This document shows, piece after piece, positions 1 through 64,000 of a stretch of DNA of 64,000 nt. The first letter of the stretch is position 1. The number at the start of each line of letters is the position of its first letter. The notes under the pieces were generated by a model, which was not told the origin of the DNA, ran no database searches, and was given only the letters and a program-made list of their open reading frames with translations. The stretch comes from Escherichia phage vB_EcoS_ESCO40. The stretch is from sequence record NC_106514.1. The stretch is one strand, 5' to 3'. Made by a program: the position numbers and the translations under genes.

Positions 1-834
1 CGTAGATTAATTATTATTAGTGGTGCAGGTTTGAGTGTTGAAAGTGGTGTACGAGCCTTCCGTACTGATACTGCTAGTGGTAAAGCATTGTGGGATGATT
101 ATGATCTAGAAGAGGTGTGTAATATTCATGCCTTTCGTGGTAATTTTTACCATAAAACTCACGCATTTTACAATAAACGTCGTGAAGAGTTAGAAACTGT
201 TGAACCTAATCTTGCACACTTGCGTATTGGTGAATGGTATAAACAATACCCAGGTCAGGTAGTAAACTTGACTACCAACGTTGATGACCTTATTGAGCGT
301 GCTGGTGTTCCGCATAGTGACATTCTGCACATTCACGGATACTTAAAAGAGGTTGTTGTAGCTGATAGCTACAATAGTAGCAATAAACGAATTATTGATG
401 TTGGGTATAGCTCTATTGACCCAGATGATTATAAGTGGGTTAAACCTAATGTAATCTTCTTCGGAGAACATGCTCCAGCATACGCGGAGATGTACAATGT
501 TTTTGATGGTATTACCAGTCAAGATATGATTGTGGTGGTTGGTTGCTCTAACCAAGTAATTAACTTCTACTGGGAATTATTCCCTGTTCTTAATCGGACT
601 GCTGCGAAACTTATGGTAGTTAACTACTACGATAGTGCCTTAGCGGCGGAACCAGGCTATCAAGGTATGACTCGTAGTGATATGTACCAACTGGAAGATC
701 GTGATATTCCTTACTGGAGTAAAGGTGCGGTAGATGCTTTCAGTGACCCTGGTTTTATCGCTCGTGTAGAAGCTCATCTAGAGGGTAGACCTTATATGCC
801 GGAGAGAAGGGGAAACAGATATGTCCATAGTTAA
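1..834 (+). CDS. Sir2-family NAD-dependent protein (sirtuin-like), 5' end outside window
   Basis: Reading frame open to window edge; GAGLSVESGVRAFR glycine-rich NAD motif at codons 8-21, later TTNVDDLIERAG, HIHGYL and PNVIFFGE resemble sirtuin motifs. Confidence 0.7.
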   Translation, partial: RRLIIISGAGLSVESGVRAFRTDTASGKALWDDYDLEEVCNIHAFRGNFYHKTHAFYNKRREELETVEPNLAHLRIGEWYKQYPGQVVNLTTNVDDLIERAGVPHSDILHIHGYLKEVVVADSYNSSNKRIIDVGYSSIDPDDYKWVKPNVIFFGEHAPAYAEMYNVFDGITSQDMIVVVGCSNQVINFYWELFPVLNRTAAKLMVVNYYDSALAAEPGYQGMTRSDMYQLEDRDIPYWSKGAVDAFSDPGFIARVEAHLEGRPYMPERRGNRYVHS

Positions 835-1003
835 ATCTGTATATACACATCCCGATGATATATTTGTATGGGCGGATGGTAGTTGGTGTTATCGTTGTGA
901 GCTATGGGAAATGGACTATAAATCTGATGACTATGGTGTCATATATGTTGATACGGTTGAGTATGATACGTTCTTAGCAAGGGACAAAAATGGAAATAAG
1001 TAA
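821..1003 (+). CDS. hypothetical protein (60 aa)
   Basis: ORF overlapping the upstream stop by 14 nt; purine-rich stretch before ATG; no motif recognised. Confidence 0.35.
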   Translation: MSIVKSVYTHPDDIFVWADGSWCYRCELWEMDYKSDDYGVIYVDTVEYDTFLARDKNGNK

Positions 1004-1496
1004 TACTCCAATTATTTTTCTAGATATTGATGGGGTGCTCAACTCGAGCATCTCTCATCACCATGCACCTGATGATGAAAAGATTTTCTTTGGAAGTGAC
1101 TGGGTTTTTAAACCGCTTCTCAAGGCTTTTCAGGACTTTATTCGTCCTTCTCCAATAATGATTGTTGGGGTATCTTCATGGTTCTCTGTCAGGAATGAGA
1201 TGGAGAACGTTCAGATTATGACCGGATTAGATCTTATCGATCGTTTTCTTGGTACAACGGATTTTACTGGTGGTGGGCTATCTAGGGGTAATTCTGTTCT
1301 TCGCTTCGTTGAAAAGTATAAGCTCAAACATTGGTGTGTGCTGGATGACGCTGGTGCTATGATGTATCAGTATCCAACGGTTATAGTCAATGGTAGAACT
1401 GGAATAAATCTTCAAGATTTAAGAGCTGTTAGCTATATGTTAGAATTTAGTCCAGATCTTGAAATGTGTAAAGCCCTACAACAATTTAAGGTGTAA
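990..1496 (+). CDS. HAD-superfamily phosphatase-like protein
   Basis: FLDIDGVL (HAD motif I, DxDG) near N-terminus and VLDDAG (motif IV-like). Confidence 0.6.
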   Translation: MEISNTPIIFLDIDGVLNSSISHHHAPDDEKIFFGSDWVFKPLLKAFQDFIRPSPIMIVGVSSWFSVRNEMENVQIMTGLDLIDRFLGTTDFTGGGLSRGNSVLRFVEKYKLKHWCVLDDAGAMMYQYPTVIVNGRTGINLQDLRAVSYMLEFSPDLEMCKALQQFKV

Positions 1497-1498
1497 AT

Positions 1499-1927
1499 AT
1501 GTTTAATAATGTATTCTCTAAAGAAGCTAACCCAATATTGGTTAATTTTTGGCGTACTCTTCCAGACAACCTGTACAATGAGGCTATTAATGCCCTGAAA
1601 ATATGGTGTGAGAATAATGAAATCTCCTTTGCTTTTAGAGGTGAGGTTGAAGAATCTCCCTGTATTGGTTTAATTGTGCAGGTAGAGGATGGTTTTGAAG
1701 AGATTGTCGGCTGGAAAGAGTTAGATGAAATGGGCTTGGTTTTTGCATTAAACTATAAGCTGTTTATGCCTAATAAACACCGTATTGTTGTTAACTATAA
1801 AACCAATGAATCTCCTGGTTTTCAAGTTAATGAACATTACGGTTGGTCTTACTCACCGGAAGAGGTAAATGATGGTATCCAGAAACTTCGTCGTTTTGGT
1901 TATCAGATTCCTGGTTTAACTGCCTAA
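1499..1927 (+). CDS. hypothetical protein, paralog of adjacent gene
   Basis: 142-aa ORF; shares SF-F...PC-G...W-EL-MGL-ALN-LF-P...PGL pattern with the 1937-2329 product. Confidence 0.55.
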   Translation: MFNNVFSKEANPILVNFWRTLPDNLYNEAINALKIWCENNEISFAFRGEVEESPCIGLIVQVEDGFEEIVGWKELDEMGLVFALNYKLFMPNKHRIVVNYKTNESPGFQVNEHYGWSYSPEEVNDGIQKLRRFGYQIPGLTA

Positions 1928-1936
1928 GGGGACACA

Positions 1937-2329
1937 ATGGAACAAGTATATTGGCGTCAGATTGATCCTAGTTTGGTGAAGCGTGCGGAGAAGCTGCTAC
2001 AACGTTGGTTGGGGGTAAGACAAGCCTCCTTCACTTTTCCAGAGCAGCAAATAGATGATCCCTGTGTTGGTGTTTTCCTATCAGGCTACGCTAGGGAATG
2101 GGAATTGGATTGGAATGAATTGTCTGCTATGGGTTTAATTGTTGCACTAAATTTCTCTTTGTTCCATCCACGTGGTTTGGCCATATGTCGTGTGCCTGGT
2201 GACGGTTGTTCGCCCCATCTTTTACAGGTGGAAGATGATATTTGGGAGTACACTCCAGGTATTCTCAAAGAAGCTAAAGAACAATTAAATCGTGTTGGAA
2301 TCTATGTTCCGGGACTAAATGATGAATAA
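1937..2329 (+). CDS. hypothetical protein, paralog of adjacent gene
   Basis: 130-aa ORF; tandem duplicate of the 1499-1927 product by shared motif pattern. Confidence 0.55.
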   Translation: MEQVYWRQIDPSLVKRAEKLLQRWLGVRQASFTFPEQQIDDPCVGVFLSGYAREWELDWNELSAMGLIVALNFSLFHPRGLAICRVPGDGCSPHLLQVEDDIWEYTPGILKEAKEQLNRVGIYVPGLNDE

Positions 2330-2513
2330 AGAATATTGGGTATGTTATGGTAAAATTAAAAAGTGGAATAAGGGTCAACTTTCCGCTAAACAAGTAAAAT
2401 TTATGGCGAGATATTTGACTGATCCCACTTTCGATATTAAAAAGTTAAGTAGCTCAAACCGCGCTATTATACTTAAATTTGCTAATACTATTCGTGGTCT
2501 TTTTTATGATTAA
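2319..2513 (+). CDS. hypothetical protein (64 aa)
   Basis: ORF overlapping upstream stop; followed by a hairpin. Confidence 0.4.
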   Translation: MMNKEYWVCYGKIKKWNKGQLSAKQVKFMARYLTDPTFDIKKLSSSNRAIILKFANTIRGLFYD

Positions 2514-2521
2514 TCCGTATA

Positions 2522-2548
2522 ACCGAGTCATTTTGGCTCGGTTTTCTC
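2522..2548 (+). terminator. putative intrinsic terminator
   Basis: Stem AACCGAG/CTCGGTT with 9-nt loop followed by TTCTCT. Confidence 0.4.
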
Positions 2549-2589
2549 TGTACTCAAAGACACTGATAGCACCATCCGGAAAATTTTAC

Positions 2590-2618
2590 TTGCATGATAC
2601 TCAAAATCTTGATATAAT
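2590..2618 (+). promoter_or_regulatory. T5-type early promoter (family member P1)
   Basis: TTGCAT-17 bp-TATAAT followed by conserved initial transcribed sequence ATTTATATTGAATTGAGAGA. Confidence 0.7.
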
Positions 2619-3118
2619 ATTTATATTGAATTGAGAGACATTAGTAAAAATTGGTTTTACTAATTTTTCTTGTTTACAATCCGCGATACGGAACAGTTAG
2701 GCTGCCCCATTAAGGGTTGTTTTAACTGTTACGTGTTAGTTTTTAAACAAATAGTTAATAGAATACTTAGCGATCTGCGTCCCATAGGAACCCTGGTAAG
2801 GCCTCGAAGCAACCTAGTATGAGGTGGTTGTGAAGTGAGATGGGAGGAGTGAAAAACTACCGAGACGTGATTCTGTAAGTTATATTGCATCTAGTATGAG
2901 CTAGTATATGAAGCATTAGGTGAGCAAATCTGGCTTAGCGGCCATCCTCAAGGATTTGTGCGGTATAATGAGGCAGCAGCGCAGCGTGAAAGTGGAAGTT
3001 GCCACCCCACTTCAGTATTTGCGATTAATTTGTTGAGAAATTGACAGTAACAGTTGTTCTATTCTTTCTGAATAGTCCTAAAGAAAACTTATTTCATTTC
3101 CAACACAGGAGTATTGTT

Positions 3119-5908
3119 GTGTTTTCAATCCTACAAGGTCATGCAGGATTTCATCGCGATTTAGCCACAGGCAATTGGCGAGAAGTTAAAGCAGAAGATT
3201 ATCTTTTTGCTAAAAGATTTTCCTCAAAGCATCCTGAAGGTAAACCAGCTTCAATGCCCTTCAAGTTTGATGTAATTGACGAAGTTGATCCTCAAACCCT
3301 AGTAGAAATGCTCCCTCTTATGAGACGTTTAACGTCTGACCCTCATATCGTTGCGGTACGAGGTCGATGTCTTGCACCTAAAAATAATGTGCGGCGTAAG
3401 AAGGGCAACTTTAATGTATCTAATCCAAGTCATATAATCGCAATGGATGTGGATGGTATTGTAGATACAGGAGGTTGTAACAAGTTTGATCTTGTTGGCG
3501 TGGCTCGACATATTATTAGGATGTTAAATAGTATTAGTGAGGATATGTTTCCTCTTGATGCAGGGTTTATCGCTCATGCATCGTCTTCGGCTGGACTAAA
3601 ACCAGGTATCCGAATGCACTTAATACTAGAATCTAATGTTAAAGTTACACAGGGTCAGATCAAGTTCTTATTTACATCTATCAACGAAAGTAGTAGACAA
3701 AAGTATGGCTTTGATATTGCCGACTTAGCTTATTACTCTTCCGTACAGCTCCACTATTTCGCAGATCCTTTATTTATTGATGGTATAGTCGATCCGTTTA
3801 AAGCGGAGGGTGCTTCACGTCTGGTATTTGTTAAAGGCTCAAAAGTAAATTTACCTAATAATCTAGTTGACTATGAAACAACTAGAGGAGAGTTTAAAGA
3901 GGAATTCTACTCTTTACTCGATCAAATTAAAGGTAAAAAAGCTGCCTCTGATAAAGTAGAGGAAACTATCAGTGAGCTAGAAGAGGCTGATGATGGGGTA
4001 TACTTACGTATTATTCCAAAGCTATATCACCGAGCGTTAGAGGATGGGGTAGATTTTGGTTGGCTAGAAAAAGAAATCCGCCCAGCTTTATCAGAATATA
4101 TTGCAACTAAAGATAATAGCCGTAATATTCAGGATTATTTCAATAACGGACGGAAACAGGCATTAAAAGCCTTTGTGAATAACTCTAAGCGTGAGATCCC
4201 TGAAGTATTAAAAGGTATCCCCCTTAAAAAGCTAGAAACTAATTCACTAGAGACTGACAACTTCTTGAAATTAAATACTGTACCACCAGAAGGCTATATG
4301 ACTTTTGTAAAAGCAAGTCTAGGCACAGGTAAAACCACGGCGGTTGTGCGTTGGTTAGATTCAGGGGTTATTAAAGGTAATTTCTTAGCAATTACCAATA
4401 CTAGAGCACTGGTATCTTCAAATGCTAAGAAATTTAGTGCAGGACAATATGATAAGTCTGTAGATATGCTTAATTTTAAGCGTGGTGCTATTGACCGTAT
4501 GTCCACAACTATTCACTCTTTGCATAAATTCAAGAGTTTTATTGGTCAAATTGACGCAATCTTTATCGATGAATGTGATGCAGTAATGAATGACCTATTA
4601 TTCGCTCCGGTTGTTAAGCAACGTCGCGAGTGTATTCAGGTTCTTCGTGATATTCTTGCAACTGCAAAAATAATTATATTATCTGATGGGGATATTAGTG
4701 CAGAAACAATTGAAGCATATGGTTCTTTGATTGAGTTCGATAAACCAGTTGCATTTTACAATCACCACCGTAAAATGCTGTCAAAAGCTCATGCTTATGA
4801 GTTCCCTGATGAATCCAGTATTTGGGTTGCACTTCAGACTTCTCTAGAGATGGGTGAGAAATCTATTCTAGTATCTGATTGTGGCCCGGATGAGCTGAAT
4901 GAGAAAGGTATGGCACTGCGTCGTAATACGGGTGCGTTAGTTAAGGAAATCCATTCAAACTCTACCTCAGATGTGGATATTCGACGTATTCTGGATTACA
5001 CAACTAATGAACTAATTGATCAACAAATTGATTGCTTATTATGTAGTCCATCCGTAACGAGTGGTGTTGACTTTAACTATTTTGATAACGTATTTGTTAT
5101 TACTAGAACTAGTAATCAAGCGCCAAACATGCGTTTTCAAGCAATCAGGCGCGACCGTGGTGCTCAGAATATCTATTATTTTATTGATAAATCCACTAGT
5201 GGGTTCTCTGCTGGTTCTGAACAATATAATATTGATGAAGGTTGGCTGGAGTTAGCACAGCAGTTATATGCGCGTCGCAGGGAGCTAGAATCTAGGAACT
5301 ATACTAGTACTTTACGTTATTACTTGCTTGATCAAGGTGCAACTATTGATATTTTCAGCGAAAGCTGGGGAACTATTGAAGGTGCTGGTAAAGAGTACAC
5401 AGAAGAGCGAATCAAAGCTATTCTGCATTCAACTCCAGATTATTGTGCTCCACGTCATGCGGATGCGTATGAAGCTAAACTACTTCTTGTTCGCTATTAT
5501 CATCTTGAGTCTATTAAAGATGTAACAGTTGAGCATGTTGAACAATATATCAAAGATAAGCCGAATGATCGAGCTGCATTCTTCCATAAGATGCACGAGA
5601 TGTTCTGGGAAGATATTAAGAAGTGTTCAAATGTGACCATTAAACCATTCATAGAAGCTCTGAAAGGTAAGAAGAAGGACTTCTTCCTTAAAACAGGTCA
5701 GAGTGCTAACCCAAAATATGCTAGAATGTATCTTGGTATGATGGGTATTGGTAAAGATATGAACACGGAGAATATCGTAGACTGGTACAGAACCTATTGT
5801 AAAATCGAGTGTATGCCAATTCCTTATAAGTTCATGACTGACGAGGAAAAACATATGCACGATGAAGCAATGTCAGAGCTAGGTGCTAGAAATGACAGTG
5901 AAGAATAA
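3119..5908 (+). CDS. SF2 helicase-domain protein, putative replication initiator / origin-binding-like
   Basis: Walker A GTGKTT and DExD-like IFIDECD in central region; ORF open from 3041 (TTG); GTG at 3119 follows AGGAG by 7 nt; start uncertain. Confidence 0.6.
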   Translation: MFSILQGHAGFHRDLATGNWREVKAEDYLFAKRFSSKHPEGKPASMPFKFDVIDEVDPQTLVEMLPLMRRLTSDPHIVAVRGRCLAPKNNVRRKKGNFNVSNPSHIIAMDVDGIVDTGGCNKFDLVGVARHIIRMLNSISEDMFPLDAGFIAHASSSAGLKPGIRMHLILESNVKVTQGQIKFLFTSINESSRQKYGFDIADLAYYSSVQLHYFADPLFIDGIVDPFKAEGASRLVFVKGSKVNLPNNLVDYETTRGEFKEEFYSLLDQIKGKKAASDKVEETISELEEADDGVYLRIIPKLYHRALEDGVDFGWLEKEIRPALSEYIATKDNSRNIQDYFNNGRKQALKAFVNNSKREIPEVLKGIPLKKLETNSLETDNFLKLNTVPPEGYMTFVKASLGTGKTTAVVRWLDSGVIKGNFLAITNTRALVSSNAKKFSAGQYDKSVDMLNFKRGAIDRMSTTIHSLHKFKSFIGQIDAIFIDECDAVMNDLLFAPVVKQRRECIQVLRDILATAKIIILSDGDISAETIEAYGSLIEFDKPVAFYNHHRKMLSKAHAYEFPDESSIWVALQTSLEMGEKSILVSDCGPDELNEKGMALRRNTGALVKEIHSNSTSDVDIRRILDYTTNELIDQQIDCLLCSPSVTSGVDFNYFDNVFVITRTSNQAPNMRFQAIRRDRGAQNIYYFIDKSTSGFSAGSEQYNIDEGWLELAQQLYARRRELESRNYTSTLRYYLLDQGATIDIFSESWGTIEGAGKEYTEERIKAILHSTPDYCAPRHADAYEAKLLLVRYYHLESIKDVTVEHVEQYIKDKPNDRAAFFHKMHEMFWEDIKKCSNVTIKPFIEALKGKKKDFFLKTGQSANPKYARMYLGMMGIGKDMNTENIVDWYRTYCKIECMPIPYKFMTDEEKHMHDEAMSELGARNDSEE

Positions 5909-6125
5909 AAAATGGGAAACAAGGAAGTTTCCAGTAAAAGAACGTAAGGTTCCTGTTTATGATACTTCGGAAAAGCTATGTAGGGTGGTACCACACAGAT
6001 TAGCTGGTATCCCTAACATATCCGAGTGGTTACTTAAACAACGGAGGACTAGCGTATCCCTCCGCATAGGGTTTGAGTTAGATAAAGTATATGCTGAACT
6101 TTCTTCTTTGCTCAAAGAATCATAA
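5883..6125 (+). CDS. hypothetical protein (80 aa)
   Basis: ORF overlapping the end of the upstream gene; no motif recognised. Confidence 0.35.
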   Translation: MLEMTVKNKKWETRKFPVKERKVPVYDTSEKLCRVVPHRLAGIPNISEWLLKQRRTSVSLRIGFELDKVYAELSSLLKES

Positions 6126-6133
6126 AAAATTAT

Positions 6134-6162
6134 TTGCTTTCAGGAAAAATTTTCTGTATAAT
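6134..6162 (+). promoter_or_regulatory. T5-type early promoter (P2)
   Basis: TTGCTT-17 bp-TATAAT then AGATTCATAAATTTGAGAGAGGAG. Confidence 0.75.
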
Positions 6163-6193
6163 AGATTCATAAATTTGAGAGAGGAGTTTAAAT

Positions 6194-6898
6194 ATGGCTG
6201 GTTCTCGCAGAAAGAAACATATCCATGAAATCCCGGATGAAGTCTTTAAAAAAGTTATAGAGCATCTGGAGAACGGTGGTACTAAGAAAGCAGCATGTGA
6301 AATGCTCGGCGTATCATCCAATCCAACTATGGAAAGGATGATTGAAGAATGGCAAGACCGCCAGATTCAAGTTGCCGAAATGAAGAAAAAGAAACGTGGT
6401 ACACTCATTGAAGGTATTGAGTTGGCCAACGTTATTGAGCAGTATCTATCTGGTGACTCCTTTGAGGAGATTGCCGATCGTAATTATCGTTCTGTAGCAA
6501 TGGTTAAATCTGTTCTGGAACGATATGGTGCTCTACTTCGTTTGAACGATATTGTAGATCCATTGAATCCACCAATTATTCCTGATGATGCTGTAGCAGA
6601 AGAATTTGAGGTAGGCGAGCTTGTTTGGGTTCCTGGATACCAGTGTATCGGTGAAATCAAAAAGGCAATGGATAATCCTGTTGGTTGCTACCGTGTATGG
6701 CTTCTATCAGAAGGCAAACAACAGAACGTTCATTATATGAATTATGAATTAGCTTCTGTAAAGCATTTGGAAAAGTTAGGGGTTGACGTAAAATCTCTGG
6801 GGTACAAGTGGACTCGTGAAGAAGTTATTACGTTGATTAACGAAGCTGTTAAGGCTGCCCTGAAACTTGATAAAGAAAAAGGAAAACGCCGTGAGTAG
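6194..6898 (+). CDS. putative DNA-binding protein
   Basis: GAGAGGAG RBS 7 nt before ATG; N-terminal helix-turn-helix-like segment GGTKKAACEMLGVS. Confidence 0.6.
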   Translation: MAGSRRKKHIHEIPDEVFKKVIEHLENGGTKKAACEMLGVSSNPTMERMIEEWQDRQIQVAEMKKKKRGTLIEGIELANVIEQYLSGDSFEEIADRNYRSVAMVKSVLERYGALLRLNDIVDPLNPPIIPDDAVAEEFEVGELVWVPGYQCIGEIKKAMDNPVGCYRVWLLSEGKQQNVHYMNYELASVKHLEKLGVDVKSLGYKWTREEVITLINEAVKAALKLDKEKGKRRE

Positions 6899-7142
6899 AC
6901 TAACTGATTTACTTAAAGATGGGGAAGTAAAAACACTATATCGCAGAAGCTGGGGTAACGATAATAACGGCTTAGTGTTACTAACTTTAGATGCTGACTC
7001 GGATGTAGCTACCCAGCATACCTGGGTAGCCGGTAACTATCCATATAGCGAGGTCGTTTCATTAACAGTATGCGAAGCTATTGCGGACGATTGGGAGGTT
7101 GCCAGCATTGATGATATGCTCGCTGTTGGCCTGGTGGAGTAA
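6891..7142 (+). CDS. hypothetical protein
   Basis: GTG start preceded by AAGGAAAA, overlapping upstream stop (GTGAGTAG); the ORF track extends to 6867. Confidence 0.4.
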   Translation: MSRLTDLLKDGEVKTLYRRSWGNDNNGLVLLTLDADSDVATQHTWVAGNYPYSEVVSLTVCEAIADDWEVASIDDMLAVGLVE

Positions 7143-7159
7143 CTACTTAAAAATTTCAG

Positions 7160-7188
7160 TTGCTTAATCCTATAATTCTTGATATAAT
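7160..7188 (+). promoter_or_regulatory. T5-type early promoter (P3)
   Basis: TTGCTT-17 bp-TATAAT. Confidence 0.7.
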
Positions 7189-7245
7189 ATTCTCATAGTT
7201 TGAAAGAACTATTCTGTTTAATTCTTAATTAAGGAAATATAAAAT

Positions 7246-7656
7246 ATGACTACTCCAACTCAGTGGACTGATGAACTGTTCGAAAAAATGTCTTCCGAAT
7301 ACGTTGCTCGTATGGAGCAATTCCCAGAGGATGAACGTCCGAGTGTTAGTATGGAAATTGTTAGTGAAATTGCCCAAGAAAATGGTGTAACTCCGAACGG
7401 TTTTCGTATGAAGCTGACTAAAGCAGGTGTGTATATCAAGAAAGCTGCTGGTTCTGCTTCTAAATCTAGCGCATCTACTGGAGAAAAAGCTTCTGGTGGT
7501 TCTCGTACCTCCAAAGCCCAAGCTCATGCCGACCTGCGTTCAGCATTCTCTGATGCTGGCTTAGCACCAGATTTTCTGGATGATGCAATTATCGACAAAC
7601 TGACCGGTAAAGCGGCCGCTCATCTGGCAGAAGCAATCCGAGCTATCACTAAGTAA
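7246..7656 (+). CDS. hypothetical abundant early protein
   Basis: AAGGA RBS; codon usage dominated by host-preferred codons (CTG, CGT, GGT); Ala/Ser-rich. Confidence 0.55.
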   Translation: MTTPTQWTDELFEKMSSEYVARMEQFPEDERPSVSMEIVSEIAQENGVTPNGFRMKLTKAGVYIKKAAGSASKSSASTGEKASGGSRTSKAQAHADLRSAFSDAGLAPDFLDDAIIDKLTGKAAAHLAEAIRAITK

Positions 7657-7693
7657 TATTTAGATAAATCCACCAACAAAAGGAACTACAGTT

Positions 7694-7990
7694 ATGACCA
7701 AAGCTGAAATTATCGCACAGTGTGAAAAATTTGGTGAGTTTTATCTTCATTACGAGAAACTTCGTCAGAAAGGAACCACGTACCTTCAGGGTACAATGGA
7801 ATTTGATCCGGCCCAAGATAAATATCTGGCTGAGCGTATTAAACGTGAACGTATTCGTAAAGCGAAAGATGATGAAATCCTTGTCTTCTCTCGTACTAAT
7901 GATAGCTTCCGTTTTATTCCTGTCGAGAAAGTTCGTCGTGTGACTAGCCTCCAATCAGAGTTAGATCGTGCTTCTCCAGTAGGCCGATAA
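7694..7990 (+). CDS. hypothetical protein (98 aa)
   Basis: AAGGA RBS; followed by a strong intrinsic terminator. Confidence 0.5.
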   Translation: MTKAEIIAQCEKFGEFYLHYEKLRQKGTTYLQGTMEFDPAQDKYLAERIKRERIRKAKDDEILVFSRTNDSFRFIPVEKVRRVTSLQSELDRASPVGR

Positions 7991-8000
7991 GAAAACAATT

Positions 8001-8022
8001 AGCCCCTATATGGGGCTTTTTG
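8001..8022 (+). terminator. intrinsic terminator
   Basis: AGCCCC-TATAT-GGGGCT hairpin followed by TTTTT. Confidence 0.7.
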
Positions 8023-8040
8023 TGTATTTGGGATATGTAA

Positions 8041-8349
8041 ATGAGCGAACAGGTAAATCAAAACTATGAAGGACACGTTGATGACCAGTCCATCATACTT
8101 TGGGAGAAGGAGGGGGAACAAGTAAGATTAACAGTATCTGAATTTCGTGGGAATCTATACATGGGTATTCGTTACTGGCTTCTTGATATTAATGATGAAT
8201 GGTTTCCAACGAAATCTGGCTTCTCTTTTCCTTACACCCTAGAAACAACATCACAGCTTTTCTATGCGTTTACACAGATTCTTAGTGAATCTGAGGTTTT
8301 ACATGAAGTACAGAAACGAGCTGAAGAACTCAAAGCCAAGAATGCCTAG
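8041..8349 (+). CDS. PC4/YdbC-like ssDNA-binding protein
   Basis: LTVSEFRGNLYMGIRYWL...WFPTKSGFSFP resembles the PC4-like fold signature; bracketed by two terminators. Confidence 0.45.
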   Translation: MSEQVNQNYEGHVDDQSIILWEKEGEQVRLTVSEFRGNLYMGIRYWLLDINDEWFPTKSGFSFPYTLETTSQLFYAFTQILSESEVLHEVQKRAEELKAKNA

Positions 8350-8366
8350 TTCTTGGCTTTTTCTTT
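8335..8366 (+). terminator. intrinsic terminator
   Basis: GCCAAGAA/TTCTTGGC stem followed by TTTTTCTTT; overlaps the stop codon. Confidence 0.7.
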
Positions 8367-8376
8367 ATAAATGTAT

Positions 8377-8405
8377 TTGCTTTCAACTCAGTTTTGTTAT
8401 ATAAT
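8377..8405 (+). promoter_or_regulatory. T5-type early promoter (P4)
   Basis: TTGCTT-17 bp-TATAAT then ATTTATATAAATTAATGAGAGG. Confidence 0.75.
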
Positions 8406-8434
8406 ATTTATATAAATTAATGAGAGGATCAATC

Positions 8435-8635
8435 ATGGCAATGACAGTAACACTTCCCAAGATTCAAGCAAAACTTAATCTACTTTCCACAGCACGTATT
8501 AATTATCAAGATAGCATAGGCACAGTAAATCAAAAAGCGTACAAAGATGCGTTTCTGAAAGAATCTGCTGATTTGATGGATATGGTTACACAATATAATA
8601 AAGAACTCAAGATGGAAATCGCCGATGATGAATAA
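8435..8635 (+). CDS. hypothetical protein
   Basis: ATG 8 nt after GAGAGGA; the track ORF from 8420 would start inside the conserved promoter leader. Confidence 0.45.
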   Translation: MAMTVTLPKIQAKLNLLSTARINYQDSIGTVNQKAYKDAFLKESADLMDMVTQYNKELKMEIADDE

Positions 8636-9599
8636 TGTAAAAGGCTTTATTAGGCGTTGTCAAGAAGCATATTATCAAGGCATGTCTTTAATCTCTGATG
8701 AGGAGTATGATTGCCTGGTAAAACGCTTCCCGTTAGAAGAAGAGATCGGGCCTAAAGGTGATATTCCACATCTGTATCGTATGTATTCTTTACAGAAAGT
8801 TTATTATAATCGTGGAGATAAACCCCCATTTAACCCCTTAGGTCAGGTAGAAACTGATAAGTTAGATGGTTGTGCAATTTCTCTGTTATATATTAACGGC
8901 GAATTTGTCCAAGCATTAACCCGTGGTAATGGTATTCTAGGGAATGATGTCACAAGCAACGTAAGATTGCTGAACATTCCTAAAAAGATTTCCCAAAAAG
9001 TACCTACTCAAATCACTGGTGAAGTTCTAATTACAAAAGAAGTAGAAAATAAACGTAACTTTGCCTCTGGTGCTATTAACCTCAAAGATAGTGATGATTT
9101 CGTACAACGCATTGGAGAAGGCGGTTTAATCTTTGTTGCTTACGGTATCCAATGTTCTGCTGAATCTGTAGGTATTACAGAAGCATACTTAAAAGATATG
9201 CTTTGGCTAGAGAATGAGAACTTCTTAACAGTTGTTAATGTGCGTTCCTTCTTTAAATGGATTCCGACGGACGGTAAAGTTGTTCGTATTAATGACAACA
9301 ACAAATTCTTCCGTGAAGGCTGGACTAATAAATTCCCTCGTGGAGCATTCGCTATTAAAGAGGATGAAGAAGGCGAAATTACAACTCTTACTAAAGTTGA
9401 ATGGCAGGTAGGGGCTTCTGGTAAAGTAACTCCAGTTGGTTATTTCGAACCGGTAATTATTGATGATGCTACAATTGTTAAGGCGACTCTTAATAACGTT
9501 GATTATATTAACTCTCTCGATCTAGAGATCGGTTGCCAGATTCGAGTGATTCGTGCTGGTGGTGTAATCCCGTGCATAGTAGAGCGAGTATACGATTAA
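8625..9599 (+). CDS. NAD-dependent DNA ligase, N-terminal fragment (Ia-like, adenylation and OB regions)
   Basis: KLDG adenylation motif (KxDG); SDEEYD Ia-like segment; ends where a Zn-finger would follow in an intact LigA. Confidence 0.8.
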   Translation: MMNNVKGFIRRCQEAYYQGMSLISDEEYDCLVKRFPLEEEIGPKGDIPHLYRMYSLQKVYYNRGDKPPFNPLGQVETDKLDGCAISLLYINGEFVQALTRGNGILGNDVTSNVRLLNIPKKISQKVPTQITGEVLITKEVENKRNFASGAINLKDSDDFVQRIGEGGLIFVAYGIQCSAESVGITEAYLKDMLWLENENFLTVVNVRSFFKWIPTDGKVVRINDNNKFFREGWTNKFPRGAFAIKEDEEGEITTLTKVEWQVGASGKVTPVGYFEPVIIDDATIVKATLNNVDYINSLDLEIGCQIRVIRAGGVIPCIVERVYD

Positions 9600-9649
9600 T
9601 ACATAACCCTTTGCTACCCATCTACCATATCGGAATTATAAAGTGGTTA

Positions 9650-9678
9650 TTGACATTTTCGCCGCTTAGGTATATACT
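9650..9678 (+). promoter_or_regulatory. sigma70 consensus-like promoter in the ligase gap
   Basis: TTGACA-17 bp-TATACT. Confidence 0.6.
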
Positions 9679-9742
9679 ATTATCATTCAGTTGAGGGATA
9701 GAAAGTTATGGCGAGGGTAAGCAAAGTTAGTTAAAATTGTAG

Positions 9743-9771
9743 TTGCTAAATGCTTAAATACTTGCTATAAT
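9743..9771 (+). promoter_or_regulatory. T5-type early promoter (P5)
   Basis: TTGCTA-17 bp-TATAAT then ATTTATATAAATTGATAAGGAAG. Confidence 0.75.
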
Positions 9772-9801
9772 ATTTATATAAATTGATAAGGAAGAAATTT
9801 G

Positions 9802-10581
9802 ATGAAAATCGAAATTCCAACACAATGTCCCTCTTGTGGTTCTAAGCTAGATCTTGTCAACGGACAATTATTCTGTCGTAATAAGTCCAACTGTCCAGCG
9901 CAATCAAGTAAGTTAATTGAGAACTTCTGTACAAAAATGAAGTTAAAGGGCTTTGGCCCGAAAACTATTGAGAAGCTGGAGCTGACGAAGATTTCAGAAC
10001 TATTTTACCTAACCGAAGAAGATTTGGTTAGAGCCGTGGGTAGCAAGGTTGCCGCTAAGTTAATTAGCGAATTAAATACTAAAGTTCGCGGAGACATTGA
10101 CTTTGGTTCAGTTCTCGGTTCTTTAGGAATCCCTCTAATTGGAGAGGTTGCAGCAAAGAAATTGTCCCAAAATTGCACCAGTTTTCAAGATGTGAGAGCT
10201 GATGGCAAAGCTGGAGAAAATTATAAAGCCTGGCTAAATTCCCCACAAGGCAAGGATGTTATCGAATTACCGTGGAAATTCACAACTGGTATTAAAGGTG
10301 CTAAAGCTGGGGTCATCATTACTGATGGTCTAGTAGCCCAGCCAAATGGAATCACGGTGTGTATTACCGGGTCTTTGCAAGATTTTGCAAATAGAACGGA
10401 TGCAACAAATTATTTAGAAGGTCTAGGGTATACTGTTAAAAAATCAGTTACCAAAGACGTTAAATACCTAATCTGTGAGGATGAATCGAAGCGTTCTTCC
10501 TCATCTTATAAGAAAGCCGAAACGAATGGGATAGAAATCCTGTCGATTAAAGAACTATTGGAGAAAAATAATAATGTCTAA
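9802..10581 (+). CDS. NAD-dependent DNA ligase, C-terminal fragment (Zn finger, HhH, BRCT-like)
   Basis: CPSCGS...CRNKSNC zinc finger at N-terminus; ITGSL BRCT-like segment; TAAGGAAG RBS 8 nt upstream. Confidence 0.75.
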   Translation: MKIEIPTQCPSCGSKLDLVNGQLFCRNKSNCPAQSSKLIENFCTKMKLKGFGPKTIEKLELTKISELFYLTEEDLVRAVGSKVAAKLISELNTKVRGDIDFGSVLGSLGIPLIGEVAAKKLSQNCTSFQDVRADGKAGENYKAWLNSPQGKDVIELPWKFTTGIKGAKAGVIITDGLVAQPNGITVCITGSLQDFANRTDATNYLEGLGYTVKKSVTKDVKYLICEDESKRSSSSYKKAETNGIEILSIKELLEKNNNV

Positions 10582-11341
10582 ACTGAACTGGAACGTAGAA
10601 GGTGTAACCGAGTCTCTGAAAGCAAAAGCCACTGCTCTGGGTGTTGATGTAATCTCTCAAGAACAAGTAGCTACTATCGCTGCTGAACTGGCCGCTGAAA
10701 CTGGCAAAGACGTTACCGCTCGCTCTGTTGGCTCTAAGCTGCGTAAAGAAGGTTTCGAAGTACAGAAAGCTAACGAAGTACAGAAATCTCCGTGGACTCC
10801 TGAGCAGGAAGCTGAACTGGTTGATTTCCTGAACGCTCATGCTGGTCAGTATACTTATGCTGAAATCGCTGCTGCTGTAGCTGGTGGTCAATTTGGTGCT
10901 AAGCAGGTACAGGGTAAGATCCTGAGTCTGGAAATGACCGCTTCTGTTAAACCAACTGAAAAAGCTGCTGCTGTTCGTTCCTTCACTCCGGATGAAGAAA
11001 CTGACTTTGTTAATCAGGTTGTTGCTGGTGCTACTATTGAAGCTATCGCTGCTCACTTCGGTCGTAATATCAAGCAGATCCGTGGTAAAGCTCTGAGTCT
11101 GCTGCGTGAAGGTCGTATCGCTGCTATGCCGGTACAGGAAACTTCAAGTGCTAAAACCCGTGAAGATCTGTTAGAAGGTCTGGATCTGGCTAATATGACC
11201 GTTGCTGAGATCGCTGAGAAAACTGGTAAGTCTGAGCGCGGTGTTAAATCTATGCTGTCTCGTCGTGGTCTGGTTGCTAAGGACTATGATGGTGCCGCTA
11301 AGCGTGCTAAACTGGATGCAAAAGCTGCGGCTGCTGAATAA
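10574..11341 (+). CDS. hypothetical abundant protein with internal repeats
   Basis: Three to four internal copies of a TxxE(I/V)AxxxG...SL-R-G module; host-preferred codon usage. Confidence 0.55.
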   Translation: MSKLNWNVEGVTESLKAKATALGVDVISQEQVATIAAELAAETGKDVTARSVGSKLRKEGFEVQKANEVQKSPWTPEQEAELVDFLNAHAGQYTYAEIAAAVAGGQFGAKQVQGKILSLEMTASVKPTEKAAAVRSFTPDEETDFVNQVVAGATIEAIAAHFGRNIKQIRGKALSLLREGRIAAMPVQETSSAKTREDLLEGLDLANMTVAEIAEKTGKSERGVKSMLSRRGLVAKDYDGAAKRAKLDAKAAAAE

Positions 11342-11358
11342 TCTGGTAAATTAAACCT

Positions 11359-11390
11359 AAGGGGAGGGGGCTATGCTCCTTCCCCTTTTT
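11359..11390 (+). terminator. putative intrinsic terminator
   Basis: AAGGGGAGG...CCTTCCCC imperfect hairpin followed by TTTTT. Confidence 0.55.
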
Positions 11391-11423
11391 GCATTTAGAA
11401 GGCACGAAAGCGTGCAAAGGAGA

Positions 11424-12896
11424 ATGACCTTGTTTAACGTGCAAGCTGTAGTGTTGAAGATGCTTCTAGCTTCAGAACAGAAGCAAATAGCATTGGAAAC
11501 ATTCTCAAAACTGCATAAAGATCATTTTAATGACGCTTTCTCCTCAATTTACCAAGCCGTCCAGAATTATTATAAAAAATATAACACAATGCCGTCCATT
11601 GACGCACTGATGCTTGAGGCTAATAGGAACGCCCGCCTTTCTCAAGCTCTAGTCGTTTTAGCTAACACTCAAATTCCAGAAGTTAGCATGGAACAGGCAC
11701 TTGAAGTCTTAGAGGCCGAGTATACACAGGATTTATTCCTGAAGCTTCTAGAAACAGACGTGCTTCAAGATTTAACAATGCTGGATCAGGGAGAAATTCT
11801 TAACCGAGTTGCCTCCCTTCACTTAAAATTAGAAGAGAAAGTAACGAATACTGGAAAAGTATTCAACGCAGATAACATGCGTATTTTCCAGAGAGAAGAA
11901 GATACCAAACTGAACTTAATCGCTCTTGGTATTTGTAATGAGTTCGATGCTCAAATTGGTTTAGCTCGCACAGAAACGTTACTGCTTGGTGGTTGGCGTG
12001 GTACTGGTAAATCCATTATCTGTTCAAACATACAGGTTCAGCAATATTTGAATGGAGATATTGCTCCATACTTCTCAATTGAGATGAAAGAACATGAAGT
12101 ATTTAGACGTAATCTAGCCATGTTAGCTGGTGTATCAGCACTAGCAATGCGTAATAATACTCTAGAAGGTGCAGCTCTGTTGAGATTAGCCAGAACTAGA
12201 GCTAGGATGTTTAATGGTGGTGAGGAGCTTTTCGATAACTTCGTTAAACAGTACACAATGGCTAAGATGAGTGATTTCTACGATATGGAAAGTAAGCTAA
12301 TAGAAGGATATGAGCTACATACTCCTATGATTATTGTTTATGATCCTGAGCTGTCTATTACAACAGTTGACGTAGAATTAAATAAATTAGTTGCTAGATA
12401 TGGGGATAAAGTTACAGTAGCTTTACTGGACTATATTAACCAAACCCGACTTCCAGACTCTAAAACCATTGATATGTATGACTGGAAAGAACAGATGGTT
12501 GTTAGCTCGTCTTTCAAATCTATCTGCCAGAAACATAACGTGGCTGGTGTAGCCCCTTACCAGATTGATCAAGATGGTAGAACACGTATGTCAAAGGGGA
12601 TTCTTGATTCCGCAGACATGGCTGCTAATCTTAATGCTGCTAAAGCTGATAATGGTCAAGGTGCTATTATGTTTGACTTCGTTAAGACCCGTTCTTCTGA
12701 TAGCGTGAAGTTTATGCCTAAAATGAACTGGGAAACCCTGCGAATGGATAACACTACCAACCTAGCAATGGAAGATATATCTCAAATGGAAGCTGAGTTC
12801 GTTATCCCTATTGAGAAGGATAAGCCAGCTCAATCTAAACGTGCTAAGAAAGACAAAGCTGAAAATTCAACAGGTGAACAGGCCAGCGATATATGA
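11424..12896 (+). CDS. DnaB-like replicative helicase
   Basis: Walker A GWRGTGKS and FSIEMKEHEVFRRNLAMLAGVS similar to DnaB motif H1a; start ambiguous (11373, 11424 or 11460). Confidence 0.7.
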   Translation: MTLFNVQAVVLKMLLASEQKQIALETFSKLHKDHFNDAFSSIYQAVQNYYKKYNTMPSIDALMLEANRNARLSQALVVLANTQIPEVSMEQALEVLEAEYTQDLFLKLLETDVLQDLTMLDQGEILNRVASLHLKLEEKVTNTGKVFNADNMRIFQREEDTKLNLIALGICNEFDAQIGLARTETLLLGGWRGTGKSIICSNIQVQQYLNGDIAPYFSIEMKEHEVFRRNLAMLAGVSALAMRNNTLEGAALLRLARTRARMFNGGEELFDNFVKQYTMAKMSDFYDMESKLIEGYELHTPMIIVYDPELSITTVDVELNKLVARYGDKVTVALLDYINQTRLPDSKTIDMYDWKEQMVVSSSFKSICQKHNVAGVAPYQIDQDGRTRMSKGILDSADMAANLNAAKADNGQGAIMFDFVKTRSSDSVKFMPKMNWETLRMDNTTNLAMEDISQMEAEFVIPIEKDKPAQSKRAKKDKAENSTGEQASDI

Positions 12897-13783
12897 GTAG
12901 AATAACAGAACTACTTGATCTGAAAGGCATTGAATATAAAGACACAGGTGGGGACATCCTCATCTGTTGTCTCAATCCAGATCATGACGATAAACACCCA
13001 AGTTTGCGTATTGACCCTGAAACAGGTATTATGCACTGCTTGAGTTGTGGCTTCGGTAAAGGTATACCGAGCATTTACCATTATTTTAATGAGACTCAGT
13101 ACCGACAGTCCCCAAGGCTATCGCAAGTACGTAAAAAGATTTCAGAGATTAGGAATGGATCAACGAATCTTGCAATTCCTGAATCTGCTTACCTTTTCGA
13201 AGGTGATTTCCGGGGTATAAGTTCTAAGACCTTGAAGAAATATTTTGCTTTCCAACACCAAGAGAGCTGGGAAGGCAGAATTGTATTCCCAATCACAGAT
13301 GCTGTTGGACGCAATATCCTATTTTTGGGTCGTTCTATAAACAGTTCTGCCCCTCCTAAATACTTAGTAAAACCAAAACAAGTTTCACCGCCAATTTTTC
13401 CTGTACGATATAATACTCCAGTTCTTATTCTAGTTGAAGGCATCTTTGATATGCTGAACCTAGAGGATAATGGTATAGACTATGCTTCTTGCTGCTTTGG
13501 TACACATCAGTTTACTTCGGATAACATTGCAGATAAGTTCAGTCCTTATATTATTGCTGGGGTAAAAGTTGTTGTTATCTTACTAGATAATGATGCTTCC
13601 GGTAATAAAGCTGCACAAGCACTGGCCAAGCTAATTCGTACAAAAACGCGTTTAACACCTGTAGTTGCTAACTTTCTTCTGCCCGAAGGTAAAGACCCCG
13701 GTGATTTAAATAAAGAAGAGATTGATATGTTAGCAAAACGTATTGAAATTTTAGTTGCTGAATCACTTAAAGATTTGGTATAA
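12893..13783 (+). CDS. DnaG-like DNA primase
   Basis: CHC2-type zinc finger (CCLNPDHDDKHPSL...CLSCGFG); TOPRIM-like LVEGIFD and LLDNDASGNKAA. Confidence 0.8.
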   Translation: MSRITELLDLKGIEYKDTGGDILICCLNPDHDDKHPSLRIDPETGIMHCLSCGFGKGIPSIYHYFNETQYRQSPRLSQVRKKISEIRNGSTNLAIPESAYLFEGDFRGISSKTLKKYFAFQHQESWEGRIVFPITDAVGRNILFLGRSINSSAPPKYLVKPKQVSPPIFPVRYNTPVLILVEGIFDMLNLEDNGIDYASCCFGTHQFTSDNIADKFSPYIIAGVKVVVILLDNDASGNKAAQALAKLIRTKTRLTPVVANFLLPEGKDPGDLNKEEIDMLAKRIEILVAESLKDLV

Positions 13784-13809
13784 TAGTCCTAAATAACTGA
13801 GGAGCTACT

Positions 13810-14139
13810 ATGGAATATGTATATATTTATGAAGATGTTCCAGTATACGATAGTATAACACACGAAGAAGTTAAACTAGAGCTATTTACAGTACTAGAGT
13901 CCCTTAATAAACGAAAGGATTTCCATTTATTTGGTGATCCTAAATTACCTGCATCTTATATTTTCTTTAAAGTAAAAGATACAGGTCAAGAGGTGTATCT
14001 AACTTATGATTGGGCTGTTGTAGAAAATACTGAGCAATCTATGAAAGTGTTAGGTGCTTTTCTGCGTATAGATGAAGAATTTCGGTCACTAGAAAAGCAG
14101 CGCAATGAAATGCGTAAATTACTACATACCTATAAATAG
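13810..14139 (+). CDS. hypothetical protein (109 aa)
   Basis: GAGGAG-type RBS; no motif recognised. Confidence 0.45.
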   Translation: MEYVYIYEDVPVYDSITHEEVKLELFTVLESLNKRKDFHLFGDPKLPASYIFFKVKDTGQEVYLTYDWAVVENTEQSMKVLGAFLRIDEEFRSLEKQRNEMRKLLHTYK

Positions 14140-14142
14140 TAT

Positions 14143-14172
14143 TTGCTATTATCCCAATATTTTTGATACAAT
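14143..14172 (+). promoter_or_regulatory. T5-type early promoter (P6)
   Basis: TTGCTA-18 bp-TACAAT; downstream leader contains the inverted repeat GGTAAGT...ACTTACC. Confidence 0.6.
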
Positions 14173-14233
14173 ATATTGGTAAGTTAGAGAAGAAACACTG
14201 AAGTTATACTTACTTACCAAGAGGAGATTAAAT

Positions 14234-16801
14234 TTGAAAATCGCAGTAGTTGATAAAGCTCTAAATAACACTCGTTATGATAAACATTTCCAGCTATACG
14301 GCGAGGAAGTTGATGTATTCCATATGTGTAACGAGAAGTTGTCCGGTCGTTTGCTCAAAAAGCATATTACTATCGGGACTCCGGAAAACCCATTTGACCC
14401 GAATGATTATGATTTTGTTATACTGGTAGGTGCCGAACCTTTCCTATACTTTGCAGGTAAGAAAGGTATTGGTGATTATACTGGTAAACGTGTAGAGTAT
14501 AATGGATATGCTAACTGGATTGCGAGTATCAGCCCAGCCCAGTTACACTTTAAACCTGAAATGAAACCAGTTTTTGGTGCAACAGTAGAGAATATCCACG
14601 ATATTATCAATGGTCGTGAGAAGATTGCAAAAGCTGGTGATTACCGTCCTATTACTGACCCGGATGAGGCAGAAGAATATATCAAGATGGTGTATAATAT
14701 GGTTATCGGACCTGTCGCATTCGACTCCGAAACCTCAGCACTATACTGTCGAGATGGTTATCTGCTTGGTGTTTCTATGTCTCACCAAGAGTATCAGGGT
14801 GTATATATCGATTCTGATTGTCTCACAGAAGTTGCAGTATATTACCTCCAGAAAATTCTAGATAGTGAAAACCACACTATTGTTTTTCACAACTTGAAGT
14901 TTGATATGCACTTTTATAAGTACCATCTGGGACTTACTTTTGATAAAGCACATAAAGAACGCAGGCTCCATGATACCATGTTGCAGCACTATGTTCTAGA
15001 TGAACGTCGGGGTACTCATGGCTTGAAATCTCTAGCAATGAAGTATACCGATATGGGTGACTATGACTTCGAACTAGATAAGTTCAAAGATGATTACTGC
15101 AAAGCACATAAAATCAAGAAAGAAGATTTCACCTATGATTTAATTCCGTTTGATATTATGTGGCCTTACGCTGCGAAAGATACAGATGCTACCCTACGTT
15201 TACACAACTTCTTCTTACCGAAAATTGAGAAGAATGAAAAACTTTGCAGTCTGTACTATGATGTTTTGATGCCTGGTTGCGTATTCTTGCAACGTGTTGA
15301 GGATCGTGGAGTACCTATCTCTATTGATCGTTTGAAAGAAGCTCAGTATCAATTGACTCATAATTTGAATAAAGCCCGTGAGAAACTGTACACTTATCCA
15401 GAAGTTAAACAGCTAGAACAAGATCAGAATGAAGCATTTAACCCGAACTCTGTTAAGCAACTTCGTGTTCTTCTGTTCGATTATGTTGGTTTGACTCCAA
15501 CTGGTAAGTTAACAGATACTGGTGCAGATTCTACAAACGCAGAAGCTCTGAATGAGTTGGCAACCCAGCATCCGATTGCTAAAACTCTTCTAGAGATTCG
15601 TAAGCTGACTAAGCTGATCTCTACTTATGTTGAGAAGATTCTACTGAGTATTGATGCAGATGGTTGCATTCGTACTGGTTTCCATGAACATATGACTACT
15701 TCTGGTCGTCTGAGTTCTTCTGGTAAACTGAACCTGCAACAGTTACCTCGTGATGAATCTATCATTAAGGGTTGTGTAGTTGCACCACCTGGATACCGTG
15801 TAATCGCATGGGACTTAACAACTGCGGAAGTTTATTATGCTGCTGTTCTATCTGGTGATAGAAATATGCAACAAGTATTTATCAACATGAGAAATGAACC
15901 TGATAAATACCCTGACTTCCACTCTAACATCGCCCACATGGTATTTAAATTGCAATGTGAACCTCGTGATGTTAAGAAGTTGTTCCCAGCTCTACGTCAG
16001 GCAGCTAAGGCAATTACCTTTGGTATTTTGTATGGTTCTGGCCCGGCTAAAGTAGCACATTCTGTTAATGAAGCATTGCTAGAACAAGCAGCCAAAACTG
16101 GTGAACCGTTTGTTGAATGTACTGTTGCAGATGCTAAAGAGTATATTGAGACTTACTTTAGTCAATTCCCACAGCTTAAGCGTTGGATTGATAAGTGCCA
16201 CGATCAGATCAAGAATCATGGATTTATCTATAGTCACTTTGGTCGTAAACGTCGTCTACATAATATCCACTCCGAAGACCGTGGCGTTCAGGGTGAAGAA
16301 ATTCGTTCTGGATTTAACGCAATCATTCAGTCTGCTTCTTCTGATAGTCTCCTTTTAGGTGCTGTAGATGCAGATAATGAGATCATTTCTCTTGGCTTAG
16401 AACAAGAGATGAAGATTGTTATGCTGGTTCATGACTCCGTAGTTGCTATTGTTCGTGAGGATTTGATCGACCAATACAATGAACTTCTGATTCGTAATAT
16501 TCAGAAAGACCGTGGTATCAGTATTCCTGGTTGTCCTATTGGTATTGATTCAGATTCTGAAGCTGGAGGTTCTCGTGACTATTCTTGTGGTAAGATGAAG
16601 AAACAGCACCCATCAATCGCTTGTATTGATGATGATGAGTATACTCGTTATGTCAAGGGTGTATTACTTGATGCAGATTTCGAGTATAAGAAATTAGCTG
16701 CAATGGATAAAGAGCATCCAGACCACAGCAAGTACAAGGATGATAAGTTTATTGCTGTATGTAAAGATCTGGATAACGTGAAAAGGATTCTCGGTGCTTA
16801 A
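14234..16801 (+). CDS. DNA polymerase, family A, with 3'-5' exonuclease domain
   Basis: DSETSALY (Exo I), FHNLKFDMHF (Exo II), RQAAKAITFGILYGSG (motif B), LVHDSVV (motif C); 855 aa; TTG start 8 nt after AGAGGAG. Confidence 0.9.
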   Translation: MKIAVVDKALNNTRYDKHFQLYGEEVDVFHMCNEKLSGRLLKKHITIGTPENPFDPNDYDFVILVGAEPFLYFAGKKGIGDYTGKRVEYNGYANWIASISPAQLHFKPEMKPVFGATVENIHDIINGREKIAKAGDYRPITDPDEAEEYIKMVYNMVIGPVAFDSETSALYCRDGYLLGVSMSHQEYQGVYIDSDCLTEVAVYYLQKILDSENHTIVFHNLKFDMHFYKYHLGLTFDKAHKERRLHDTMLQHYVLDERRGTHGLKSLAMKYTDMGDYDFELDKFKDDYCKAHKIKKEDFTYDLIPFDIMWPYAAKDTDATLRLHNFFLPKIEKNEKLCSLYYDVLMPGCVFLQRVEDRGVPISIDRLKEAQYQLTHNLNKAREKLYTYPEVKQLEQDQNEAFNPNSVKQLRVLLFDYVGLTPTGKLTDTGADSTNAEALNELATQHPIAKTLLEIRKLTKLISTYVEKILLSIDADGCIRTGFHEHMTTSGRLSSSGKLNLQQLPRDESIIKGCVVAPPGYRVIAWDLTTAEVYYAAVLSGDRNMQQVFINMRNEPDKYPDFHSNIAHMVFKLQCEPRDVKKLFPALRQAAKAITFGILYGSGPAKVAHSVNEALLEQAAKTGEPFVECTVADAKEYIETYFSQFPQLKRWIDKCHDQIKNHGFIYSHFGRKRRLHNIHSEDRGVQGEEIRSGFNAIIQSASSDSLLLGAVDADNEIISLGLEQEMKIVMLVHDSVVAIVREDLIDQYNELLIRNIQKDRGISIPGCPIGIDSDSEAGGSRDYSCGKMKKQHPSIACIDDDEYTRYVKGVLLDADFEYKKLAAMDKEHPDHSKYKDDKFIAVCKDLDNVKRILGA

Positions 16802-17291
16802 TTTCAAATTGCCCGTCTATGCGTTACGGGCGTTTGTATCAATTGAGCAAGAAGGTGATTATTCCGTAATTACAACAAGATATAATAAATATGTGCTAGA
16901 TAACAGGAAGTTGCCTGGCACGTTTTCTCAACGTAGGCTTATTCTATTTGAGAAACGGAAAGAATTACCATACAAGCTTTATCCTATTAGGGGTAGAATA
17001 TCAATGTTGTCTCAATTAGTTGGGTCAAAGCGTGACCAATTTATAGATTCTGATGGAAATCTTATTAATTGGAAGAAAACTACGTTCTATGATGTTGTCA
17101 CCTCTAAAGTTTTGCATTCAGCTAGAATTTATAATGGAAAATACCAATGCTATGTGGCTAAAGTCCCTTATCCATTTGTACTATCCTATGTTCCAGCTTA
17201 TATAAGCTATATTCTGGTAAATAATAGCCCTGTTATTTATCAAGCCCATCAAGAGGAGCCTGAAATTCCTAGACTTAGAATAAAATTATGA
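16794..17291 (+). CDS. hypothetical protein (165 aa)
   Basis: ORF overlapping polymerase stop; no motif recognised. Confidence 0.45.
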   Translation: MLNFKLPVYALRAFVSIEQEGDYSVITTRYNKYVLDNRKLPGTFSQRRLILFEKRKELPYKLYPIRGRISMLSQLVGSKRDQFIDSDGNLINWKKTTFYDVVTSKVLHSARIYNGKYQCYVAKVPYPFVLSYVPAYISYILVNNSPVIYQAHQEEPEIPRLRIKL

Positions 17292-18640
17292 AGGTTGTTA
17301 TATCTAATAAAGCCTATTTCAAGCCCGATGATGAACTTTGGGATTATTGTAGTAAGCAAACCACTTATCACATAGAGACAATGACTAGTAAATACCCTAT
17401 TATGTATAAGAATAGTGGTGTTGTTGCCAAAGAGATTAAGTGGATTCCTATTACGCGTCTGGACTTACTAGATGCTAAAGGAGTAAAATACGAATTAGTC
17501 GATAAACGCACATTAGCTCCGGTAGATATACCAAAACCTAAGTTCAAACTGCGTGAAGAAGATCAGCTTCCAATATACGAAGAATGCGATGATACCTGTA
17601 TTATTAATGGTAAGCCTGGATTTGGTAAAACTATCCTAGCCCTTGCACTTGCGTATAAATTTGGCCAGAAAACTTTGGTAATCTGTACGAATACATCCAT
17701 TCGTGAAATGTGGGCGGCAGAAGTTCGTAAATGGTTTGGGTTTGAACCAGGCATCATAGGTTCTGGGAAATACAATATTGATCCACCAATTGTAGTTAGT
17801 AATATTCAAACAGTGAATAAACATGCGAATAATCTTTCTAAAGTATTCGGTACTGTTATAGTTGATGAAGTTCACCATTGTGTAGCTACAACTTTCACTA
17901 ACTTCCTAGAAATATCATGTGCTCGCTATAAAATTGGACTATCCGGTACACTAAAACGAAAAGATGGTTTGCAAGTTATGTTCAAAGATTTCTTTGGATA
18001 TAAAATCTTTAGTCCTCCAGTTAATAATACTGTTGCTCCTACAATCCACAGGTACTCCGTACCAGTTGAATTGTCTGGAAACCAAAACGTACCGTGGGCA
18101 TTACGTGCTAACGATGTGTATAATCATCCTGAATATCGAGAGACCATTATAAACCTAGCACATTTATATGTGAATATGGGACATAAAGTACTCATTGTAA
18201 GTGATAGAACAGAGTTAATCCAAACAGTACTAGAAGCACTATCTCAGAGAGGAGTCACAACCTATGAGATTATTGGCGCAACCCACTTAGATGACCGATT
18301 AAAAATTCAGGAAGATATAGCAAAAGGTGGGTCTTGTGTACTTGCAGCAGCTCAAAGTATCTTCTCTGAAGGTATTTCCCTTAACGAGCTGTCTTGTTTA
18401 ATAATGGGAAGCCTCATTAATAATGAATCTCTCATCGAACAGCTTGCAGGCCGTGTTCAACGTATTGTCGATGGTAAACTCGACCCTATTGTTGTAGATC
18501 TAATTATGAAAGGTGGCACTGGGTTAAGGCAGGCTTCTGGACGTATGGCAGTATATCGTAACAACGGGTGGAAAACTATTACTATGACTCCGGAGAAAGC
18601 AGTTCAATTAGCTAAAATTGCATTTGGCAACAGCTCATAA
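17288..18640 (+). CDS. SF2 DNA helicase (DEVH-box)
   Basis: Walker A GKPGFGKT, Walker B VIVDEVHH, C-terminal helicase motifs (QLAGRVQR). Confidence 0.75.
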   Translation: MKVVISNKAYFKPDDELWDYCSKQTTYHIETMTSKYPIMYKNSGVVAKEIKWIPITRLDLLDAKGVKYELVDKRTLAPVDIPKPKFKLREEDQLPIYEECDDTCIINGKPGFGKTILALALAYKFGQKTLVICTNTSIREMWAAEVRKWFGFEPGIIGSGKYNIDPPIVVSNIQTVNKHANNLSKVFGTVIVDEVHHCVATTFTNFLEISCARYKIGLSGTLKRKDGLQVMFKDFFGYKIFSPPVNNTVAPTIHRYSVPVELSGNQNVPWALRANDVYNHPEYRETIINLAHLYVNMGHKVLIVSDRTELIQTVLEALSQRGVTTYEIIGATHLDDRLKIQEDIAKGGSCVLAAAQSIFSEGISLNELSCLIMGSLINNESLIEQLAGRVQRIVDGKLDPIVVDLIMKGGTGLRQASGRMAVYRNNGWKTITMTPEKAVQLAKIAFGNSS

Positions 18641-18652
18641 ATGATGTATAAT
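18624..18652 (+). promoter_or_regulatory. T5-type early promoter (P7)
   Basis: TTGGCA-17 bp-TATAAT then ATATACATAAATTTGAGAGAGAAAG; overlaps the helicase gene end. Confidence 0.65.
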
Positions 18653-18723
18653 ATATACATAAATTTGAGAGAGAAAGTTTCGGATTGATAAGAAAGTCCG
18701 AAGCAGAAAAATAAAAATTTTAG

Positions 18724-18753
18724 TTGCTAAATTCTCTCGAAATCTAGTATAAT
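18724..18753 (+). promoter_or_regulatory. T5-type early promoter (P8)
   Basis: TTGCTA-18 bp-TATAAT then ATATACATAAATTCGAGGAGAAAAC. Confidence 0.7.
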
Positions 18754-18860
18754 ATATACATAAATTCGAGGAGAAAACAAAAATTAAATTCTTCGATTAT
18801 GAAAAGCTATACTTACTAGCTAGAGGAAATTCTGACCTAATTATTAAGCTATTCAAAAGA

Positions 18861-19145
18861 ATGCTTACAGAGCCTGATGCTCACCAATTATTGGTCGGTT
18901 CCTCATTTATTTTGAATGAATCAACAATAGTTGATAATCCAAATAAATTGTCTAATAGACAACTGGCAGAATATCTAGGAATTTTAAGTCTACGAAATTA
19001 TGCCGAATACAAGTTTACAAACGATCCTAGTTTGGACATACAATATGTTCCAGTATGGATACCACGTTTAGTAATCGACACTAACCCACTAATCGCAATT
19101 AACAAATCGAAATTAATCTTTAAAGAGGAAATAAAATATGGCTAA
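18861..19145 (+). CDS. hypothetical protein (94 aa)
   Basis: ORF with weak RBS; ends at the start of the next gene. Confidence 0.35.
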   Translation: MLTEPDAHQLLVGSSFILNESTIVDNPNKLSNRQLAEYLGILSLRNYAEYKFTNDPSLDIQYVPVWIPRLVIDTNPLIAINKSKLIFKEEIKYG

Positions 19146-19911
19146 GTCTTGGGGCGAAACTACTGGCGGTTCTAACGATAAAATCGAATTCCTGAAGTTC
19201 AACAACGGTATCACTCGTGTTCGTATCGTTTCTGGTGTTCTTCCACGTTATGTCTATTGGCTGACTAATAAAGAGGGTAGCGTAGCTCCTTTCGAATGTC
19301 TCCGTTTTAACCGCGACAAAGAGAGCTTTGTTCGTGGTAAAGCTGATCCGGTTCATGAGATGGGTTTCTTTGAGAAAGAGCTGGATAAAGATGGTAATCG
19401 CGTTCCGCTGAAACCGAAGAAAAACTATATCGCTTTTGTTATCGACCGTTCTGATAACAAACTGAAAGTAATGGAAGTCAAGGCTACTATTCTGAAAGGC
19501 ATCCAGTCTATCATGAAGCAGTTGAATCTGGCGACTCCGTTTGATATTGATATTTCTATTGAGAAGAAGGGTAAAGGTTTCGATACCGAGTATGATGTAC
19601 AGCAGATTGCTGCTATGCAGTTCCAAATTAAGCTGCAAGATCCTAACAGCGCAGAATCTAAGCAATATGCTGCGGATGTAGATCTGATCGGTGAAGCTAT
19701 GTGTGATGAAGATGGCGACATCATCAAGTTCGAAAAAGTTCCTTCTCTGGAACAAACATATCCGGTTCCTACCTATGAAGAGCAGAAAGAAGCAATTCAA
19801 GCCTTCATGGAAGGTCGTGAGAATAAAGATGATGATGCCAAATCTGGTAACAGCAATGCTGGTTCCCAGAAAGGTATTGACCAAGAAGCTGCAAGCGATC
19901 TGGACGACTAA
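19138..19911 (+). CDS. putative ssDNA-binding protein (abundant early protein)
   Basis: AAGAGGAAA RBS; host-preferred codons; acidic C-terminal tail EAASDLDD typical of SSB-type proteins; not confirmed by motif. Confidence 0.4.
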   Translation: MAKSWGETTGGSNDKIEFLKFNNGITRVRIVSGVLPRYVYWLTNKEGSVAPFECLRFNRDKESFVRGKADPVHEMGFFEKELDKDGNRVPLKPKKNYIAFVIDRSDNKLKVMEVKATILKGIQSIMKQLNLATPFDIDISIEKKGKGFDTEYDVQQIAAMQFQIKLQDPNSAESKQYAADVDLIGEAMCDEDGDIIKFEKVPSLEQTYPVPTYEEQKEAIQAFMEGRENKDDDAKSGNSNAGSQKGIDQEAASDLDD

Positions 19912-19918
19912 TAAATAG

Positions 19919-19942
19919 AGGGGCTTCGGCCCCTTTCTTTTT
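19919..19942 (+). terminator. intrinsic terminator
   Basis: GGGGC-TTCG-GCCCC hairpin followed by TTTCTTTTT. Confidence 0.75.
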
Positions 19943-19947
19943 AACTT

Positions 19948-20478
19948 ATGAGAAATAAGCTATATTCCTTATTTTTGGAAGACCCTAAAAAATTCATTTT
20001 ATTAGTAAATAAATTCAGAGAAAGATTTTCTTATGATCCTGAGTCCGGCCTACTCTCTAGGAAAGTAGGAACGGGTGGTCAGTTAGCAGGATCTATAGTA
20101 GGCACGGATAATGGAAAAGGGTATTTAAGAACCTCATTTAATAATGAGCAGTATCTTGTACATTTAATTATTTATGCCATGCAGACTAATGAAATGGCAG
20201 AAGTAGTAGACCACAAAGACTTAGATAAGAAGAATAATAGATGGAATAATCTAAGACCAACTAATAAATCAGGTAATGAAAGAAACACAAGCGTAAGATC
20301 TAATAGTACCACAGGTGTTAAAAACGTATATTGGATACCTGGGAGACATAAGTATAGGGTTCAGTTTAAAATCCACGGAGAAACAAAATACTTTGGATAT
20401 TATGATACTATTCAAGAAGCAGAAGTAGTAGCTGATAGGGAACGTAGGCGACTACACGGAGAATTTGCCAGATCATGA
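19948..20478 (+). CDS. HNH homing endonuclease with AP2-like DNA-binding domain
   Basis: VDHKDLDKKNNRWNNLR HNH motif; C-terminal GVKNVYW...YRVQFKIHGETKYFGYY AP2-like segment. Confidence 0.8.
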   Translation: MRNKLYSLFLEDPKKFILLVNKFRERFSYDPESGLLSRKVGTGGQLAGSIVGTDNGKGYLRTSFNNEQYLVHLIIYAMQTNEMAEVVDHKDLDKKNNRWNNLRPTNKSGNERNTSVRSNSTTGVKNVYWIPGRHKYRVQFKIHGETKYFGYYDTIQEAEVVADRERRRLHGEFARS

Positions 20479-21452
20479 AAATACTCTTTAGTGCTGATCA
20501 CCATATAAAACTTGGGCAAGATAAAATTCCCAAAGAATGGCAGAAGAAAAGATTCTTAATGCTGGGAGACCGTCTAAATGATATATTCCATAATCATAAC
20601 TGTGATTTGCATATTATTGGTGGTGATTTATTTGATCATTCCGACCCGTCGTCGGAAGAAGTAGAACTTCTAGAAAAATTTATGTCTAGGCTAGATCATA
20701 TAGGAATGGTATTTACAGGTAATCATGAATTAATAACTAAAACCATTTCGTGCCTATATCATTATGCGGGGGTTATTAACAAAGTAACTAGTGGGAAGTG
20801 GGAAGTAATTACCAAACCATATCGTTCCCCTGAATTTGATATTGTTCCGTATGATGAGATCCATAAATCTAAGTGGAAACCTCCTGTATCAAAACTATGT
20901 TTCACGCATGTTCGTGGTGAAATCCCTCCGCATGTAAAACCAGAAATTGATCTAACTAAGTACAACTGTTATGATACTGTAATTGCTGGCGATTTACATT
21001 CTTATACTAATAGCCAGACTATCGGATCTACTAGACTTCTCTACCCAGGCTCTCCATTAACTACATCGTTCCATAGAGAACGCACAAAAGGTACAAATGG
21101 TTGCTTTATCATTGATACCGACACATTAAAAGTAGAATGGATTGAACTAGGTGATTTACCACAACTGATTCGTAAAACAATCGGAGCAGGTGAAGAGATG
21201 GAACCTAGTGATTATGATCGTGTAGTCTACGAAGTTACTGGTGACGTTGTTCAATTAAAGTCTATTAAAGACTCTGATTTATTAGATAAGAAGATTAACC
21301 ATCGAGTTACTAAAGATGCTAAGTTAAATCTTGTTGATCTTGATATGTTGGGCGAACTTGAACTTTACTTCCGTGAAGTCGAGAAGCTATCTCAAGGCGA
21401 CATTGATAGAATCTTGGCTAGAGCTGCGAAATATGTCAAAGATTACAATTAA
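20475..21452 (+). CDS. SbcD/Mre11-like nuclease
   Basis: Calcineurin-like phosphoesterase motifs SADHHI, GGDLFDH, TGNHE. Confidence 0.8.
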   Translation: MKILFSADHHIKLGQDKIPKEWQKKRFLMLGDRLNDIFHNHNCDLHIIGGDLFDHSDPSSEEVELLEKFMSRLDHIGMVFTGNHELITKTISCLYHYAGVINKVTSGKWEVITKPYRSPEFDIVPYDEIHKSKWKPPVSKLCFTHVRGEIPPHVKPEIDLTKYNCYDTVIAGDLHSYTNSQTIGSTRLLYPGSPLTTSFHRERTKGTNGCFIIDTDTLKVEWIELGDLPQLIRKTIGAGEEMEPSDYDRVVYEVTGDVVQLKSIKDSDLLDKKINHRVTKDAKLNLVDLDMLGELELYFREVEKLSQGDIDRILARAAKYVKDYN

Positions 21453-23271
21453 GACACTAAAATTTAGTAACGTTATGTCTTACGGTAAGGACATCGTAAT
21501 TCATTTCGATAAGAATCCAGTTACTCAACTAATTGGTGGCAATGGGCTAGGGAAATCCACCATCGCTACGGTTATCGAGGAATTGTTTTATAACAAGAAC
21601 TCTCGAGGTATCAAGAAGGATGCTCTATTCTCCTGGGCTTCTCCGAAGAAAGAATACGATATGCACGCTTACTTTTCAAAAGATGATGATGAGTATGAGC
21701 TGCATAAAGTTGTCAAGTCAACTGCTAAAGTAACGTTGATTAAGAATGGGGAAGATATTAGTGGGCACACGGCAACCCAAACATACAAGATGATTGAAGA
21801 GATTATGGGTGGTGACTTTCAAACATTCACCAAACTGATTTATCAATCAGTGGGTTCTAATCTAGATTTTCTAAAAGCAACAGATGCAACACGTAAGGCT
21901 TTTCTTGTTAACTTGTTCAATCAGGAACAATACAAAGAAATGTCGGAAACTATTAAGGCCGACCGTAAAGAAATAGCAAATACCTTAAATAATTTGCAGG
22001 GCCAAATGGCTGTAATTACGAAAATCCTTAATGGAAAAAATAATCTAGGAACTTTGCAGGAACCTGTAGAGGTGCCGGAGTTTGATGAAGAGCCATTAGC
22101 GCAAGAACTTACTGAATCGAAAATTAAGGCGGCATTAGCCAAGTCTCAAGAGGCTAATATTACTAAGTTGCGTAATTTGGACAAAGCTGTACAAGTTGCC
22201 GAACAATCTTTCGAACCTTTCAAAAATTTGCCCGCGCCCACCGACCAAAATGAAGAGATCTCGAGTGTTACGCGTGACCTAACGATTGTGACCTCACGTG
22301 CGAGCGAAGTTAAGAAACGTTATCAGAAGTTCAAGCAAGAGGCTTCGAATACTGAATGCCCTACTTGCGGTACTCATCTAGATACAACTGCTGCTCAAAA
22401 AGCAATGGATATGGCTAGAGTAGAATATGATCCTCTGTTCAAAGAGAAGCAATCTCTTGAAGCTAAGCTAGAACAGTTGAAGAAAGAACAACTTGAGTAC
22501 GTTGCGTATACTAGAGCAAAAGATGCTCTTGATAAAGCGGTGGTAGCTAGAGACGAGTTCAAAAATTCAATGAGTGATGCTTCTTTTGAAGAACTCAATG
22601 TGCAAATCCTACAGGTGCAAATCCGACAATTAGAACAGGCAATCGCTGATGGACGTTCTAAGGTTGCAATTGCCAAAGAGCATAATGCAAATGTAGAATT
22701 AGCCAATGCAAAATATAAAGCAAAGTTAGAACAGATTGAGAAAGCAGAAGCAGAAATGACTGAGATTACTTCCAAACTGAATGGAGTAGCCGAAGCTGTA
22801 GCTGATCTTGATATTCTAATTGCTGCTTTGAAAAATCTGGTGGGGTATAAACTAGAGCATAGTGTGAAAGTATTTGAAGAACTAATTAATAAATACCTTT
22901 CCATTATGACTGGAGGTAAATTCGCACTTGGATTTGAACTGGATGAAACGAAGTTACAAGTAGTAATCTTCAATGATGGAAACCGTACCAGTATGGAGAA
23001 CTGCTCTACTGGTCAGCAAAGTCGAATTAATCTAGCAACCCTGTTAGCTATTCGGATGCTGTTAACATCTATTAGTAAAGTTAATATTAATCTTCTATTC
23101 CTTGATGAAGTAATTAGCTTTATTGATACGAAAGGACTTGATACTCTCGTTGAACTATTAAATGAGGAAGAAAGTCTAAATTCTATCATTGTTTCTCATG
23201 GGCATACGCATCCATTAGCTCATAAGATTACTGTCAAAAAAGATGCAGAAGGATTTTCCTACTTAGAATAA
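21433..23271 (+). CDS. SbcC/Rad50-like ATPase
   Basis: N-terminal Walker A GGNGLGKST, central coiled coil with CPTCG zinc hook, C-terminal LLFLDEVISFID Walker B/D-loop; start taken at ATG 21433 (MSKITIK). Confidence 0.8.
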   Translation: MSKITIKTLKFSNVMSYGKDIVIHFDKNPVTQLIGGNGLGKSTIATVIEELFYNKNSRGIKKDALFSWASPKKEYDMHAYFSKDDDEYELHKVVKSTAKVTLIKNGEDISGHTATQTYKMIEEIMGGDFQTFTKLIYQSVGSNLDFLKATDATRKAFLVNLFNQEQYKEMSETIKADRKEIANTLNNLQGQMAVITKILNGKNNLGTLQEPVEVPEFDEEPLAQELTESKIKAALAKSQEANITKLRNLDKAVQVAEQSFEPFKNLPAPTDQNEEISSVTRDLTIVTSRASEVKKRYQKFKQEASNTECPTCGTHLDTTAAQKAMDMARVEYDPLFKEKQSLEAKLEQLKKEQLEYVAYTRAKDALDKAVVARDEFKNSMSDASFEELNVQILQVQIRQLEQAIADGRSKVAIAKEHNANVELANAKYKAKLEQIEKAEAEMTEITSKLNGVAEAVADLDILIAALKNLVGYKLEHSVKVFEELINKYLSIMTGGKFALGFELDETKLQVVIFNDGNRTSMENCSTGQQSRINLATLLAIRMLLTSISKVNINLLFLDEVISFIDTKGLDTLVELLNEEESLNSIIVSHGHTHPLAHKITVKKDAEGFSYLE

Positions 23272-23274
23272 AAC

Positions 23275-23757
23275 ATGGCTGTAGATAGTAGAGAGAAAGG
23301 TAAACGTGGTGAATATCAGGTAAGAGATATTTTACGTGAGCGTACAGGTCTTGAGTGGGAACGTGTTCCTGGCTCTGGTGCTTTTGGCCAGAGCCACGGA
23401 CTGAAAGGTGACATCTACCTTCCACCACAAAGCGGACACATTAGTAAATACTGCTTCGAAGTTAAGTGGTATAAAGATGATAATATATCAAGTAATTTAT
23501 TTAATGTTGGTGAATCCACTCTAGAGAAGTGGTGGCAGCAGTGTTCACGTGAAGGTGAGCAGATGAACTCCAAACCTGCATTAATATTCAAAAAAGACAG
23601 AGGACAGTGGTTAATAGCTTTGGATAGCTCAGACCCGATGGTTGACAACTTAATGAGTCGTACCCATATGGTCTTAAATAAGAAAGGCATGGAAATCGTA
23701 ATCGGTTTATTTGAGCCGTGGCTACATAATGCATCTGTTGAGGACTTAATTAAATAA
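23275..23757 (+). CDS. putative PD-(D/E)xK nuclease (Hjc/VRR-NUC-like)
   Basis: GEYQVRDIL ... GDIYL ... FEVKW spacing consistent with E...D...EVK catalytic pattern. Confidence 0.4.
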   Translation: MAVDSREKGKRGEYQVRDILRERTGLEWERVPGSGAFGQSHGLKGDIYLPPQSGHISKYCFEVKWYKDDNISSNLFNVGESTLEKWWQQCSREGEQMNSKPALIFKKDRGQWLIALDSSDPMVDNLMSRTHMVLNKKGMEIVIGLFEPWLHNASVEDLIK

Positions 23758-24632
23758 TGAGTAAATCCTGGGGAAAATTTATTGAAGAAGAGGAAGCTGA
23801 AATGGCTTCCCGTCGTAACCTAATGATTGTCGATGGAACTAACTTAGGCTTTCGCTTCAAACATAACAACAGTAAAAAACCATTTGCCTCAAGTTATGTT
23901 TCAACTATTCAATCTCTGGCAAAATCCTACTCTGCAAGAACCACGATTGTTTTAGGCGATAAAGGGAAGTCTGCATTTCGCCTAGAGCATCTTCCGGAGT
24001 ATAAAGGGAATCGAGACGAGAAATACTCTCAGCGTACGGAAGAGGAGAAAGCGTTAGATGAGCAGTTCTTCGAGTATTTGAAAGATGCTTTCGAACTATG
24101 TGAAACTACATTCCCAACCTTCACTATTCGTGGCGTAGAAGCAGATGATATGGCAGCTTATATTGTTAAGCTCATCGGGCATCTATATGATCACGTTTGG
24201 TTGATTTCTACTGACGGTGACTGGGATACCTTATTAACTGATAAAGTTTCTCGCTTCTCTTTCACAACACGTCGTGAATATCATCTTCGTGATATGTACG
24301 AGCATCATAATGTTGACGATGTAGAGCAGTTTATCTCTCTGAAAGCAATTATGGGTGATTTAGGGGATAATATCCGAGGTGTTGAAGGTATCGGGGCAAA
24401 ACGCGGGTATAACATTATTCGTGAATTCGGTAACGTTCTGGATATTATTGATCAGCTTCCATTGCCTGGAAAACAGAAATATATACAGAATTTAAATGCT
24501 TCGGAAGAGTTGCTTTATCGAAACCTAATTCTGGTTGATTTACCTACCTACTGCGTGGATGCTATTGCTGCTGTAGGTCAAGATGTATTAGATAAGTTCA
24601 CAAAAGATATTTTGGAGATTGCAGAACAATGA
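23757..24632 (+). CDS. D15: flap endonuclease / 5'-3' exonuclease
   Basis: 291 aa; N-terminal MIVDGTNLGFRF and central GVEADDMAAY motifs of FEN/5' nuclease family; matches the T5 D15 exonuclease as recalled. Confidence 0.9.
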   Translation: MSKSWGKFIEEEEAEMASRRNLMIVDGTNLGFRFKHNNSKKPFASSYVSTIQSLAKSYSARTTIVLGDKGKSAFRLEHLPEYKGNRDEKYSQRTEEEKALDEQFFEYLKDAFELCETTFPTFTIRGVEADDMAAYIVKLIGHLYDHVWLISTDGDWDTLLTDKVSRFSFTTRREYHLRDMYEHHNVDDVEQFISLKAIMGDLGDNIRGVEGIGAKRGYNIIREFGNVLDIIDQLPLPGKQKYIQNLNASEELLYRNLILVDLPTYCVDAIAAVGQDVLDKFTKDILEIAEQ

Positions 24633-25075
24633 TTAAAATTAAATTAACTCACCCAGATTGTATGCCTAAGATTGGTTCCGAAGATGCCGCAGGTATGGAT
24701 CTGCGAGCATTCTTTGGTACAAACCCTGCCGCAGATTTACGTGCTATTGCGCCAGGCAAATCCCTAATGATTGACACCGGTGTCGCGGTAGAAATTCCGC
24801 GAGGTTGGTTCGGTTTGGTGGTTCCTCGCAGCTCTTTAGGTAAGCGCCATTTGATGATTGCAAACACCGCTGGAGTGATCGACTCAGACTATCGTGGTAC
24901 TATTAAGATGAACCTTTATAACTACGGTTCTGAAATTCAAACTCTGGAGAATTTTGAAAGACTTTGCCAGTTAGTGGTACTACCGCATTACTCAACCCAT
25001 AATTTTAAAATCGTTGATGAACTAGGGGAGACTGATCGTGGAGAGGGTGGATTTGGAAGTTCAGGAAGCAAATAA
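24629..25075 (+). CDS. dut: dUTPase
   Basis: AAGMDL, VVPRSSLG and GVIDSDYRG dUTPase motifs. Confidence 0.85.
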   Translation: MIKIKLTHPDCMPKIGSEDAAGMDLRAFFGTNPAADLRAIAPGKSLMIDTGVAVEIPRGWFGLVVPRSSLGKRHLMIANTAGVIDSDYRGTIKMNLYNYGSEIQTLENFERLCQLVVLPHYSTHNFKIVDELGETDRGEGGFGSSGSK

Positions 25076-25301
25076 TTTTACTGATCCTAATATGGTAGGT
25101 ATTGATACTAATGTGTCAACTTATCAGACTAAAACTACAGAACCGGAAAGATTTGTACTAAAAACAGACAAAGAAGGTAATGTTACTTTCTGGGATCCTG
25201 AAGGTTTTGTAGAGCTTTGTACTAATACAGATAATGAGCAGTTAAAATTACTATTAACTATTTATAATCTTGGTATTATAGAAGGTTGTAGAAGAGAATA
25301 G
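25038..25301 (+). CDS. hypothetical protein (87 aa)
   Basis: ORF overlapping the dUTPase 3' end; weak start signals. Confidence 0.3.
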   Translation: MERVDLEVQEANNFTDPNMVGIDTNVSTYQTKTTEPERFVLKTDKEGNVTFWDPEGFVELCTNTDNEQLKLLLTIYNLGIIEGCRRE

Positions 25302-25307
25302 TAGAGA

Positions 25308-25338
25308 AAACCCCAGTGGACAAAATCCGCTGGGGTTT
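25308..25338. terminator. bidirectional terminator between convergent early and late units
   Basis: AAACCCCAG/CTGGGGTTT stem with 13-nt loop; T-rich flank on both strands. Confidence 0.6.
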
Positions 25339-25686
25339 CTTATTATGATATTAGCTTATTAGCTAATATTTTTAGTTTGTCCCTATTTGAGTGGGTTATT
25401 TAGATGTTTTTAGTGCCACTATCCCTGCCCCCAAATCCTACGTTTGTTTACTTAGATACTAGACAAATCCTAGTAGACCACAAGGGTTGGGGCCTACTAA
25501 AGGCCTATCTCTATCCTACCAGTATCACGAGTGTCCTTTTAAGCTCCATTGCTATATTTGGTATATTAAGATGCTATACCCTCCCGTTGGCAATAACACC
25601 GAAGTTGGTAGGACTATGTACGCACAACATCAGAATAGGGTAGAAAATTCTACATCTGCAGAATTTTTAGAGGAATCCAGGTGGCG

Positions 25687-27366
25687 TTACTTCTGTACCA
25701 TTAGATTGACCAGTTCTCTGAGTTCAGCCAATTCAGCTTTCATCTCAGCCAACTCCCTATCCTGCTCCTGTACCACTGCCACGATATCTGCTAGTATCGC
25801 ACGATCGTTCAGGTTGAGCATTCCAGACATGCTACCGGAAAACGCGTAAATCTCATCCGCTTCTTTAGCTTCCTGAGCAACAAATCCGCGATCTTTGCGC
25901 CCATCTGATAGCCATTCAAACTCACGCGCAACAAGGCGGTTAATACGGTCACGTGGGGTGTTGCCTTCCGTATTGGTGGTGTCTGTGATCTTGTCTTTGA
26001 GGCGACGATCTGAACCGCCAGGTTGGATAAGGCCTAAATTAGTGTCGATACATGAATTTTCCCATTTAAACGCCCAATATTTATTACCTCCTACGGCTCT
26101 ATTAATATTTAGTTGTACGGCTCTAAATTGTGTATTACCTTCACGTATGCCACCAAATTCCCACCTATCGTCATACCAATGACCACGAATAATATTTACA
26201 TAGGTATTACCTTCGCTACTAGGAGTAACATTGAAAAACTCGATGGCATTGGGTTCTCCTGTATTACCTACGAAAAAACCACCTCTCCCTGGTACTGTTA
26301 CCACACCAATTGAGTTAACAGACATTACCTCCCGCAACGTACCTTCTTGTCCTTTTACTTCTAGTGCAGAATAAAAATCTGTCCCAAAAAGAATCTTGGT
26401 ACGCAATTGTGAGACATATGCTTCCGCGCCAGCAATATTGTATACAGATCGCACAGCACCGCCATAGGCCATTACGCCGTTAGATGGACTTGTCGCATCA
26501 CCATTAATAACACTCCACGAGGTATTCGCAGCCACGAACCCCCCAGAAGCACGGATTACCCAGACGCCGACAAAGTTTCGTGTAAGGATTTCGTCCCTTG
26601 ATGCCCCGTAGATAGGGCTTGAGCGTGAGGCGTCAAAATTTAATGTATTATAGCGCCCAGCTACTGCAATATTTCCTGTACTTGGAATTGCATCCCCATC
26701 CCCATTAGGAAAAATCGCATTATCAACAAAGAAAGCACCGCTAGCAGCAGAACCAAATACCTGAGCGTAACTACCCCCTGAGTAACTAGGAACAGCAGCA
26801 GTAATATTAGGCGCAGCGGATTCAAATAGCTGGCCATTTGCACCACTATTCCCACCATCACCACGACCGTAGAGAGCACGTATTGATCCTTGTTGCACAC
26901 CGTTCCTATCTGGCACACGGAAAGTAGTTGTACCGTCACCCAATGAGTATCTGCCACGCTGAAATTTATCTGCTAACCAAACTGAATCATCTATAGCCCC
27001 AACCATTTGTGCATACGCCCAAAGTTCAGGCCAGTCAGCCCTATTAAGAAGCTGTCCGTCAGAAACGACTTCGTATGGTTGAATATACGCACGACTATCT
27101 CGAAGGTGGAAATCACCAACACCGTAATTCATAACACCATTCATAGTGGGACCGACTGTACCGGTGTTAATCTTATTCTCTACCCAACGTTTAGTTGCGG
27201 CATCATAGTCCCCAACAGGATCCCCCGCAAGAGGGGTGGACCCAATAGGACGCACATTTAACCATGCTGCTGCACGGTCTGCAAGATCGGATAAATTGTT
27301 GTTTTTATCCATCTTTTCGTCTTTAAGTTTTGTAATATCCTGGGGGATATTAGTATAAGTAGTCAT
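25687..27366 (-). CDS. L-shaped tail fibre protein, distal part, with C-terminal intramolecular chaperone domain
   Basis: Gly/Ser/Asn-rich fibre-like sequence; C-terminal GGSDRRLKDKI...AELAELRELV resembles the autocleaving S74-type chaperone domain. Confidence 0.7.
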   Translation of the reverse strand: MTTYTNIPQDITKLKDEKMDKNNNLSDLADRAAAWLNVRPIGSTPLAGDPVGDYDAATKRWVENKINTGTVGPTMNGVMNYGVGDFHLRDSRAYIQPYEVVSDGQLLNRADWPELWAYAQMVGAIDDSVWLADKFQRGRYSLGDGTTTFRVPDRNGVQQGSIRALYGRGDGGNSGANGQLFESAAPNITAAVPSYSGGSYAQVFGSAASGAFFVDNAIFPNGDGDAIPSTGNIAVAGRYNTLNFDASRSSPIYGASRDEILTRNFVGVWVIRASGGFVAANTSWSVINGDATSPSNGVMAYGGAVRSVYNIAGAEAYVSQLRTKILFGTDFYSALEVKGQEGTLREVMSVNSIGVVTVPGRGGFFVGNTGEPNAIEFFNVTPSSEGNTYVNIIRGHWYDDRWEFGGIREGNTQFRAVQLNINRAVGGNKYWAFKWENSCIDTNLGLIQPGGSDRRLKDKITDTTNTEGNTPRDRINRLVAREFEWLSDGRKDRGFVAQEAKEADEIYAFSGSMSGMLNLNDRAILADIVAVVQEQDRELAEMKAELAELRELVNLMVQK

Positions 27367-27376
27367 TGATCACCTC

Positions 27377-27643
27377 TTATGCCCATTTGCGTACATCAGG
27401 ATTCTTAATAATGAATTGTTCGATGTCTGACAAGTCTATATTATCTCCTACTATCCTTATATTTATGTAATAACCTTCTTTACCAATAATAGCAGGGGTT
27501 TTACTTTTAGGGTCGTCTACCACAGGGATAAAACCAATTTCATCTATAAACACGTTACCGTAGTTTGTCTTAAGCCACCCACTATCAACGACAACATCCA
27601 GATAATGTTTTTCATCCTTGAATTGTAAATTAATATCTTTCAC
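27377..27643 (-). CDS. hypothetical protein (88 aa) between fibre genes
   Basis: Tightly packed between the two fibre ORFs. Confidence 0.45.
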   Translation of the reverse strand: MKDINLQFKDEKHYLDVVVDSGWLKTNYGNVFIDEIGFIPVVDDPKSKTPAIIGKEGYYINIRIVGDNIDLSDIEQFIIKNPDVRKWA

Positions 27644-30091
27644 TTAAACTTTCTCCCGCATTTGACTATCTGTTAATACTCTATTCCATATTCTAAGGTT
27701 ACGAATATGACCATACAATTTAGTTGAATCTGAAAGTCTACCGCCTATTTCTACTAGTGCGTCCGCGTCCGTTCCTTTCCATGTAAAACCGTGTGAGGTC
27801 TCACCCCTATTACCATTAACAAACGAGGTGACCTCTACATCGCCACGGAGAATAAAACCAAATACATGTGGAGAAAATTGTTTTTCAAATGAATAACCTC
27901 TGGACAGTATAGTTGATCCATCCTCAGTTACCACATACGTGTAAGGTGTAACGGAGGTTCTGTCAAATTCCGCAACAAATGCTTTTCCTCTTACGAAGTA
28001 GTGGTTGTTATCCACTATCATTGGGTATATATTATCTAAGTGAAAGCTATCCCAGTTAACACTTACCTCAGCAAGTAATGAAATATTTGTCCCGAAGAAA
28101 TTATTCCTTGCTGGTATAGTAACATAGTCTAGAGCCCTTGTTGCAGGCGTGCTTCCCGTAATAATGAAGGAGGATGCACAAAAACCCTTTTCAAATTGCG
28201 GGTTACAAAATGATATTTCATCCCCAACTTGTAAAGGCTGACCATCCACCCGACAATAATTCACCGAACCAATAGAATTTCCGCCAATCTCCACAAATTT
28301 ACACATAGCTTCAACTTTCAACCATCCGTTGTCTTCTCTATATATTCTATGTGCTATAGTCCCGCTCCCTTCTACTACAGAAGAAATTTCGCCGGTTCCG
28401 CAACTTATGACAGATCTAGCGCCGAGAATAAGTCCTCCGTCCTCACCTACTAAATAAAATTGAGGGGTAATATAGATATCCTGGCCTGCTTTTACTCGTA
28501 TGGATAAAGAGACATATTCATTTTTCTGACAGTTAATCGCATTTGCTGTTTCACAATAAAATAGGTTTGGCGTATCACCTTGACCATTTTGGTTTACAGT
28601 TGCCGTTGTGTATGTAAAACCATACTTATCAACACCATATGTAACATCGATACGATGTCTATCCGTATTTAAAGAAGCCGGGTCGTTACTGAAAGTAATG
28701 TGATTTGTCCTCTGCCCTTCAATCAAGAGTCCTTGCTTTTCAAATCTAGGCTCATCGATATTGGCAATACAAAACTCACCGTGTTTGTTTATATATGTTG
28801 CATTTGATGCGCGGGAGAAACTGACAACCTTATCCGAGGGCATTGTAATAACATCTTCACCAACTGTTATTTTCTTGTATCCTGGCGAGTAACCTGCAAG
28901 CATATCAAGCGAGTCATTAAAGGGAATCCATACGTCAGGGAATGGTTGAAGATCCGGAGCCCTGTTAGCTGCAATTTCCGCACGGTCTGCTTCTGCTTTT
29001 GCACGGTCTGCCTCTACTTTAGAGCTATTTGCACTACCAGCAGCATTGCTAGCTTGTTGCCCGGCCTCAACAGCACTATTACCTGCTTGTGTAGCAGAAG
29101 CAGCAGCTTGGTTTTTTAAAGTTGTTGTCTCAGATACCGCGCTATCCTTAATACCTTGTGTATCTGTTTTTAATTGCTCAACCTCTGCTTTTAAAGCTGT
29201 TGTCTCTGTTACAGCACTATTTTTAATGGCCTGGGTATCAGATTTTAACTGTTCGACATCCGCTTTTAAAGCTGTTGTCTCTGTTATAGCACTATTTTTA
29301 ATGGCCTGGGTATCAGATTTTAATTGTTCAACATCTGATTTAAGTCCTTGAATAGTAGTTACAGATTGGTTGGCGGAGGCTGCAGACCCTGCCGCATTAG
29401 TTTCGCTAGCCTTAGCTTTTGTTTCCGAGGTTTTTGCATTGGTTTCAGAGATTTTTGCCGCAGATGCCGATGCAGCAGCTTGCCCAGAAAATATTTCCGC
29501 CTCATTCCTAAAACCGCTAGAATCAGCTGCTGATTGAGCTGCATTAGTCTCACTGACCTTTGCATTACCCTCGCTAAGTTTTGCATCAGTAGCTGATTGA
29601 GCTGCATTAGTCTCACTTGCCTTTGCATTAGTCTCACTAATTTTTGCAGCAGCAGCTGATGCGTCAGCATTAGTTTCACTAGTCTTCGCATTAGTTTCAC
29701 TAGTCTTCGCATTAGTTTCACTAGTCTTCGCATTAGTCTCGGATATTTTAGCTGCGGCAGCGGACTCTGCAGACTTATTGGCTGACGCTGCGGACTGAGT
29801 AGCAGAGGTAGCAGACTGAGTAGCAGAAGCTTCTGAAGCTCCAGCAGAAATAGCAGCTTCCTGTTCAGAGTTCTTAGCATTAAGCTCTGAAGTCTTAGCT
29901 GCTATTTCAGAATCTTTTGCAGCCGCAGCAGACTTAGCAGCGGCCTCTATAGAGGATACTAACTCATTAGCAGTAATAGAGCTAATAGAATTTCCAAGAG
30001 TTACTGTGTATCTAGGAAATTTACTAGCAGTAGCTTTAGTATCATCAATATTTAATATTTGTTGTACAATAATCTTAGTAGTTATTGCCAT
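27644..30091 (-). CDS. L-shaped tail fibre protein, proximal part (repeat-rich shaft)
   Basis: N-terminal MAITTKII... then SETNAK heptad repeats and 24-aa DVEQLKSDTQAIKNSA repeats. Confidence 0.7.
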   Translation of the reverse strand: MAITTKIIVQQILNIDDTKATASKFPRYTVTLGNSISSITANELVSSIEAAAKSAAAAKDSEIAAKTSELNAKNSEQEAAISAGASEASATQSATSATQSAASANKSAESAAAAKISETNAKTSETNAKTSETNAKTSETNADASAAAAKISETNAKASETNAAQSATDAKLSEGNAKVSETNAAQSAADSSGFRNEAEIFSGQAAASASAAKISETNAKTSETKAKASETNAAGSAASANQSVTTIQGLKSDVEQLKSDTQAIKNSAITETTALKADVEQLKSDTQAIKNSAVTETTALKAEVEQLKTDTQGIKDSAVSETTTLKNQAAASATQAGNSAVEAGQQASNAAGSANSSKVEADRAKAEADRAEIAANRAPDLQPFPDVWIPFNDSLDMLAGYSPGYKKITVGEDVITMPSDKVVSFSRASNATYINKHGEFCIANIDEPRFEKQGLLIEGQRTNHITFSNDPASLNTDRHRIDVTYGVDKYGFTYTTATVNQNGQGDTPNLFYCETANAINCQKNEYVSLSIRVKAGQDIYITPQFYLVGEDGGLILGARSVISCGTGEISSVVEGSGTIAHRIYREDNGWLKVEAMCKFVEIGGNSIGSVNYCRVDGQPLQVGDEISFCNPQFEKGFCASSFIITGSTPATRALDYVTIPARNNFFGTNISLLAEVSVNWDSFHLDNIYPMIVDNNHYFVRGKAFVAEFDRTSVTPYTYVVTEDGSTILSRGYSFEKQFSPHVFGFILRGDVEVTSFVNGNRGETSHGFTWKGTDADALVEIGGRLSDSTKLYGHIRNLRIWNRVLTDSQMREKV
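29115..29335. repeat. 72-bp tandem repeat (about 3 copies) inside the fibre gene
   Basis: Near-identical units CTTTTAAAGCTGTTGTCTCTGTTA...CAGATTTTAA read directly. Confidence 0.8.
29667..29742. repeat. 21-bp tandem repeat (3.5 copies) inside the fibre gene
   Basis: GCATTAGTTTCACTAGTCTTC repeated head to tail, encoding TSETNAK heptads. Confidence 0.85.
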
Positions 30092-30513
30092 TATCTAGTT
30101 ACCCCATCACTGATAAATACTTTACCCTCCATTATACGAAAAGAGCTAATAGCTGATCCTATGACATCTCGTGTCATAATTATATCATAGTATCCTGCAA
30201 AACGTTGGCGAGGGTTATACTTATCTCTCTCTTTGGTAGCTTTTTCACCAATATTATCTACCGCCTCTACAGGTAAACTTATAGCTATGGCACCCTGAGC
30301 AGCATCAATAATTTTAGTAGTAAAAGATGCCAAAGTTTCCGCATTCTCATCAAGCCCGGCCTTTATAGTACCCCTTAGGGAATACCCTGTTAAGTTAACA
30401 GGGGTATTTGTAGGTGGATAAGTACTATCATCAACATCTAAGAATTGCATCATTAGACCATAAGGTACTTTCTCATCTATCACTAAGTCTATAACTCTAT
30501 TTTCAGTACTCAT
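30091..30513 (-). CDS. tail collar / fibre-attachment protein (p132-like)
   Basis: 140-aa ORF between the pb4-like and fibre genes; assignment by position and size only. Confidence 0.4.
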
Positions 30514-30519
30514 TATTTA

Positions 30520-32592
30520 TTACCTTATATGGATATACCCACTATTTAGGTCTATCTTCATCTTGTAGTATGCCTCAGGGTTTCCTGATAACGCAGCGTT
30601 CCTATCATAAATGATGTTAACACCGATCTGAGATAAGAAAGCATTTCCTGCTACAATTTTATCTGCCGTCACCGTTCCGTTAACAATCATGTTTCCATGG
30701 AGAACCATTGCAGGGTTAACCCAACCAGACCCATTCCATTGCCTTGTAAATGCTGATTGTGGGGCATTACTATTAAATTCAGTTAATACATCGTATTTAA
30801 CTGGTGGAGAACCGAAGTTACTTTGAAAGAAGGAATTAGCTTGTCCATCATCCCAACCACCTAAACCTGCTATACCTACAGAATACATCCCAGGACCACG
30901 TTGTCCATCATGCCCTATAGTACCTTCAGTACCACTCCACTGAACTACATCCGACCAGCTAGTACCCTCTAATAACCTATTAGTAACTGGATCAAGCGTA
31001 CCTGTAGTGGCATAGATATTTTGTGTCATATCTGTACGGTTAGGTGGAGTTTTTGACCAACCAGGAGGTGGATAATCTTGTTCTAGTGGTTTAGCCGGTA
31101 GAGATGTTGCTAACTTATAAACAAATACTGTCTGTTTACCTTGTAAACCAGTTTCAATATCTACGTCACCATTTGGTGTTCCAATTACTACACCACTAGA
31201 GATACGCAAAGTAGTACCATCATAACGTATCCATTGTGTAGCATTACCAATGTCTAATTTAGCTTTGGCAGAGGTATTATCCATACCCATCCAAATACCG
31301 GAGTTATTATCCCCCCAAGATTTACCTTGAGTGTAAATTGCTGGGTTATCCTTACCAGATAAGTTAGTCATGATAAAGTTCGCAGCATTAATATCCCTAG
31401 TAATTACTTTACCATCAACGTTAACAACACGGTTTATAGGATCAAAAGAAATAGGTGCTTTTCCTTCTTCATCTAGCAGACCAATGTTAATAGCACCAGT
31501 AGCTGCGTCGATTAAGAATGTCTGTCTCCAGATTTCTCCATCTTTCATGCTGCCCTTAATAAAGGCATAATTAACATCAATACCCGTCTCATTGACAAAG
31601 CTGTTGTCTAGAGGAGTATCTTCATTCAATATAAATGTTACAGGAGCTGATTCTGTTATATCTTGCTTATTTGGTCCCCAGGCAATTGATGATACCTTAA
31701 AAGTATGCTCAACTTTCCATGGGAATGATATAATCGTTGCAGCTCTAGCAGCCCCAACGTTTATCTTTTGAGCTTTAGCCCAACCAGTCTTAGCGTATTC
31801 TTCAGAGTTTATATAAGTAACCAGAAATTCACGGACATTAGCACCCGCACCACGTTCCCAGTCCCACTCTATTCTAACATCATATCGTTCCTTACCATCT
31901 GCGATTCGTGCAGCTTTAAAGGCAATGTTAGTAGGTGCAGTAGGTGGTACGAAATTATAAGCTACAGTGAAAATGCTAGGATATTCATAATAGCCAGATG
32001 AGTCAACTGTAACACCATCTGGCATAGTAACTTGACCAGATATTCTGATCTTATAGTTGCCAACAGGAACACCACCAAATTTGATAGTAGGTCCCAGCGC
32101 GCCTATATAATATTTAACCCATTCACTATCTTCTGATGCAGTACTTTTTAATTCAATAGTGCAGTAACTAGCTTCACCAGCAGTCTCTACAACAACTATT
32201 GGAGCACCAACACCAACATCAACGGGTTCTGATTCAGATCTTGCTGCAGTAATTATTGGCTTTTCCTTTGTTCTAAAGTTAGTTTCATTAGAGAGGTTGA
32301 TACCAATTTTTGCATTTAAAAGCTCTGAGTCGATAATTGAGTCATAGAAAGCCCCCTGAATCTCATAGGAGGTAGAGGGGGTTAGATTATTAATCATTAC
32401 GAAGAAAGTATCTATACCGGTGTAATCACGTCTATCTATACTTTCTCCTATTTTTAACCAAAAAGATCTACCAATAACATCATAATCAGTATAAATGGAG
32501 TGCTGGACATAAGCCAAAGTATATCCAGTCATTATACTATTTAAGACCATTTTGGCTGGTGCATTATTTGAAATCATTAAATGGATGCCCAC
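30520..32592 (-). CDS. baseplate / central fibre protein (pb4-like)
   Basis: 690 aa; position downstream of the hub gene. Confidence 0.6.
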   Translation of the reverse strand: MGIHLMISNNAPAKMVLNSIMTGYTLAYVQHSIYTDYDVIGRSFWLKIGESIDRRDYTGIDTFFVMINNLTPSTSYEIQGAFYDSIIDSELLNAKIGINLSNETNFRTKEKPIITAARSESEPVDVGVGAPIVVVETAGEASYCTIELKSTASEDSEWVKYYIGALGPTIKFGGVPVGNYKIRISGQVTMPDGVTVDSSGYYEYPSIFTVAYNFVPPTAPTNIAFKAARIADGKERYDVRIEWDWERGAGANVREFLVTYINSEEYAKTGWAKAQKINVGAARAATIISFPWKVEHTFKVSSIAWGPNKQDITESAPVTFILNEDTPLDNSFVNETGIDVNYAFIKGSMKDGEIWRQTFLIDAATGAINIGLLDEEGKAPISFDPINRVVNVDGKVITRDINAANFIMTNLSGKDNPAIYTQGKSWGDNNSGIWMGMDNTSAKAKLDIGNATQWIRYDGTTLRISSGVVIGTPNGDVDIETGLQGKQTVFVYKLATSLPAKPLEQDYPPPGWSKTPPNRTDMTQNIYATTGTLDPVTNRLLEGTSWSDVVQWSGTEGTIGHDGQRGPGMYSVGIAGLGGWDDGQANSFFQSNFGSPPVKYDVLTEFNSNAPQSAFTRQWNGSGWVNPAMVLHGNMIVNGTVTADKIVAGNAFLSQIGVNIIYDRNAALSGNPEAYYKMKIDLNSGYIHIR

Positions 32593-35426
32593 TCCACAGA
32601 CTGTTCTCCATCATCCCCTTCAGCTCTAATACGAAAATACAATTTTCTATTTATACCTAGAGCACCGCTGTTTTGGAGAGCAAAATCTGCCTTATTATAC
32701 GTTAATAAATAGTCATAAGTATACTGATTTTCAATACGTACACTTCTTAACATCCTATTTTGTGAATCGTGTATTTCAAGTGTATAAAATATACTCTCTA
32801 TTATATCTTCTTCAGGTATTCTATCCCAGGCTAGTTTCACATCTGGGCCAACAAACTCAGTTACATCTCCAGAAGCCGTATTAGTTACTCTAAAATTAGA
32901 TACTACACTAAGGTTTTTAGCAGAGTTAAGCTCTATGGACAGAGTCACCGGGGAACTTCTTCTACCATTAATATCTACTGCCCTTATCTCAAATATAGCC
33001 AGACCTGCTGGTTCCCCAATTATTTCTTGGATCATACGTTCATTAGGGTTGGTCTCTAACTGTTGTACTATGTAAGGTTCGGCATGGCCTGAGTGCACAA
33101 TAGAGTAATAAACTACATTATTGGTTAGACTCGGAAGCCAAGATAACTCACCATTTTTACCTATAGAGCCTACTAAACCGCCAGGAGTAGGGGTATACTT
33201 AAAGTCTCTAGGAGGAAGGACATTATTACTAATATCGGGAATATCATTACCGCTATTATCAACCTGCTCAGAGTTGATGAATACATCTTCTCCATACTCC
33301 TGTAGAGTAACATTTATCTTTCCTTCCCTAGAGTTTTCCACTTCGTCTACTAGGAAGTACTTCTTATCCCATCCGTAACGGTCATACGTGAATGCAATAG
33401 CATCATTGGGTTCAATCCCTATGAACTGGTATGGTAATGAGAAAGAAAGTGTTCTTGAGTATCTGGATTTCTTAAGTTCCCTATCAGCAAAACTTCTTGC
33501 AGTATAGTAATTAGTAATATTAGCAAAAGATAGTTGTAATTTTTTATCTAGGTTCTTGTCCTGTTCCTTATACTTGGAATTATAGAATGTAATAGAATTA
33601 GTTTTCCAGCTAAGGGCGGGATCTACGATAGATGCTTGAACTGAGTTGAATTTATTTCTACCAGTAGTATCTGATAGCTCCAAATCACCGTAAGTATCTA
33701 GAAAATTAATCTCTAAGGGAGTATTAGAGTATTTTTCTACAGTAACCCTATACTGGCCAGATAAATTGTTAATAGCCCCACCATAGGACTCTAACAAACC
33801 TTGCACATTTTTAAATACTGATTCAGATGTATCCAGAATAGTATTCATTTGTACTATTTGTCTATTTTCTGCTAGTGGATCAGTCCACCCAACGTATCTC
33901 CAATATGGCTGCCAAGATACCTGATAGGATTCATCTATAATATCTAAAATAGCTGCCTCCTGTATTAATTGCTGAAGAGGAAACTGATCAATGGTAATAT
34001 TAGCGCCATATCTATCAGAGGTTAAGTAATCAAGTGTTTGCCAAATACCATTTAAACTAGTACTATTAGCAGTTACTCTACCATCAGAATGATAGACTTT
34101 TACTTTTTTACCTTGAATTTCAGCACTAACTTCTGGAATCTCAGTCCTATTTTCATTAATAGTGAAGCGCACCACTGCGTATGCAGTATCTAGTAGCTTA
34201 TATCTAGCATCCCAGTACTCCGGCCCATTGCCATTCATATTCTGAAGGTAGAATCCACGTTCTTTAGCTATATCTACTAGTACTTCAGAGGCTGTTTGAT
34301 CAGATTTTCCGTGATAAGTCCAAATCCTTATGTCACCATTTCCATCATTATACTTATACTCTTGACCATGGACGGATGGACTACTAGAAGAGGTTCCAGA
34401 TGCTATCCTCTGCATTGTATCTCCTGCTATTTTTTTAGTACCAAAGCAGGTTCTAGCGGAGCTGTCATTAGCATCTACGCAGATCATAGGGTTATCACCA
34501 AAGGAGAAATCAAGAAAACCATCAATCTCCCCCTCAGCAAAGGCGTATACGACATAAACTATGTTGGGATTGTGTAGTTCTGTATCAGCAAAAATGGGTA
34601 TTCCAGGAATTTTTTGAACTCCATAAACCACCGGTATGTATTTAGCAGCAAGGTTAAAATCTATATCCACTTCCTTAGTGACAGTTTCATAGTATTTTTT
34701 AAGGCTGTAGCTTCTAGATAAACCAAATAATTTTTTCTTTGATTTTAGCTTGTATCTTTCTTCTTGAACCTGATATTTTGCTAGGATAGAGATACTTTTA
34801 TTAGAGTGGAAGAACCCATAGTCTTCTTGGTACTCAGGTCTTTTAGCCCCGTTAGATGGAACTAATTGTCCTGCTACAACTTCAAGCCCTCTATGGGAGG
34901 CGTCATCAGTATATCTACCGTTAACTCTATCAAAGTCATAGAATTGGTTAGAACAATTCCAGGTAATTGTAGAGGTTCCTACCCCAGAGGTACTAATATT
35001 ATCTTTAATGCCCCCTCCAGTAATCCTCCCCCTAAAGTATAGTAAAGGACCATTTGTATCTGGGTCTACTGGTAGAATAGAACCATCTTCGGTAATAATT
35101 GCTTGATGAATTGATACGGTTCTATCTAAGAAGGATACACCATTTTGCACTAGTTTTAGTACTTCATCCTGTGCTGTACCAGTAATAGTAAAAGATAGAC
35201 TACCAATAGATAAATCTCTATTTTGTTTGTGTGAGCTAATAGACTTAACTTTACCTGCCTGGTATAAGATGCCATTATATAGTACATCCCTAAAATAATC
35301 AGTTAAATAAATAAAAGCAGTACTAGTACCAGTAGAGCCAGGTAACTCTAGAGAAATTAGACTAGCAGTTTTTATTCTGCTATTATTTTTTAAGTAGTTT
35401 CTAGCACTATCTAGTATTTTTTTCAT
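32577..35426 (-). CDS. baseplate hub protein (pb3-like)
   Basis: 949 aa; position between distal tail protein and pb4-like genes. Confidence 0.65.
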   Translation of the reverse strand: MKKILDSARNYLKNNSRIKTASLISLELPGSTGTSTAFIYLTDYFRDVLYNGILYQAGKVKSISSHKQNRDLSIGSLSFTITGTAQDEVLKLVQNGVSFLDRTVSIHQAIITEDGSILPVDPDTNGPLLYFRGRITGGGIKDNISTSGVGTSTITWNCSNQFYDFDRVNGRYTDDASHRGLEVVAGQLVPSNGAKRPEYQEDYGFFHSNKSISILAKYQVQEERYKLKSKKKLFGLSRSYSLKKYYETVTKEVDIDFNLAAKYIPVVYGVQKIPGIPIFADTELHNPNIVYVVYAFAEGEIDGFLDFSFGDNPMICVDANDSSARTCFGTKKIAGDTMQRIASGTSSSSPSVHGQEYKYNDGNGDIRIWTYHGKSDQTASEVLVDIAKERGFYLQNMNGNGPEYWDARYKLLDTAYAVVRFTINENRTEIPEVSAEIQGKKVKVYHSDGRVTANSTSLNGIWQTLDYLTSDRYGANITIDQFPLQQLIQEAAILDIIDESYQVSWQPYWRYVGWTDPLAENRQIVQMNTILDTSESVFKNVQGLLESYGGAINNLSGQYRVTVEKYSNTPLEINFLDTYGDLELSDTTGRNKFNSVQASIVDPALSWKTNSITFYNSKYKEQDKNLDKKLQLSFANITNYYTARSFADRELKKSRYSRTLSFSLPYQFIGIEPNDAIAFTYDRYGWDKKYFLVDEVENSREGKINVTLQEYGEDVFINSEQVDNSGNDIPDISNNVLPPRDFKYTPTPGGLVGSIGKNGELSWLPSLTNNVVYYSIVHSGHAEPYIVQQLETNPNERMIQEIIGEPAGLAIFEIRAVDINGRRSSPVTLSIELNSAKNLSVVSNFRVTNTASGDVTEFVGPDVKLAWDRIPEEDIIESIFYTLEIHDSQNRMLRSVRIENQYTYDYLLTYNKADFALQNSGALGINRKLYFRIRAEGDDGEQSVEWASI

Positions 35427-36037
35427 AAACTTTCCCGTAAATTTAATGAGATGCCGGAATATGTTCCGTTATTGTTTAATGTAGATCCGAAAGCATCACC
35501 ATTCATGAGTTTTGTTCTAAACAGTATCCCATTAAATACTGGTTTTTCAGCTCCAGTAGTCGTTACAAATAAATCAGGGTATAGATTTATAGACCATGTA
35601 TTGCCTGATTTGTTAAATGATGTTATTTTGTAAACTTTTGGGTGATTGGATAATTTAAATAAATCACCTGGTTTAGGGATACCGGTAAGAACACCTTTTG
35701 TATCCATAGTAATATTGGAACCTTTTTGTCCTGCTGGTATATTTACTAAGTTAGTATTACCCCTAACCCTAAAAGCCTCATACTGAGGTAATATAACATC
35801 AATGTAGCCTCCTGTCCTCTTATACTCTAGAATAAAGGAATCTAGAACACTATATTCATCAGGAAACAATTCTGGGTAAGAAATATTTATACCCCAGTAC
35901 TGAGCAGATACCTTAACTTCGTTAACTTTACCATTAGGTAACTCATCACGAATTACTGGGTCATTATCAATCAGGTTAACACTTTCGAATCCTAATCCTG
36001 AAAGTTCTGGATTCGTGTATGGGTCTGGTAATCTCAT
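35423..36037 (-). CDS. distal tail protein (pb9-like)
   Basis: 204 aa; immediately downstream of the tape measure gene; AAGAGGAG RBS. Confidence 0.6.
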   Translation of the reverse strand: MRLPDPYTNPELSGLGFESVNLIDNDPVIRDELPNGKVNEVKVSAQYWGINISYPELFPDEYSVLDSFILEYKRTGGYIDVILPQYEAFRVRGNTNLVNIPAGQKGSNITMDTKGVLTGIPKPGDLFKLSNHPKVYKITSFNKSGNTWSINLYPDLFVTTTGAEKPVFNGILFRTKLMNGDAFGSTLNNNGTYSGISLNLRESL

Positions 36038-36064
36038 AGTTAATTTCTCCTCTTAGATACAATT

Positions 36065-36093
36065 ATTATAATAGTATTAGAAAATTTTATCAA
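36065..36093 (-). promoter_or_regulatory. sigma70-like promoter for the distal-tail/baseplate operon
   Basis: On the minus strand TTGATA-17 bp-TATAAT about 25 nt upstream of the RBS. Confidence 0.55.
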
Positions 36094-36111
36094 GAAATTT
36101 TTATTTTTCCA

Positions 36112-36139
36112 TAAAGAAAAGGAGGACTCAAAGTCCTCC
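36112..36139 (-). terminator. intrinsic terminator after the tape measure gene
   Basis: GGAGGACT-CAA-AGTCCTCC hairpin followed on the minus strand by TTTTCTTT. Confidence 0.6.
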
Positions 36140-36146
36140 TCCAGTT

Positions 36147-39100
36147 TTAAGAATTTCCTAGTGTTTTTAGGCTAGCACCATTCTCATTCAGAGCTAATTC
36201 TACTGCATCCCTCAGAGCACCGCTATTACTAGAGGCGAACTCTCTAAAACTAGCAGCATCCATAGCACTAATATTCAGGATGATAGGTCTTCCTGAGGTT
36301 GAATTAGAGGAATTTTTTAACTCATCATTAGGTGTAGCTTTCATAGGAATCATAGGTGTAATTACTTCTGTACCATGTTCTCCCATCTGGTAGCTAACCC
36401 CTGGGTACATATTACCACCTTCGGCACGAGGCACAAATGAATTAGCATTACCAATACCTTGATCACCACGTACATAGGATAGTTCCCCAGCATTAGCAGA
36501 CATAGATACATCAATGTTCTTCTGACGCTCCCCAAGAGTTAAATAACTAGTAGTATCCGCTCCAGAATCTGCAATACTTGACATACTAGAGGCAGAGGAT
36601 GCCTGCGCTAATGCCAGAGCACCTGCTAATCCTGCCGCTACCATTAGAGGGATAGAGAACGGGTATGGTACAGCTGTTGCTGCCTGCATAACTGCTACTG
36701 CAGTTTGGATGATAATCTGCTTCTTAGCTGCATCTTGTTGAATCTTCAGCTTTTCAGCTTCTAGCTTCTTCAATTTAGCTTTAGATGCCTCAGATTTACC
36801 ATCACGTTTCTGTTCGGCGGCGATAGCCTGATCAATGGCACTAACCTGCTGACTAGTACTATATTGAATCATGGAAGCCACAGTCTGCATACCAACTGCA
36901 ATAGTAGAAGTGGTATCTAGAGATCCCTGGGAGAACTGAATCATAGCATTGGCTAAGTTACCCATACTTTGTGCTACCGCAGTTGCTTCGGAGTTTAGCT
37001 CGGACAGCTTAGAGATTGCTTGGTCATAAGAAGCCAATTGATTTCCCATATCTGCAAATTTCTTATCTTCTCCAGATAACCCAGTAGTAGGGGTGTATAC
37101 AGCACCTAAAGAAGATCCAACAGAAGCTTGCATTTGAGCATTACGTTGCGCTGTTAAAGCAGACATTTGAGCCCTTGTCTTAGCTATTTCAGCATTCCAG
37201 CGCATCTGCTCATTAGCATTACCTTTAGTAAGTTCCTTCATCTGAGTATAAAAATCTAGCTGCATTTCCATTTTCTGCATTTCCCCAGCCAGAGGGAACA
37301 TGGAAGTTAGTGTATTTTCAAAGGCTTCTTGCCTTTTGCGGGTCATTTCAGCTTGCTGATCTTGGCGGAATTTCCAGATTTCACGCTCTATCTGTGCTTG
37401 AGCACGCCTAGATTGTTCAGCCTCTTTTTGTTTATCTGCCTGTTTTGTGTACCACTCATACTTTTCCTTTTCAATAGTCAGCTCTAGATTTAACTGCGCC
37501 AGACGATACTGAGTATCAGTCATAGTACGGTTATTCAAGAGAGCAATCTCACGATCTACACCAAGAATTTTATCTGTGTAATCCTTGACCTTCTTCTGAG
37601 CTTCCATACCCTGATTGGTAAGTTTAAGTTTCTCCAGCTGAATTTTTTCAATTTCTTTCTCAACAGCTTTATTCCCCTGGTTTGTTTTAAGAACACGGCG
37701 TAAAGCAGCTTCTTGCTCTTCTAACTGTTGCAACTCTAAACGTCTACCAGCTTCCTGAGCCTTTTCCTTATCCTTAGTTTGATTATACACATCAGCTATT
37801 TTCTGTTGAACTGCTAACTGATTTTTAGTTTCATTACCAGTTAGTTTAACATACTCAGATAGAGCCTGAGATGCAGTTTTCATTTCAGACAGGGTGTTAT
37901 AGCCCAGGTTAAGGTTTTTAACATATTCATCGGCACTCTTACCAGTGCCTAAGGATAGAGATTCTATGTTTTTTATAGCATCTGCTAAAGTAGCACTAGT
38001 TTTAGCAGCAGTATCTGTATTCTGAGCAACGTTCTGTATATCATTAGCTAAGTCACTAGCAGTTTTCTTAGTTTGATTATATGCTTTCTGTTGTTCAGTT
38101 AGCCCTTTTAATACTGTGGAGTTAAAGTCATATACAGCACCAGGATCAGTAGTATCCCTCTGTAGATTAATCTGTTTTTGGAATTCTGGATTAGCTTTTG
38201 CAGCAGCAGCACCCGCAGCTTGATAGGCTGACTTCCAAGCATTAAGGTTTTCAGTAGAATCTTCTACCTCCTTACCTAGTCTGGTTACTTGTAGACCCAT
38301 AGCTGCAGTTTCTTCTACGAACTTTTTATTAGCTTCGGAAGCACCAGCAGCAGCAAGACCAACAGGAATACCTTCACCAACTTGACGTATGGCTAATCTT
38401 GTATAGAAATCCGCTTGCTCCATTCGTTTATCGAATTCGGATTTTAGCTTATTACGCTTATCAAGAGATTCCTTATACATATCTAGAGCTTTATTATAGC
38501 CTTCTTCAGAAGCGGCCAAACTTAAAGCAACAGCACCAACGTTGGTAGGATCTATCTGTCTATTAGTTTTTTCTTGAGCTCTAGCTGCTTCAGCAGATAC
38601 AGAAGCCTGAGAAGTATAAAATACTGTGTTGATAGCATCAATTACTGGTCCTAAGTACTTAGCAGCAGCTTGTTGTATTGTTCTTAATGCAGCATCAGCA
38701 TTAGCAGCAAACTGCTCCCATGGAGTAGCACGCAGAACTTCATCTAGATACCCGAATTGTTTAGTAGATTCTGCTATAGCAGCCTTAGCGTATGCCTGCT
38801 GTTTCTGGAAAGTAGTAAGACTATTAATGTTATAAGTTATACCCGTGTTAGCAGCATTTAGCTGTTTAACATAGTCAGCATAAGCATCGTTAAGACGAAT
38901 AGTAATACCAAGTTCATCCATAAGTTCGATTTCTTGTTTAGATATACCCTTAATTACACGGTTAAGTGCATCAGTCATATCAACACCAAGAACAGCAGCC
39001 GCACGACGTGCTATCAAACCAAACTGCTCCAGTTGTTCAGCATCAAATCCGTACGCAGAAGCAGAGGATGCTTGTCTCATTGCTTCTTCAAAGGAGATAG

Positions 39101-39830
39101 CATATCCGGCAGCTTCTTGTAGTGATCTAGCAAGAGACTGAACAGGAGTACCTGTCTGAGTACCTACTATAACACCAAATTTTTCTAGACGATTTAGCTG
39201 GTCACCTAGTTTAAGTTGTTCGAATGCAGATTGCAAAACGAAGATGTTGGAAGCAAGAGCTGCGTACATAATAGGTAAACTACCACCTATCTTAGCCATT
39301 GCTGCAAAATCACGAGTTGCACCGCGTGCTGAACCAGAAGTATTACCAATAGCTCTAGAAGCCCTACCAGCAGCACCAGTAGTATCATTAAAGCCTTTAG
39401 TTGTACCACCTAAAGCTCTATTAGTATCGTATAACCTATCTTGAACTTTCTCTGTTGCAGATGCAACATCATTACCCATTGCTTTAACAGATCTAGAAAC
39501 CCCATCGAATCCAATTTCTAGCTTATCTGTTACTTCAATAAGTTGAATAGCCAGGTAATCTAGCTTATCACCAATACCCTCAATGGATTTAGTGATACCA
39601 GCCATACCCCTACTAGCTTGCATTTTAGTAAGACTTTTTGCTGCCCTGTCTGCTGCCCTCTCAATGGAGTATAGAGTTTTGGGCATTTTACCTAACTGTT
39701 CATTTGTCAGTTCGGAAGCAGCAGCAGCATTTTCTAATGCATCAGATACGTTTTCAATAGACTTCGCAGTACGGGTTGCCCCTTTCTGTTTAACGTCTAT
39801 TAGTAATTCTCGTATTAGCTTATCAGTCAT
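36147..39830 (-). CDS. tail tape measure protein (pb2-like)
   Basis: 1227 aa, largely coiled-coil/Ala-Gln-rich with Gly-rich C-terminal region; position between tail tube and distal tail genes. Confidence 0.8.
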   Translation of the reverse strand: MTDKLIRELLIDVKQKGATRTAKSIENVSDALENAAAASELTNEQLGKMPKTLYSIERAADRAAKSLTKMQASRGMAGITKSIEGIGDKLDYLAIQLIEVTDKLEIGFDGVSRSVKAMGNDVASATEKVQDRLYDTNRALGGTTKGFNDTTGAAGRASRAIGNTSGSARGATRDFAAMAKIGGSLPIMYAALASNIFVLQSAFEQLKLGDQLNRLEKFGVIVGTQTGTPVQSLARSLQEAAGYAISFEEAMRQASSASAYGFDAEQLEQFGLIARRAAAVLGVDMTDALNRVIKGISKQEIELMDELGITIRLNDAYADYVKQLNAANTGITYNINSLTTFQKQQAYAKAAIAESTKQFGYLDEVLRATPWEQFAANADAALRTIQQAAAKYLGPVIDAINTVFYTSQASVSAEAARAQEKTNRQIDPTNVGAVALSLAASEEGYNKALDMYKESLDKRNKLKSEFDKRMEQADFYTRLAIRQVGEGIPVGLAAAGASEANKKFVEETAAMGLQVTRLGKEVEDSTENLNAWKSAYQAAGAAAAKANPEFQKQINLQRDTTDPGAVYDFNSTVLKGLTEQQKAYNQTKKTASDLANDIQNVAQNTDTAAKTSATLADAIKNIESLSLGTGKSADEYVKNLNLGYNTLSEMKTASQALSEYVKLTGNETKNQLAVQQKIADVYNQTKDKEKAQEAGRRLELQQLEEQEAALRRVLKTNQGNKAVEKEIEKIQLEKLKLTNQGMEAQKKVKDYTDKILGVDREIALLNNRTMTDTQYRLAQLNLELTIEKEKYEWYTKQADKQKEAEQSRRAQAQIEREIWKFRQDQQAEMTRKRQEAFENTLTSMFPLAGEMQKMEMQLDFYTQMKELTKGNANEQMRWNAEIAKTRAQMSALTAQRNAQMQASVGSSLGAVYTPTTGLSGEDKKFADMGNQLASYDQAISKLSELNSEATAVAQSMGNLANAMIQFSQGSLDTTSTIAVGMQTVASMIQYSTSQQVSAIDQAIAAEQKRDGKSEASKAKLKKLEAEKLKIQQDAAKKQIIIQTAVAVMQAATAVPYPFSIPLMVAAGLAGALALAQASSASSMSSIADSGADTTSYLTLGERQKNIDVSMSANAGELSYVRGDQGIGNANSFVPRAEGGNMYPGVSYQMGEHGTEVITPMIPMKATPNDELKNSSNSTSGRPIILNISAMDAASFREFASSNSGALRDAVELALNENGASLKTLGNS

Positions 39831-39847
39831 AATTTATTTTTCCCAAT

Positions 39848-39878
39848 AAAAAAGGCTCTGGGCAAATCACCCAGAGCC
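39848..39878 (-). terminator. intrinsic terminator / hairpin module
   Basis: GGCTCTGGG/CCCAGAGCC stem followed on the minus strand by TTTTTTATTGGGAAAAATAAAT and then the tape measure ATG. Confidence 0.65.
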
Positions 39879-39912
39879 AAGCCTCATCGTGGAACGCCCA
39901 TTGGAGGAAACC

Positions 39913-40281
39913 TTACCGTGCTCGAGATTTGGCATGTGGCTTAACGTTAGGTATTCTACCGTTTTGCGGCTTATGCTTCTCAGCACGTTTACGTGCAGCG
40001 TCTACAGCTTTAGCATCAAATATATTGATAATGTGTAGAACAAATTCTTTTTCTATAGGATCAGTAATCCCATAAATATCAAATAAAACACCTAAAGCAG
40101 CTTTGTCTTTACCTATAAAGATAGGGAAGTCACCAGGTATGAAACAGTCAACTAGACTATTATAAATATTCATACTAATAGCTACAATAGGTGGAAAGTC
40201 TTCAAGTTCAACAGGCATAGCCTTAGGATCAGGTTCTATACCCATTGACTCACAAAGTATTAGATATTGTTGTTTAGTCAT
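39913..40281 (-). CDS. hypothetical tail assembly protein (122 aa)
   Basis: Position immediately upstream of the tape measure gene. Confidence 0.4.
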   Translation of the reverse strand: MTKQQYLILCESMGIEPDPKAMPVELEDFPPIVAISMNIYNSLVDCFIPGDFPIFIGKDKAALGVLFDIYGITDPIEKEFVLHIINIFDAKAVDAARKRAEKHKPQNGRIPNVKPHAKSRAR

Positions 40282-40342
40282 TTTAGATGCTGAGCTTTTA
40301 ATACACTTATCTGCAAAATCAGCAACAGCATCTAGTAATTCT

Positions 40343-40762
40343 TTACGCTTTTGAGCTACGAAAAGTATCTAAGTGGAACACTGTCTGGTTGATCCAAGAA
40401 TCAAACGCAGCAGAGTTCTGCATAAGCATTACAGCATTATCACGACTAAATGGAACTTCAGTAGCAGGATCAGCATCTGTTTCAATCAGCATCAGTTTTT
40501 CAACGTCACCTACAGTCAAACCAGTCCAACCTTTAATTGCAGCATCAACGAAAGCTTCGATAAACTTATCGTCATCCTGTACTTGAATTAGAGTACCATT
40601 AACCCACTCATCGCGTTTGGCAGAAGAGACAACACGTTTAGAAGTAGCACGAGACATGTAGTTAAGCTCTAGCTTAAAGTTTGGCATACCTGGGTATGAA
40701 AGAGTAATAGTACGGGTATCAAGAGTAATATCTTTTAAATTAATCATTTTTAATTTCTCCAA
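40343..40762 (-). CDS. hypothetical tail protein (139 aa)
   Basis: Position between tail tube and tape measure genes. Confidence 0.4.
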   Translation of the reverse strand: MEKLKMINLKDITLDTRTITLSYPGMPNFKLELNYMSRATSKRVVSSAKRDEWVNGTLIQVQDDDKFIEAFVDAAIKGWTGLTVGDVEKLMLIETDADPATEVPFSRDNAVMLMQNSAAFDSWINQTVFHLDTFRSSKA

Positions 40763-41642
40763 AGAAATCTATTCTCACTGGGTCTGAAGAAGCAGTAGGT
40801 ATAATATCCCACTCAACTTTATACACATCTGAGAAATCTAGGCGTTTTGTAATACGTGCTAAAGGAAAATCTATAGAAATATTATTATTTCTTATATTTA
40901 AAGGTACATCGGTTTCTGGTTCAATATTGTAAACCATATCTCCAGCAAAACGTTTTAAGTAATATAGAGAAATGGTTGCTGAAGCATTCATTTCATTTAC
41001 ATAGGCTCTTTTATTATTATAGATTTTATTTATATCAAAAACACTCTTATCTTCTCTCCAAGAGCATTGCTGTTGAAAAGATAAAGAAGCGGAAATAAGG
41101 CCAGGTAAGATGCTACCGTTAGTAGAAACTATTACCGGGCTATAAGACATTGCTTCACCTTGTATAATAGAAGCTGCTTCTCTATATGTAGATACCTCGG
41201 AAAATTTCCCTGATTCAATACCAACGTTAAGAATTGGTATATTCTTATCTAAAGAAAAATCTACAGTAGATACATAGCAGTTCTCAAAGTATACACAGTT
41301 ATTATCTTTATTTACTATATAGATATTAAACATAATAGGTTCAATATTGTTACTATATAGTGGTAGTAAGAAAGTATTACCTTTTCTATCAAAACCTAGC
41401 CATTCGAAAAAATTAGCTTCAGTAAGCGTATTACTAAAATTTACTGCTAGAGAGATAGAAGAAGGAGTTTGAGCATTTATAATAGAGTCTGCATAGTTAG
41501 TTCTACGATGAATAGTCCTACGAAGGGTCTTAAATTCTTCGTAGGAGGTTTGTACATCATAGTTTGATAGGGCATCAAAATGAAATGCCCTACCATCATA
41601 CTCAACTATAACTTTTGACTCTCGCATTAGAGAGTAGTACAT
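40740..41642 (-). CDS. hypothetical tail protein (300 aa)
   Basis: ORF directly downstream of the tail tube gene. Confidence 0.45.
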   Translation of the reverse strand: MYYSLMRESKVIVEYDGRAFHFDALSNYDVQTSYEEFKTLRRTIHRRTNYADSIINAQTPSSISLAVNFSNTLTEANFFEWLGFDRKGNTFLLPLYSNNIEPIMFNIYIVNKDNNCVYFENCYVSTVDFSLDKNIPILNVGIESGKFSEVSTYREAASIIQGEAMSYSPVIVSTNGSILPGLISASLSFQQQCSWREDKSVFDINKIYNNKRAYVNEMNASATISLYYLKRFAGDMVYNIEPETDVPLNIRNNNISIDFPLARITKRLDFSDVYKVEWDIIPTASSDPVRIDFFGEIKND

Positions 41643-41646
41643 TTAT

Positions 41647-43053
41647 TTATTCACCAGCACTAACTGTGATAGTTTTAGTACCTTTTACGCCAGAACCGTC
41701 TTTAGCTACAGCCTTCACAATAACTTCGCCCGTTTTAGAAACATCAGCAGTTAATAGTCCAGATTCGGCATCAATCGTAGCGGCATCACCACTAGAAATA
41801 GACCAAGTCACAGCCTTATTAGTAGCTTCTGGAGGGGTTACCTCAACAGACATCTGTAAAGTATTACTATTTGTTACAGAAGTAGCATCAGCAGCAGATT
41901 TAACTGTGATTGATTCGACCAGTTTTGGTGGAGTTTTAGCACCATCCCCCGTAGCAATCAGATTAGCCACAGTAGTTTTTGTATACTTGTTAGAAAATCC
42001 AAGATAACCTTCGTCACCAGTATCCAAATCTGTAGGAATAGCCTTAAACTCTACTGAAGTACCAAGTACATCATCAGTCTCAATAGTAGGAATGTTAACG
42101 TGCGCCTGTTTAGCAACTAACACAGCTGCCGGACGTTCATCATCATATTCACCACCAAGGATAAGTGCAATCTCAAACCTGTTAACTACCTTAAGAGTTT
42201 TAATTAGATCTTTATATAATTCCATAGATCCTAGAGCTTTATCGTTAAGGTATGCTGTTAGAGAACCAGTTAATTCAAATGCACCCGTAAATGAGCCGAT
42301 TGGAATATTTACACGTGACATAATATTCGGGGTTAGATACGTGATGTTGTTATTAATGGTAAAAGTACCACCAGTAATAGGAATATCATATGCCTTATCA
42401 GAATCCATATCCTTAATTTTTAGGATAGTTAACTTGTTCTTAATGTAAGAACTCTGAATAGTCATGTAGGTTTCATCATCAATACCTAATGCATCTGGAT
42501 CAAATGGTTGGCTATCTAACGGAATGAGCTGATTACCATTACCAGACCAAGTTACACGACCAATATCTTCAATATCAACGTTAACTTCTGCCTGGTTGAT
42601 CTGGCAAGAGTCAATATAGCTCCATGCTTTGTCAGTAAGAATGTAGATGTGCAGCATAGCCAACTCATGATAAGAGTTATCTTTAAAGTTAACCATGAAG
42701 TTAGCTTCATTATTATGCGCACCTGTGTCTCCCTCAAGGTTTAACGCTTTACCACTAGAAAGAGCATGCCATAACATGTAGTCGGGAACAATCTGTTTAT
42801 TAGAGGTTTTATCCTTGTATGGCAGGATATAAGTAGAAAAACTCCACTCAGCCGCATTCAAGGAATCGTTAAAACGTTTAGAACCACGAGTAGGACGCGG
42901 ACCAGCTTCGTTAACAGTAATATCTGTTGAGTTGCTGTCCTGACCCCAAGAAATATCATCCTGAACTAGAATCTCTTGCGTGTTGGTCTTATTGTGACCA
43001 GTCTTAACCGTAGACACGAAGATTCGAGTATTACGTAATAGTTGTAAAGACAT
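41647..43053 (-). CDS. major tail tube protein (pb6-like) with C-terminal Ig-like domain
   Basis: 468 aa; C-terminal TVKSAADATSVTN...VTWSISSGDAATID...GEVIVKAVAKDGSG BIG2-like segment. Confidence 0.75.
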   Translation of the reverse strand: MSLQLLRNTRIFVSTVKTGHNKTNTQEILVQDDISWGQDSNSTDITVNEAGPRPTRGSKRFNDSLNAAEWSFSTYILPYKDKTSNKQIVPDYMLWHALSSGKALNLEGDTGAHNNEANFMVNFKDNSYHELAMLHIYILTDKAWSYIDSCQINQAEVNVDIEDIGRVTWSGNGNQLIPLDSQPFDPDALGIDDETYMTIQSSYIKNKLTILKIKDMDSDKAYDIPITGGTFTINNNITYLTPNIMSRVNIPIGSFTGAFELTGSLTAYLNDKALGSMELYKDLIKTLKVVNRFEIALILGGEYDDERPAAVLVAKQAHVNIPTIETDDVLGTSVEFKAIPTDLDTGDEGYLGFSNKYTKTTVANLIATGDGAKTPPKLVESITVKSAADATSVTNSNTLQMSVEVTPPEATNKAVTWSISSGDAATIDAESGLLTADVSKTGEVIVKAVAKDGSGVKGTKTITVSAGE

Positions 43054-43079
43054 TTAATTATTTTCTCCTAATCTGTAAC

Positions 43080-43565
43080 TTATCTGCGAAGTGACCTACG
43101 TGGAGGCTGATACCTCACTGTTACATTTATTTCTGCTAAACCATATGGGGCCAGTAGACCCTCATCTGTACTAACTGATGTAATGCTCATATCAGTCGCC
43201 TCACATGGGAAGGTCGATCCATTAGGTTTACTAACAGTATATTCTAAATTTCCACCTGTGTCAATAACGGTTTTTATATCCGCTACGAGTTTTTCAAGTT
43301 GCTCTTGAATGTCTGTTTTCTCTTTATCGTACACCAGGATTGGAAGTTCTAAAAACATCCACTGTTGGCCTGAAGGAAGATACTGCCCAGTTTCAGTTCC
43401 GATATGAACTGCAACATAAGGAAACTCTCGTATCTCCTCAAACTTATAAGTTTGACGTGAGACGTTTCCATACAAGTTATTAAAATATTCATCTGGTTGA
43501 GAGCCATCCATTTGTTTGGCTATTCGGTCAACCAGAGCTTGTGCTATACTTGTTCTGTGATCCAT
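43080..43565 (-). CDS. tail completion protein
   Basis: 161 aa; position between neck and tail tube genes. Confidence 0.45.
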   Translation of the reverse strand: MDHRTSIAQALVDRIAKQMDGSQPDEYFNNLYGNVSRQTYKFEEIREFPYVAVHIGTETGQYLPSGQQWMFLELPILVYDKEKTDIQEQLEKLVADIKTVIDTGGNLEYTVSKPNGSTFPCEATDMSITSVSTDEGLLAPYGLAEINVTVRYQPPRRSLRR

Positions 43566-43568
43566 TTA

Positions 43569-44336
43569 TTAGGTTCCTTGATTAACCTTAATTTTGTATC
43601 TGGAGTGAATTAAGTCTCTTGCAGCTTTAGCTATCGCCTCTCCAATTAGTCTTTGAGGATTTCTAGCACCTGGGTAGGGTCGTAATGACAATCTTCGATA
43701 TGTAGATACTGCAGGATTAAATACTGAATATGGACGTACCATATAATTATATGTAACATTTAATTCAGGAGCACCTTTGCTAGTTCCAGCATCTCTAAGC
43801 ATAACATCTTTAACTTTTAGAGAATTTGCAAAACGACCTGTTCTAAATTTAAGTGGAGCTCCTGCTTTTTTCATATCCTTTATTAAGTATTCTTTAGCAA
43901 CCAACTCCAGAATAACCTTCATATTACTATTTGACACAAAACGACCAGAAGCACCGGTTACTGCACCAGAATATCCGTCTTCTACATCTCTAGGATCCCC
44001 AAAGTTTACCTCTACTCTACCAGTAGAGCGTTTTTTACCTACAGAAGATTTCTTGCCTGCGGTTGATTGAATAAGGCTTTCTAAAGCCCCTAGATCTCCT
44101 GTTAGGTCTAAGCTAGAAGAAACTGCTTTTAGAATAGAGGCTGTCCTAACACTAAGGAGATCCTGTGATACCGGTTTTGAGAATTTAAAAGATACTTGAG
44201 CAACAGTACCATCTCTAGTGGGATCTTTTAATCCTGTTTCAACAGAATATACAACAGTATTCTTATTGTTCTCGGAACGTCCAACATTATCTAGCTGCTC
44301 CTTAATAATTTGTGTAGCTAAATCAGAAAGAGACAT
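43569..44336 (-). CDS. neck / tail terminator protein
   Basis: 255 aa; position in the head-tail joining cluster. Confidence 0.4.
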   Translation of the reverse strand: MSLSDLATQIIKEQLDNVGRSENNKNTVVYSVETGLKDPTRDGTVAQVSFKFSKPVSQDLLSVRTASILKAVSSSLDLTGDLGALESLIQSTAGKKSSVGKKRSTGRVEVNFGDPRDVEDGYSGAVTGASGRFVSNSNMKVILELVAKEYLIKDMKKAGAPLKFRTGRFANSLKVKDVMLRDAGTSKGAPELNVTYNYMVRPYSVFNPAVSTYRRLSLRPYPGARNPQRLIGEAIAKAARDLIHSRYKIKVNQGT

Positions 44337-44848
44337 TATACTCTCCTGTAAACTTCAATAATAGTACGAATATGCTCTGGAATACCAGACTTAGTATTAT
44401 TAAAGGTAACTGTTTCTCCGCCAATTGTTTTAGCTTGACGGTAATCCTGTTTATGCCAATGATCTACTAGCATACATGCTGCAAGTTTGAGATCTTCAGG
44501 AATTGGGTTAAATCCACCTTGTGTGTATTCTACATCCATATAACCTTCCGGAGGATTAAATTTAAGAAGTATAACCCCATCAGAATACAACTTATACTGT
44601 TTGGGATCTATCTCCTTATCATTAATAGTCATTTTAGTTACTGAAGTAGCCGAGGGAGAACTTAAGAAGTATTTTTTACGAGTAGGTTTTGTATTGATTA
44701 ACTGGTCTACCGCATCAGCATCATCCATACCTAAGAGGCTAGTAATCAGCGCGTTGGCAGCAGTAATCATCATCTCTACTCCAGATTCTAGTTCCGGTCG
44801 TTTTAACCCGCCGTATAGTCTATAGTCTTCAGCTGTGATTATTTGCAT
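44336..44848 (-). CDS. head completion protein
   Basis: 170 aa; first gene after the capsid terminator module. Confidence 0.4.
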   Translation of the reverse strand: MQIITAEDYRLYGGLKRPELESGVEMMITAANALITSLLGMDDADAVDQLINTKPTRKKYFLSSPSATSVTKMTINDKEIDPKQYKLYSDGVILLKFNPPEGYMDVEYTQGGFNPIPEDLKLAACMLVDHWHKQDYRQAKTIGGETVTFNNTKSGIPEHIRTIIEVYRRV

Positions 44849-44862
44849 TTATTTTTCCCAAT

Positions 44863-44889
44863 AAAAAAGGAGAGCCGAAGCTCTCCTTA
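44863..44889 (-). terminator. intrinsic terminator / hairpin module after the capsid gene
   Basis: GGAGAGC-CGAA-GCTCTCC hairpin followed on the minus strand by TTTTTTATTGGGAAAAATAAAT and then ATG. Confidence 0.7.
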
Positions 44890-44907
44890 TCGGCTGAAAA
44901 GCCTGTA

Positions 44908-46284
44908 TTAAGATGCAGCGTAAGTACCAGATACAACGCCATTATTAAAGTAACGTTGCAGGTTAACACGCTGAGTAACGTAGTATGCATCACGCTGTTT
45001 ACCAGCTTGGCGCTCACGTTCAACAGTAACAGCACGCTGACGCGGCATTACGAAGTTATCTTTATAAACAATAACTGCGAACTCTGCTGAGTTAGCTTTA
45101 GCTGGGAAGAATTCAGAAACTACAACCGGCAGACCGTAAATACGACCAACTTGACCTTGCAGTTTAACAGCATCGTTACCAACCTGTGCAACATCCTGCC
45201 ATTCTTCATCTTCCAGCAGATCGTAGTAAGCATCCATAGATACGATCAGTACCAGCTTGCTTAGTTTCAGACCATGACGGCCCAGTTTACGACGCAGTTT
45301 AGAGATAGTCTTAGCGGTTACCTTTACGGAACCGTCAGCTTTAGCTTCTGTGACAACCTTAGCACTATCTTCACTAGCAAGGGTCAACAGACCTTTCGGC
45401 TTACCAGAACCATCACCAGTCATAAATGCTTCTTCGATAGAAACAGCGTGTGCTTCAATCAGACGTTTACGCAGCAGCGGTAGCAGAGAGAAGATTGCAT
45501 CTTCTTCAGTTTCATCAGTAATAAAGGACTTAGCAGCCAGTTTGTAGGTTTTAAAACTAATTTCAGTTAATGTACCTTTAACTTCGTTACCAGTAGTATT
45601 GTCAGTACCATAAGCGGAAGCATCTACCCAAGTAGCTTTACCAGCTTCTGGTTCAACCAGCATAGTAAGAATCTTACTAGACATCGGCAGTTCTTCGAAC
45701 AGTGCGCCAACTACCAGTTCTTTCTGCAGGTCACGAATGATACGGGTAGAGAAAATAGTTTCGTAGTTTTCGCTAGAAACCTGAACTGAGGAAGAAGAGT
45801 TTACAGCTTTAAGGTGATTCTGACCATGTTCAGTTTCGAATACGCCTTTTTCCATTACATAAGATAACAGAACCAGTTTTTCAACTTCATCTTCAAAGGC
45901 TTCCTGAGTACCGTACAGTGCTTTAGCAACACTATCACCAACGAAGGAACGACCTTCACGAGCTGTCAGCAGGGATTTGATTTCGTCCTGAAGACCAACA
46001 ATAGTTTCCTGCTGTTTTTCTACAGTTTGTGCAAACAGTTCTGCGCTCTTCTTAGATTTTTCATCCAGGGATTTAACCAGTTCCAGAGCTTCTTCCAGAC
46101 GCTTACGGTCTTCGCCAACTGCTTTAGAAACCAGGTCATTCATACGAGCCAGTTCTTTTTCTTCCTGCTCTTTACGCATACGTTCAGCTTCCTGAGCTTT
46201 CTGAGCAGCGGTCAGACCTTCCAGAGATTTAGCCAGATCACCCAGACCAAGTTCTTCTTTCAGCTTATTAATATCAATAGTCAT
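44908..46284 (-). CDS. major capsid protein precursor (pb8-like)
   Basis: 458 aa; N-terminal coiled-coil scaffold-like domain then HK97-fold-like body; host-preferred codon usage. Confidence 0.85.
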   Translation of the reverse strand: MTIDINKLKEELGLGDLAKSLEGLTAAQKAQEAERMRKEQEEKELARMNDLVSKAVGEDRKRLEEALELVKSLDEKSKKSAELFAQTVEKQQETIVGLQDEIKSLLTAREGRSFVGDSVAKALYGTQEAFEDEVEKLVLLSYVMEKGVFETEHGQNHLKAVNSSSSVQVSSENYETIFSTRIIRDLQKELVVGALFEELPMSSKILTMLVEPEAGKATWVDASAYGTDNTTGNEVKGTLTEISFKTYKLAAKSFITDETEEDAIFSLLPLLRKRLIEAHAVSIEEAFMTGDGSGKPKGLLTLASEDSAKVVTEAKADGSVKVTAKTISKLRRKLGRHGLKLSKLVLIVSMDAYYDLLEDEEWQDVAQVGNDAVKLQGQVGRIYGLPVVVSEFFPAKANSAEFAVIVYKDNFVMPRQRAVTVERERQAGKQRDAYYVTQRVNLQRYFNNGVVSGTYAAS

Positions 46285-46301
46285 TTTTAAATAATTCTCC
46301 G

Positions 46302-46934
46302 TTATTCTTTAACGTAGCCTAAAGCTATCGCAAGTTTTTCTAGTTCAGAAAGATTACGTTCTTGAGCTGGGACAGCTTTAGAACTTATTGCAGTAAAAGA
46401 TTTACGCCATTCAGTATAATCATGACCATTCATGCTCTTAGCGAGATTGAACGTTGAGTCCTGATTACAAGGTACAGAAACTACCGAAACTTCGTATAGT
46501 TCTAAATCTTTAATAATAAATATATCAGTAGCTTCATCCCACTCTGCATCTAGGCAGCGGAATCCGATACTAAAAGTTTTCAGTACACCGTTTTTAATTA
46601 GTGAAAAGATAGCCGGGTCAGAACTTTCATAGATCTCGCATTCGATTTCGAGACCCATTTCAGTAGGGTTAAGATCAATACACTTGCCGATTGGACGACG
46701 ATGATCGTGTCCGAAAAGAATAATCGGGTTTTTCATGTAGTTAGCAAGTGCATTAGATGTTTTCCACGCAGAAGCAGGAATTACATCACCAGCGCGATCT
46801 TTACTAATTGTGTTAGCGAATCCACGGATTTTTACAACACCTTCTTTGGATTCGCTATCAATAGATTTAATATAAGCATCTAAATGAACGGGTGCTGATT
46901 TTAACTTGTTATAGTCAATAGCAGCTTGTGTCAT
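46302..46934 (-). CDS. prohead protease
   Basis: 210 aa; ILFGHDH segment; position between decoration/portal and capsid genes. Confidence 0.7.
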   Translation of the reverse strand: MTQAAIDYNKLKSAPVHLDAYIKSIDSESKEGVVKIRGFANTISKDRAGDVIPASAWKTSNALANYMKNPIILFGHDHRRPIGKCIDLNPTEMGLEIECEIYESSDPAIFSLIKNGVLKTFSIGFRCLDAEWDEATDIFIIKDLELYEVSVVSVPCNQDSTFNLAKSMNGHDYTEWRKSFTAISSKAVPAQERNLSELEKLAIALGYVKE

Positions 46935-46937
46935 TTA

Positions 46938-47432
46938 TTAGCCTCCAGGAACAGTAGGATTAACTGTCACAGCACATGTAGTAGAGTCCTTGCTTACTTG
47001 CTTACTATCTGTTACAGTTACTTTATAGGCTCCAGAATCCTCCGTAGCTGCTGCAGGCTTAGTATAGGTAGCTCCTGAAGCATCCGGAATAGGAGAACCA
47101 TCTTTAGTCCATGCATAAGTATATGGACCAGTACCACCAGTTGCAGTAACAGAAAGTGTTAATGCTGTTCCCTCTTCAACGGACATGCTAGCAGTTAAAT
47201 CTTTAGAAAGAGTTAACGGTGGGGCCGGTGGAGCAGGAGGAACTGCTTTACCATAAGCCTCTACAAATTTCTTCCATACTTTACGGTTAGTATGCGCAGA
47301 TGAAAGTCCTAGTTCTCTACGCAGAAAAGCATAGCTAGGAACATATTTATGCGCAGCAACCGTAGCAAAGAAGATATGAGATTCTGGCAGTTTTTCACCA
47401 AAAATGGTCTTTAGACCATTATAATCAATCAT
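46938..47432 (-). CDS. capsid decoration protein with Ig-like domain (pb10-like)
   Basis: 164 aa; C-terminal LTLSVTATGGTGPYTYAWTKDG...YKVTVTD Ig-like (BIG2) signature. Confidence 0.6.
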   Translation of the reverse strand: MIDYNGLKTIFGEKLPESHIFFATVAAHKYVPSYAFLRRELGLSSAHTNRKVWKKFVEAYGKAVPPAPPAPPLTLSKDLTASMSVEEGTALTLSVTATGGTGPYTYAWTKDGSPIPDASGATYTKPAAATEDSGAYKVTVTDSKQVSKDSTTCAVTVNPTVPGG

Positions 47433-48646
47433 TCTTTATCTCCCTCGGTGGAACCTTGAGGTCTACCACCTTCTTGACCAGATACACCTGTTGCAGAACC
47501 AGCAACGTTAGCAGGAATACGAATCTTATCCATCTGCTCATCATCTAAAGGTTCAAGGTTCAGCTCTAAACGAGCTTCGTTACCAGTCATAATACCATTA
47601 TTAACCAATGAGGTTAAATGTTTAGCCTCAGCTTCTTTATCTGGGGTTAATGCAGCTACCTCCTTAGTATTAGGGGTAATCTTATAACCAAAAAAGAAAG
47701 TAAGAGAACTAGTCAGTTTGTTCAGCATAGGAATGATAGTCATATAATAGAACAATTCGATGTTTGGTCGAATATTCGCATTATTACCACCATCAAGCAG
47801 TACTTGCGGAACACCAAAGGCTAGACAGATAGATTTATTAAATCCTTCGATGTCTTCCTTAAAGTCTAGATCTTTAAAAGAGGATATTTGGGAGTACGGT
47901 TTAGCTTTCATACCACCATCTAGAATCAGGACAGAAGACTGACCCGTACTAGGATTATAATCGAGTTGTAATTCTTCTTGTTTACGCTCACGCAATTTCT
48001 TGTTCAGGATTTCATCCGTCTCAAGAATAAGACCAATCACGGTACCGTTATCGAGGAATTTCTCTTTAAAGTTAAGCATTTTAGAACGCTTCTCGAGAGA
48101 ATCAATAACAGTAGCAACACGAGATTGTCCAGAAATTTGAGAATTTGTGCCACACACGTAACTGTTATCCTTTATAAAGATAATCTCATCTACGCGATAG
48201 TCTATCTGATTATTAAATATAAATTTTTTGATAAACTTATTGGCATCTGCCTCGACCTGCATAAGAGCGGCCGGGACATGGTAAAGCGATGTGCCATCCC
48301 AATAGATGTATGCACAACCTTCAAAAAGTAGGTCAGTGACTACAAGTCTACGGAATGTGCTTATATCCATGAATGGATTAGGTCGTACATTTAAGAGAGT
48401 GTCTAGAGTCTTTGTCTTGATGCCATTGGCATACGTGACAATATTATATTTATCTCCGACAGTATAAGAACACTCCGCCGCACTATCTATAACCATATTG
48501 GCAGTTCGATTGAGAATCTCAATCTTGCTATAGGCTTGTCCAGTGGTAAAAGGCTTACGGTTAGTGCGATGACTAACTGGTTCCATGTCTCTTATAATAC
48601 GTTGACCCGGATTTAACTTTTCAGTAATCCAGCTTTTTAAACCCAT
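47429..48646 (-). CDS. portal protein
   Basis: 405 aa; position between terminase and protease; acidic Gly-rich C-terminus. Confidence 0.75.
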   Translation of the reverse strand: MGLKSWITEKLNPGQRIIRDMEPVSHRTNRKPFTTGQAYSKIEILNRTANMVIDSAAECSYTVGDKYNIVTYANGIKTKTLDTLLNVRPNPFMDISTFRRLVVTDLLFEGCAYIYWDGTSLYHVPAALMQVEADANKFIKKFIFNNQIDYRVDEIIFIKDNSYVCGTNSQISGQSRVATVIDSLEKRSKMLNFKEKFLDNGTVIGLILETDEILNKKLRERKQEELQLDYNPSTGQSSVLILDGGMKAKPYSQISSFKDLDFKEDIEGFNKSICLAFGVPQVLLDGGNNANIRPNIELFYYMTIIPMLNKLTSSLTFFFGYKITPNTKEVAALTPDKEAEAKHLTSLVNNGIMTGNEARLELNLEPLDDEQMDKIRIPANVAGSATGVSGQEGGRPQGSTEGDKE

Positions 48647-49083
48647 TATAAGAACCTTGCGAATCCTGATTTTATTTCAGTCTTGACTTGTGTCTTTTCT
48701 TGAGGATTCTGTAATTTGTCTTTCTGCTTTTGAACCCACACTTTTTGCTTATTAGCAGAAAATAAAGGAGGTTCTTTTGTGTAAACCTTATGTAATAGTT
48801 GGTGATGGTGTACACAAAGGGTAACAGTGTCTTCTACCAGCTCATGCCTATATCGATCATAGAATGCCGTCCTATTTGAAAGGACTGTTTCTTCGTCAGT
48901 GAAATCCAATTGGAGTTCTTTAGCAAATTTTTTAACTAGTAGAGACACCGTATGGTAATGATGAAGCTCTAATTCTTCAGCACAACCGCAGATAGCACAT
49001 TGAGAGTCTTTTTTATATTGACTTTTTATTCCGTCTCTCATAAGGGATATAGCATCGCGTTTATATTTTATATTGCTTGCCAT
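48646..49083 (-). CDS. HNH-type endonuclease-like zinc-finger protein
   Basis: CAICGC...HHYH...CVHHHQLLH Cys/His cluster; start taken at ATG preceded by GAGGAG (track ORF extends to 49170). Confidence 0.5.
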   Translation of the reverse strand: MASNIKYKRDAISLMRDGIKSQYKKDSQCAICGCAEELELHHYHTVSLLVKKFAKELQLDFTDEETVLSNRTAFYDRYRHELVEDTVTLCVHHHQLLHKVYTKEPPLFSANKQKVWVQKQKDKLQNPQEKTQVKTEIKSGFARFL

Positions 49084-49197
49084 AGTGTTCTCCTCAACTG
49101 TATGAATATAGTATACATAATCGTATCGAATTTGTAAAGGGGATTTTAAAATACAGGAATGGGATACCAACTGAGTAGTATCCCATCCTATACTTAT

Positions 49198-50514
49198 TTA
49201 TTTACCACGGGAAATAGAGTAAATTCCATAGCGGAGCGCATCACAAAGGTGAGAGTTAGCATCATGACGTGGTTTTTCACGTGATAATTTCTCTTCACCT
49301 TCTTGGAAATCCCACTTATAGTTCTGCAGTGCATGGATTAATGAGGAACATGAAGCATCTACAATAATCTTACCCTGTTGGAATAGTGCCTGCAGACATG
49401 CTAGGCCATCTAGGACAGATTTTTTAGCTGGAGCCGATGCGATTTCATGCTCATAAGCTAAGTCCTGTCGGAACTGAGCTGCTGCAGAGTCAACAAAAAT
49501 ACGATCAACTTTATAACGATCTATACAGTGCTGAATATAAGCAGCATGCTGAGCTGTAGTTTTCTCCGCCTGCTGGTACTCTTCTAATACATAGTAAGTA
49601 TCCGTATCGTAATGATATTTAATAGTAAGAACTGCTGTAGGATCACGATAACCAACGTCAATACCAAGCAACGTTTCGAATGCTTCATCATCTTTAAAGA
49701 AGTGACGCATACCTTTGAGGTCTTTAACATGATCGATAGCATTAAAGGTATCAAAGATCTGGCCCTCGAATACAGAGAAGTCAGCCTCGTATTCTTGGCG
49801 GAAGTAGTTTTTACTAACTGTACGGCGTGCTTCCTCAATATCATTCAAGTCAGCACGTGGGTTATCACGATATGTACCATGAATAGATACCCAGTTAGGC
49901 AACGTATCATCAAATCCGTAGGCGTAAAACTCTTTAAACCAGTTACCTCCACGAGGGGTGGAAATAAATAGAGCCTTAGAATTAGGTTTATCCAGAGTAG
50001 GACGCAGCTGAACCCTGAAAGCATCACCACCCACGTCGGAAATTGCCGCTTCGTCAAAGATGATAAAATCATATGAACGTCCAACTGCGGAGTCAGCCTG
50101 CGCCGCAGAAGCTAGTTTGAAGAGCGAGCCGTTTGCCAGCTCAATCTCTTTATCTTTGGCGTTTTCACGTTCGGTTTGTAGGCCATACTTCTTGATAAGA
50201 CCACGAATCTGTGACCAACCAATGTTAGCCAGTGAGTAGTTAGGGGCAACTACTAGTACCTTCACATTAGGTTCCAGCAATTTTAGGAACCCAAGTGTGT
50301 ATGCTATAAAGGACTTGCCTACACGGCGTGATACACACGCCGTTACAAAACGATGTCTAGGGTCTTCTAGGGCATTGATAATTGCTATTTGAGGGCCATT
50401 AGGCGTGATACCCTCTTGTGCTAGTATTCCGGAAACAGGTAAACGAAAGAAACGCTTATCTATTCCGAAATCAATAACATCTACTGTGTTAACATAGGGT
50501 CTTGATACTTCCAT
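49198..50514 (-). CDS. terminase large subunit
   Basis: 438 aa; Walker A-like VSRRVGKS, Walker B FIIFDEAA, C-terminal nuclease-like IDVGYRD. Confidence 0.85.
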   Translation of the reverse strand: MEVSRPYVNTVDVIDFGIDKRFFRLPVSGILAQEGITPNGPQIAIINALEDPRHRFVTACVSRRVGKSFIAYTLGFLKLLEPNVKVLVVAPNYSLANIGWSQIRGLIKKYGLQTERENAKDKEIELANGSLFKLASAAQADSAVGRSYDFIIFDEAAISDVGGDAFRVQLRPTLDKPNSKALFISTPRGGNWFKEFYAYGFDDTLPNWVSIHGTYRDNPRADLNDIEEARRTVSKNYFRQEYEADFSVFEGQIFDTFNAIDHVKDLKGMRHFFKDDEAFETLLGIDVGYRDPTAVLTIKYHYDTDTYYVLEEYQQAEKTTAQHAAYIQHCIDRYKVDRIFVDSAAAQFRQDLAYEHEIASAPAKKSVLDGLACLQALFQQGKIIVDASCSSLIHALQNYKWDFQEGEEKLSREKPRHDANSHLCDALRYGIYSISRGK

Positions 50515-50996
50515 TACTTTTTACCTCCAGTAGCTAGGGAAGTAATTAAGTCCATGTAGTTTTGGTCCCCAGCTCCAGCAATAATGTTATTCTGGATATT
50601 GGTCTGATTAGCAGGAGCACGGACAGCAGCTTTAGCTTTCTCTAACTCTACCATCATCTTCATTTCTTCCATCTTCATTTTGTGTGCCTTCCAGAGAATA
50701 TCCATAATATCTTGGTCAGAACCCATGCCAGTTTCTTCTAGCTCTTCTAGCTTACGCTTAATAACCTCATCTAGAACACCAAATAAACGATCCCTATTAC
50801 GGAATCCACTCTCCATAAAAATATCGTTTAAGTAGTTCTTAACTTCACTACGATTCATAATATCTCGAAAAGCAATTTCGGACATTCCAAGGCTACGTGC
50901 GGCAGAAGGCACATCGCTACCACACTGTAAATAAGCTTCAATCACATCCATCCCTTCAGGGGACATAAGATCTGGTACTAATACATCATTTGCCAT
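50514..50996 (-). CDS. putative terminase small subunit / DNA-binding protein
   Basis: 160 aa immediately upstream of terminase large subunit; HTH-like [16 protein letters not shown]. Confidence 0.4.
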
Positions 50997-51006
50997 ATTT
51001 CCTCCT

Positions 51007-52764
51007 TTAGGTAAGGCGCTGAACTGTTACTCTTAATCTAGGTAGGAAAACTGCGCTACCCAAACTCACGTGCATAACTACTCCTAACTCTACATTTCCA
51101 TTTCCTAAATTTTTAACAGTGTATATAAAACTGTTCCTACTTAGAGCATTGTTAGGTGTATATCTAAAAGCAGATGTAGTATGAAAAGGTACTAGATAAC
51201 CCACAGGTAGCGTTAAAATCTGGTGGAATATTGCATCTCCATTACTATAACTATGCGCTTTTCTTCCTTGTACTTGAAACACACCATTATTCCATGTATT
51301 AGCTGGAACACCCGCACAATTAAGATTACCTGATATAACTTCAGTAGTAAGAATTACTGTAGCATTTCCGCCTGGTATACCTAGCCCAATAGTTGATAAA
51401 CCAACGTATCTGTCCCCAGTTCCTGGATAGTGGGGTGTAATATCATCTCCCATATAAGAACTACCTACATTTCCACTAAAAAGTCGAAGTGGAACTGCTG
51501 ATGGTCCCCAAACAACCCCATGTTCATTACCAATAGTATTATTATTTGAGTTTACGTACCATTGTTTACCGGCCCCAAATTTATAAATGCTAATCTGTGA
51601 TTTAGCTCCCCCATAATCTACAGGAGACCACAACCCTCCGTTACTAGATCCTACAAGTTCACACCTTGCAGTGGTGTCCCCAAAAACCCCAGTATACGCT
51701 GCGTTATTCCCTATATACTCCATATCAGGACGATAACCTAGGTTACCAAAGGCATTCTGATTTATAAATTTATATCCGGTATTAGGGAGACTTACCCCTT
51801 TAATTATGAAATTAGAAGGAGATATAAGAATATCAGAACCAGTAAAGGGATTGCCGGAAATACTCATTCCACCATTAGAGTACCTTAAATTAAGAACATA
51901 CCAAATAACCTTAGTAGGAGTTATATTATACCAGTCCTGTAGTATTGTAGAGTCACCCGACTGGTTGGCCAGATTAGTAGTAGATCCCCTACAAACAAAT
52001 CTGTTCCCGCCGTCGTGGTACATAGTATTTACACTACCTGGGAGCCCTTGCCTAACCCCACCATACCCACGTATATTAGAATTACAAACATAAAACCAAT
52101 CATGCCCTCTATGCGCTGCCCCTAGGGGTGACATCCATCCAGGATCCCAATAGTACTGGTTATTCCCATCTACAGGTACTGTGCTACTATTAGTAGGAAA
52201 ACCTAATTGTGCAAAGGCTTCTGCAACAGTAACACCTACAGGAGCTCCCGCACCGGGCCTAACTATACCATGGTATGTACTATGTAACGTAGTACCCCCT
52301 GTGCCACTCCTAGAGATAGATTCTTCGTGCCCTATCGAGGGATTATAATTATAAGTTCCAGATGCTAGACTATTACCGAAGGCAAATCCACTGGTTTGAG
52401 AAACACTAGCAAAAGATCTAAAGGGATCTGCCTGGGTGGCAACTATAGTTTGACCAACTTTACTCTGAGTACCATTAAGAAAAGCTCTGTGAGTACCATT
52501 AATTTCAATAGCAGTTAGTATAACTCTACCAGGATCGTTAGATTTAATATTTACTATATCAGAAGGCATTTGACATACAAAAAACCCATTCCCGGCATTG
52601 CCTAATCCTGCCTCATAAGTACCATCAACTAGAACAAATGGCATATCACTATGAAAAATACTATTATTGTTTGGACTATAGTGACGATTAATGTCACCAC
52701 CAGATTCAGTATTTAAAGATAGTACGGTCTTACCATCGCTATATTTTCCAGCGAAAAAACCCAT
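51007..52764 (-). CDS. receptor-binding tail protein (pb5-like)
   Basis: 585 aa, Gly/Asn/Ser-rich; N-terminus MGFFAGK and C-terminus VQRLT resemble T5 pb5 as recalled; divergent from the lipoprotein gene. Confidence 0.7.
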
Positions 52765-52789
52765 ATAATCTCCTATTATAAAAATGTAT

Positions 52790-52818
52790 TTGCTTTCATC
52801 CCTCTATTTTGCTATAAT
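52790..52818 (+). promoter_or_regulatory. T5-type early promoter (P9)
   Basis: TTGCTT-17 bp-TATAAT then AGACTCATAAATTAGAAATGGAGAG. Confidence 0.75.
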
Positions 52819-52849
52819 AGACTCATAAATTAGAAATGGAGAGATAAAT

Positions 52850-53116
52850 ATGAAAAAGTTTGTAATTGCACTAGTTGCCACAGTTATGTTATCTGGTTGT
52901 GCACCTGCTCCCAAACCATTTTGTACGGGATTTGTAAAATCTTTTGGCGGTGCGGGAGAAGAACATTACGGTCTCAAGGTTCAAAAAGTTCGTATTAAGG
53001 GAGATCGCTTTCCAGTAGTACAGCTCCGTACTAAATTTGGGTGGTGGGATCTCAGTCAGTTTGACCTTAAATATGGTGATTGTAAATTTAAACTAGAGCA
53101 ATCTAATTACCTGTAA
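52850..53116 (+). CDS. llp: lipoprotein, Llp-like (receptor-blocking superinfection exclusion)
   Basis: Signal peptide with lipobox MLSGC; divergent arrangement next to the receptor-binding protein gene. Confidence 0.7.
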   Translation: MKKFVIALVATVMLSGCAPAPKPFCTGFVKSFGGAGEEHYGLKVQKVRIKGDRFPVVQLRTKFGWWDLSQFDLKYGDCKFKLEQSNYL

Positions 53117-53291
53117 TTAGTATAAAGCAAAAATACATCCAAGTAAACTAAATTTTTTATTTCTTGGATGGTATACTGGCAGAAAACACTATATAAAAAA
53201 GTAGAAGTCCTTCTAGGAGTTCACAGGCACGGTCGGTTATGCACAAATTGTAGAATATTTTAAATACCACACTTATAGGAGCATGAAAGAT

Positions 53292-53420
53292 ATGTCAAAC
53301 AAAAGAAAGAGCAGGCGTGGAGAAGTGTATGAAAGTTGGATAAATAGTTTTGGGTTCGGAACTATCCTATTCTTTATTTTCGTAGGTTTTTGGTTGGCAG
53401 CTATGGCGGGGTGGATTTAA
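53292..53420 (+). CDS. small membrane protein (42 aa)
   Basis: ATG 10 nt after AGGAG; basic N-terminus then one hydrophobic helix (FGTILFFIFVGFWLAAMAGW); not in the ORF track because it is under 60 aa. Confidence 0.45.
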   Translation: MSNKRKSRRGEVYESWINSFGFGTILFFIFVGFWLAAMAGWI

Positions 53421-53527
53421 TGGAATGGGTAATTATTGCACTGCTAGGGGTTGTTATTATCGGACAATGTATTTTAGATAATCACTTAGCTAGAATTGAA
53501 ACTTTACTAACGGAGAAACGTAAATGA
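53420..53527 (+). CDS. small membrane protein (35 aa)
   Basis: Start overlaps upstream stop (TAATG); hydrophobic helix WVIIALLGVVIIGQCIL. Confidence 0.4.
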   Translation: MEWVIIALLGVVIIGQCILDNHLARIETLLTEKRK

Positions 53528-53718
53528 TGGAAGTAGTAGCTACACTAATAGTAATACTAGTCTGGGCAACTTTCATTGTTTCTTATAACGCGTATGTTCG
53601 CCTAAAAACTCTAGAGGCTCAAGTAAAACAGCAACAATTTGCTATAGAAAAATTAGTAGAACTCCAACGTTGTGATAGTACCCGTATTCTGCAAATTGAG
53701 AGGGAATTAGATGTTTAG
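53524..53718 (+). CDS. small membrane protein (64 aa)
   Basis: Start overlaps upstream stop (ATGA); hydrophobic helix VVATLIVILVWATFIV then charged coiled-coil-like tail. Confidence 0.5.
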   Translation: MMEVVATLIVILVWATFIVSYNAYVRLKTLEAQVKQQQFAIEKLVELQRCDSTRILQIERELDV

Positions 53719-53950
53719 TATTATAGTTGCTTTTATTATCGGGATAATCGCGGGAGTTTTCGGAATGACTGCGGCTATTAACAAGCATCGTAAGTATACT
53801 GCGGAAGTATCGCGGGAGATTGCGGAAAGAGAGCGAAAGTTTGACGAGAAACGTGCGGAGTTTGACGAGAAACGTGCGGAGTTTGAGCGGGAGTGGAATG
53901 ATGGTTCAAGAAGTTCTCGGAGGAGATTCAAGATAAATGGCAAATCATAA
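53711..53950 (+). CDS. small membrane protein (79 aa)
   Basis: Hydrophobic helix IIVAFIIGIIAGVFGMTAAI then charged tail with duplicated FDEKRAE. Confidence 0.5.
   Translation: MFSIIVAFIIGIIAGVFGMTAAINKHRKYTAEVSREIAERERKFDEKRAEFDEKRAEFEREWNDGSRSSRRRFKINGKS
53838..53879. repeat. 21-bp direct duplication inside the small membrane-protein gene
   Basis: GTTTGACGAGAAACGTGCGGA occurs twice in tandem. Confidence 0.8.
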
Positions 53951-54434
53951 ACCTCTTCTATCATTAGAAGAATATAAGAAAAAATATGACTATGATCCAG
54001 AGGCAGGTATATTTACTTGGAGTTCAGGGAGTCGTAAAGGTAAACCAGCAGGTAGTAGAAATAGTTCAGGAATATCCCTATCAATGGGTAGTAATGGGTT
54101 GTATAAGGCTCATCGGGTAGCGTATCTATACATGACAGGAGAAGACCCGGGTGAGTTTCTCATTGACCACAAAGATCAAGACCCCTTTAACAATAGATGG
54201 AATAACTTACGTAAAGCAACAAATGCAGAGAATGGAAAAAACTCTTCGGGATGGAAGAATGAGTCTACAGGGGTTAAGGGAGTATATAAACGCGGAGAGG
54301 GAAAGTTCGAAGCAAAACTACGTGTAAATGGTAATAGAATTACCATAGGAACTTTTAAAACTCTTGAGCAGGCTGAAAAAGAACTTAGAAAAGCCAGGGA
54401 GCATTACCACGGTGAGTTTGCAAACCATAATTAA
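53937..54434 (+). CDS. HNH homing endonuclease with AP2-like domain
   Basis: IDHKDQDPFNNRWNNLR HNH motif; GVKGVYKRGEGKFEAKLRVNGNRITIGTF AP2-like segment; paralog of the 19948-20478 product. Confidence 0.8.
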   Translation: MANHKPLLSLEEYKKKYDYDPEAGIFTWSSGSRKGKPAGSRNSSGISLSMGSNGLYKAHRVAYLYMTGEDPGEFLIDHKDQDPFNNRWNNLRKATNAENGKNSSGWKNESTGVKGVYKRGEGKFEAKLRVNGNRITIGTFKTLEQAEKELRKAREHYHGEFANHN

Positions 54435-54554
54435 TTAGCACTAAAATGACTTTTGCCAAATTTCATAAGATTACACATGGAGGTGTGCTCACTGCCTCCG
54501 GCGAAAATACTTAGTCTCCTAACCGCCACCCCCGTTACTATTACTCTGCTAACT

Positions 54555-54591
54555 GTTTCACCCTGCAACCATTTTAATTGCAAGGTGAAAC
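54555..54591. terminator. long hairpin between convergent genes
   Basis: 14-bp stem GTTTCACCCTGCAA/TTGCAAGGTGAAAC (one mismatch) with 9-nt loop; no clear U-tract. Confidence 0.35.
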
Positions 54592-54608
54592 AATTTCAAC
54601 TTTAATTG

Positions 54609-55343
54609 TTAGGCAACTTTTAATTTCTCGATGTACTGTTGCGGGCTGCAACTATATTCTGCGCGTTCTTCCTCGGTCATACTTTCCCAGCATAATTTTA
54701 AACGGTCGGCTAGAAATTGATAATCATTATCATCCTCAAGAGATTCATCAATAAAGGTTTCACCTATCAATGTGACACCGATTGATAGAATATCGTTAAT
54801 AGCTTGCGCGTCCAGCGTTTTAAATCCGTATGATGCCGCCGCTGATAGCACGCCTTTATGATCATCAATCATAGTAAAATCAGCGTTCGGATAAAGCTGT
54901 TTAAATAACTCAAAGTAATGGCTTTTATATATAGCGTCTTTACTGTGGTATATTTCGCTAACTTTATCAGCTTCAAAATATTTGTGCAGTGTATCGCGGG
55001 AAAATACGCGGATATTACTATCCCCACGCCCTCGCAGTCCTTGCTTGCGTAGGTAATAATAATCGGACTTGCTCATCAGTCGAGCGGTGCAGATAATGTT
55101 TAACGTGTTAACGTCATTCATACATTGGCGCATATATGTAACAAGCGGCAAGAGTGTATCTTGCATTATTAAATCGTGTTTACATGCTTCATTCTTGTAC
55201 TTATTTAGATCTAGATTGCCGTCGCTATCAAAGCAAGGCGCTACGCGATGGAATGAATTAACGATAGTGCCATCTAGATCCCAAATCATGACGCGGGAAA
55301 TATGCGGGAAATTACGGGTAATATTCGTTTTAACTTGATTCAT
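54609..55343 (-). CDS. dmp: HAD-family deoxyribonucleoside 5'-monophosphatase-like protein
   Basis: 244 aa; MIWDLDGTI HAD motif I; position next to A2-like and A1-like genes. Confidence 0.6.
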   Translation of the reverse strand: MNQVKTNITRNFPHISRVMIWDLDGTIVNSFHRVAPCFDSDGNLDLNKYKNEACKHDLIMQDTLLPLVTYMRQCMNDVNTLNIICTARLMSKSDYYYLRKQGLRGRGDSNIRVFSRDTLHKYFEADKVSEIYHSKDAIYKSHYFELFKQLYPNADFTMIDDHKGVLSAAASYGFKTLDAQAINDILSIGVTLIGETFIDESLEDDNDYQFLADRLKLCWESMTEEERAEYSCSPQQYIEKLKVA

Positions 55344-55417
55344 TTTGTTACGTTCTCCTTTTAAGGGATTAAATTAAATTAATCCAGCCCACTGGATGGG
55401 CTGGACTATTCCAGCTA

Positions 55418-55813
55418 TCAAAGACCATAAGCCAACGCATCGGCGATGACGGTAATATCCTCGCCCGATACATCGGAACGAATGCCCGCGCATGTAAATA
55501 CCTTCGCACTCATTAGCTGATCATCCAGACAAGCGGGGCAAGGCGCGACAACTGCGAAAGCTAAACCTGATTTTACGGCGTCGATGATAGTCGTTTCCTG
55601 CTTCACTGTGTCAATATAAACGCCTTTCGCCTTGATGCGGCTGGATAGTTTGCCCGTGGTATAGGCGAAAGTCGTGATCTGTAGCGCCTCGTTAAACTCG
55701 ATTAAATCATCGACAACGTGACCGGCCTCAACGTGATACCGCTCACCATTTGAATAAACTAGGACGATGGAAGAACGAGCGCGATCGAATGGAATACGGT
55801 TAGAAATAGCCAT
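55418..55813 (-). CDS. pre-early protein, A2-like
   Basis: 131 aa; assignment by size and position between dmp-like and A1-like genes. Confidence 0.4.
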   Translation of the reverse strand: MAISNRIPFDRARSSIVLVYSNGERYHVEAGHVVDDLIEFNEALQITTFAYTTGKLSSRIKAKGVYIDTVKQETTIIDAVKSGLAFAVVAPCPACLDDQLMSAKVFTCAGIRSDVSGEDITVIADALAYGL

Positions 55814-55885
55814 GTTTATAGCTCCAATTAATTTAATAAACTTTTATAGCGGCTATATTTCAAGCCGCCAACCTGATTTATTGGC

Positions 55886-57559
55886 TTACTGTACAAAAAA
55901 TTTGCCGTTCTTAAAGTCGATCAAAGTGCGCTGGCCGTTCGCATAGGTAATAACATGCGTTTGCGTCCAGCTCGACGCGCCAACGTTATAGCCCATGTCC
56001 AGACTACCAGATACGCCAGCGGTATAAACGCCGCCGTAAATGCTGGCGGTGTGAGTGTGCCCCGTGTTTAATTTGCCCAATTTCTTAAATTGCTTCGGAT
56101 TGCCACGGCTCCCGTTAATGCCATTGTGACCGTGTACACCGCACTCAATGCCTGCAATCTTGAAAGATTGATCAGTGGTCAGGAAAATAGCGTTAAATTC
56201 ACAACCTGCAACCTTGCGCAGCGCATAATCCAGCACGTTGAAAGTATCGTCTTTTTCTGCAATAGCTCCGTAAATCGCAGCATTAAGGCGGTGATATAGT
56301 TCCGCGTTGGCTGGATCGTCTTTAATGTTAGCATTACGATCATCAAGCCAACGGGATAACGCCAGATCATGGTTAGATTCAACAATGATCGTTTGAGCAA
56401 AATCGCGCTCCATTGATTCCAGTACGCGCCCGGTATCGATAAGGTCATCCAGAACTTTATCACGTCCGGCGGCGTATTGTTTTGCTAGGAATACACCAGA
56501 AGCGCGGTTGTGATGATTGCGCGATGTAAAATCATGCACGTCATGCACGAATTGATATTTTGGTTTAAGAATATCAACAAGCCCGTAGGTATCACCATGC
56601 CCCCACGACGCAGCGGCGCACTCCTCATCCAATTTTTCGGCGTGTATGTCGCCATATTGCAAGCCTAAAACATGATCGGACGTTTCAAAGCATCCGGCGG
56701 GAGTGGCGCAAATATTCAAATCGTAAAACATGCCGCTTTCGTCCATCGTTTCAAGCTGGCGAACAAAAAATTCACCGTCCTCGTCAAACTCAACAATCAG
56801 CGCACCAAAATTATGTAGCGCCTCGGCCTTTTGCCCTGCCTTTTGCTGAATGTAGTTTTTGAGCGTTGCCGTTCCGGTCGAGTACATACGGCGCACTACT
56901 TCACCTTTTAAAGCTGGGACGCTTTCGGCGGTGATTTTAGCCGCTCCAATTGCCAGACCTTCCAGATTAAGCGCGGTTGCAGTTTCAGCGAATCCAGAAA
57001 GCGGATAATCTGCAGTTGGTAACACGTTAATCTCAGCCATGAAAGCAAAACGGCGATTATTCAAAAACACGTTTTTATTGCAGATATATTTATCAAACGC
57101 AGAATCATATTTGATTCCGTCCGCGCCCTCACCATTTTGAAAACCGTTTTTATTATAAATATACTTGCTAACCAGCAAATCAGCGCCAATAAATTGGGCA
57201 TATTGTTCAAGCGAGGATAAAAAGTTTTTATGCGGGAAAGTATTATTCTGAATCGATGTAATAATAAAGCGTTTACCTTGTTTTACTTCCCAGCTTTCCA
57301 CCGTGCTAGAAATAACTCCAGCGGCTTCAGGGCGGTCATCGTTTTTAATAGCTTTTACAGTTTTTGCCGCTTTTGGTTTCGCTGGTTTATTTGCTTCCAG
57401 CCAATCACAAATAGCGGTGGAATGCTTTGGAGTATCGTAAACCATTTTAGAAATATCGTCACATACTTCCAATTTAGTGGCGCGCAGACGTTTACCATAG
57501 AAATTAAAGTCAGCGGCCATTTTCAGGATAACGGTTTGTTTTTCTGCGGAAATAATCAT
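55886..57559 (-). CDS. A1: pre-early protein A1-like (metallophosphoesterase-type)
   Basis: 557 aa; calcineurin-like motifs GDIHAE, GHGD, NHD, GHTH in the C-terminal half; position and size match T5 A1. Confidence 0.6.
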   Translation of the reverse strand: MIISAEKQTVILKMAADFNFYGKRLRATKLEVCDDISKMVYDTPKHSTAICDWLEANKPAKPKAAKTVKAIKNDDRPEAAGVISSTVESWEVKQGKRFIITSIQNNTFPHKNFLSSLEQYAQFIGADLLVSKYIYNKNGFQNGEGADGIKYDSAFDKYICNKNVFLNNRRFAFMAEINVLPTADYPLSGFAETATALNLEGLAIGAAKITAESVPALKGEVVRRMYSTGTATLKNYIQQKAGQKAEALHNFGALIVEFDEDGEFFVRQLETMDESGMFYDLNICATPAGCFETSDHVLGLQYGDIHAEKLDEECAAASWGHGDTYGLVDILKPKYQFVHDVHDFTSRNHHNRASGVFLAKQYAAGRDKVLDDLIDTGRVLESMERDFAQTIIVESNHDLALSRWLDDRNANIKDDPANAELYHRLNAAIYGAIAEKDDTFNVLDYALRKVAGCEFNAIFLTTDQSFKIAGIECGVHGHNGINGSRGNPKQFKKLGKLNTGHTHTASIYGGVYTAGVSGSLDMGYNVGASSWTQTHVITYANGQRTLIDFKNGKFFVQ

Positions 57560-57655
57560 AGTAATAAAACTCCATTAAAGGGATTAAAAACGTTTGTTAT
57601 TGGCAATATTGCCAGATATAACGCCGCAAATGAGTGGCGTTATAATTTGCAACAT

Positions 57656-57853
57656 TTAACTAATAGGCATTAGGCTGGCACTAACCCCACAAGCAACGGC
57701 GGCGATTAAGCAAAGTAAACCCAACCGCCTTGCTAAATTAGCCTTGCGTTTAAAATAATATGAATCCAGATCATTTTGAAAATAAGCAAACAATAATGAG
57801 GCGGCCATAATAAATAAGCCTAGAATGAGGGATTCAGTAGGGTAAAAGATCAT
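57656..57853 (-). CDS. small membrane protein (65 aa)
   Basis: Two hydrophobic segments (LILGLFIMAASLLFAYF and LGLLCLIAAVACGVSASLM). Confidence 0.5.
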   Translation of the reverse strand: MIFYPTESLILGLFIMAASLLFAYFQNDLDSYYFKRKANLARRLGLLCLIAAVACGVSASLMPIS

Positions 57854-57909
57854 TTTAAAACTCCAGTCAAAGGGAAATTATAGTGGGGAATAATCCCCAC
57901 TAATTAAAT

Positions 57910-58326
57910 TTATTCGCCAGCGGCTTGTTTTACTTCATCGGCAACGCCTAACAGTTGCGCCACGGCGTCCAGCGTTTCCAATTTTGCACTTTCCAGCGAG
58001 GCCAGATCATCGGCGTCTTTGATAATACCGGAATCGATCGCATGTTTTGCAATAACGCGCACATAATGCGCTTTACGAATGGAACTACCGCCGCCAACCT
58101 TGCGAGGTTTATCGCTTTTCTGATACGCTTTCGCGCTGGTCAATTTTGAGCGAACAGACACGGGAGAAGTCGCGCCAACTGTTTTAGCAATCTCTTTCAG
58201 GCCGTCGCTGTTGGCGAACTCTAATCCATTTTCATTGATTAGCTGTTGATACATAGTAACAGCCTGTTGGGTGTTTTCTTCATTCCATGCGAATTTTGCA
58301 GATTTTTCGGTTTTAACGTTAGCCAT
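57910..58326 (-). CDS. hypothetical protein (138 aa)
   Basis: ORF in the leftward pre-early operon; no motif recognised. Confidence 0.5.
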   Translation of the reverse strand: MANVKTEKSAKFAWNEENTQQAVTMYQQLINENGLEFANSDGLKEIAKTVGATSPVSVRSKLTSAKAYQKSDKPRKVGGGSSIRKAHYVRVIAKHAIDSGIIKDADDLASLESAKLETLDAVAQLLGVADEVKQAAGE

Positions 58327-58422
58327 GATTATAACTCCTATTGAATTAATTTAAGGGATAAGATTAACATAATGTTAATCGTTATATCCCCCGAACTACT
58401 GGGGGATATAAAAGTAACACTA

Positions 58423-58674
58423 TTACGCTACAGCTTCAAATTTTTCGTTCCGCTGGACAACCTTTACAACGTCGCCGGATTTAACCCGAACGTTATAAAT
58501 AGTTTTCCCGTTGTTACTCCGTTCCGTTTCAGCATATACCGCATCAATCACATCGAACGGCATAAGCGCCGCGCCTTTGATGCGTTCGGCCTTTCCAGTT
58601 GCCTCATCCGTTTTAGTAACGAAAGGAATAAAAACGGATTGACCAATTTTAGGCGCGGTAATAACGTTTTTCAT
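58423..58674 (-). CDS. hypothetical protein (83 aa)
   Basis: ORF in the leftward pre-early operon. Confidence 0.45.
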   Translation of the reverse strand: MKNVITAPKIGQSVFIPFVTKTDEATGKAERIKGAALMPFDVIDAVYAETERSNNGKTIYNVRVKSGDVVKVVQRNEKFEAVA

Positions 58675-58901
58675 AGTATAAACTCCTAGTTATTTGGGGA
58701 TTGTTCCGCATTACCTGCTAGAAAGTAGCAGGTAATAAGAAAAAATCCGCTCGCCAATATAATCAATTTAAAGAACTCCACTCAGGCCGCTATATCCCAG
58801 TTAGGGGGCGGGACACATTATGGTAAGTGCCGACCGTCAAATTGTATCAAGTTATCGCTCTTATCGAACTGGGTACATCTTAAAGCCTATCGGCTAGGGT
58901 G

Positions 58902-59105
58902 TCAAACAATTTTTTGCAGTTTTTTATGATTTTCTTTCAGGTCAATCATAATATTTCGCCAGATCATTTCCAGACCTTGCTGGCGGCCTTTCTTGTACTG
59001 CGTGAATCTATATCTTACGGATTGTTGAGCTATTGTCAACAATTTTTTAGTATTGCCATCCAATTTTTTGGCTGGTTTACCAGTTATCAAAAGCGTTTGT
59101 TTCAT
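58902..59105 (-). CDS. hypothetical basic protein (67 aa)
   Basis: Lys/Arg-rich ORF; AAGGA RBS 9 nt upstream on the minus strand. Confidence 0.45.
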   Translation of the reverse strand: MKQTLLITGKPAKKLDGNTKKLLTIAQQSVRYRFTQYKKGRQQGLEMIWRNIMIDLKENHKKLQKIV

Positions 59106-59725
59106 ATCTGCGATTCCTTATATAATTGATAAGTTTACCGCCGATAGACTTTAAGATATACCCAATTTTTAAAGAGCGCGGCGGTAAACTTCCCGCCGTT
59201 GTAGTCCGTTGCCGTCCTACGAGATAAATAATAGCAAATACCAAAAATGGCGCAACCTTATTTTTGTAAAGAAACGTAAAGAAAGCAACACGTCCGGCGT
59301 TCACCTAAGTTTAAAGGAAACGGGCGCGCGAATACCACAAAACACAGCAGATAGGCAAGTAATTTTTTCATTTATATTTGCCTTGCCCTACTTGACAAAA
59401 CTTAAAAAGCTCAAGGCGACGATAAACGGCTTATCCCTTTATGATGGCATACCTGAAAATTTTACCGCTTTCTAGGACGTTTTAGGCGGCTTATTTTCGA
59501 CTTAACAAATATTTAACAAAAGCAAAATTGAAAAATAGTTTGAAAAGATATTGACTTTTTAAAATCAAGATTAAACGAGTTATTTTATAAAATTAATTAA
59601 TTGACTTTTATTTGACGTTGTGTATTAGAAAGATAGCAGACTAATAATTGCTAGGATGATAATCATGCTGGTGGATTGTAACAGCCTGAACTATTAGCAG
59701 ACTATTAATCACGGAAAATCTCATT

Positions 59726-59754
59726 AGCCAACTAACTATTTCCTGAGTTATAAT
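59726..59754 (+). promoter_or_regulatory. promoter-like element with T5-type downstream leader (P10)
   Basis: TATAAT followed by ATAAGCATAAATTAATGAGAT matching the conserved leader of the early promoters; weak -35 (AGCCAA). Confidence 0.45.
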
Positions 59755-59805
59755 ATAAGCATAAATTAATGAGATAATAATAATTATAAGAAATCGTAAC
59801 CAATA

Positions 59806-59897
59806 GAAATAATAACTATAAAAATAATAACTATAAAAATAATAACTATAAAAATAATAACTATAAAAATAATAACTATAAAAATAATAACTATAAG
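59806..59897. repeat. 15-bp tandem repeat, about 6 copies
   Basis: AATAACTATAAAAAT repeated head to tail. Confidence 0.9.
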
Positions 59898-59934
59898 AAA
59901 CTATCGGCCTAAGTGAGAACCACTATCATTTAAG

Positions 59935-59943
59935 TTATCCACA
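59935..59943 (+). promoter_or_regulatory. DnaA box (perfect 9-mer)
   Basis: TTATCCACA. Confidence 0.5.
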
Positions 59944-59994
59944 AGTTTATTAACAGCACTTTTTGACTTGACACGATAGGCGGCGATATAAGGG

Positions 59995-60044
59995 CTTATC
60001 CACAGACTTATCCACAGGTTATCCTACTGTATAAATATACAGGG
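59995..60044 (+). promoter_or_regulatory. composite element A: two tandem DnaA boxes plus a LexA-box-like palindrome
   Basis: TTATCCACA at 59996-60004 and 60008-60016, then TACTGTATAAATATACAGGG (CTGT-N8-ACAG) at 60025-60044. Confidence 0.55.
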
Positions 60045-60308
60045 TAGAAAGGTAGTGTTAACAACTGCAATCAATTTTAAGCGGCCTAAATCGCTTTCTA
60101 ACGAGCTAAATGCAGTGGGGTAATATTAAAGTAAAGCCTTCACCCGCCGCCCTGGTGGCTTCGCCGTGTTTTGCTCTTTACTATACCGCTGCGCGGTTAG
60201 CATAAAACTAGGCGTTAGGCAAGGAAAATAAAAAGGTAAAATAATATTTGCCCCTAGAAAGAAAATACCCTTATCATTCACTCACCGATTAACGAGGGAG
60301 TCCAACAA

Positions 60309-61286
60309 ATGAGGCTGTATAAACCAGATAATGCCACCGTCTTAAAAGGTGCGCTGCGCAACCTGCTGGACGGTAGCAGAACAACCAGCATTAAGCACTT
60401 TGTTAACAAGGCCGAAGATATTCACCAAAATTTTTTTGATGATTTCGATGCCTATGATATGAGTAGTTTTTTGCAATTGTATAAGCAAGGGGCAACGCTT
60501 GTTTTGTATAATCGAGATAATCACCTGCTTACTAGTAGGGGGCCGGATACTGATTTTATAATTGTAAAAGGTAGCACAGTAAAAGCCTATGACACTGGGG
60601 CGGGCTTAGAAGTTTTTTCAATAGAAAACTATGAAGCCAACCCCAATGATCTTTATGACGTTGAAAACTTTCTTGATTCATTTTGGCGTTATTTATCAGT
60701 TGGCTGGAATCGGTCAATTGGTGACGGTTATCGTCTGGCGGCTGTAATGGCTTTTGATGATGATGGCAATTTTTTGCTACCGTCGGAAATATACCCTTAC
60801 GTATATGATGGGGATATAGAAAGCGCGGGCTTTTCTTTCTGGAAGGAGGAAGATCAGCCTATTGACAATATAGAAAAACATGCGGTAAATTCTAACGCTC
60901 AAACCATTGAAAACAAAGGAAAAAATACCATGACCAAGATCGCTAATATCGTTGCCGCTAATAAGTCTGCCGTTGTAAATGCTGCAAAATTGGAAGCGGG
61001 TAAAATTGCACTGACTCAAATCACGAAAGTAGCGGCTAAAAAAGCGCCGTTTATGATTAAAGGCTATATTGATACGCCTATCGGTCGGGTAGTGATTGCT
61101 AACCTGCTTAGCGTGGTGGTTGACCAGTATGCCCCTAGCAACCAGAAAGCGAAAGCGGTAGCGGGTGCAGCTATGGAAGCGGCTATGTTAGAAATGGTGC
61201 AAAGTTTTAACATTGCTGAAATGATTGACGAAATGGTGAAAGGTATTGATATTTCTACTTTTACCGTTAACACCGAAAACGAGTAA
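60309..61286 (+). CDS. hypothetical protein (325 aa)
   Basis: GAGGGAG RBS 9 nt upstream; no motif recognised; first gene of the rightward cassette. Confidence 0.6.
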   Translation: MRLYKPDNATVLKGALRNLLDGSRTTSIKHFVNKAEDIHQNFFDDFDAYDMSSFLQLYKQGATLVLYNRDNHLLTSRGPDTDFIIVKGSTVKAYDTGAGLEVFSIENYEANPNDLYDVENFLDSFWRYLSVGWNRSIGDGYRLAAVMAFDDDGNFLLPSEIYPYVYDGDIESAGFSFWKEEDQPIDNIEKHAVNSNAQTIENKGKNTMTKIANIVAANKSAVVNAAKLEAGKIALTQITKVAAKKAPFMIKGYIDTPIGRVVIANLLSVVVDQYAPSNQKAKAVAGAAMEAAMLEMVQSFNIAEMIDEMVKGIDISTFTVNTENE

Positions 61287-61313
61287 TAGTTAACCTAGTG
61301 TAAAGTTTTGTAA

Positions 61314-61340
61314 AGGTCGCCATAATCGGCGGCCTTTTTT
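61314..61340 (+). terminator. intrinsic terminator
   Basis: GGTCGCC/GGCGGCC hairpin (one G-U pair) followed by TTTTTT. Confidence 0.6.
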
Positions 61341-61348
61341 GTTATAAT
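61340..61348 (+). promoter_or_regulatory. extended -10 promoter element
   Basis: TGTTATAAT (TGn-TATAAT) directly after the terminator T-tract. Confidence 0.4.
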
Positions 61349-61405
61349 GCCTTTACACCAAAACGGTGGATTGAAAATTTTCCCAAAAAATTTTGGAGGC
61401 TTAAA

Positions 61406-61636
61406 ATGGTTGCTTACTCTTCTTCTGACGCTCTTTTCACTGGAAAAGGCTGGGTATCAAATCGCTGGATCATTCAAGAAATGGTGCAAGAATATGGCAT
61501 TGCTAAAACTTACACTACCATTCAGGCGCTTTATGATAATGATCAAATCGATCAGCAAACGGCGGGCTTTTTGCTGGATACCCTAAAAGCGGAACATTGT
61601 ACTAAAAAACAAGCCGCAAAAATTATTTTAATGTAA
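61406..61636 (+). CDS. hypothetical protein (76 aa)
   Basis: GGAGG RBS 7 nt before ATG. Confidence 0.55.
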   Translation: MVAYSSSDALFTGKGWVSNRWIIQEMVQEYGIAKTYTTIQALYDNDQIDQQTAGFLLDTLKAEHCTKKQAAKIILM

Positions 61637-61682
61637 TTAATAACGGGGCGTTATTTTCGCCCCGCTAACTAGGAGAATGAAA

Positions 61683-61832
61683 ATGGTTATTTTTCGAGCT
61701 ATTCTGGCGGGTATCTTGGGCGCTATTTTATCACTTTTTGCCATAGCTTTCGGCGTTCACGCGGTTATTGTTGGCGCGGGTATCGCTGTATTTTCTTATC
61801 TGCTGGGCTGCATGACTAGTAAAGGAGAATAA
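61683..61832 (+). CDS. small membrane protein (49 aa)
   Basis: AGGAG 7 nt upstream; almost entirely hydrophobic (two predicted helices); not in the ORF track because it is under 60 aa. Confidence 0.45.
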   Translation: MVIFRAILAGILGAILSLFAIAFGVHAVIVGAGIAVFSYLLGCMTSKGE

Positions 61833-61834
61833 AA

Positions 61835-62047
61835 ATGATTCGTAACGTTTCCCTTGCTCGTTCAAAGGGTTTTAGGCTGGTGGACGTTAACACGTTCGAG
61901 CGGGAAGACTGTAAAATCGAATATGTAGCACGGAATAAAAACGCCTTCCGTGTTACAGAAAAGAAATTCGATAAGCGCGGCAACGTGATCGCTGAAACGG
62001 TTAAATATTTTGCCACCTTTTACGCTGCGTTTCGTGGGGTACTATGA
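61835..62047 (+). CDS. hypothetical protein (70 aa)
   Basis: AAGGAGAA RBS; Lys/Arg-rich. Confidence 0.55.
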   Translation: MIRNVSLARSKGFRLVDVNTFEREDCKIEYVARNKNAFRVTEKKFDKRGNVIAETVKYFATFYAAFRGVL

Positions 62048-62178
62048 AAAACGTTATTATTATTATTATCCTTGCAATGGTTGGCGGTTTTACCGCCACC
62101 TTGTTTAAGAATGACCCCCTTTTACTGGGGGTTTTTATGCTTTTATCAGGCTATCTGATCGGGAGGATATGCAAATGA
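62044..62178 (+). CDS. small membrane protein (44 aa)
   Basis: Start overlaps upstream stop (ATGA); hydrophobic VIIIIILAMVGGFTATLF and LLLGVFMLLSGYLIG; under 60 aa. Confidence 0.4.
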   Translation: MKNVIIIIILAMVGGFTATLFKNDPLLLGVFMLLSGYLIGRICK

Positions 62179-62519
62179 TCATTTACGAGGGCAATCGTTT
62201 TGTTACTAATTGCCGCCCAGCATTATTAGCAAACTATTTAAACCAGCTTTCGCCAGCTTATAAGGGCGTTATTAATATTTATGAAGGCAAGGCGCACTAT
62301 AAAATCAATGCGGTCGTTGCCCGTGAACTAGCGTTTCAATTTTTGACCTTTGCATCTTGCGACGTTCAGGTTATGGGTGAGGCATTAATCGCAGAAAATG
62401 AAGATGATTTTATTAATATTTTCCGTAAGGTGTGCACCGAGCGCCTGATAATGAAAGGCGCATATATTCAATCCACGGCTGATAGTATTGAAACAGCGTT
62501 TCGAAAGGTGGCGCAATGA
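62169..62519 (+). CDS. hypothetical protein (116 aa)
   Basis: GGGAGG RBS upstream; no motif recognised. Confidence 0.55.
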   Translation: MQMIIYEGNRFVTNCRPALLANYLNQLSPAYKGVINIYEGKAHYKINAVVARELAFQFLTFASCDVQVMGEALIAENEDDFINIFRKVCTERLIMKGAYIQSTADSIETAFRKVAQ

Positions 62520-62611
62520 GATTATATATTTTCGCGGGCAATGTTGAGGCTGCAAATGATTCCGCTGGTGGCGATAACGTTCGCCACTACTGGCAAAAAT
62601 ATATTTACTAG
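62516..62611 (+). CDS. hypothetical small protein (31 aa)
   Basis: Start overlaps upstream stop (ATGA), fills an otherwise empty 100-bp gap. Confidence 0.3.
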   Translation: MRLYIFAGNVEAANDSAGGDNVRHYWQKYIY

Positions 62612-62619
62612 GGGTTACT

Positions 62620-62814
62620 ATGAGCAATAAAATTATTGTGACCAAAACCACCACAACGGTTGACGTTTTTTATGTGCCCGATACGCCGGAAAACCGGCAA
62701 GCGGTCGAACGTGGTGAATATGATAGCGTAATTTATGACGCTGATGGTTATTATCAGCATTTGGTCGATTCCTATGGGGAAGAGGAGAAGATCACGCATC
62801 AATTACCAGACTGA
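62620..62814 (+). CDS. small acidic protein (64 aa)
   Basis: About 14 Asp/Glu against about 5 Lys/Arg; last gene before a terminator. Confidence 0.55.
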   Translation: MSNKIIVTKTTTTVDVFYVPDTPENRQAVERGEYDSVIYDADGYYQHLVDSYGEEEKITHQLPD

Positions 62815-62820
62815 CAACAA

Positions 62821-62844
62821 ACGGGGAGCAGATCCCCGTTTTTC
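62821..62844 (+). terminator. intrinsic terminator
   Basis: ACGGGGA-GCAGA-TCCCCGT hairpin followed by TTTTCAC. Confidence 0.7.
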
Positions 62845-62954
62845 ACACCTGCAACCAGATAACCCCTTGTTTTAGTATCCCCGCCAAAATTAAACGCGTT
62901 AGAATGCGATCTAGGACGTTTTAAGCCTATATTAGAATTATTCACTGCATAGGA

Positions 62955-63064
62955 ATACTGTATAAATATACAGTAGAATAACCTGGGGATAAGTCTGTGG
63001 ATAACGCTTCAAAATGGCTAGGATTCTGTCAAGGCAAATCGTGCTGTTGATAAGTCTGTGGATA
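62955..63064 (-). promoter_or_regulatory. composite element B: LexA-box-like palindrome plus two DnaA boxes, inverted relative to element A
   Basis: TACTGTATAAATATACAGTA at 62955-62974 (one mismatch to the SOS-box consensus as recalled); TGTGGATAA at 62995-63003 and 63056-63064. Confidence 0.55.
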
Positions 63065-63093
63065 ACCTAAATAACAGTGTTTCTCACTTCCAT

Positions 63094-63290
63094 TCTTAAA
63101 TGAGAATCATTATCATTCGCATTCCACTATCTAACCGATAATCATTTCCTTTCTTAAATGAGAATCATTTCACTTTTTGAATAGTTCTCATTCTCTTTCT
63201 TAAATGAGAATCAATCTCATTTCATTTTCTAAATGCGAATTATTATCATTCTCATTCCGCTTTTTAAATGATAATGATTCTCATTATCAT
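63094..63290. repeat. array of about 5 AT-rich direct repeats (TCTTAAATGAGAATCAT-type)
   Basis: Copies at about 63094, 63153, 63198, 63227 and 63262; the last contains GATAATGATTCTCATTATC, 17 of 19 matches to the Fur-box consensus as recalled. Confidence 0.7.
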
Positions 63291-63328
63291 TCGCATTCAG
63301 GCGAGCAGGGCAATTGCCCTGCGCTTTT

Positions 63329-63929
63329 GTGCAAATCCGACAATTGCTCCAAGGGTTACGTGCTGGCGTGTATGTGCAAATCCGACAATTTTTGGTAGTG
63401 TGCAAATCCGACCCGAAAAATTTTTATAGTGTGCGAATCCGACAATGAATTTTCCTAAAAACTCCAGCAATCACGAACTGCGTTCGAATCCTGTGGGATA
63501 TGTGCAAATCCGACACGGTTTTTCTAGGATTAAGATGTGCGAATCCGATGAAGTTTTTGTGAGTTCGATTGGAAGGTGTGTGATTGTATGGGTTTGTGGA
63601 GAAGGTGAGAGAGCGAGAGAAATTTGGTGGGCTAGAAGGATGTGGTCGCAGGATTGGTGTGGAGCACCTGGTTTGCGGGGATTTTGGGGAAGAGTTGAGA
63701 TAATTTGGGGAAATTTGAGATAGGTGCAGAAAAAGTAAAATTTTATTAGCAAAATGGGGCAAAATAGCTTGACAAGTGAAAATTCTTGTGGCTCTAAAAA
63801 CTCAGGCAATCATGGGCCTTCGGCCCGAAATAATGCTGCTATTTTCAGGAGAGTAAGAGTTCCTAAAAACTTAGGCGTTTGTGCAAATCCGACCATAAAT
63901 TTCTAGAAACACAATGTGCGAATCCGACA
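63329..63929 (+). repeat. eight dispersed direct copies of a 14-bp motif GTGC(A/G)AATCCGA(C/T)
   Basis: Copies at 63329, 63374, 63400, 63431, 63502, 63537, 63881 and 63916, all in the same orientation, each followed within 12 nt by a T-run. Confidence 0.85.
63575..63730 (+). other. G+T-rich strand-asymmetric tract
   Basis: About 150 nt almost devoid of C on the plus strand (GGTGTGTGATTGTATGGGTTTGTGGAGAAGGTGAGAGAGCGAGAG...). Confidence 0.7.
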
Positions 63930-63970
63930 GTAATTTCTGGAAATGTGTTTTCAAAAAATGTCTTCTAGAA

Positions 63971-64000
63971 ATAACCGCCCTCCCTATAACCGCCCTCCCT
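63971..64000 (+). repeat. 15-bp direct repeat, 2 copies, at window edge
   Basis: ATAACCGCCCTCCCT twice in tandem. Confidence 0.8.

Follow-up and report, generated by a model that had tools for sequence, protein, structure and literature searches.

The direct repeat D array of a T5-like phage straddles the end of the terminal repeat and is a candidate binding zone for the pre-early protein A2

Results

Eight repeats of a single orientation are homologous to direct repeat D of T5

The DNA analysed here is a 64-kb stretch (the window) from Escherichia phage vB_EcoS_ESCO40. A pattern search of the window found eight copies of GTGCRAATCCGAY between positions 63329 and 63928, all with 0 mismatches and all on the + strand, where ~0 would be expected by chance; the eight same-strand copies reported by the initial annotation are thus borne out. 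They lie at 63329–63341 (copy 1, GTGCAAATCCGAC), 63374–63386 (copy 2), 63400–63412 (copy 3), 63431–63443 (copy 4, the G variant), 63502–63514 (copy 5), 63537–63549 (copy 6, GTGCGAATCCGAT), 63881–63893 (copy 7) and 63916–63928 (copy 8), with start-to-start distances of 45, 26, 31, 71, 35, 344 and 35 bp. When ≤2 mismatches were allowed, 12 matches were observed against a mean of 2.8 in dinucleotide-preserving shuffles of the entire 64-kb window, and no shuffle reached 12; 8 of the 12 are the exact copies, packed into 600 bp. The same GTGCRAATCCGAY family was returned independently by a repeat finder.

Positions 62800–64000 match 446 phage records, the best being those of Escherichia phages BF23 and T5, both of the genus Tequintavirus. 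Identity over this 1.2 kb is 92.7% with BF23 and 88.7% with T5 (T5 positions 9264–10421), so that alignment with the T5 injection-stop region, proposed at the outset as a check, gave a positive answer. By sequence, the window is that of a T5-like phage closest to BF23. In T5 record AY587007 the homologous positions are annotated as copies 1–9 of “direct repeat D” (DRD; 9672–10409). Copy 1 there starts 4 bp past “major single-stranded nick 1, 7.9%” and palindrome J, and copies 6 and 7 lie on either side of the left terminal repeat's end at 10139. Each of these features recurs in the window. The eight exact GTGCRAATCCGAY copies have the sequences found in T5 and BF23 (DRD consensus TGTGCAAATCCGAC, with A/G and C/T variants) and stand in the same order, in the interval between the last pre-early and the first early gene. 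Copy 1 directly follows palindrome J and the 7.9% nick motif, 6 copies fall within the terminal repeat and 2 past its end, and the orientation is single throughout. Spacing in T5 (46, 26, 31, 81, 25, 344 and 35 bp) is nearly the same. The two arrays differ by point changes only, the A/G and C/T variants falling in other copies, and in the spacing of copies 4-5-6, which is 71/35 in the window, as in BF23, and 81/25 in T5. The end of the window at 64000 truncates the array ahead of copy 9, which in T5 lies 137 bp past copy 8.

On this alignment the repeats of the window are DRD copies 1–8 of T5, homologous copy for copy, and their recovery here is a rediscovery of a catalogued element. The description “iss-like” holds to the extent that T5 record AY543070 labels 9140–10149, spanning copies 1–6, as “injection stop signal (iss)”; what does not hold is any suggestion that the repeats are new. 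DRD is listed in “Repeat Region 3”, the injection-stop region of T5 (Davison 2020, bioRxiv 10.1101/866236), and for the iss region a 2026 PNAS paper cites Heusterspreute et al. 1987. According to papers from 2023 and 2026, there is no functional study of DRD repeats and second-step transfer is poorly understood. A literature search with the motif string gave nothing relevant.

Beyond the array, good copies recur in the window only as an isolated tandem pair on the + strand at 22600–22627 (starts 22600 and 22615), within a D13/SbcC-like gene; they correspond to T5 copies 11–12. T5 copy 10 lies in ORF019, outside the window. The pair is absent from the D13 homologue of Klebsiella phages, in which this segment of the protein has diverged, and on that ground we rejected it as a second functional site. 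It is probably a coding coincidence or a trait of a single lineage, outside the DRD system.

The array is effectively non-coding and lacks terminator structure

Mechanically called ORFs of 50–112 aa do overlap the array, contrary to the earlier statement that no ORF covers it. They are intact in merely 1–3 of 23 aligned relatives, and the region is therefore effectively non-coding, in which sense the statement stands. It also has the look of untranscribed DNA. ARAGORN found no tRNA in the array, and Rfam gave no significant match there, returning one at chance level. A tRNA-like or other RNA element was rejected on these results; the motif does resemble a tRNA T-loop.

Across 71 copies from 8 phage lineages, the site, ~16 bp long, has the extended consensus (A)TGTGCRAATCCGAY(R), with a weak TT(T) after it. 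The T enrichment is position-specific, with 66% T at 6–7 nt past the motif; TTTT occurs ≤20 nt from the motif in 48% of these copies, and TTT in 70%. In the window, TTTT lies ≤12 nt downstream of copies 2–6 only. Copies 7 and 8 are followed by TTT only; the TTTT of copy 1 sits upstream, and no T-run lies downstream of that copy. The claim that TTTT follows every copy within ~12 nt is therefore correct for five of the eight and incorrect for copies 1, 7 and 8.

Each motif with its T-run had been suggested to form a short pause or termination signal for RNA polymerase, and the weak T enrichment is in keeping with this. The units do not, however, have the G+C-rich hairpin and U-run of an intrinsic terminator: no hairpin common to the DRD units was found, and TTTT is missing at 3/8 copies. 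A pattern scan detected no promoter or terminator within the array, the sole terminator pattern being palindrome J, just before copy 1. In addition, an intrinsic terminator annotated in both T5 and BF23 already follows the last pre-early ORF, ~500 bp upstream of the array, and the genes flanking the non-coding region are convergent. We consider a transcriptional role of this kind highly improbable.

The array spans the boundary between the terminal repeat and unique DNA

From left to right, the region consists of the terminator, a near-perfect LexA-type palindrome, DnaA boxes, a Fur-box-like repeat block that is A+T-rich and G-poor, and palindrome J with the nick motif. Then come DRD copies 1–6, a G-rich gap, the terminus of the repeat, DRD copies 7–8 and, at the window edge, a C-rich 15-bp tandem repeat. 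The LexA box matches at 19/20 positions, there are 2 perfect and 2 variant DnaA boxes, and the best Fur box scores 18/19, with 10 matches of ≥14/19 against 0.04 in shuffles. The nick motif CCCTGCGC (63317–63324) falls inside palindrome J (63305–63322) and is homologous to the major single-strand interruption of T5 at 7.9%, which AY543070 puts on the minus strand; the array begins 4 bp further on, at the point by which first-step-transfer DNA is delimited. CCCTGCGC is also present at T5 nicks 2 and 3, and a variant of it at nick 4.

The junctions at the T5 and BF23 termini, used as BLAST queries on the window, located a single copy of the terminal repeat, the DNA of first-step transfer, at 54486–63794 (+ strand). 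A single copy identifies the assembly as concatemer-type or permuted. Homology with T5 and BF23 puts the repeat's right end at 63794|63795, where it closes the ~230-bp gap between the DRD clusters (63560–63794, + strand), which is G-rich and C-poor (G 36%, C 7.2%). Because this end falls in the inter-cluster gap, the array straddles the boundary between terminal repeat and unique DNA. The repeat end is 257 nt past the start of copy 6, the last one inside, and 87 nt ahead of the start of copy 7, the first one outside. The array had been placed at the edge of the pre-early region, and that placement is too simple, the repeats continuing beyond the terminal repeat into unique DNA.

A place for the repeats within the stop signal itself, the cis-acting site where transfer halts pending synthesis of A1 and A2, is putative. 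Published proposals put the stop signal proper left of the 7.9% shear point, in inverted repeats containing DnaA boxes, and the DRD copies start to the right of it. In T5 they begin ~50 bp right of the nominal 9618-bp stop, a figure that is merely 7.9% of the genome length.

DnaA boxes, A+T-rich repeats and direct repeats succeed one another here in the order of an iteron origin, which raises the question of whether the DRD copies are replication-origin iterons bound by a phage initiator. The likeness to the iterons of P1, F, RK2 and the lambda origin extends to the position of direct repeats beside DnaA boxes and an A+T-rich block. The window also encodes a helicase (3041–5908) with a Herpes_ori_bp match, resembling the herpesvirus origin-binding protein, and the reverse complement of the G variant (ATTCGCAC) bears what we take to be a resemblance to the herpes UL9 box GTTCGCAC. 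Origin iterons, though, have regular, helically phased spacing; the DRD copies are spaced irregularly and out of helical phase (45, 26, 31, 71, 35 and 344 bp), differently in each lineage. No gene for an initiator adjoins the array. Within the helicase, the Herpes_ori_bp and PDB matches are confined to the N-terminal helicase part and leave out the DNA-binding domain, and a herpes-type origin-binding protein was rejected for this reason. Finally, electron microscopy cited in the Davison preprint (bioRxiv 10.1101/866236) puts the T5 origins elsewhere, near the middle of the genome. An origin function seems to us quite unlikely.

The motif is conserved across Demerecviridae while its surroundings turn over

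In an alignment of 23 distinct sequences from Markadamsvirinae, 55% of motif columns are invariant, compared with 23% of spacer columns (Mann-Whitney p = 4e-9). The same motif, in the same orientation, is present in Klebsiella phages (Sugarlandvirus), Pantoea phage AAS21 and Pectobacterium phages My1 and DU_PP_V, and the hosts of phages with a motif array include Escherichia/Salmonella, Klebsiella, Pantoea, Pectobacterium and Vibrio; in a Proteus phage the array is degenerate. Between subfamilies the flanks are unalignable and copy number and spacing differ, whereas motif and orientation are kept. Because it is the motif that persists as flanks, spacing and copy number vary, each DRD unit is probably the binding site of one sequence-specific protein, a reading that the initial annotation had also put forward and that the comparison fits.

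A common layout is kept within Demerecviridae: CCCTGCGC, 4 bp, the first DRD copy, the inner cluster, a gap and the outer cluster. The nick motif, the 4 bp and the first copy together form the most deeply conserved piece of the array, shared by Klebsiella, Pantoea, Vibrio and Proteus phages. Vibrio phage Gary, whose A1 protein is merely ~31% identical, has in T5 orientation LexA-like palindromes, DnaA boxes, short repeats, CCTGCGC, 4 bp and GTGCAAATCCGAC, followed by ~5 further copies, the repeat boundary given in its record and then 3 copies. In Proteus phage 1 the motif at first seemed missing; inspection by eye revealed CCCTGCGC, 4 bp and GTGCGTAATCGAC, then degenerate units of the AAATCCGA type, so that this phage has one good DRD copy plus degenerate ones. 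Rhizobium phage Paso, which encodes an A1 homologue among its replication genes, has no DRD motif. In a collection of viral contigs, close pairs of the motif occur only in contigs of 96–123 kb, and all those examined are T5-like.

The depth of conservation of the nick motif and first copy would be expected if the array directs a nicking enzyme to the major interruption beside copy 1, and T5 copies 11–12 lie 370 bp downstream of nick 4. Against such targeting, a single copy would suffice, and the copy 11–12 pair is the one missing in Klebsiella phages. T5 nicks 2 and 3 have the same CCCTGCGC with no DRD nearby; the array is therefore not needed for nicking, and we rejected nick targeting as its main role. 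It is a very doubtful explanation.

A second possibility raised by the comparison is that the repeats are sites for a conserved host DNA-binding protein, which would either hold the incoming DNA, and so constitute the stop itself, or be titrated by it. Near-consensus LexA, DnaA and Fur boxes lie immediately upstream, and the DnaA boxes, LexA-like boxes and DRD motif are unchanged in the Vibrio phage, as targets of conserved host proteins should be. To our knowledge the DRD motif matches no host-factor consensus. A scan for motif arrays found none in Enterobacterales chromosomes. One scan of 596 Gb of bacterial genomes yielded essentially no arrays: of 4 loci, 1 is contamination by a T5-like phage and 3 are unrelated tandem repeats, and host chromosomal DRD arrays were rejected accordingly. 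A host-factor role is unlikely, if less so than an origin or nicking function.

Stated genome termini fall between the inner and outer clusters

Wherever a terminus is stated, the end of the terminal repeat falls between the inner and the outer cluster. This is the case in T5, in BF23 (PhageTerm), in 7 further contigs that carry both repeats, in My1, in Gary and in a 123-kb contig whose array matches those of Klebsiella (Sugarlandvirus) phages; some of the records were probably copied from T5, and chee24 and saus132 put the boundary just after copy 6. This arrangement is the main argument for a pac-like role, in which DRD clusters flank the right-end cut of the concatemer, and a packaging protein, either the small terminase or a partner of it, would bind to each side so as to present the cut and orient packaging. 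All copies share a single orientation, and for all their turnover, copies have been retained to either side of the terminus. Since injection begins with the left end, packaging should begin with the right, with copies 1–6 adjoining the initiating end, and the inner cluster would be the first to enter the head.

The layout of DRD resembles pac of P1 and of SPP1, where polar short repeats (the hexamers of P1; pacL and pacR of SPP1) likewise flank the genome-end site in two clusters. DRD differs in that its clusters are 250–600 bp apart and the distance to the cut varies; moreover, terminase binding to DRD is putative, and the putative reading helix of the small terminase does not track the motif. 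The SRL and SRR arrays of T7, whose function is unknown, are similar as same-orientation short repeats that adjoin the boundary of a direct terminal repeat. They differ in sequence and phage family, and T7 has arrays at both boundaries in place of one array straddling one. Repeats next to a terminus-forming cut, as at pac and cos sites, are indeed what is found here, several of the termini possibly having been copied from T5.

Several observations weigh against a pac-like marker. The candidate binder in the window is the product of the terminase small subunit gene (50517–50996, – strand; PHROG 3802, E = 1e-90), and its putative recognition helix, in the stretch that we assign to a helix-turn-helix, is wholly different from that of Gary, though the motif is common to both phages. 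The distance from terminus to nearest copy ranges from 6 to ~250 nt. Another conserved block, GGGGCAAAA..TTGACAAnTGAAAA, which in T5 and My1 lies 14–16 nt from the terminus, is the stronger candidate terminase site; a similar block occurs in the Proteus phage. A pattern search of the window found no DRD copies near the left terminus. The common synteny could be inherited and not selected, and many database termini were probably copied from T5. We regard a pac-like marker as improbable on balance, yet as the foremost of the alternatives.

A2 is a candidate binder acting when DNA transfer restarts

The reading that we favor, at a probability of roughly one in three, is that the array consists of binding sites for A2, a pre-early DNA-binding protein, and acts when DNA transfer restarts. 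The A2 gene of the window, encoding the candidate trans-acting factor, lies at 57910–58326 on the – strand; it belongs to a PHROG annotated “DNA binding protein”, and its homologues are named A2. A2 is described as a DNA-binding dimer, essential and associated with A1, that is needed only for second-step transfer, and no target of the dimer has been reported (Davison preprint, bioRxiv 10.1101/866236). In the mechanism that we envisage, A1 and A2 would be made once the leading 8% of the genome is inside the cell, and A2 would load on the same-orientation DRD sites just past the stall point. Successive binding of A2 would then release or pull the stalled DNA, and transfer would resume. The array would on this account be a restart zone and not the stop, which would be formed by the host-factor boxes just upstream.

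Three considerations suggest the link to A2: position, parallel conservation and the lack of another reported target. The A2 proteins of T5-like, Proteus and Vibrio phages, at ~41–42% overall identity, share a candidate recognition helix, S/A-V-R-S/T-K-L ... Y-x-K, and the constancy of this predicted helix appears to parallel that of the DNA motif. The putative helix-turn-helix of the small terminase, by comparison, differs between this phage and Gary, which has the motif. The structural model of A2 is all-helical (pLDDT 82) and has no PDB match better than E = 1. With no significant fold match for the model, our assignment of the DNA-reading surface is a guess.

Four findings count against A2 binding at restart. 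The DRD copies lie beyond the nominal shear point and may be outside the cytoplasm when transfer stops. The two-cluster layout, with the terminus in the gap, is not predicted by a simple restart or ratchet model. Copies 1–6 also occur within the right terminal repeat, where a restart role is unneeded. And the Proteus phage encodes an A2 that is 41% identical, yet has one good DRD copy and degenerate ones. A profile test in that phage, which keeps a degenerate array, showed neither A2 (41%) nor the small terminase (50%) to be unusually diverged.

Discussion

Two features of T5 have long been puzzling: the stop of its DNA after 8% has entered, with the subsequent restart, and the cutting of its 10-kb terminal repeats. 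In papers up to 2026, none of the repeats in the T5 injection-stop region is reported to have been put to a functional test. Three elements are shared from E. coli to Vibrio phages: the nick motif with the first DRD copy, the polarity of the sites, and the pair of clusters on either side of the genome end. They are therefore obvious targets for mutation and for binding assays with A2 and the small terminase. A role for A2, or at the terminus, would if shown address a long-standing T5 question.

Weighing the readings together, we rank a restart zone bound by A2 first, a pac-like marker second, sites for a conserved host factor third and the remaining alternatives after these. The initial annotation had singled out the right region and was probably correct that its repeats are binding sites; they are not new and not terminators, and a role in the stop signal is putative.

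A broader and still tentative formulation, to which we give slightly less credence than to A2 binding as such, is that the array is a cis element of two-step transfer. It might be a loading zone for A2, possibly with A1, or a virion-bound site that ties the length of the first step to the end of the repeat. If true, this would give a question dating from the 1960s a mechanism, one that is family-wide down to Vibrio phages. In T5, the repeat ends ~520 bp past the nominal stop, the figure for the stop being imprecise, and ~520 bp is presumably about one tail length of DNA.

Strand composition and Fur-box-like repeats

The base composition of the strand is strongly skewed, in opposite senses, on the two sides of DRD copies 1-6. 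The left block (63084-63300) contains 7.8% G and 42% T. In the right block (63560-63794), C falls to 7.2% and G makes up 36%, and the unit TTTGGGG, which corresponds to T5 'direct repeat A', recurs. At 63096-63294 lie A+T-rich AATGAGAATCATT repeats that resemble Fur boxes. The best match is at 63270-63288, and GATAATGAGAATCATTATC agrees with the 19-bp Fur consensus at 18 of 19 positions. Ten matches of at least 14/19 fall within 320 bp, as opposed to 0.04 in shuffled sequences, and an additional Fur-box-like sequence is located near the terminal repeat's left end, at 54713-54737. The T5 receptor, FhuA, is Fur-regulated. The repeats that occupy this place in the Vibrio phage differ from the Fur-box-like repeats, and the Fur-like boxes are therefore lineage-specific.

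Within the A+T-rich repeat block, residues 63179-63256 share 77-81% identity with Escherichia phages of approximately 150 kb, among them Mt1B1_P17, ESCO5 and anhysbys, whose genome size clearly sets them apart from T5-like phages. In one such record, the matching sequence falls within an annotated repeat_region.

LexA-like palindromes

Position 62956-62975 carries a LexA-like box, TACTGTATAAATATACAGTA, which agrees with 19 of the 20 positions in the LexA SOS-box consensus and corresponds to T5 'palindrome D', within the IRC/IRD inverted repeats. A second copy, at 60025-60044, agrees with 17 of the 20. The Vibrio, Proteus and Pectobacterium phages carry palindromes resembling this box beside their DnaA boxes. 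Neither Fur nor LexA is mentioned in Davison's preprint (bioRxiv 10.1101/866236).

Repeats in and after the DRD array

Three copies of CTAAAAACTCNNGC(AATCA) were found, at 63455-63473, 63794-63812 and 63863-63876, one of which begins at the base where the terminal repeat ends. DRD copies 5-6 lie in a segment (63501-63548) that is duplicated, with 77% identity, in the one containing copies 7-8 (63880-63927). Further to the right, two units of ATAACCGCCCTCCCT form a perfect tandem repeat (63971-64000) that extends past the end of the window. The equivalent place in Proteus phage 1 is also occupied by tandem repeats, but there are about 10 of them, they are 15-18 bp in length, and their sequence differs from ATAACCGCCCTCCCT.

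The DRD 13-mer, GTGCAAATCCGA(C/T), also occurs as the core of short tandem repeats of 22-29 bp in unrelated bacterial contigs, as revealed by a scan of 596 Gb. These metagenome-assembled or genome contigs derive from an alphaproteobacterium, the cyanobacterium Phormidesmis and a member of the Bacteroidales, and the repeats map to 553-600, 789-840 and 355-515 in comparison loci L063, L064 and L065, respectively. In a search space of this size, their presence is probably due to chance.

The right terminus and nick sites

A block of the form GGGGCAAAA..(G)CTTGACAAnTGAAAA is present at approximately 63755-63800 in the window and in two comparison loci (L033, ~2330-2385; L061, ~3340-3365, minus strand). 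In T5 and Pectobacterium phage My1 it lies 14-16 nt ahead of the right terminus, and Proteus phage 1 has a block that resembles it. We consider it a candidate terminase cut-site signal; it also looks like a -35 element.

Comparison of T5 loci L001, L003 and L004 identified an extended sequence, CCCTGCGCTCTCC.AG.AAC, common to nicks 2 and 3, and a TTACGYG-like element that follows nicks 1, 2 and 4, 20-45 nt downstream. These sequences may belong to the site that the nickase recognizes. Existing annotations could offer a clue to which enzyme introduces the T5 nicks: a small terminase homologue in MT577844.1 is labelled 'similar to nicking site-specific endonuclease', and in Proteus phage 1 a separate 'putative nicking site-specific endonuclease' is annotated between the terminase and portal genes (locus L070, 4022-4558).

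Follow-up and report, generated by a model that had tools for sequence, protein, structure and literature searches.

Why would a non-coding stretch of a phage genome be almost free of one base on one strand? A sequence of 64,000 nt from Escherichia phage vB_EcoS_ESCO40 (NC_106514.1; the 64-kb window hereafter) raises this question at positions 63575..63730. There, the first-pass annotation had noticed about 150 nt nearly devoid of C on the plus strand, lying among repeats, and had proposed that such DNA could form G-rich secondary structure or mark a place of nicking or pausing while DNA is transferred or packaged.

A strand-asymmetric tract near the end of the terminal repeat

Base counts bear out the unusual composition. 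The 156 nt comprise 37 A, 9 C, 67 G and 43 T on the + strand, the strings quoted by the annotation are present, and the GC skew is +0.76. Read on the - strand, this G+T-rich, C-poor tract is C-rich (43 %) and G-poor (6 %). A 156-nt window of the 64 kb has on average 30.3 C (sd 6.5) and 31.1 G (sd 6.2), and just 0.02 % of all such windows attain the skew of the tract. The tract is the most G/C-skewed 156-nt stretch of the 64 kb (strongest value 0.79, for the window starting at 63571) and the sole cluster with an absolute skew of at least 0.6. The low-C zone runs from ~63567 to ~63726, with 8 C in 63567-63726. The skew thus lies far outside the genomic background, against which the annotation had wished to see it judged. 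The embedding in repeats is also correct: six copies of TGTGCRAATCCGAY, the direct repeats D1-D6 of the T5 annotation, lie to the left (63328..63549) and two further copies, D7 and D8, to the right (63880..63928), all of them in a single orientation on the + strand. The tract itself contains one imperfect direct repeat (63684-63702 and 63704-63722, spacing 20 nt), and no inverted repeats were found inside it.

The phage is T5-like (Tequintavirus), and its sequence is 92.7 % identical to BF23 and 88.7 % identical to T5 over 1.2 kb. The tract corresponds to ~9920-10075 of T5 (AY587007) and is almost certainly the G-rich segment of a conserved non-coding region of 1.2-1.8 kb at the right terminal-repeat end of T5-like phages. 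In T5 this region, known as Repeat Region 3 or the injection stop signal region, was reportedly described by Heusterspreute and colleagues in 1987 and by Wang and colleagues in 2005. GenBank (AY543070) annotates Repeat Region 3, the 1.2-1.8 kb non-coding region, as the injection stop signal, and no gene is annotated over the tract region in T5, BF23 or Spc35. The sequence matches comprise 446 phage records and no plasmids, which disposes of a plasmid oriV, as the iteron-like repeats and DnaA boxes had suggested at first sight.

The elements of the region follow the same order as in T5: terminator, DnaA boxes, palindromes, nick site, D repeats, copies 2 and 3 of direct repeat A, repeat end, and further D repeats. 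At the left, the rightward pre-early operon has its intrinsic terminator at 62821..62845 on the + strand (ACGGGGAGCAGATCCCCGT followed by a T run), which is 'palindrome C' in the T5 annotation. Four DnaA-box-like 9-mers in two pairs (TGGGGATAA, TGTGGATAA, TGTTGATAA and TGTGGATAA; 62984..63065) form the central part of the injection stop signal proposed as IRD'-spacer-IRC' (Davison 2020, bioRxiv 10.1101/866236), and in T5 the signal so proposed is 300-600 nt left of the tract. Palindrome J (GCAGGGCAATTGCCCTGC) and a GCGC (63305..63324), placed through an alignment from T5 features 9661-9668 and 9748-9749, are the homologue of the major single-strand nick of T5 (7.9 %). The published accounts list these repeats and palindromes, but neither the strand asymmetry nor a role for the tract segment, and the term 'G-rich' is absent from Davison 2020 (bioRxiv 10.1101/866236).

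The tract region is located where the long direct terminal repeat ends on the right, with pre-early genes on one side and early genes on the other. In the assembly this repeat is present as a single collapsed copy of 9,309 bp (54486..63794, + strand), with its left boundary between ...GGAGGTG and TGCTCAC and its right boundary between ...TTGTGGCTC and TAAAAAC. Both boundaries are positionally identical to those of T5 (AY587007 and AY543070), BF23 (determined by PhageTerm) and Spc35. Eight loci end at the equivalent of 63792-63795; for some of them at least, the record itself stops there, as that of T5 does. For Novosibvirus, an independent check of the repeat end found no record with both repeat copies. 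The tract occupies the interval 65-220 nt inside the right end, between the sixth D repeat and the repeat end. Beyond the boundary, a hairpin (GGGCC-TTCG-GCCC, 63814..63826) lies 20 nt to the right; past it on the - strand comes TGAGTTTTTA, and the boundary of the repeat follows immediately upon the A of that sequence. Further right are D7 and D8 and then two copies of (A)TAACCGCCCTCCCT (63972..64000, + strand). The word TAACCGCC, seen in these copies, recurs at 54520, which is 35 nt inside the left repeat end. As for a motif common to the left and right boundaries themselves, a weak TGTG(G)CTC likeness in this phage is poorer still in T5, and it was discarded.

Conservation of composition and phasing

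The composition of the tract is retained in all relatives examined. Among 24 distinct Tequinta- and Epseptimavirus relatives, the tract holds 60-68 G and 8-14 C, with sequence identity falling to as little as 61 %. The skew is kept even where blastn no longer aligns the tract, namely in IME260 of Sugarlandvirus (0.76), Pantoea phage AAS21 (0.83) and Proteus phage Stubb (~0.6). In every genus the + strand of the tract carries 6-16 runs of at least three G and 0-2 runs of at least three C. At the same time, the substitution density over the 24 relatives is ~2 times that of the flanks; the left two-thirds evolve twice as fast as the flanks, and the least conserved stretch of the whole region is 63630-63649 (column conservation 0.67). 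The changes are not even-handed: G is gained at 0.44 per non-G column and C at 0.15, a ratio of ~3:1, against ~1:1 in the flanks. The extreme skew together with this bias in gains shows that the composition is being maintained.

A second regularity is a period of 10.0 nt, G against A/T, which appears in the tracts of this phage, T5, IME260 and Stubb. The observed A/T periodic power is reached by 0-2.6 % of shuffles in these four genomes, and in a ranking of the 64 kb by periodicity the tract comes within the first five segments. From 63682 onward to the repeat end, the A/T tracts are in phase with one another. Seen on the - strand, the same period is read as C-rich pentamers alternating with A/U-rich pentamers. 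Taken together, the comparison shows selection acting on the strand-specific composition of the tract and on its 10-nt phasing, and not on its sequence.

The right third is a separate matter, as here the sequence itself is conserved, beyond composition. The best-conserved core of the tract (63677..63722, + strand) consists of GGGGATTTTGGGG and the two copies of the T5 'direct repeat A', which are the imperfect repeats at 63684-63702 and 63704-63722. Its column conservation in the alignment of relatives is 0.91-0.97, and its G clusters alternate with A/T clusters at a period of ~10 nt. Of the 19 relatives that possess GGGGATTTTGGGG, 18 have its start 118 nt ahead of the repeat end. Next to it, a terminal block (63725..63794, + strand) runs up to the repeat boundary. 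Column conservation in the alignment peaks in this block and in the hairpin just past the boundary (0.95-0.99, with 0.99 for the hairpin), and the block is the only part that blastn still finds in Sugarlandvirus. In IME260 a hairpin of other sequence occupies the equivalent place.

Several ordinary explanations were tried and rejected. The tract is not coding sequence, as ORFs of 92 and 39 aa are broken differently in T5 and indels of 1-2 nt occur within the tract. Nor does it match a known RNA family: the sole Rfam match, PrrF, scores 21 bits against a gathering score of 90, a chance-level hit outside the tract. A promoter at the TTGACA box was dismissed too, since its best -10 candidate, TCTAAA, is missing the key A2 and T6; the scan makes no call there, and the AAS21 equivalent of the box is TTGATT. 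A cluster of Chi sites in the tract was likewise dropped, as Chi (5'-GCTGGTGG-3' on the 3'-ending strand) is absent from the tract and all five of the 64-kb window lie elsewhere; the G-rich zone of Stubb has two and those of T5, BF23 and IME260 have none. Finally, a scarcity of indels as a sign of a spacing constraint at the DNA level proved not to be discriminating, with 8 small gap runs in tract plus boundary against 11 and 3 in the flanks.

Candidate roles of the tract

The sequence features point to two roles as the most likely, a Rho loading zone on a leftward non-coding transcript or a part of the DNA-packaging signal. We tentatively prefer the first, which makes the tract a candidate zone of Rho loading (rut) within a Rho-dependent terminator, while placing it at clearly less than an even chance. 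This reading starts from a leftward near-consensus sigma-70 promoter (TTGACA, a 17-18 nt spacer, and TGTTATAAT or a close variant of it). Of 22 distinct relatives 16 have this promoter, and their spacers represent at least 5 different sequences. It is also found in Stubb (12/12), AAS21, Quinn (10/12) and BF23 (with a weaker -35). In most relatives it lies 580-910 nt right of the tract, just past the first early gene. This position is beyond the end of the 64-kb window, so its presence in the phage studied here is inferred from the relatives. Downstream of the promoter, no conserved ORF was found in T5, and no intrinsic terminator was found on the - strand of the T5 locus at 1400-3300 or of this phage at 62700-64000. 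In 80-nt windows along the T5 leftward transcript, the C/G ratio is at most 1.8 over the first 600 nt, 4-13 over the tract and then ~1.

A leftward RNA of the tract would have the character of a rut site. Such sites are described as regions of C>G bias and low structure with an optimum of 60-90 nt (PMC12360218). The - strand RNA of the tract has 67 C and 9 G over 156 nt, and the conserved feature on this strand is a zone of ~150-250 nt with 40-45 % C and 3-10 % G. It also has little secondary structure: its predicted folding energy is -9.2 kcal/mol with ~140 nt unpaired, and that of the adjoining 156 nt is -34.4. Every Rho subunit takes 5 nt, with linkers of 4-5 nt in between, giving a period of 9-10 nt (PMC12360218), in agreement with the 10.0-nt period of the tract. 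The C-rich pentamers at this spacing are a further likeness to rut sites such as that of lambda tR1, and the RNA, if made, would lie untranslated downstream of a strong promoter. There are differences as well: a typical rut site is far shorter and far less skewed, and the tract is partly conserved in sequence at a fixed distance from a DNA cut site.

The proposed course of events would be as follows. RNA polymerase from the promoter would run leftward through D9-D7, the hairpin and the repeat boundary into the tract, Rho would bind the naked C-rich RNA, and the polymerase would be released in the zone of the D repeats and the nick. Such termination would keep leftward early transcription away from the core of the stop signal and would block antisense transcription of the pre-early operon. 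As the tract is inside the terminal repeat, it would also be present at the right genome end, simply as a passenger. Three observations count against this reading. First, a rut site has no need to be located in the terminal repeat. Second, the BF23-type relatives, which are closest to this phage, have an intrinsic terminator ~150 nt downstream of the leftward promoter, so that most transcripts should end before the tract, though the skew is equal there. Third, the conserved right third, the fixed 118 nt and the phased A/T block fit a protein site on DNA better than a rut site. Our literature search found no T5 transcriptome paper and no transcript, 3' end or Rho-dependence measurement for any T5-like phage.

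This third observation leads to the close rival of the Rho reading, that the tract and the terminal block form a candidate region for recognition by the terminase, in the way of lambda cosB or herpesvirus pac1, which we regard as possible but somewhat unlikely. In this model an oligomer of the small terminase should sit immediately within the right repeat boundary and would wrap same-strand G clusters one helical turn apart, setting the large subunit to cut between ...GTGGCTC and TAAAAA. In pac1, a T-rich element lies between G-rich runs and cleavage occurs at a fixed distance. The tract likewise has a G4-T4-G4 core whose distance to the genome end is constant, 118 nt in 18 of 19 relatives, as expected of a cosB- or pac-like site. 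Its DNA is helically phased, probably bent, and on the side of the cut from which packaging should begin. The distance of 118 nt differs, however, from the ~30-35 nt of pac1, and homology in sequence is absent; the resemblance may be taken as a lead rather than a test.

Other data fit a packaging site to different degrees. It is consistent with such a site that the tract is 65-220 nt away from a boundary shared exactly by T5, BF23 (PhageTerm) and Spc35, that eight loci stop no more than 2 bases from this boundary, and that the tract still adjoins the boundary motif in AAS21 and IME260. The 10.0-bp periodicity of G versus A/T in four genomes, the A/T tracts phased from 63682 and the offset of two helical turns in the direct repeat 63684/63704 would suit an oligomer on the DNA. 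G runs in the same orientation, with none on the opposite strand, are what head-to-tail binding sites would give. The tract is moreover retained in BF23-type phages irrespective of the fate of the leftward transcript. On the other hand, the left two-thirds evolve at twice the rate of the flanks, DNA bending alone needs no strand asymmetry, G-rich patches also occur right of the boundary in IME260 and AAS21, and it is another motif, TAACCGCC, that is common to both repeat boundaries. In addition, the annotated repeat ends of Stubb and Quinn are ~300-700 nt farther left, at the homologue of the nick site, which puts the G-rich zone of these phages outside the repeat. A search of the literature found no paper on the T5 terminase site and no binding or packaging data for the small terminase.

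A quite unlikely role is one in two-step injection, with the tract as a spacer or binding platform of a nucleoprotein complex on the D repeats. It would help to hold the DNA at the first-step pause, or A1/A2 would act there to restart transfer. A stop signal of this kind is by definition one that halts DNA transfer in cis once ~8 % of the genome has entered. The tract is within the GenBank iss feature, eight D repeats of the same orientation flank it, and in Epseptimavirus and Sugarlandvirus a D repeat is embedded in it. Davison 2020 (bioRxiv 10.1101/866236) places the stop signal left of the tract, in the cluster of DnaA boxes and palindromes, with an estimated shear point at T5 9618. On this view the tract would be part of the second-step DNA and, being ~300-460 bp past the shear point, would occupy the tail or envelope channel while transfer is paused. 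Davison proposed a cleavage site right of the stop signal and inside the repeat, and this model requires a site in exactly the interval of the tract. Against such a role, FhuA alone gives complete ejection in vitro, so that the DNA itself is no block, and the strand asymmetry is left unexplained by the model.

The suggestion of a nick or pause site can now be divided. Its neighbourhood is well chosen, as this is the annotated iss, near an end made by the terminase; it is less apt for the tract itself, as the mapped nick and the stop signal as placed by Davison both lie to its left. The homologue of the major T5 nick is at 63317-63324, ~250 nt left of the tract, and the GCGC nick motif is absent from the tract, where T5 has GCGC and this phage reads GTCGCA. 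The companion idea of a G-rich secondary structure has weak support, as G-quadruplex prediction was negative and the single-strand DNA folds no more stably than shuffled sequences (z -1.2). The + strand of the 64-kb window contains no G4 motif (four runs of at least three G, loops up to 12 nt), and none with such loops was found in T5, BF23, Spc35, Epseptimavirus, AAS21 or Stubb. The exception is Sugarlandvirus, the only genus with such motifs, whose tracts carry 7-10 canonical ones with a G4Hunter score of 2.24.

It is very improbable that the G-rich strand forms a G-quadruplex or other single-strand structure that pauses DNA movement or protects a 3'-ending strand at the genome end as telomeres do, or that the tract is a nick site. 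In favor of such a structure, the 3' end of the G-rich strand is the right genome terminus, the left end has a mirror arrangement (27 C and 10 G in the first 75 nt of the + strand), and the + strand G4Hunter maximum of the 64-kb window, 1.52, falls in the tract. Besides the negative predictions, the lack of inverted repeats and the distance of the mapped nick, the G runs shift or shorten between close relatives, and the GCGC of the T5 tract is lost here. Least credible is the view that the tract has no function of its own and that its skew is a by-product of decayed G-rich repeat copies or local mutation bias in a spacer, for although its left part is the least conserved of the region and a single weak internal repeat is left, the extreme skew persists in five genera past the reach of blastn and G gains exceed C gains ~3:1, versus ~1:1 in the flanks.

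A possible link between transcription and the formation of genome ends

The Rho and packaging readings can be combined, although we consider the combination unlikely. The tract would be one arm of a transcription-coupled module that forms genome ends in phages with long terminal repeats. The conserved consensus promoter may send host RNA polymerase leftward to a hairpin and U run ending exactly at the terminase cut, on the - strand between ...GAGTTTTTA and GAGCC. Beyond the cut, the phased array of G clusters (GGGG-TTTT-GGGG, pac1-like) may seat the small terminase on the DNA, and the same array, as C-rich RNA, may recruit Rho to clear the polymerase.

A pause and termination signal at the concatemer junction of T7 is reportedly needed for DNA maturation, according to work of Lyakhov and colleagues in 1997-98 and of Zhang and Studier in 2004. 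Here, too, the predicted promoter would read across the terminal-repeat junction, and a hairpin and U run end at the cut with a termination-prone zone next to them. However, T5 uses the host polymerase, and the T7 parallel is purely an analogy. To our knowledge, no link between transcription and packaging is known in T5.

Such a module, if it existed, would give T5-type phages their first defined cis-acting packaging signal, in parallel with the T7 concatemer-junction pause. If the tract is only a Rho terminator, it would be ordinary biology in a famous place. A conserved strong promoter pointing at a segment held by its composition could help to separate roles in transcription, packaging and injection. 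The locus lies in the highly conserved non-coding region that must carry the signals concerned, and it bears on how T5 injection stops and restarts and on how genome ends are marked and cut in phages with 10-kb repeats, questions that date from the 1960s-80s.

The tract within the T5-type terminal repeat

Judged by alignment, the G+T-rich, C-poor tract on the plus strand (63575-63730) is the homologue of a long-known segment in the non-coding part of the T5 terminal repeat. The 1.2 kb around it match 446 phage records and no plasmids, with BF23 (92.7%) and T5 (88.7%) as the best matches. The T5 records (AY587007 and AY543070) place this region at the right end of the left terminal repeat, in its non-coding part. 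The annotated order in T5 is the pre-early terminator, DnaA boxes inside inverted repeats, palindromes, the major nick at 7.9%, D repeats 1-6, copies 2 and 3 of 'direct repeat A', the repeat end and D repeats 7-9; the 'injection stop signal (iss)' of AY543070 covers 9140-10149. The tract aligns with approximately 9920-10075 in AY587007, and direct repeat A copies 2 and 3 fall at 63681-63719. The repeats that the first-pass annotation had seen around the tract are indeed present: six copies of TGTGCRAATCCGAY lie to the left (63328-63549) and two to the right (63880-63928), all on the plus strand. The tract itself contains a single imperfect direct repeat of 19 nt and no inverted repeats. In Epseptimavirus and Sugarlandvirus, an additional D repeat (GTGCRAATCCGAT) is found within the G-rich tract (about 1245-1258 in chee130_1, L007; 1424-1438 in IME260, L006).

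The right repeat end follows position 63794, at the junction ...TTGTGGCTC|TAAAAAC, which is identical in both T5 records, BF23 and Spc35; in BF23 it was located with PhageTerm (PMC10644984). Eight loci end at or within 2 bases of the equivalent position; one of them is the T5 right end, where the T5 record also finishes. The left repeat end, 54486, agrees with T5 and BF23. Therefore, a single collapsed repeat of 9.3 kb is present in the assembly, and the tract occupies the stretch 65-220 nt inward of its right end. Starting in late genes, the window crosses this one terminal-repeat copy and stops 206 nt into the early region, so the source assembly is circularly permuted, with the two terminal repeats merged into one. 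The annotated right repeat ends of Stubb (L010, 11415, PhageTerm) and Quinn (L074, 12735) lie exactly at CTGCGC|, just ahead of the first D repeat; this site corresponds to the T5 7.9% nick and not to the T5-type boundary. In chee130_1 (L007, 1225), the annotated repeat end is at the beginning of the G-rich tract. The cut site may have shifted from one genus to another; otherwise, some of these annotations must be wrong.

Several other features mark the two ends. The 8-mer TAACCGCC, with a C-rich tail behind it, is found on the plus strand at 54520, 63972 and 63987. The first copy is 35 nt inward of the left repeat end and the other two are 178 and 193 nt to the right of the right repeat end, so that the motif lies to the right of the terminase cut site in both cases. 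IME260, AAS21 and Stubb likewise carry it to the right of the boundary, and it is possibly a recognition motif common to both repeat ends. The first 75 nt inside the left end (54486-54560) contain 27 C and 10 G on the plus strand; the G-rich strand therefore ends 3' at the terminus at both genome ends. The Chi sites (GCTGGTGG) in the window (9555, 10880, 59667, 61876 and 62564) are all five on the plus strand and none on the minus strand, against an expectation of 0.4-1.5 per strand that varies with Markov order. The terminal repeat contains three, at 1.2-4.1 kb from the right genome end and oriented for RecBCD entry from that end; two of them also occur in T5 and BF23.

In a comparison of 25 T5-like phages, Davison named this region 'Repeat Region 3', stressed its strong conservation, and proposed that the stop signal consists of the DnaA-box inverted repeats and the DRE repeats, left of an estimated shear point at 9618 (bioRxiv 10.1101/866236). 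The segment from D6 to the repeat end is given no role there, and a G-rich or asymmetric stretch is absent from the text (bioRxiv 10.1101/866236). No transcriptome of T5 and no study of Rho or of the terminase site turned up in the literature searched.

Strand composition and its conservation

The skew is real and statistically extreme. The 156 nt of the tract contain 67 G, 9 C, 43 T and 37 A (GC skew +0.76), whereas 156-nt windows across the 64 kb average 31 G and 30 C (sd about 6). The highest skew among these windows (0.79) starts at 63571, and an absolute skew of at least 0.6 is reached nowhere else. The C depletion and unusual skew described in the first-pass annotation are thus far beyond the background, and the sequence strings that it cited are found in the tract.

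Across the 24 distinct sequences of Tequintavirus and Epseptimavirus compared, G stays at 60-68 and C at 8-14 in the tract while its identity to the window drops to 61%. It shows approximately 0.94 variant alleles per column versus 0.5 in the flanks, and G gains (0.44 per non-G column) exceed C gains (0.15); in the flanks, the two rates are alike. Conservation is lowest in the middle of the tract (0.67) and peaks in a core at 63670-63709 (0.91-0.97) and in a block at 63730-63850 that spans the repeat end along with a hairpin (0.95-0.99). In genera further away, blastn no longer aligns the tract, yet the skewed composition is still at the same place: G 66 and C 9 in Klebsiella phage IME260 (Sugarlandvirus), G 53 and C 5 in Pantoea phage AAS21, a skew of about 0.6 across about 380 nt in Proteus phage Stubb (Novosibvirus), and a short form in Vibrio phage Quinn (skew 0.38) that retains ...GATTTTGGGGGATTTGGG... 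Every genus has 6-16 G runs of at least 3 nt versus 0-2 such C runs. Strand-specific composition is therefore what selection acts on in the tract, alongside a small core that is sequence-specific.

In the window, T5, IME260 and Stubb, the dominant period is 10.0 nt, G against A/T, with a strength matched by few or no shuffles. From 63682 to the repeat end, A/T tracts are spaced at multiples of about 10 nt, and 63621-63840 belongs to the five most strongly periodic segments in the window. Three segments of 160-220 nt, starting at 53731, 57511 and 51671, show a stronger A/T periodicity of about 10 bp than the tract region; the one at 57511 falls in the terminal repeat, within its divergent pre-early promoter and repeat region. 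The hairpin at 63814-63826 (GGGCC-TTCG-GCCC), about 20 nt right of the repeat end, has kept its structure and changed its sequence in Sugarlandvirus (CACGGTG-ACA-CACCGTG, L006 1586-1602). On the minus strand, it is followed by a T run ending exactly at the repeat boundary.

A leftward promoter and possible functions of the tract

The minus strand of the tract has 43% C and 6% G, and RNA from it is predicted to be nearly unstructured (-9.2 kcal/mol versus -34.4 for the adjoining 156 nt). A near-consensus sigma-70 promoter, TTGACA-17-TATCAT preceded by TG (extended -10), points leftward in T5 from 660 nt right of the repeat end; the T5 records do not annotate it. Among 22 distinct relatives, 16 have it, at 580-910 nt to the right of the boundary, often as a perfect TGTTATAAT and with at least five different spacer sequences. 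The match is 12/12 in Stubb, 11/12 in IME260 and 10/12 in Quinn, and the promoter is present in AAS21. It lies on the minus strand just downstream of the first early gene (T5, L001 3115-3087; IME260, L006 2486-2458; Stubb, L010 12984-12956). No conserved ORF follows it and, in T5, none of note, and no minus-strand intrinsic terminator was found between it and the T5 pre-early genes. The C/G ratio of the predicted T5 leftward transcript is at most 1.8 over 600 nt, 4-13 across the tract and lower again beyond.

The sole defining traits of Rho utilisation (rut) sites are an excess of C over G, little structure and a length of 60-90 nt, and Rho contacts five nucleotides per subunit with linkers of 4-5 nt between (PMC12360218). 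The 10-nt pattern of the tract RNA (UCUCA-AAUUU-CCCCA-AAUUA-UCUCA...) has this same spacing. We tentatively favor the possibility that the tract is a Rho loading zone on leftward RNA from the conserved promoter. This would account for the strand asymmetry, the composition kept despite sequence drift, the unstructured RNA, the period, and a conserved promoter without anything to express. However, the promoter lies beyond the window end and is known from relatives. In addition, BF23-type phages carry an intervening terminator and an unchanged tract: in BF23, a weaker -35 is followed by an intrinsic terminator after about 150 nt. The terminators about 150-300 nt past the promoter in BF23 and Quinn suggest a small RNA.

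A Rho loading zone also leaves aside the right-hand core, which is conserved in sequence and fixed 118 nt from the cut. This core, and the phasing that continues into the terminal block, would be explained if the tract were a packaging signal, a candidate role that we regard as possible but doubtful. So would the position of the tract, on the side of the cut that is expected to enter the capsid first, given left-end-first injection and the usual last-in, first-out order. Herpesvirus pac1 is a formal parallel, in which G runs flank a T-rich element and cleavage is directed at a fixed distance (PMC13595911). However, the left two-thirds of the tract evolve fast, and the repeat ends annotated in Stubb and Quinn, at the nick homologue, would place the G-rich zone outside the repeat. 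The two roles are compatible and not mutually exclusive.

The first-pass annotation had also proposed G-rich secondary structure, or a pause or nick site in DNA transfer or packaging. This is right for the neighborhood, with the iss, the nick and the repeat end close by, and not supported in its specifics, a quadruplex or a nick in the tract. A role in the injection pause or restart is conceivable, because the tract lies inside the annotated iss and in the interval where Davison postulates an A1/A2 target; nothing points to the tract itself, and we consider this role unlikely. Least supported is a G-quadruplex or nick, which is quite improbable: the nick homologue (63317-63324) is about 250 nt left of the tract, plus-strand tract DNA folds no better than shuffles, the G4Hunter maximum in the window is 1.52, and G-quadruplex motifs with loops up to 12 nt are missing from the tracts of the window, T5, BF23, Spc35, Epseptimavirus, AAS21 and Stubb, canonical motifs being confined to Sugarlandvirus among the genera examined. 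That the tract has no function is hardly credible. Our remaining confidence is assigned to none of these readings.

For the T5-like phages, this analysis adds a constraint on the strand composition of the tract and on its 10-nt phasing across at least five genera. It also adds a conserved strong promoter directed at the tract, and two testable mechanisms follow.
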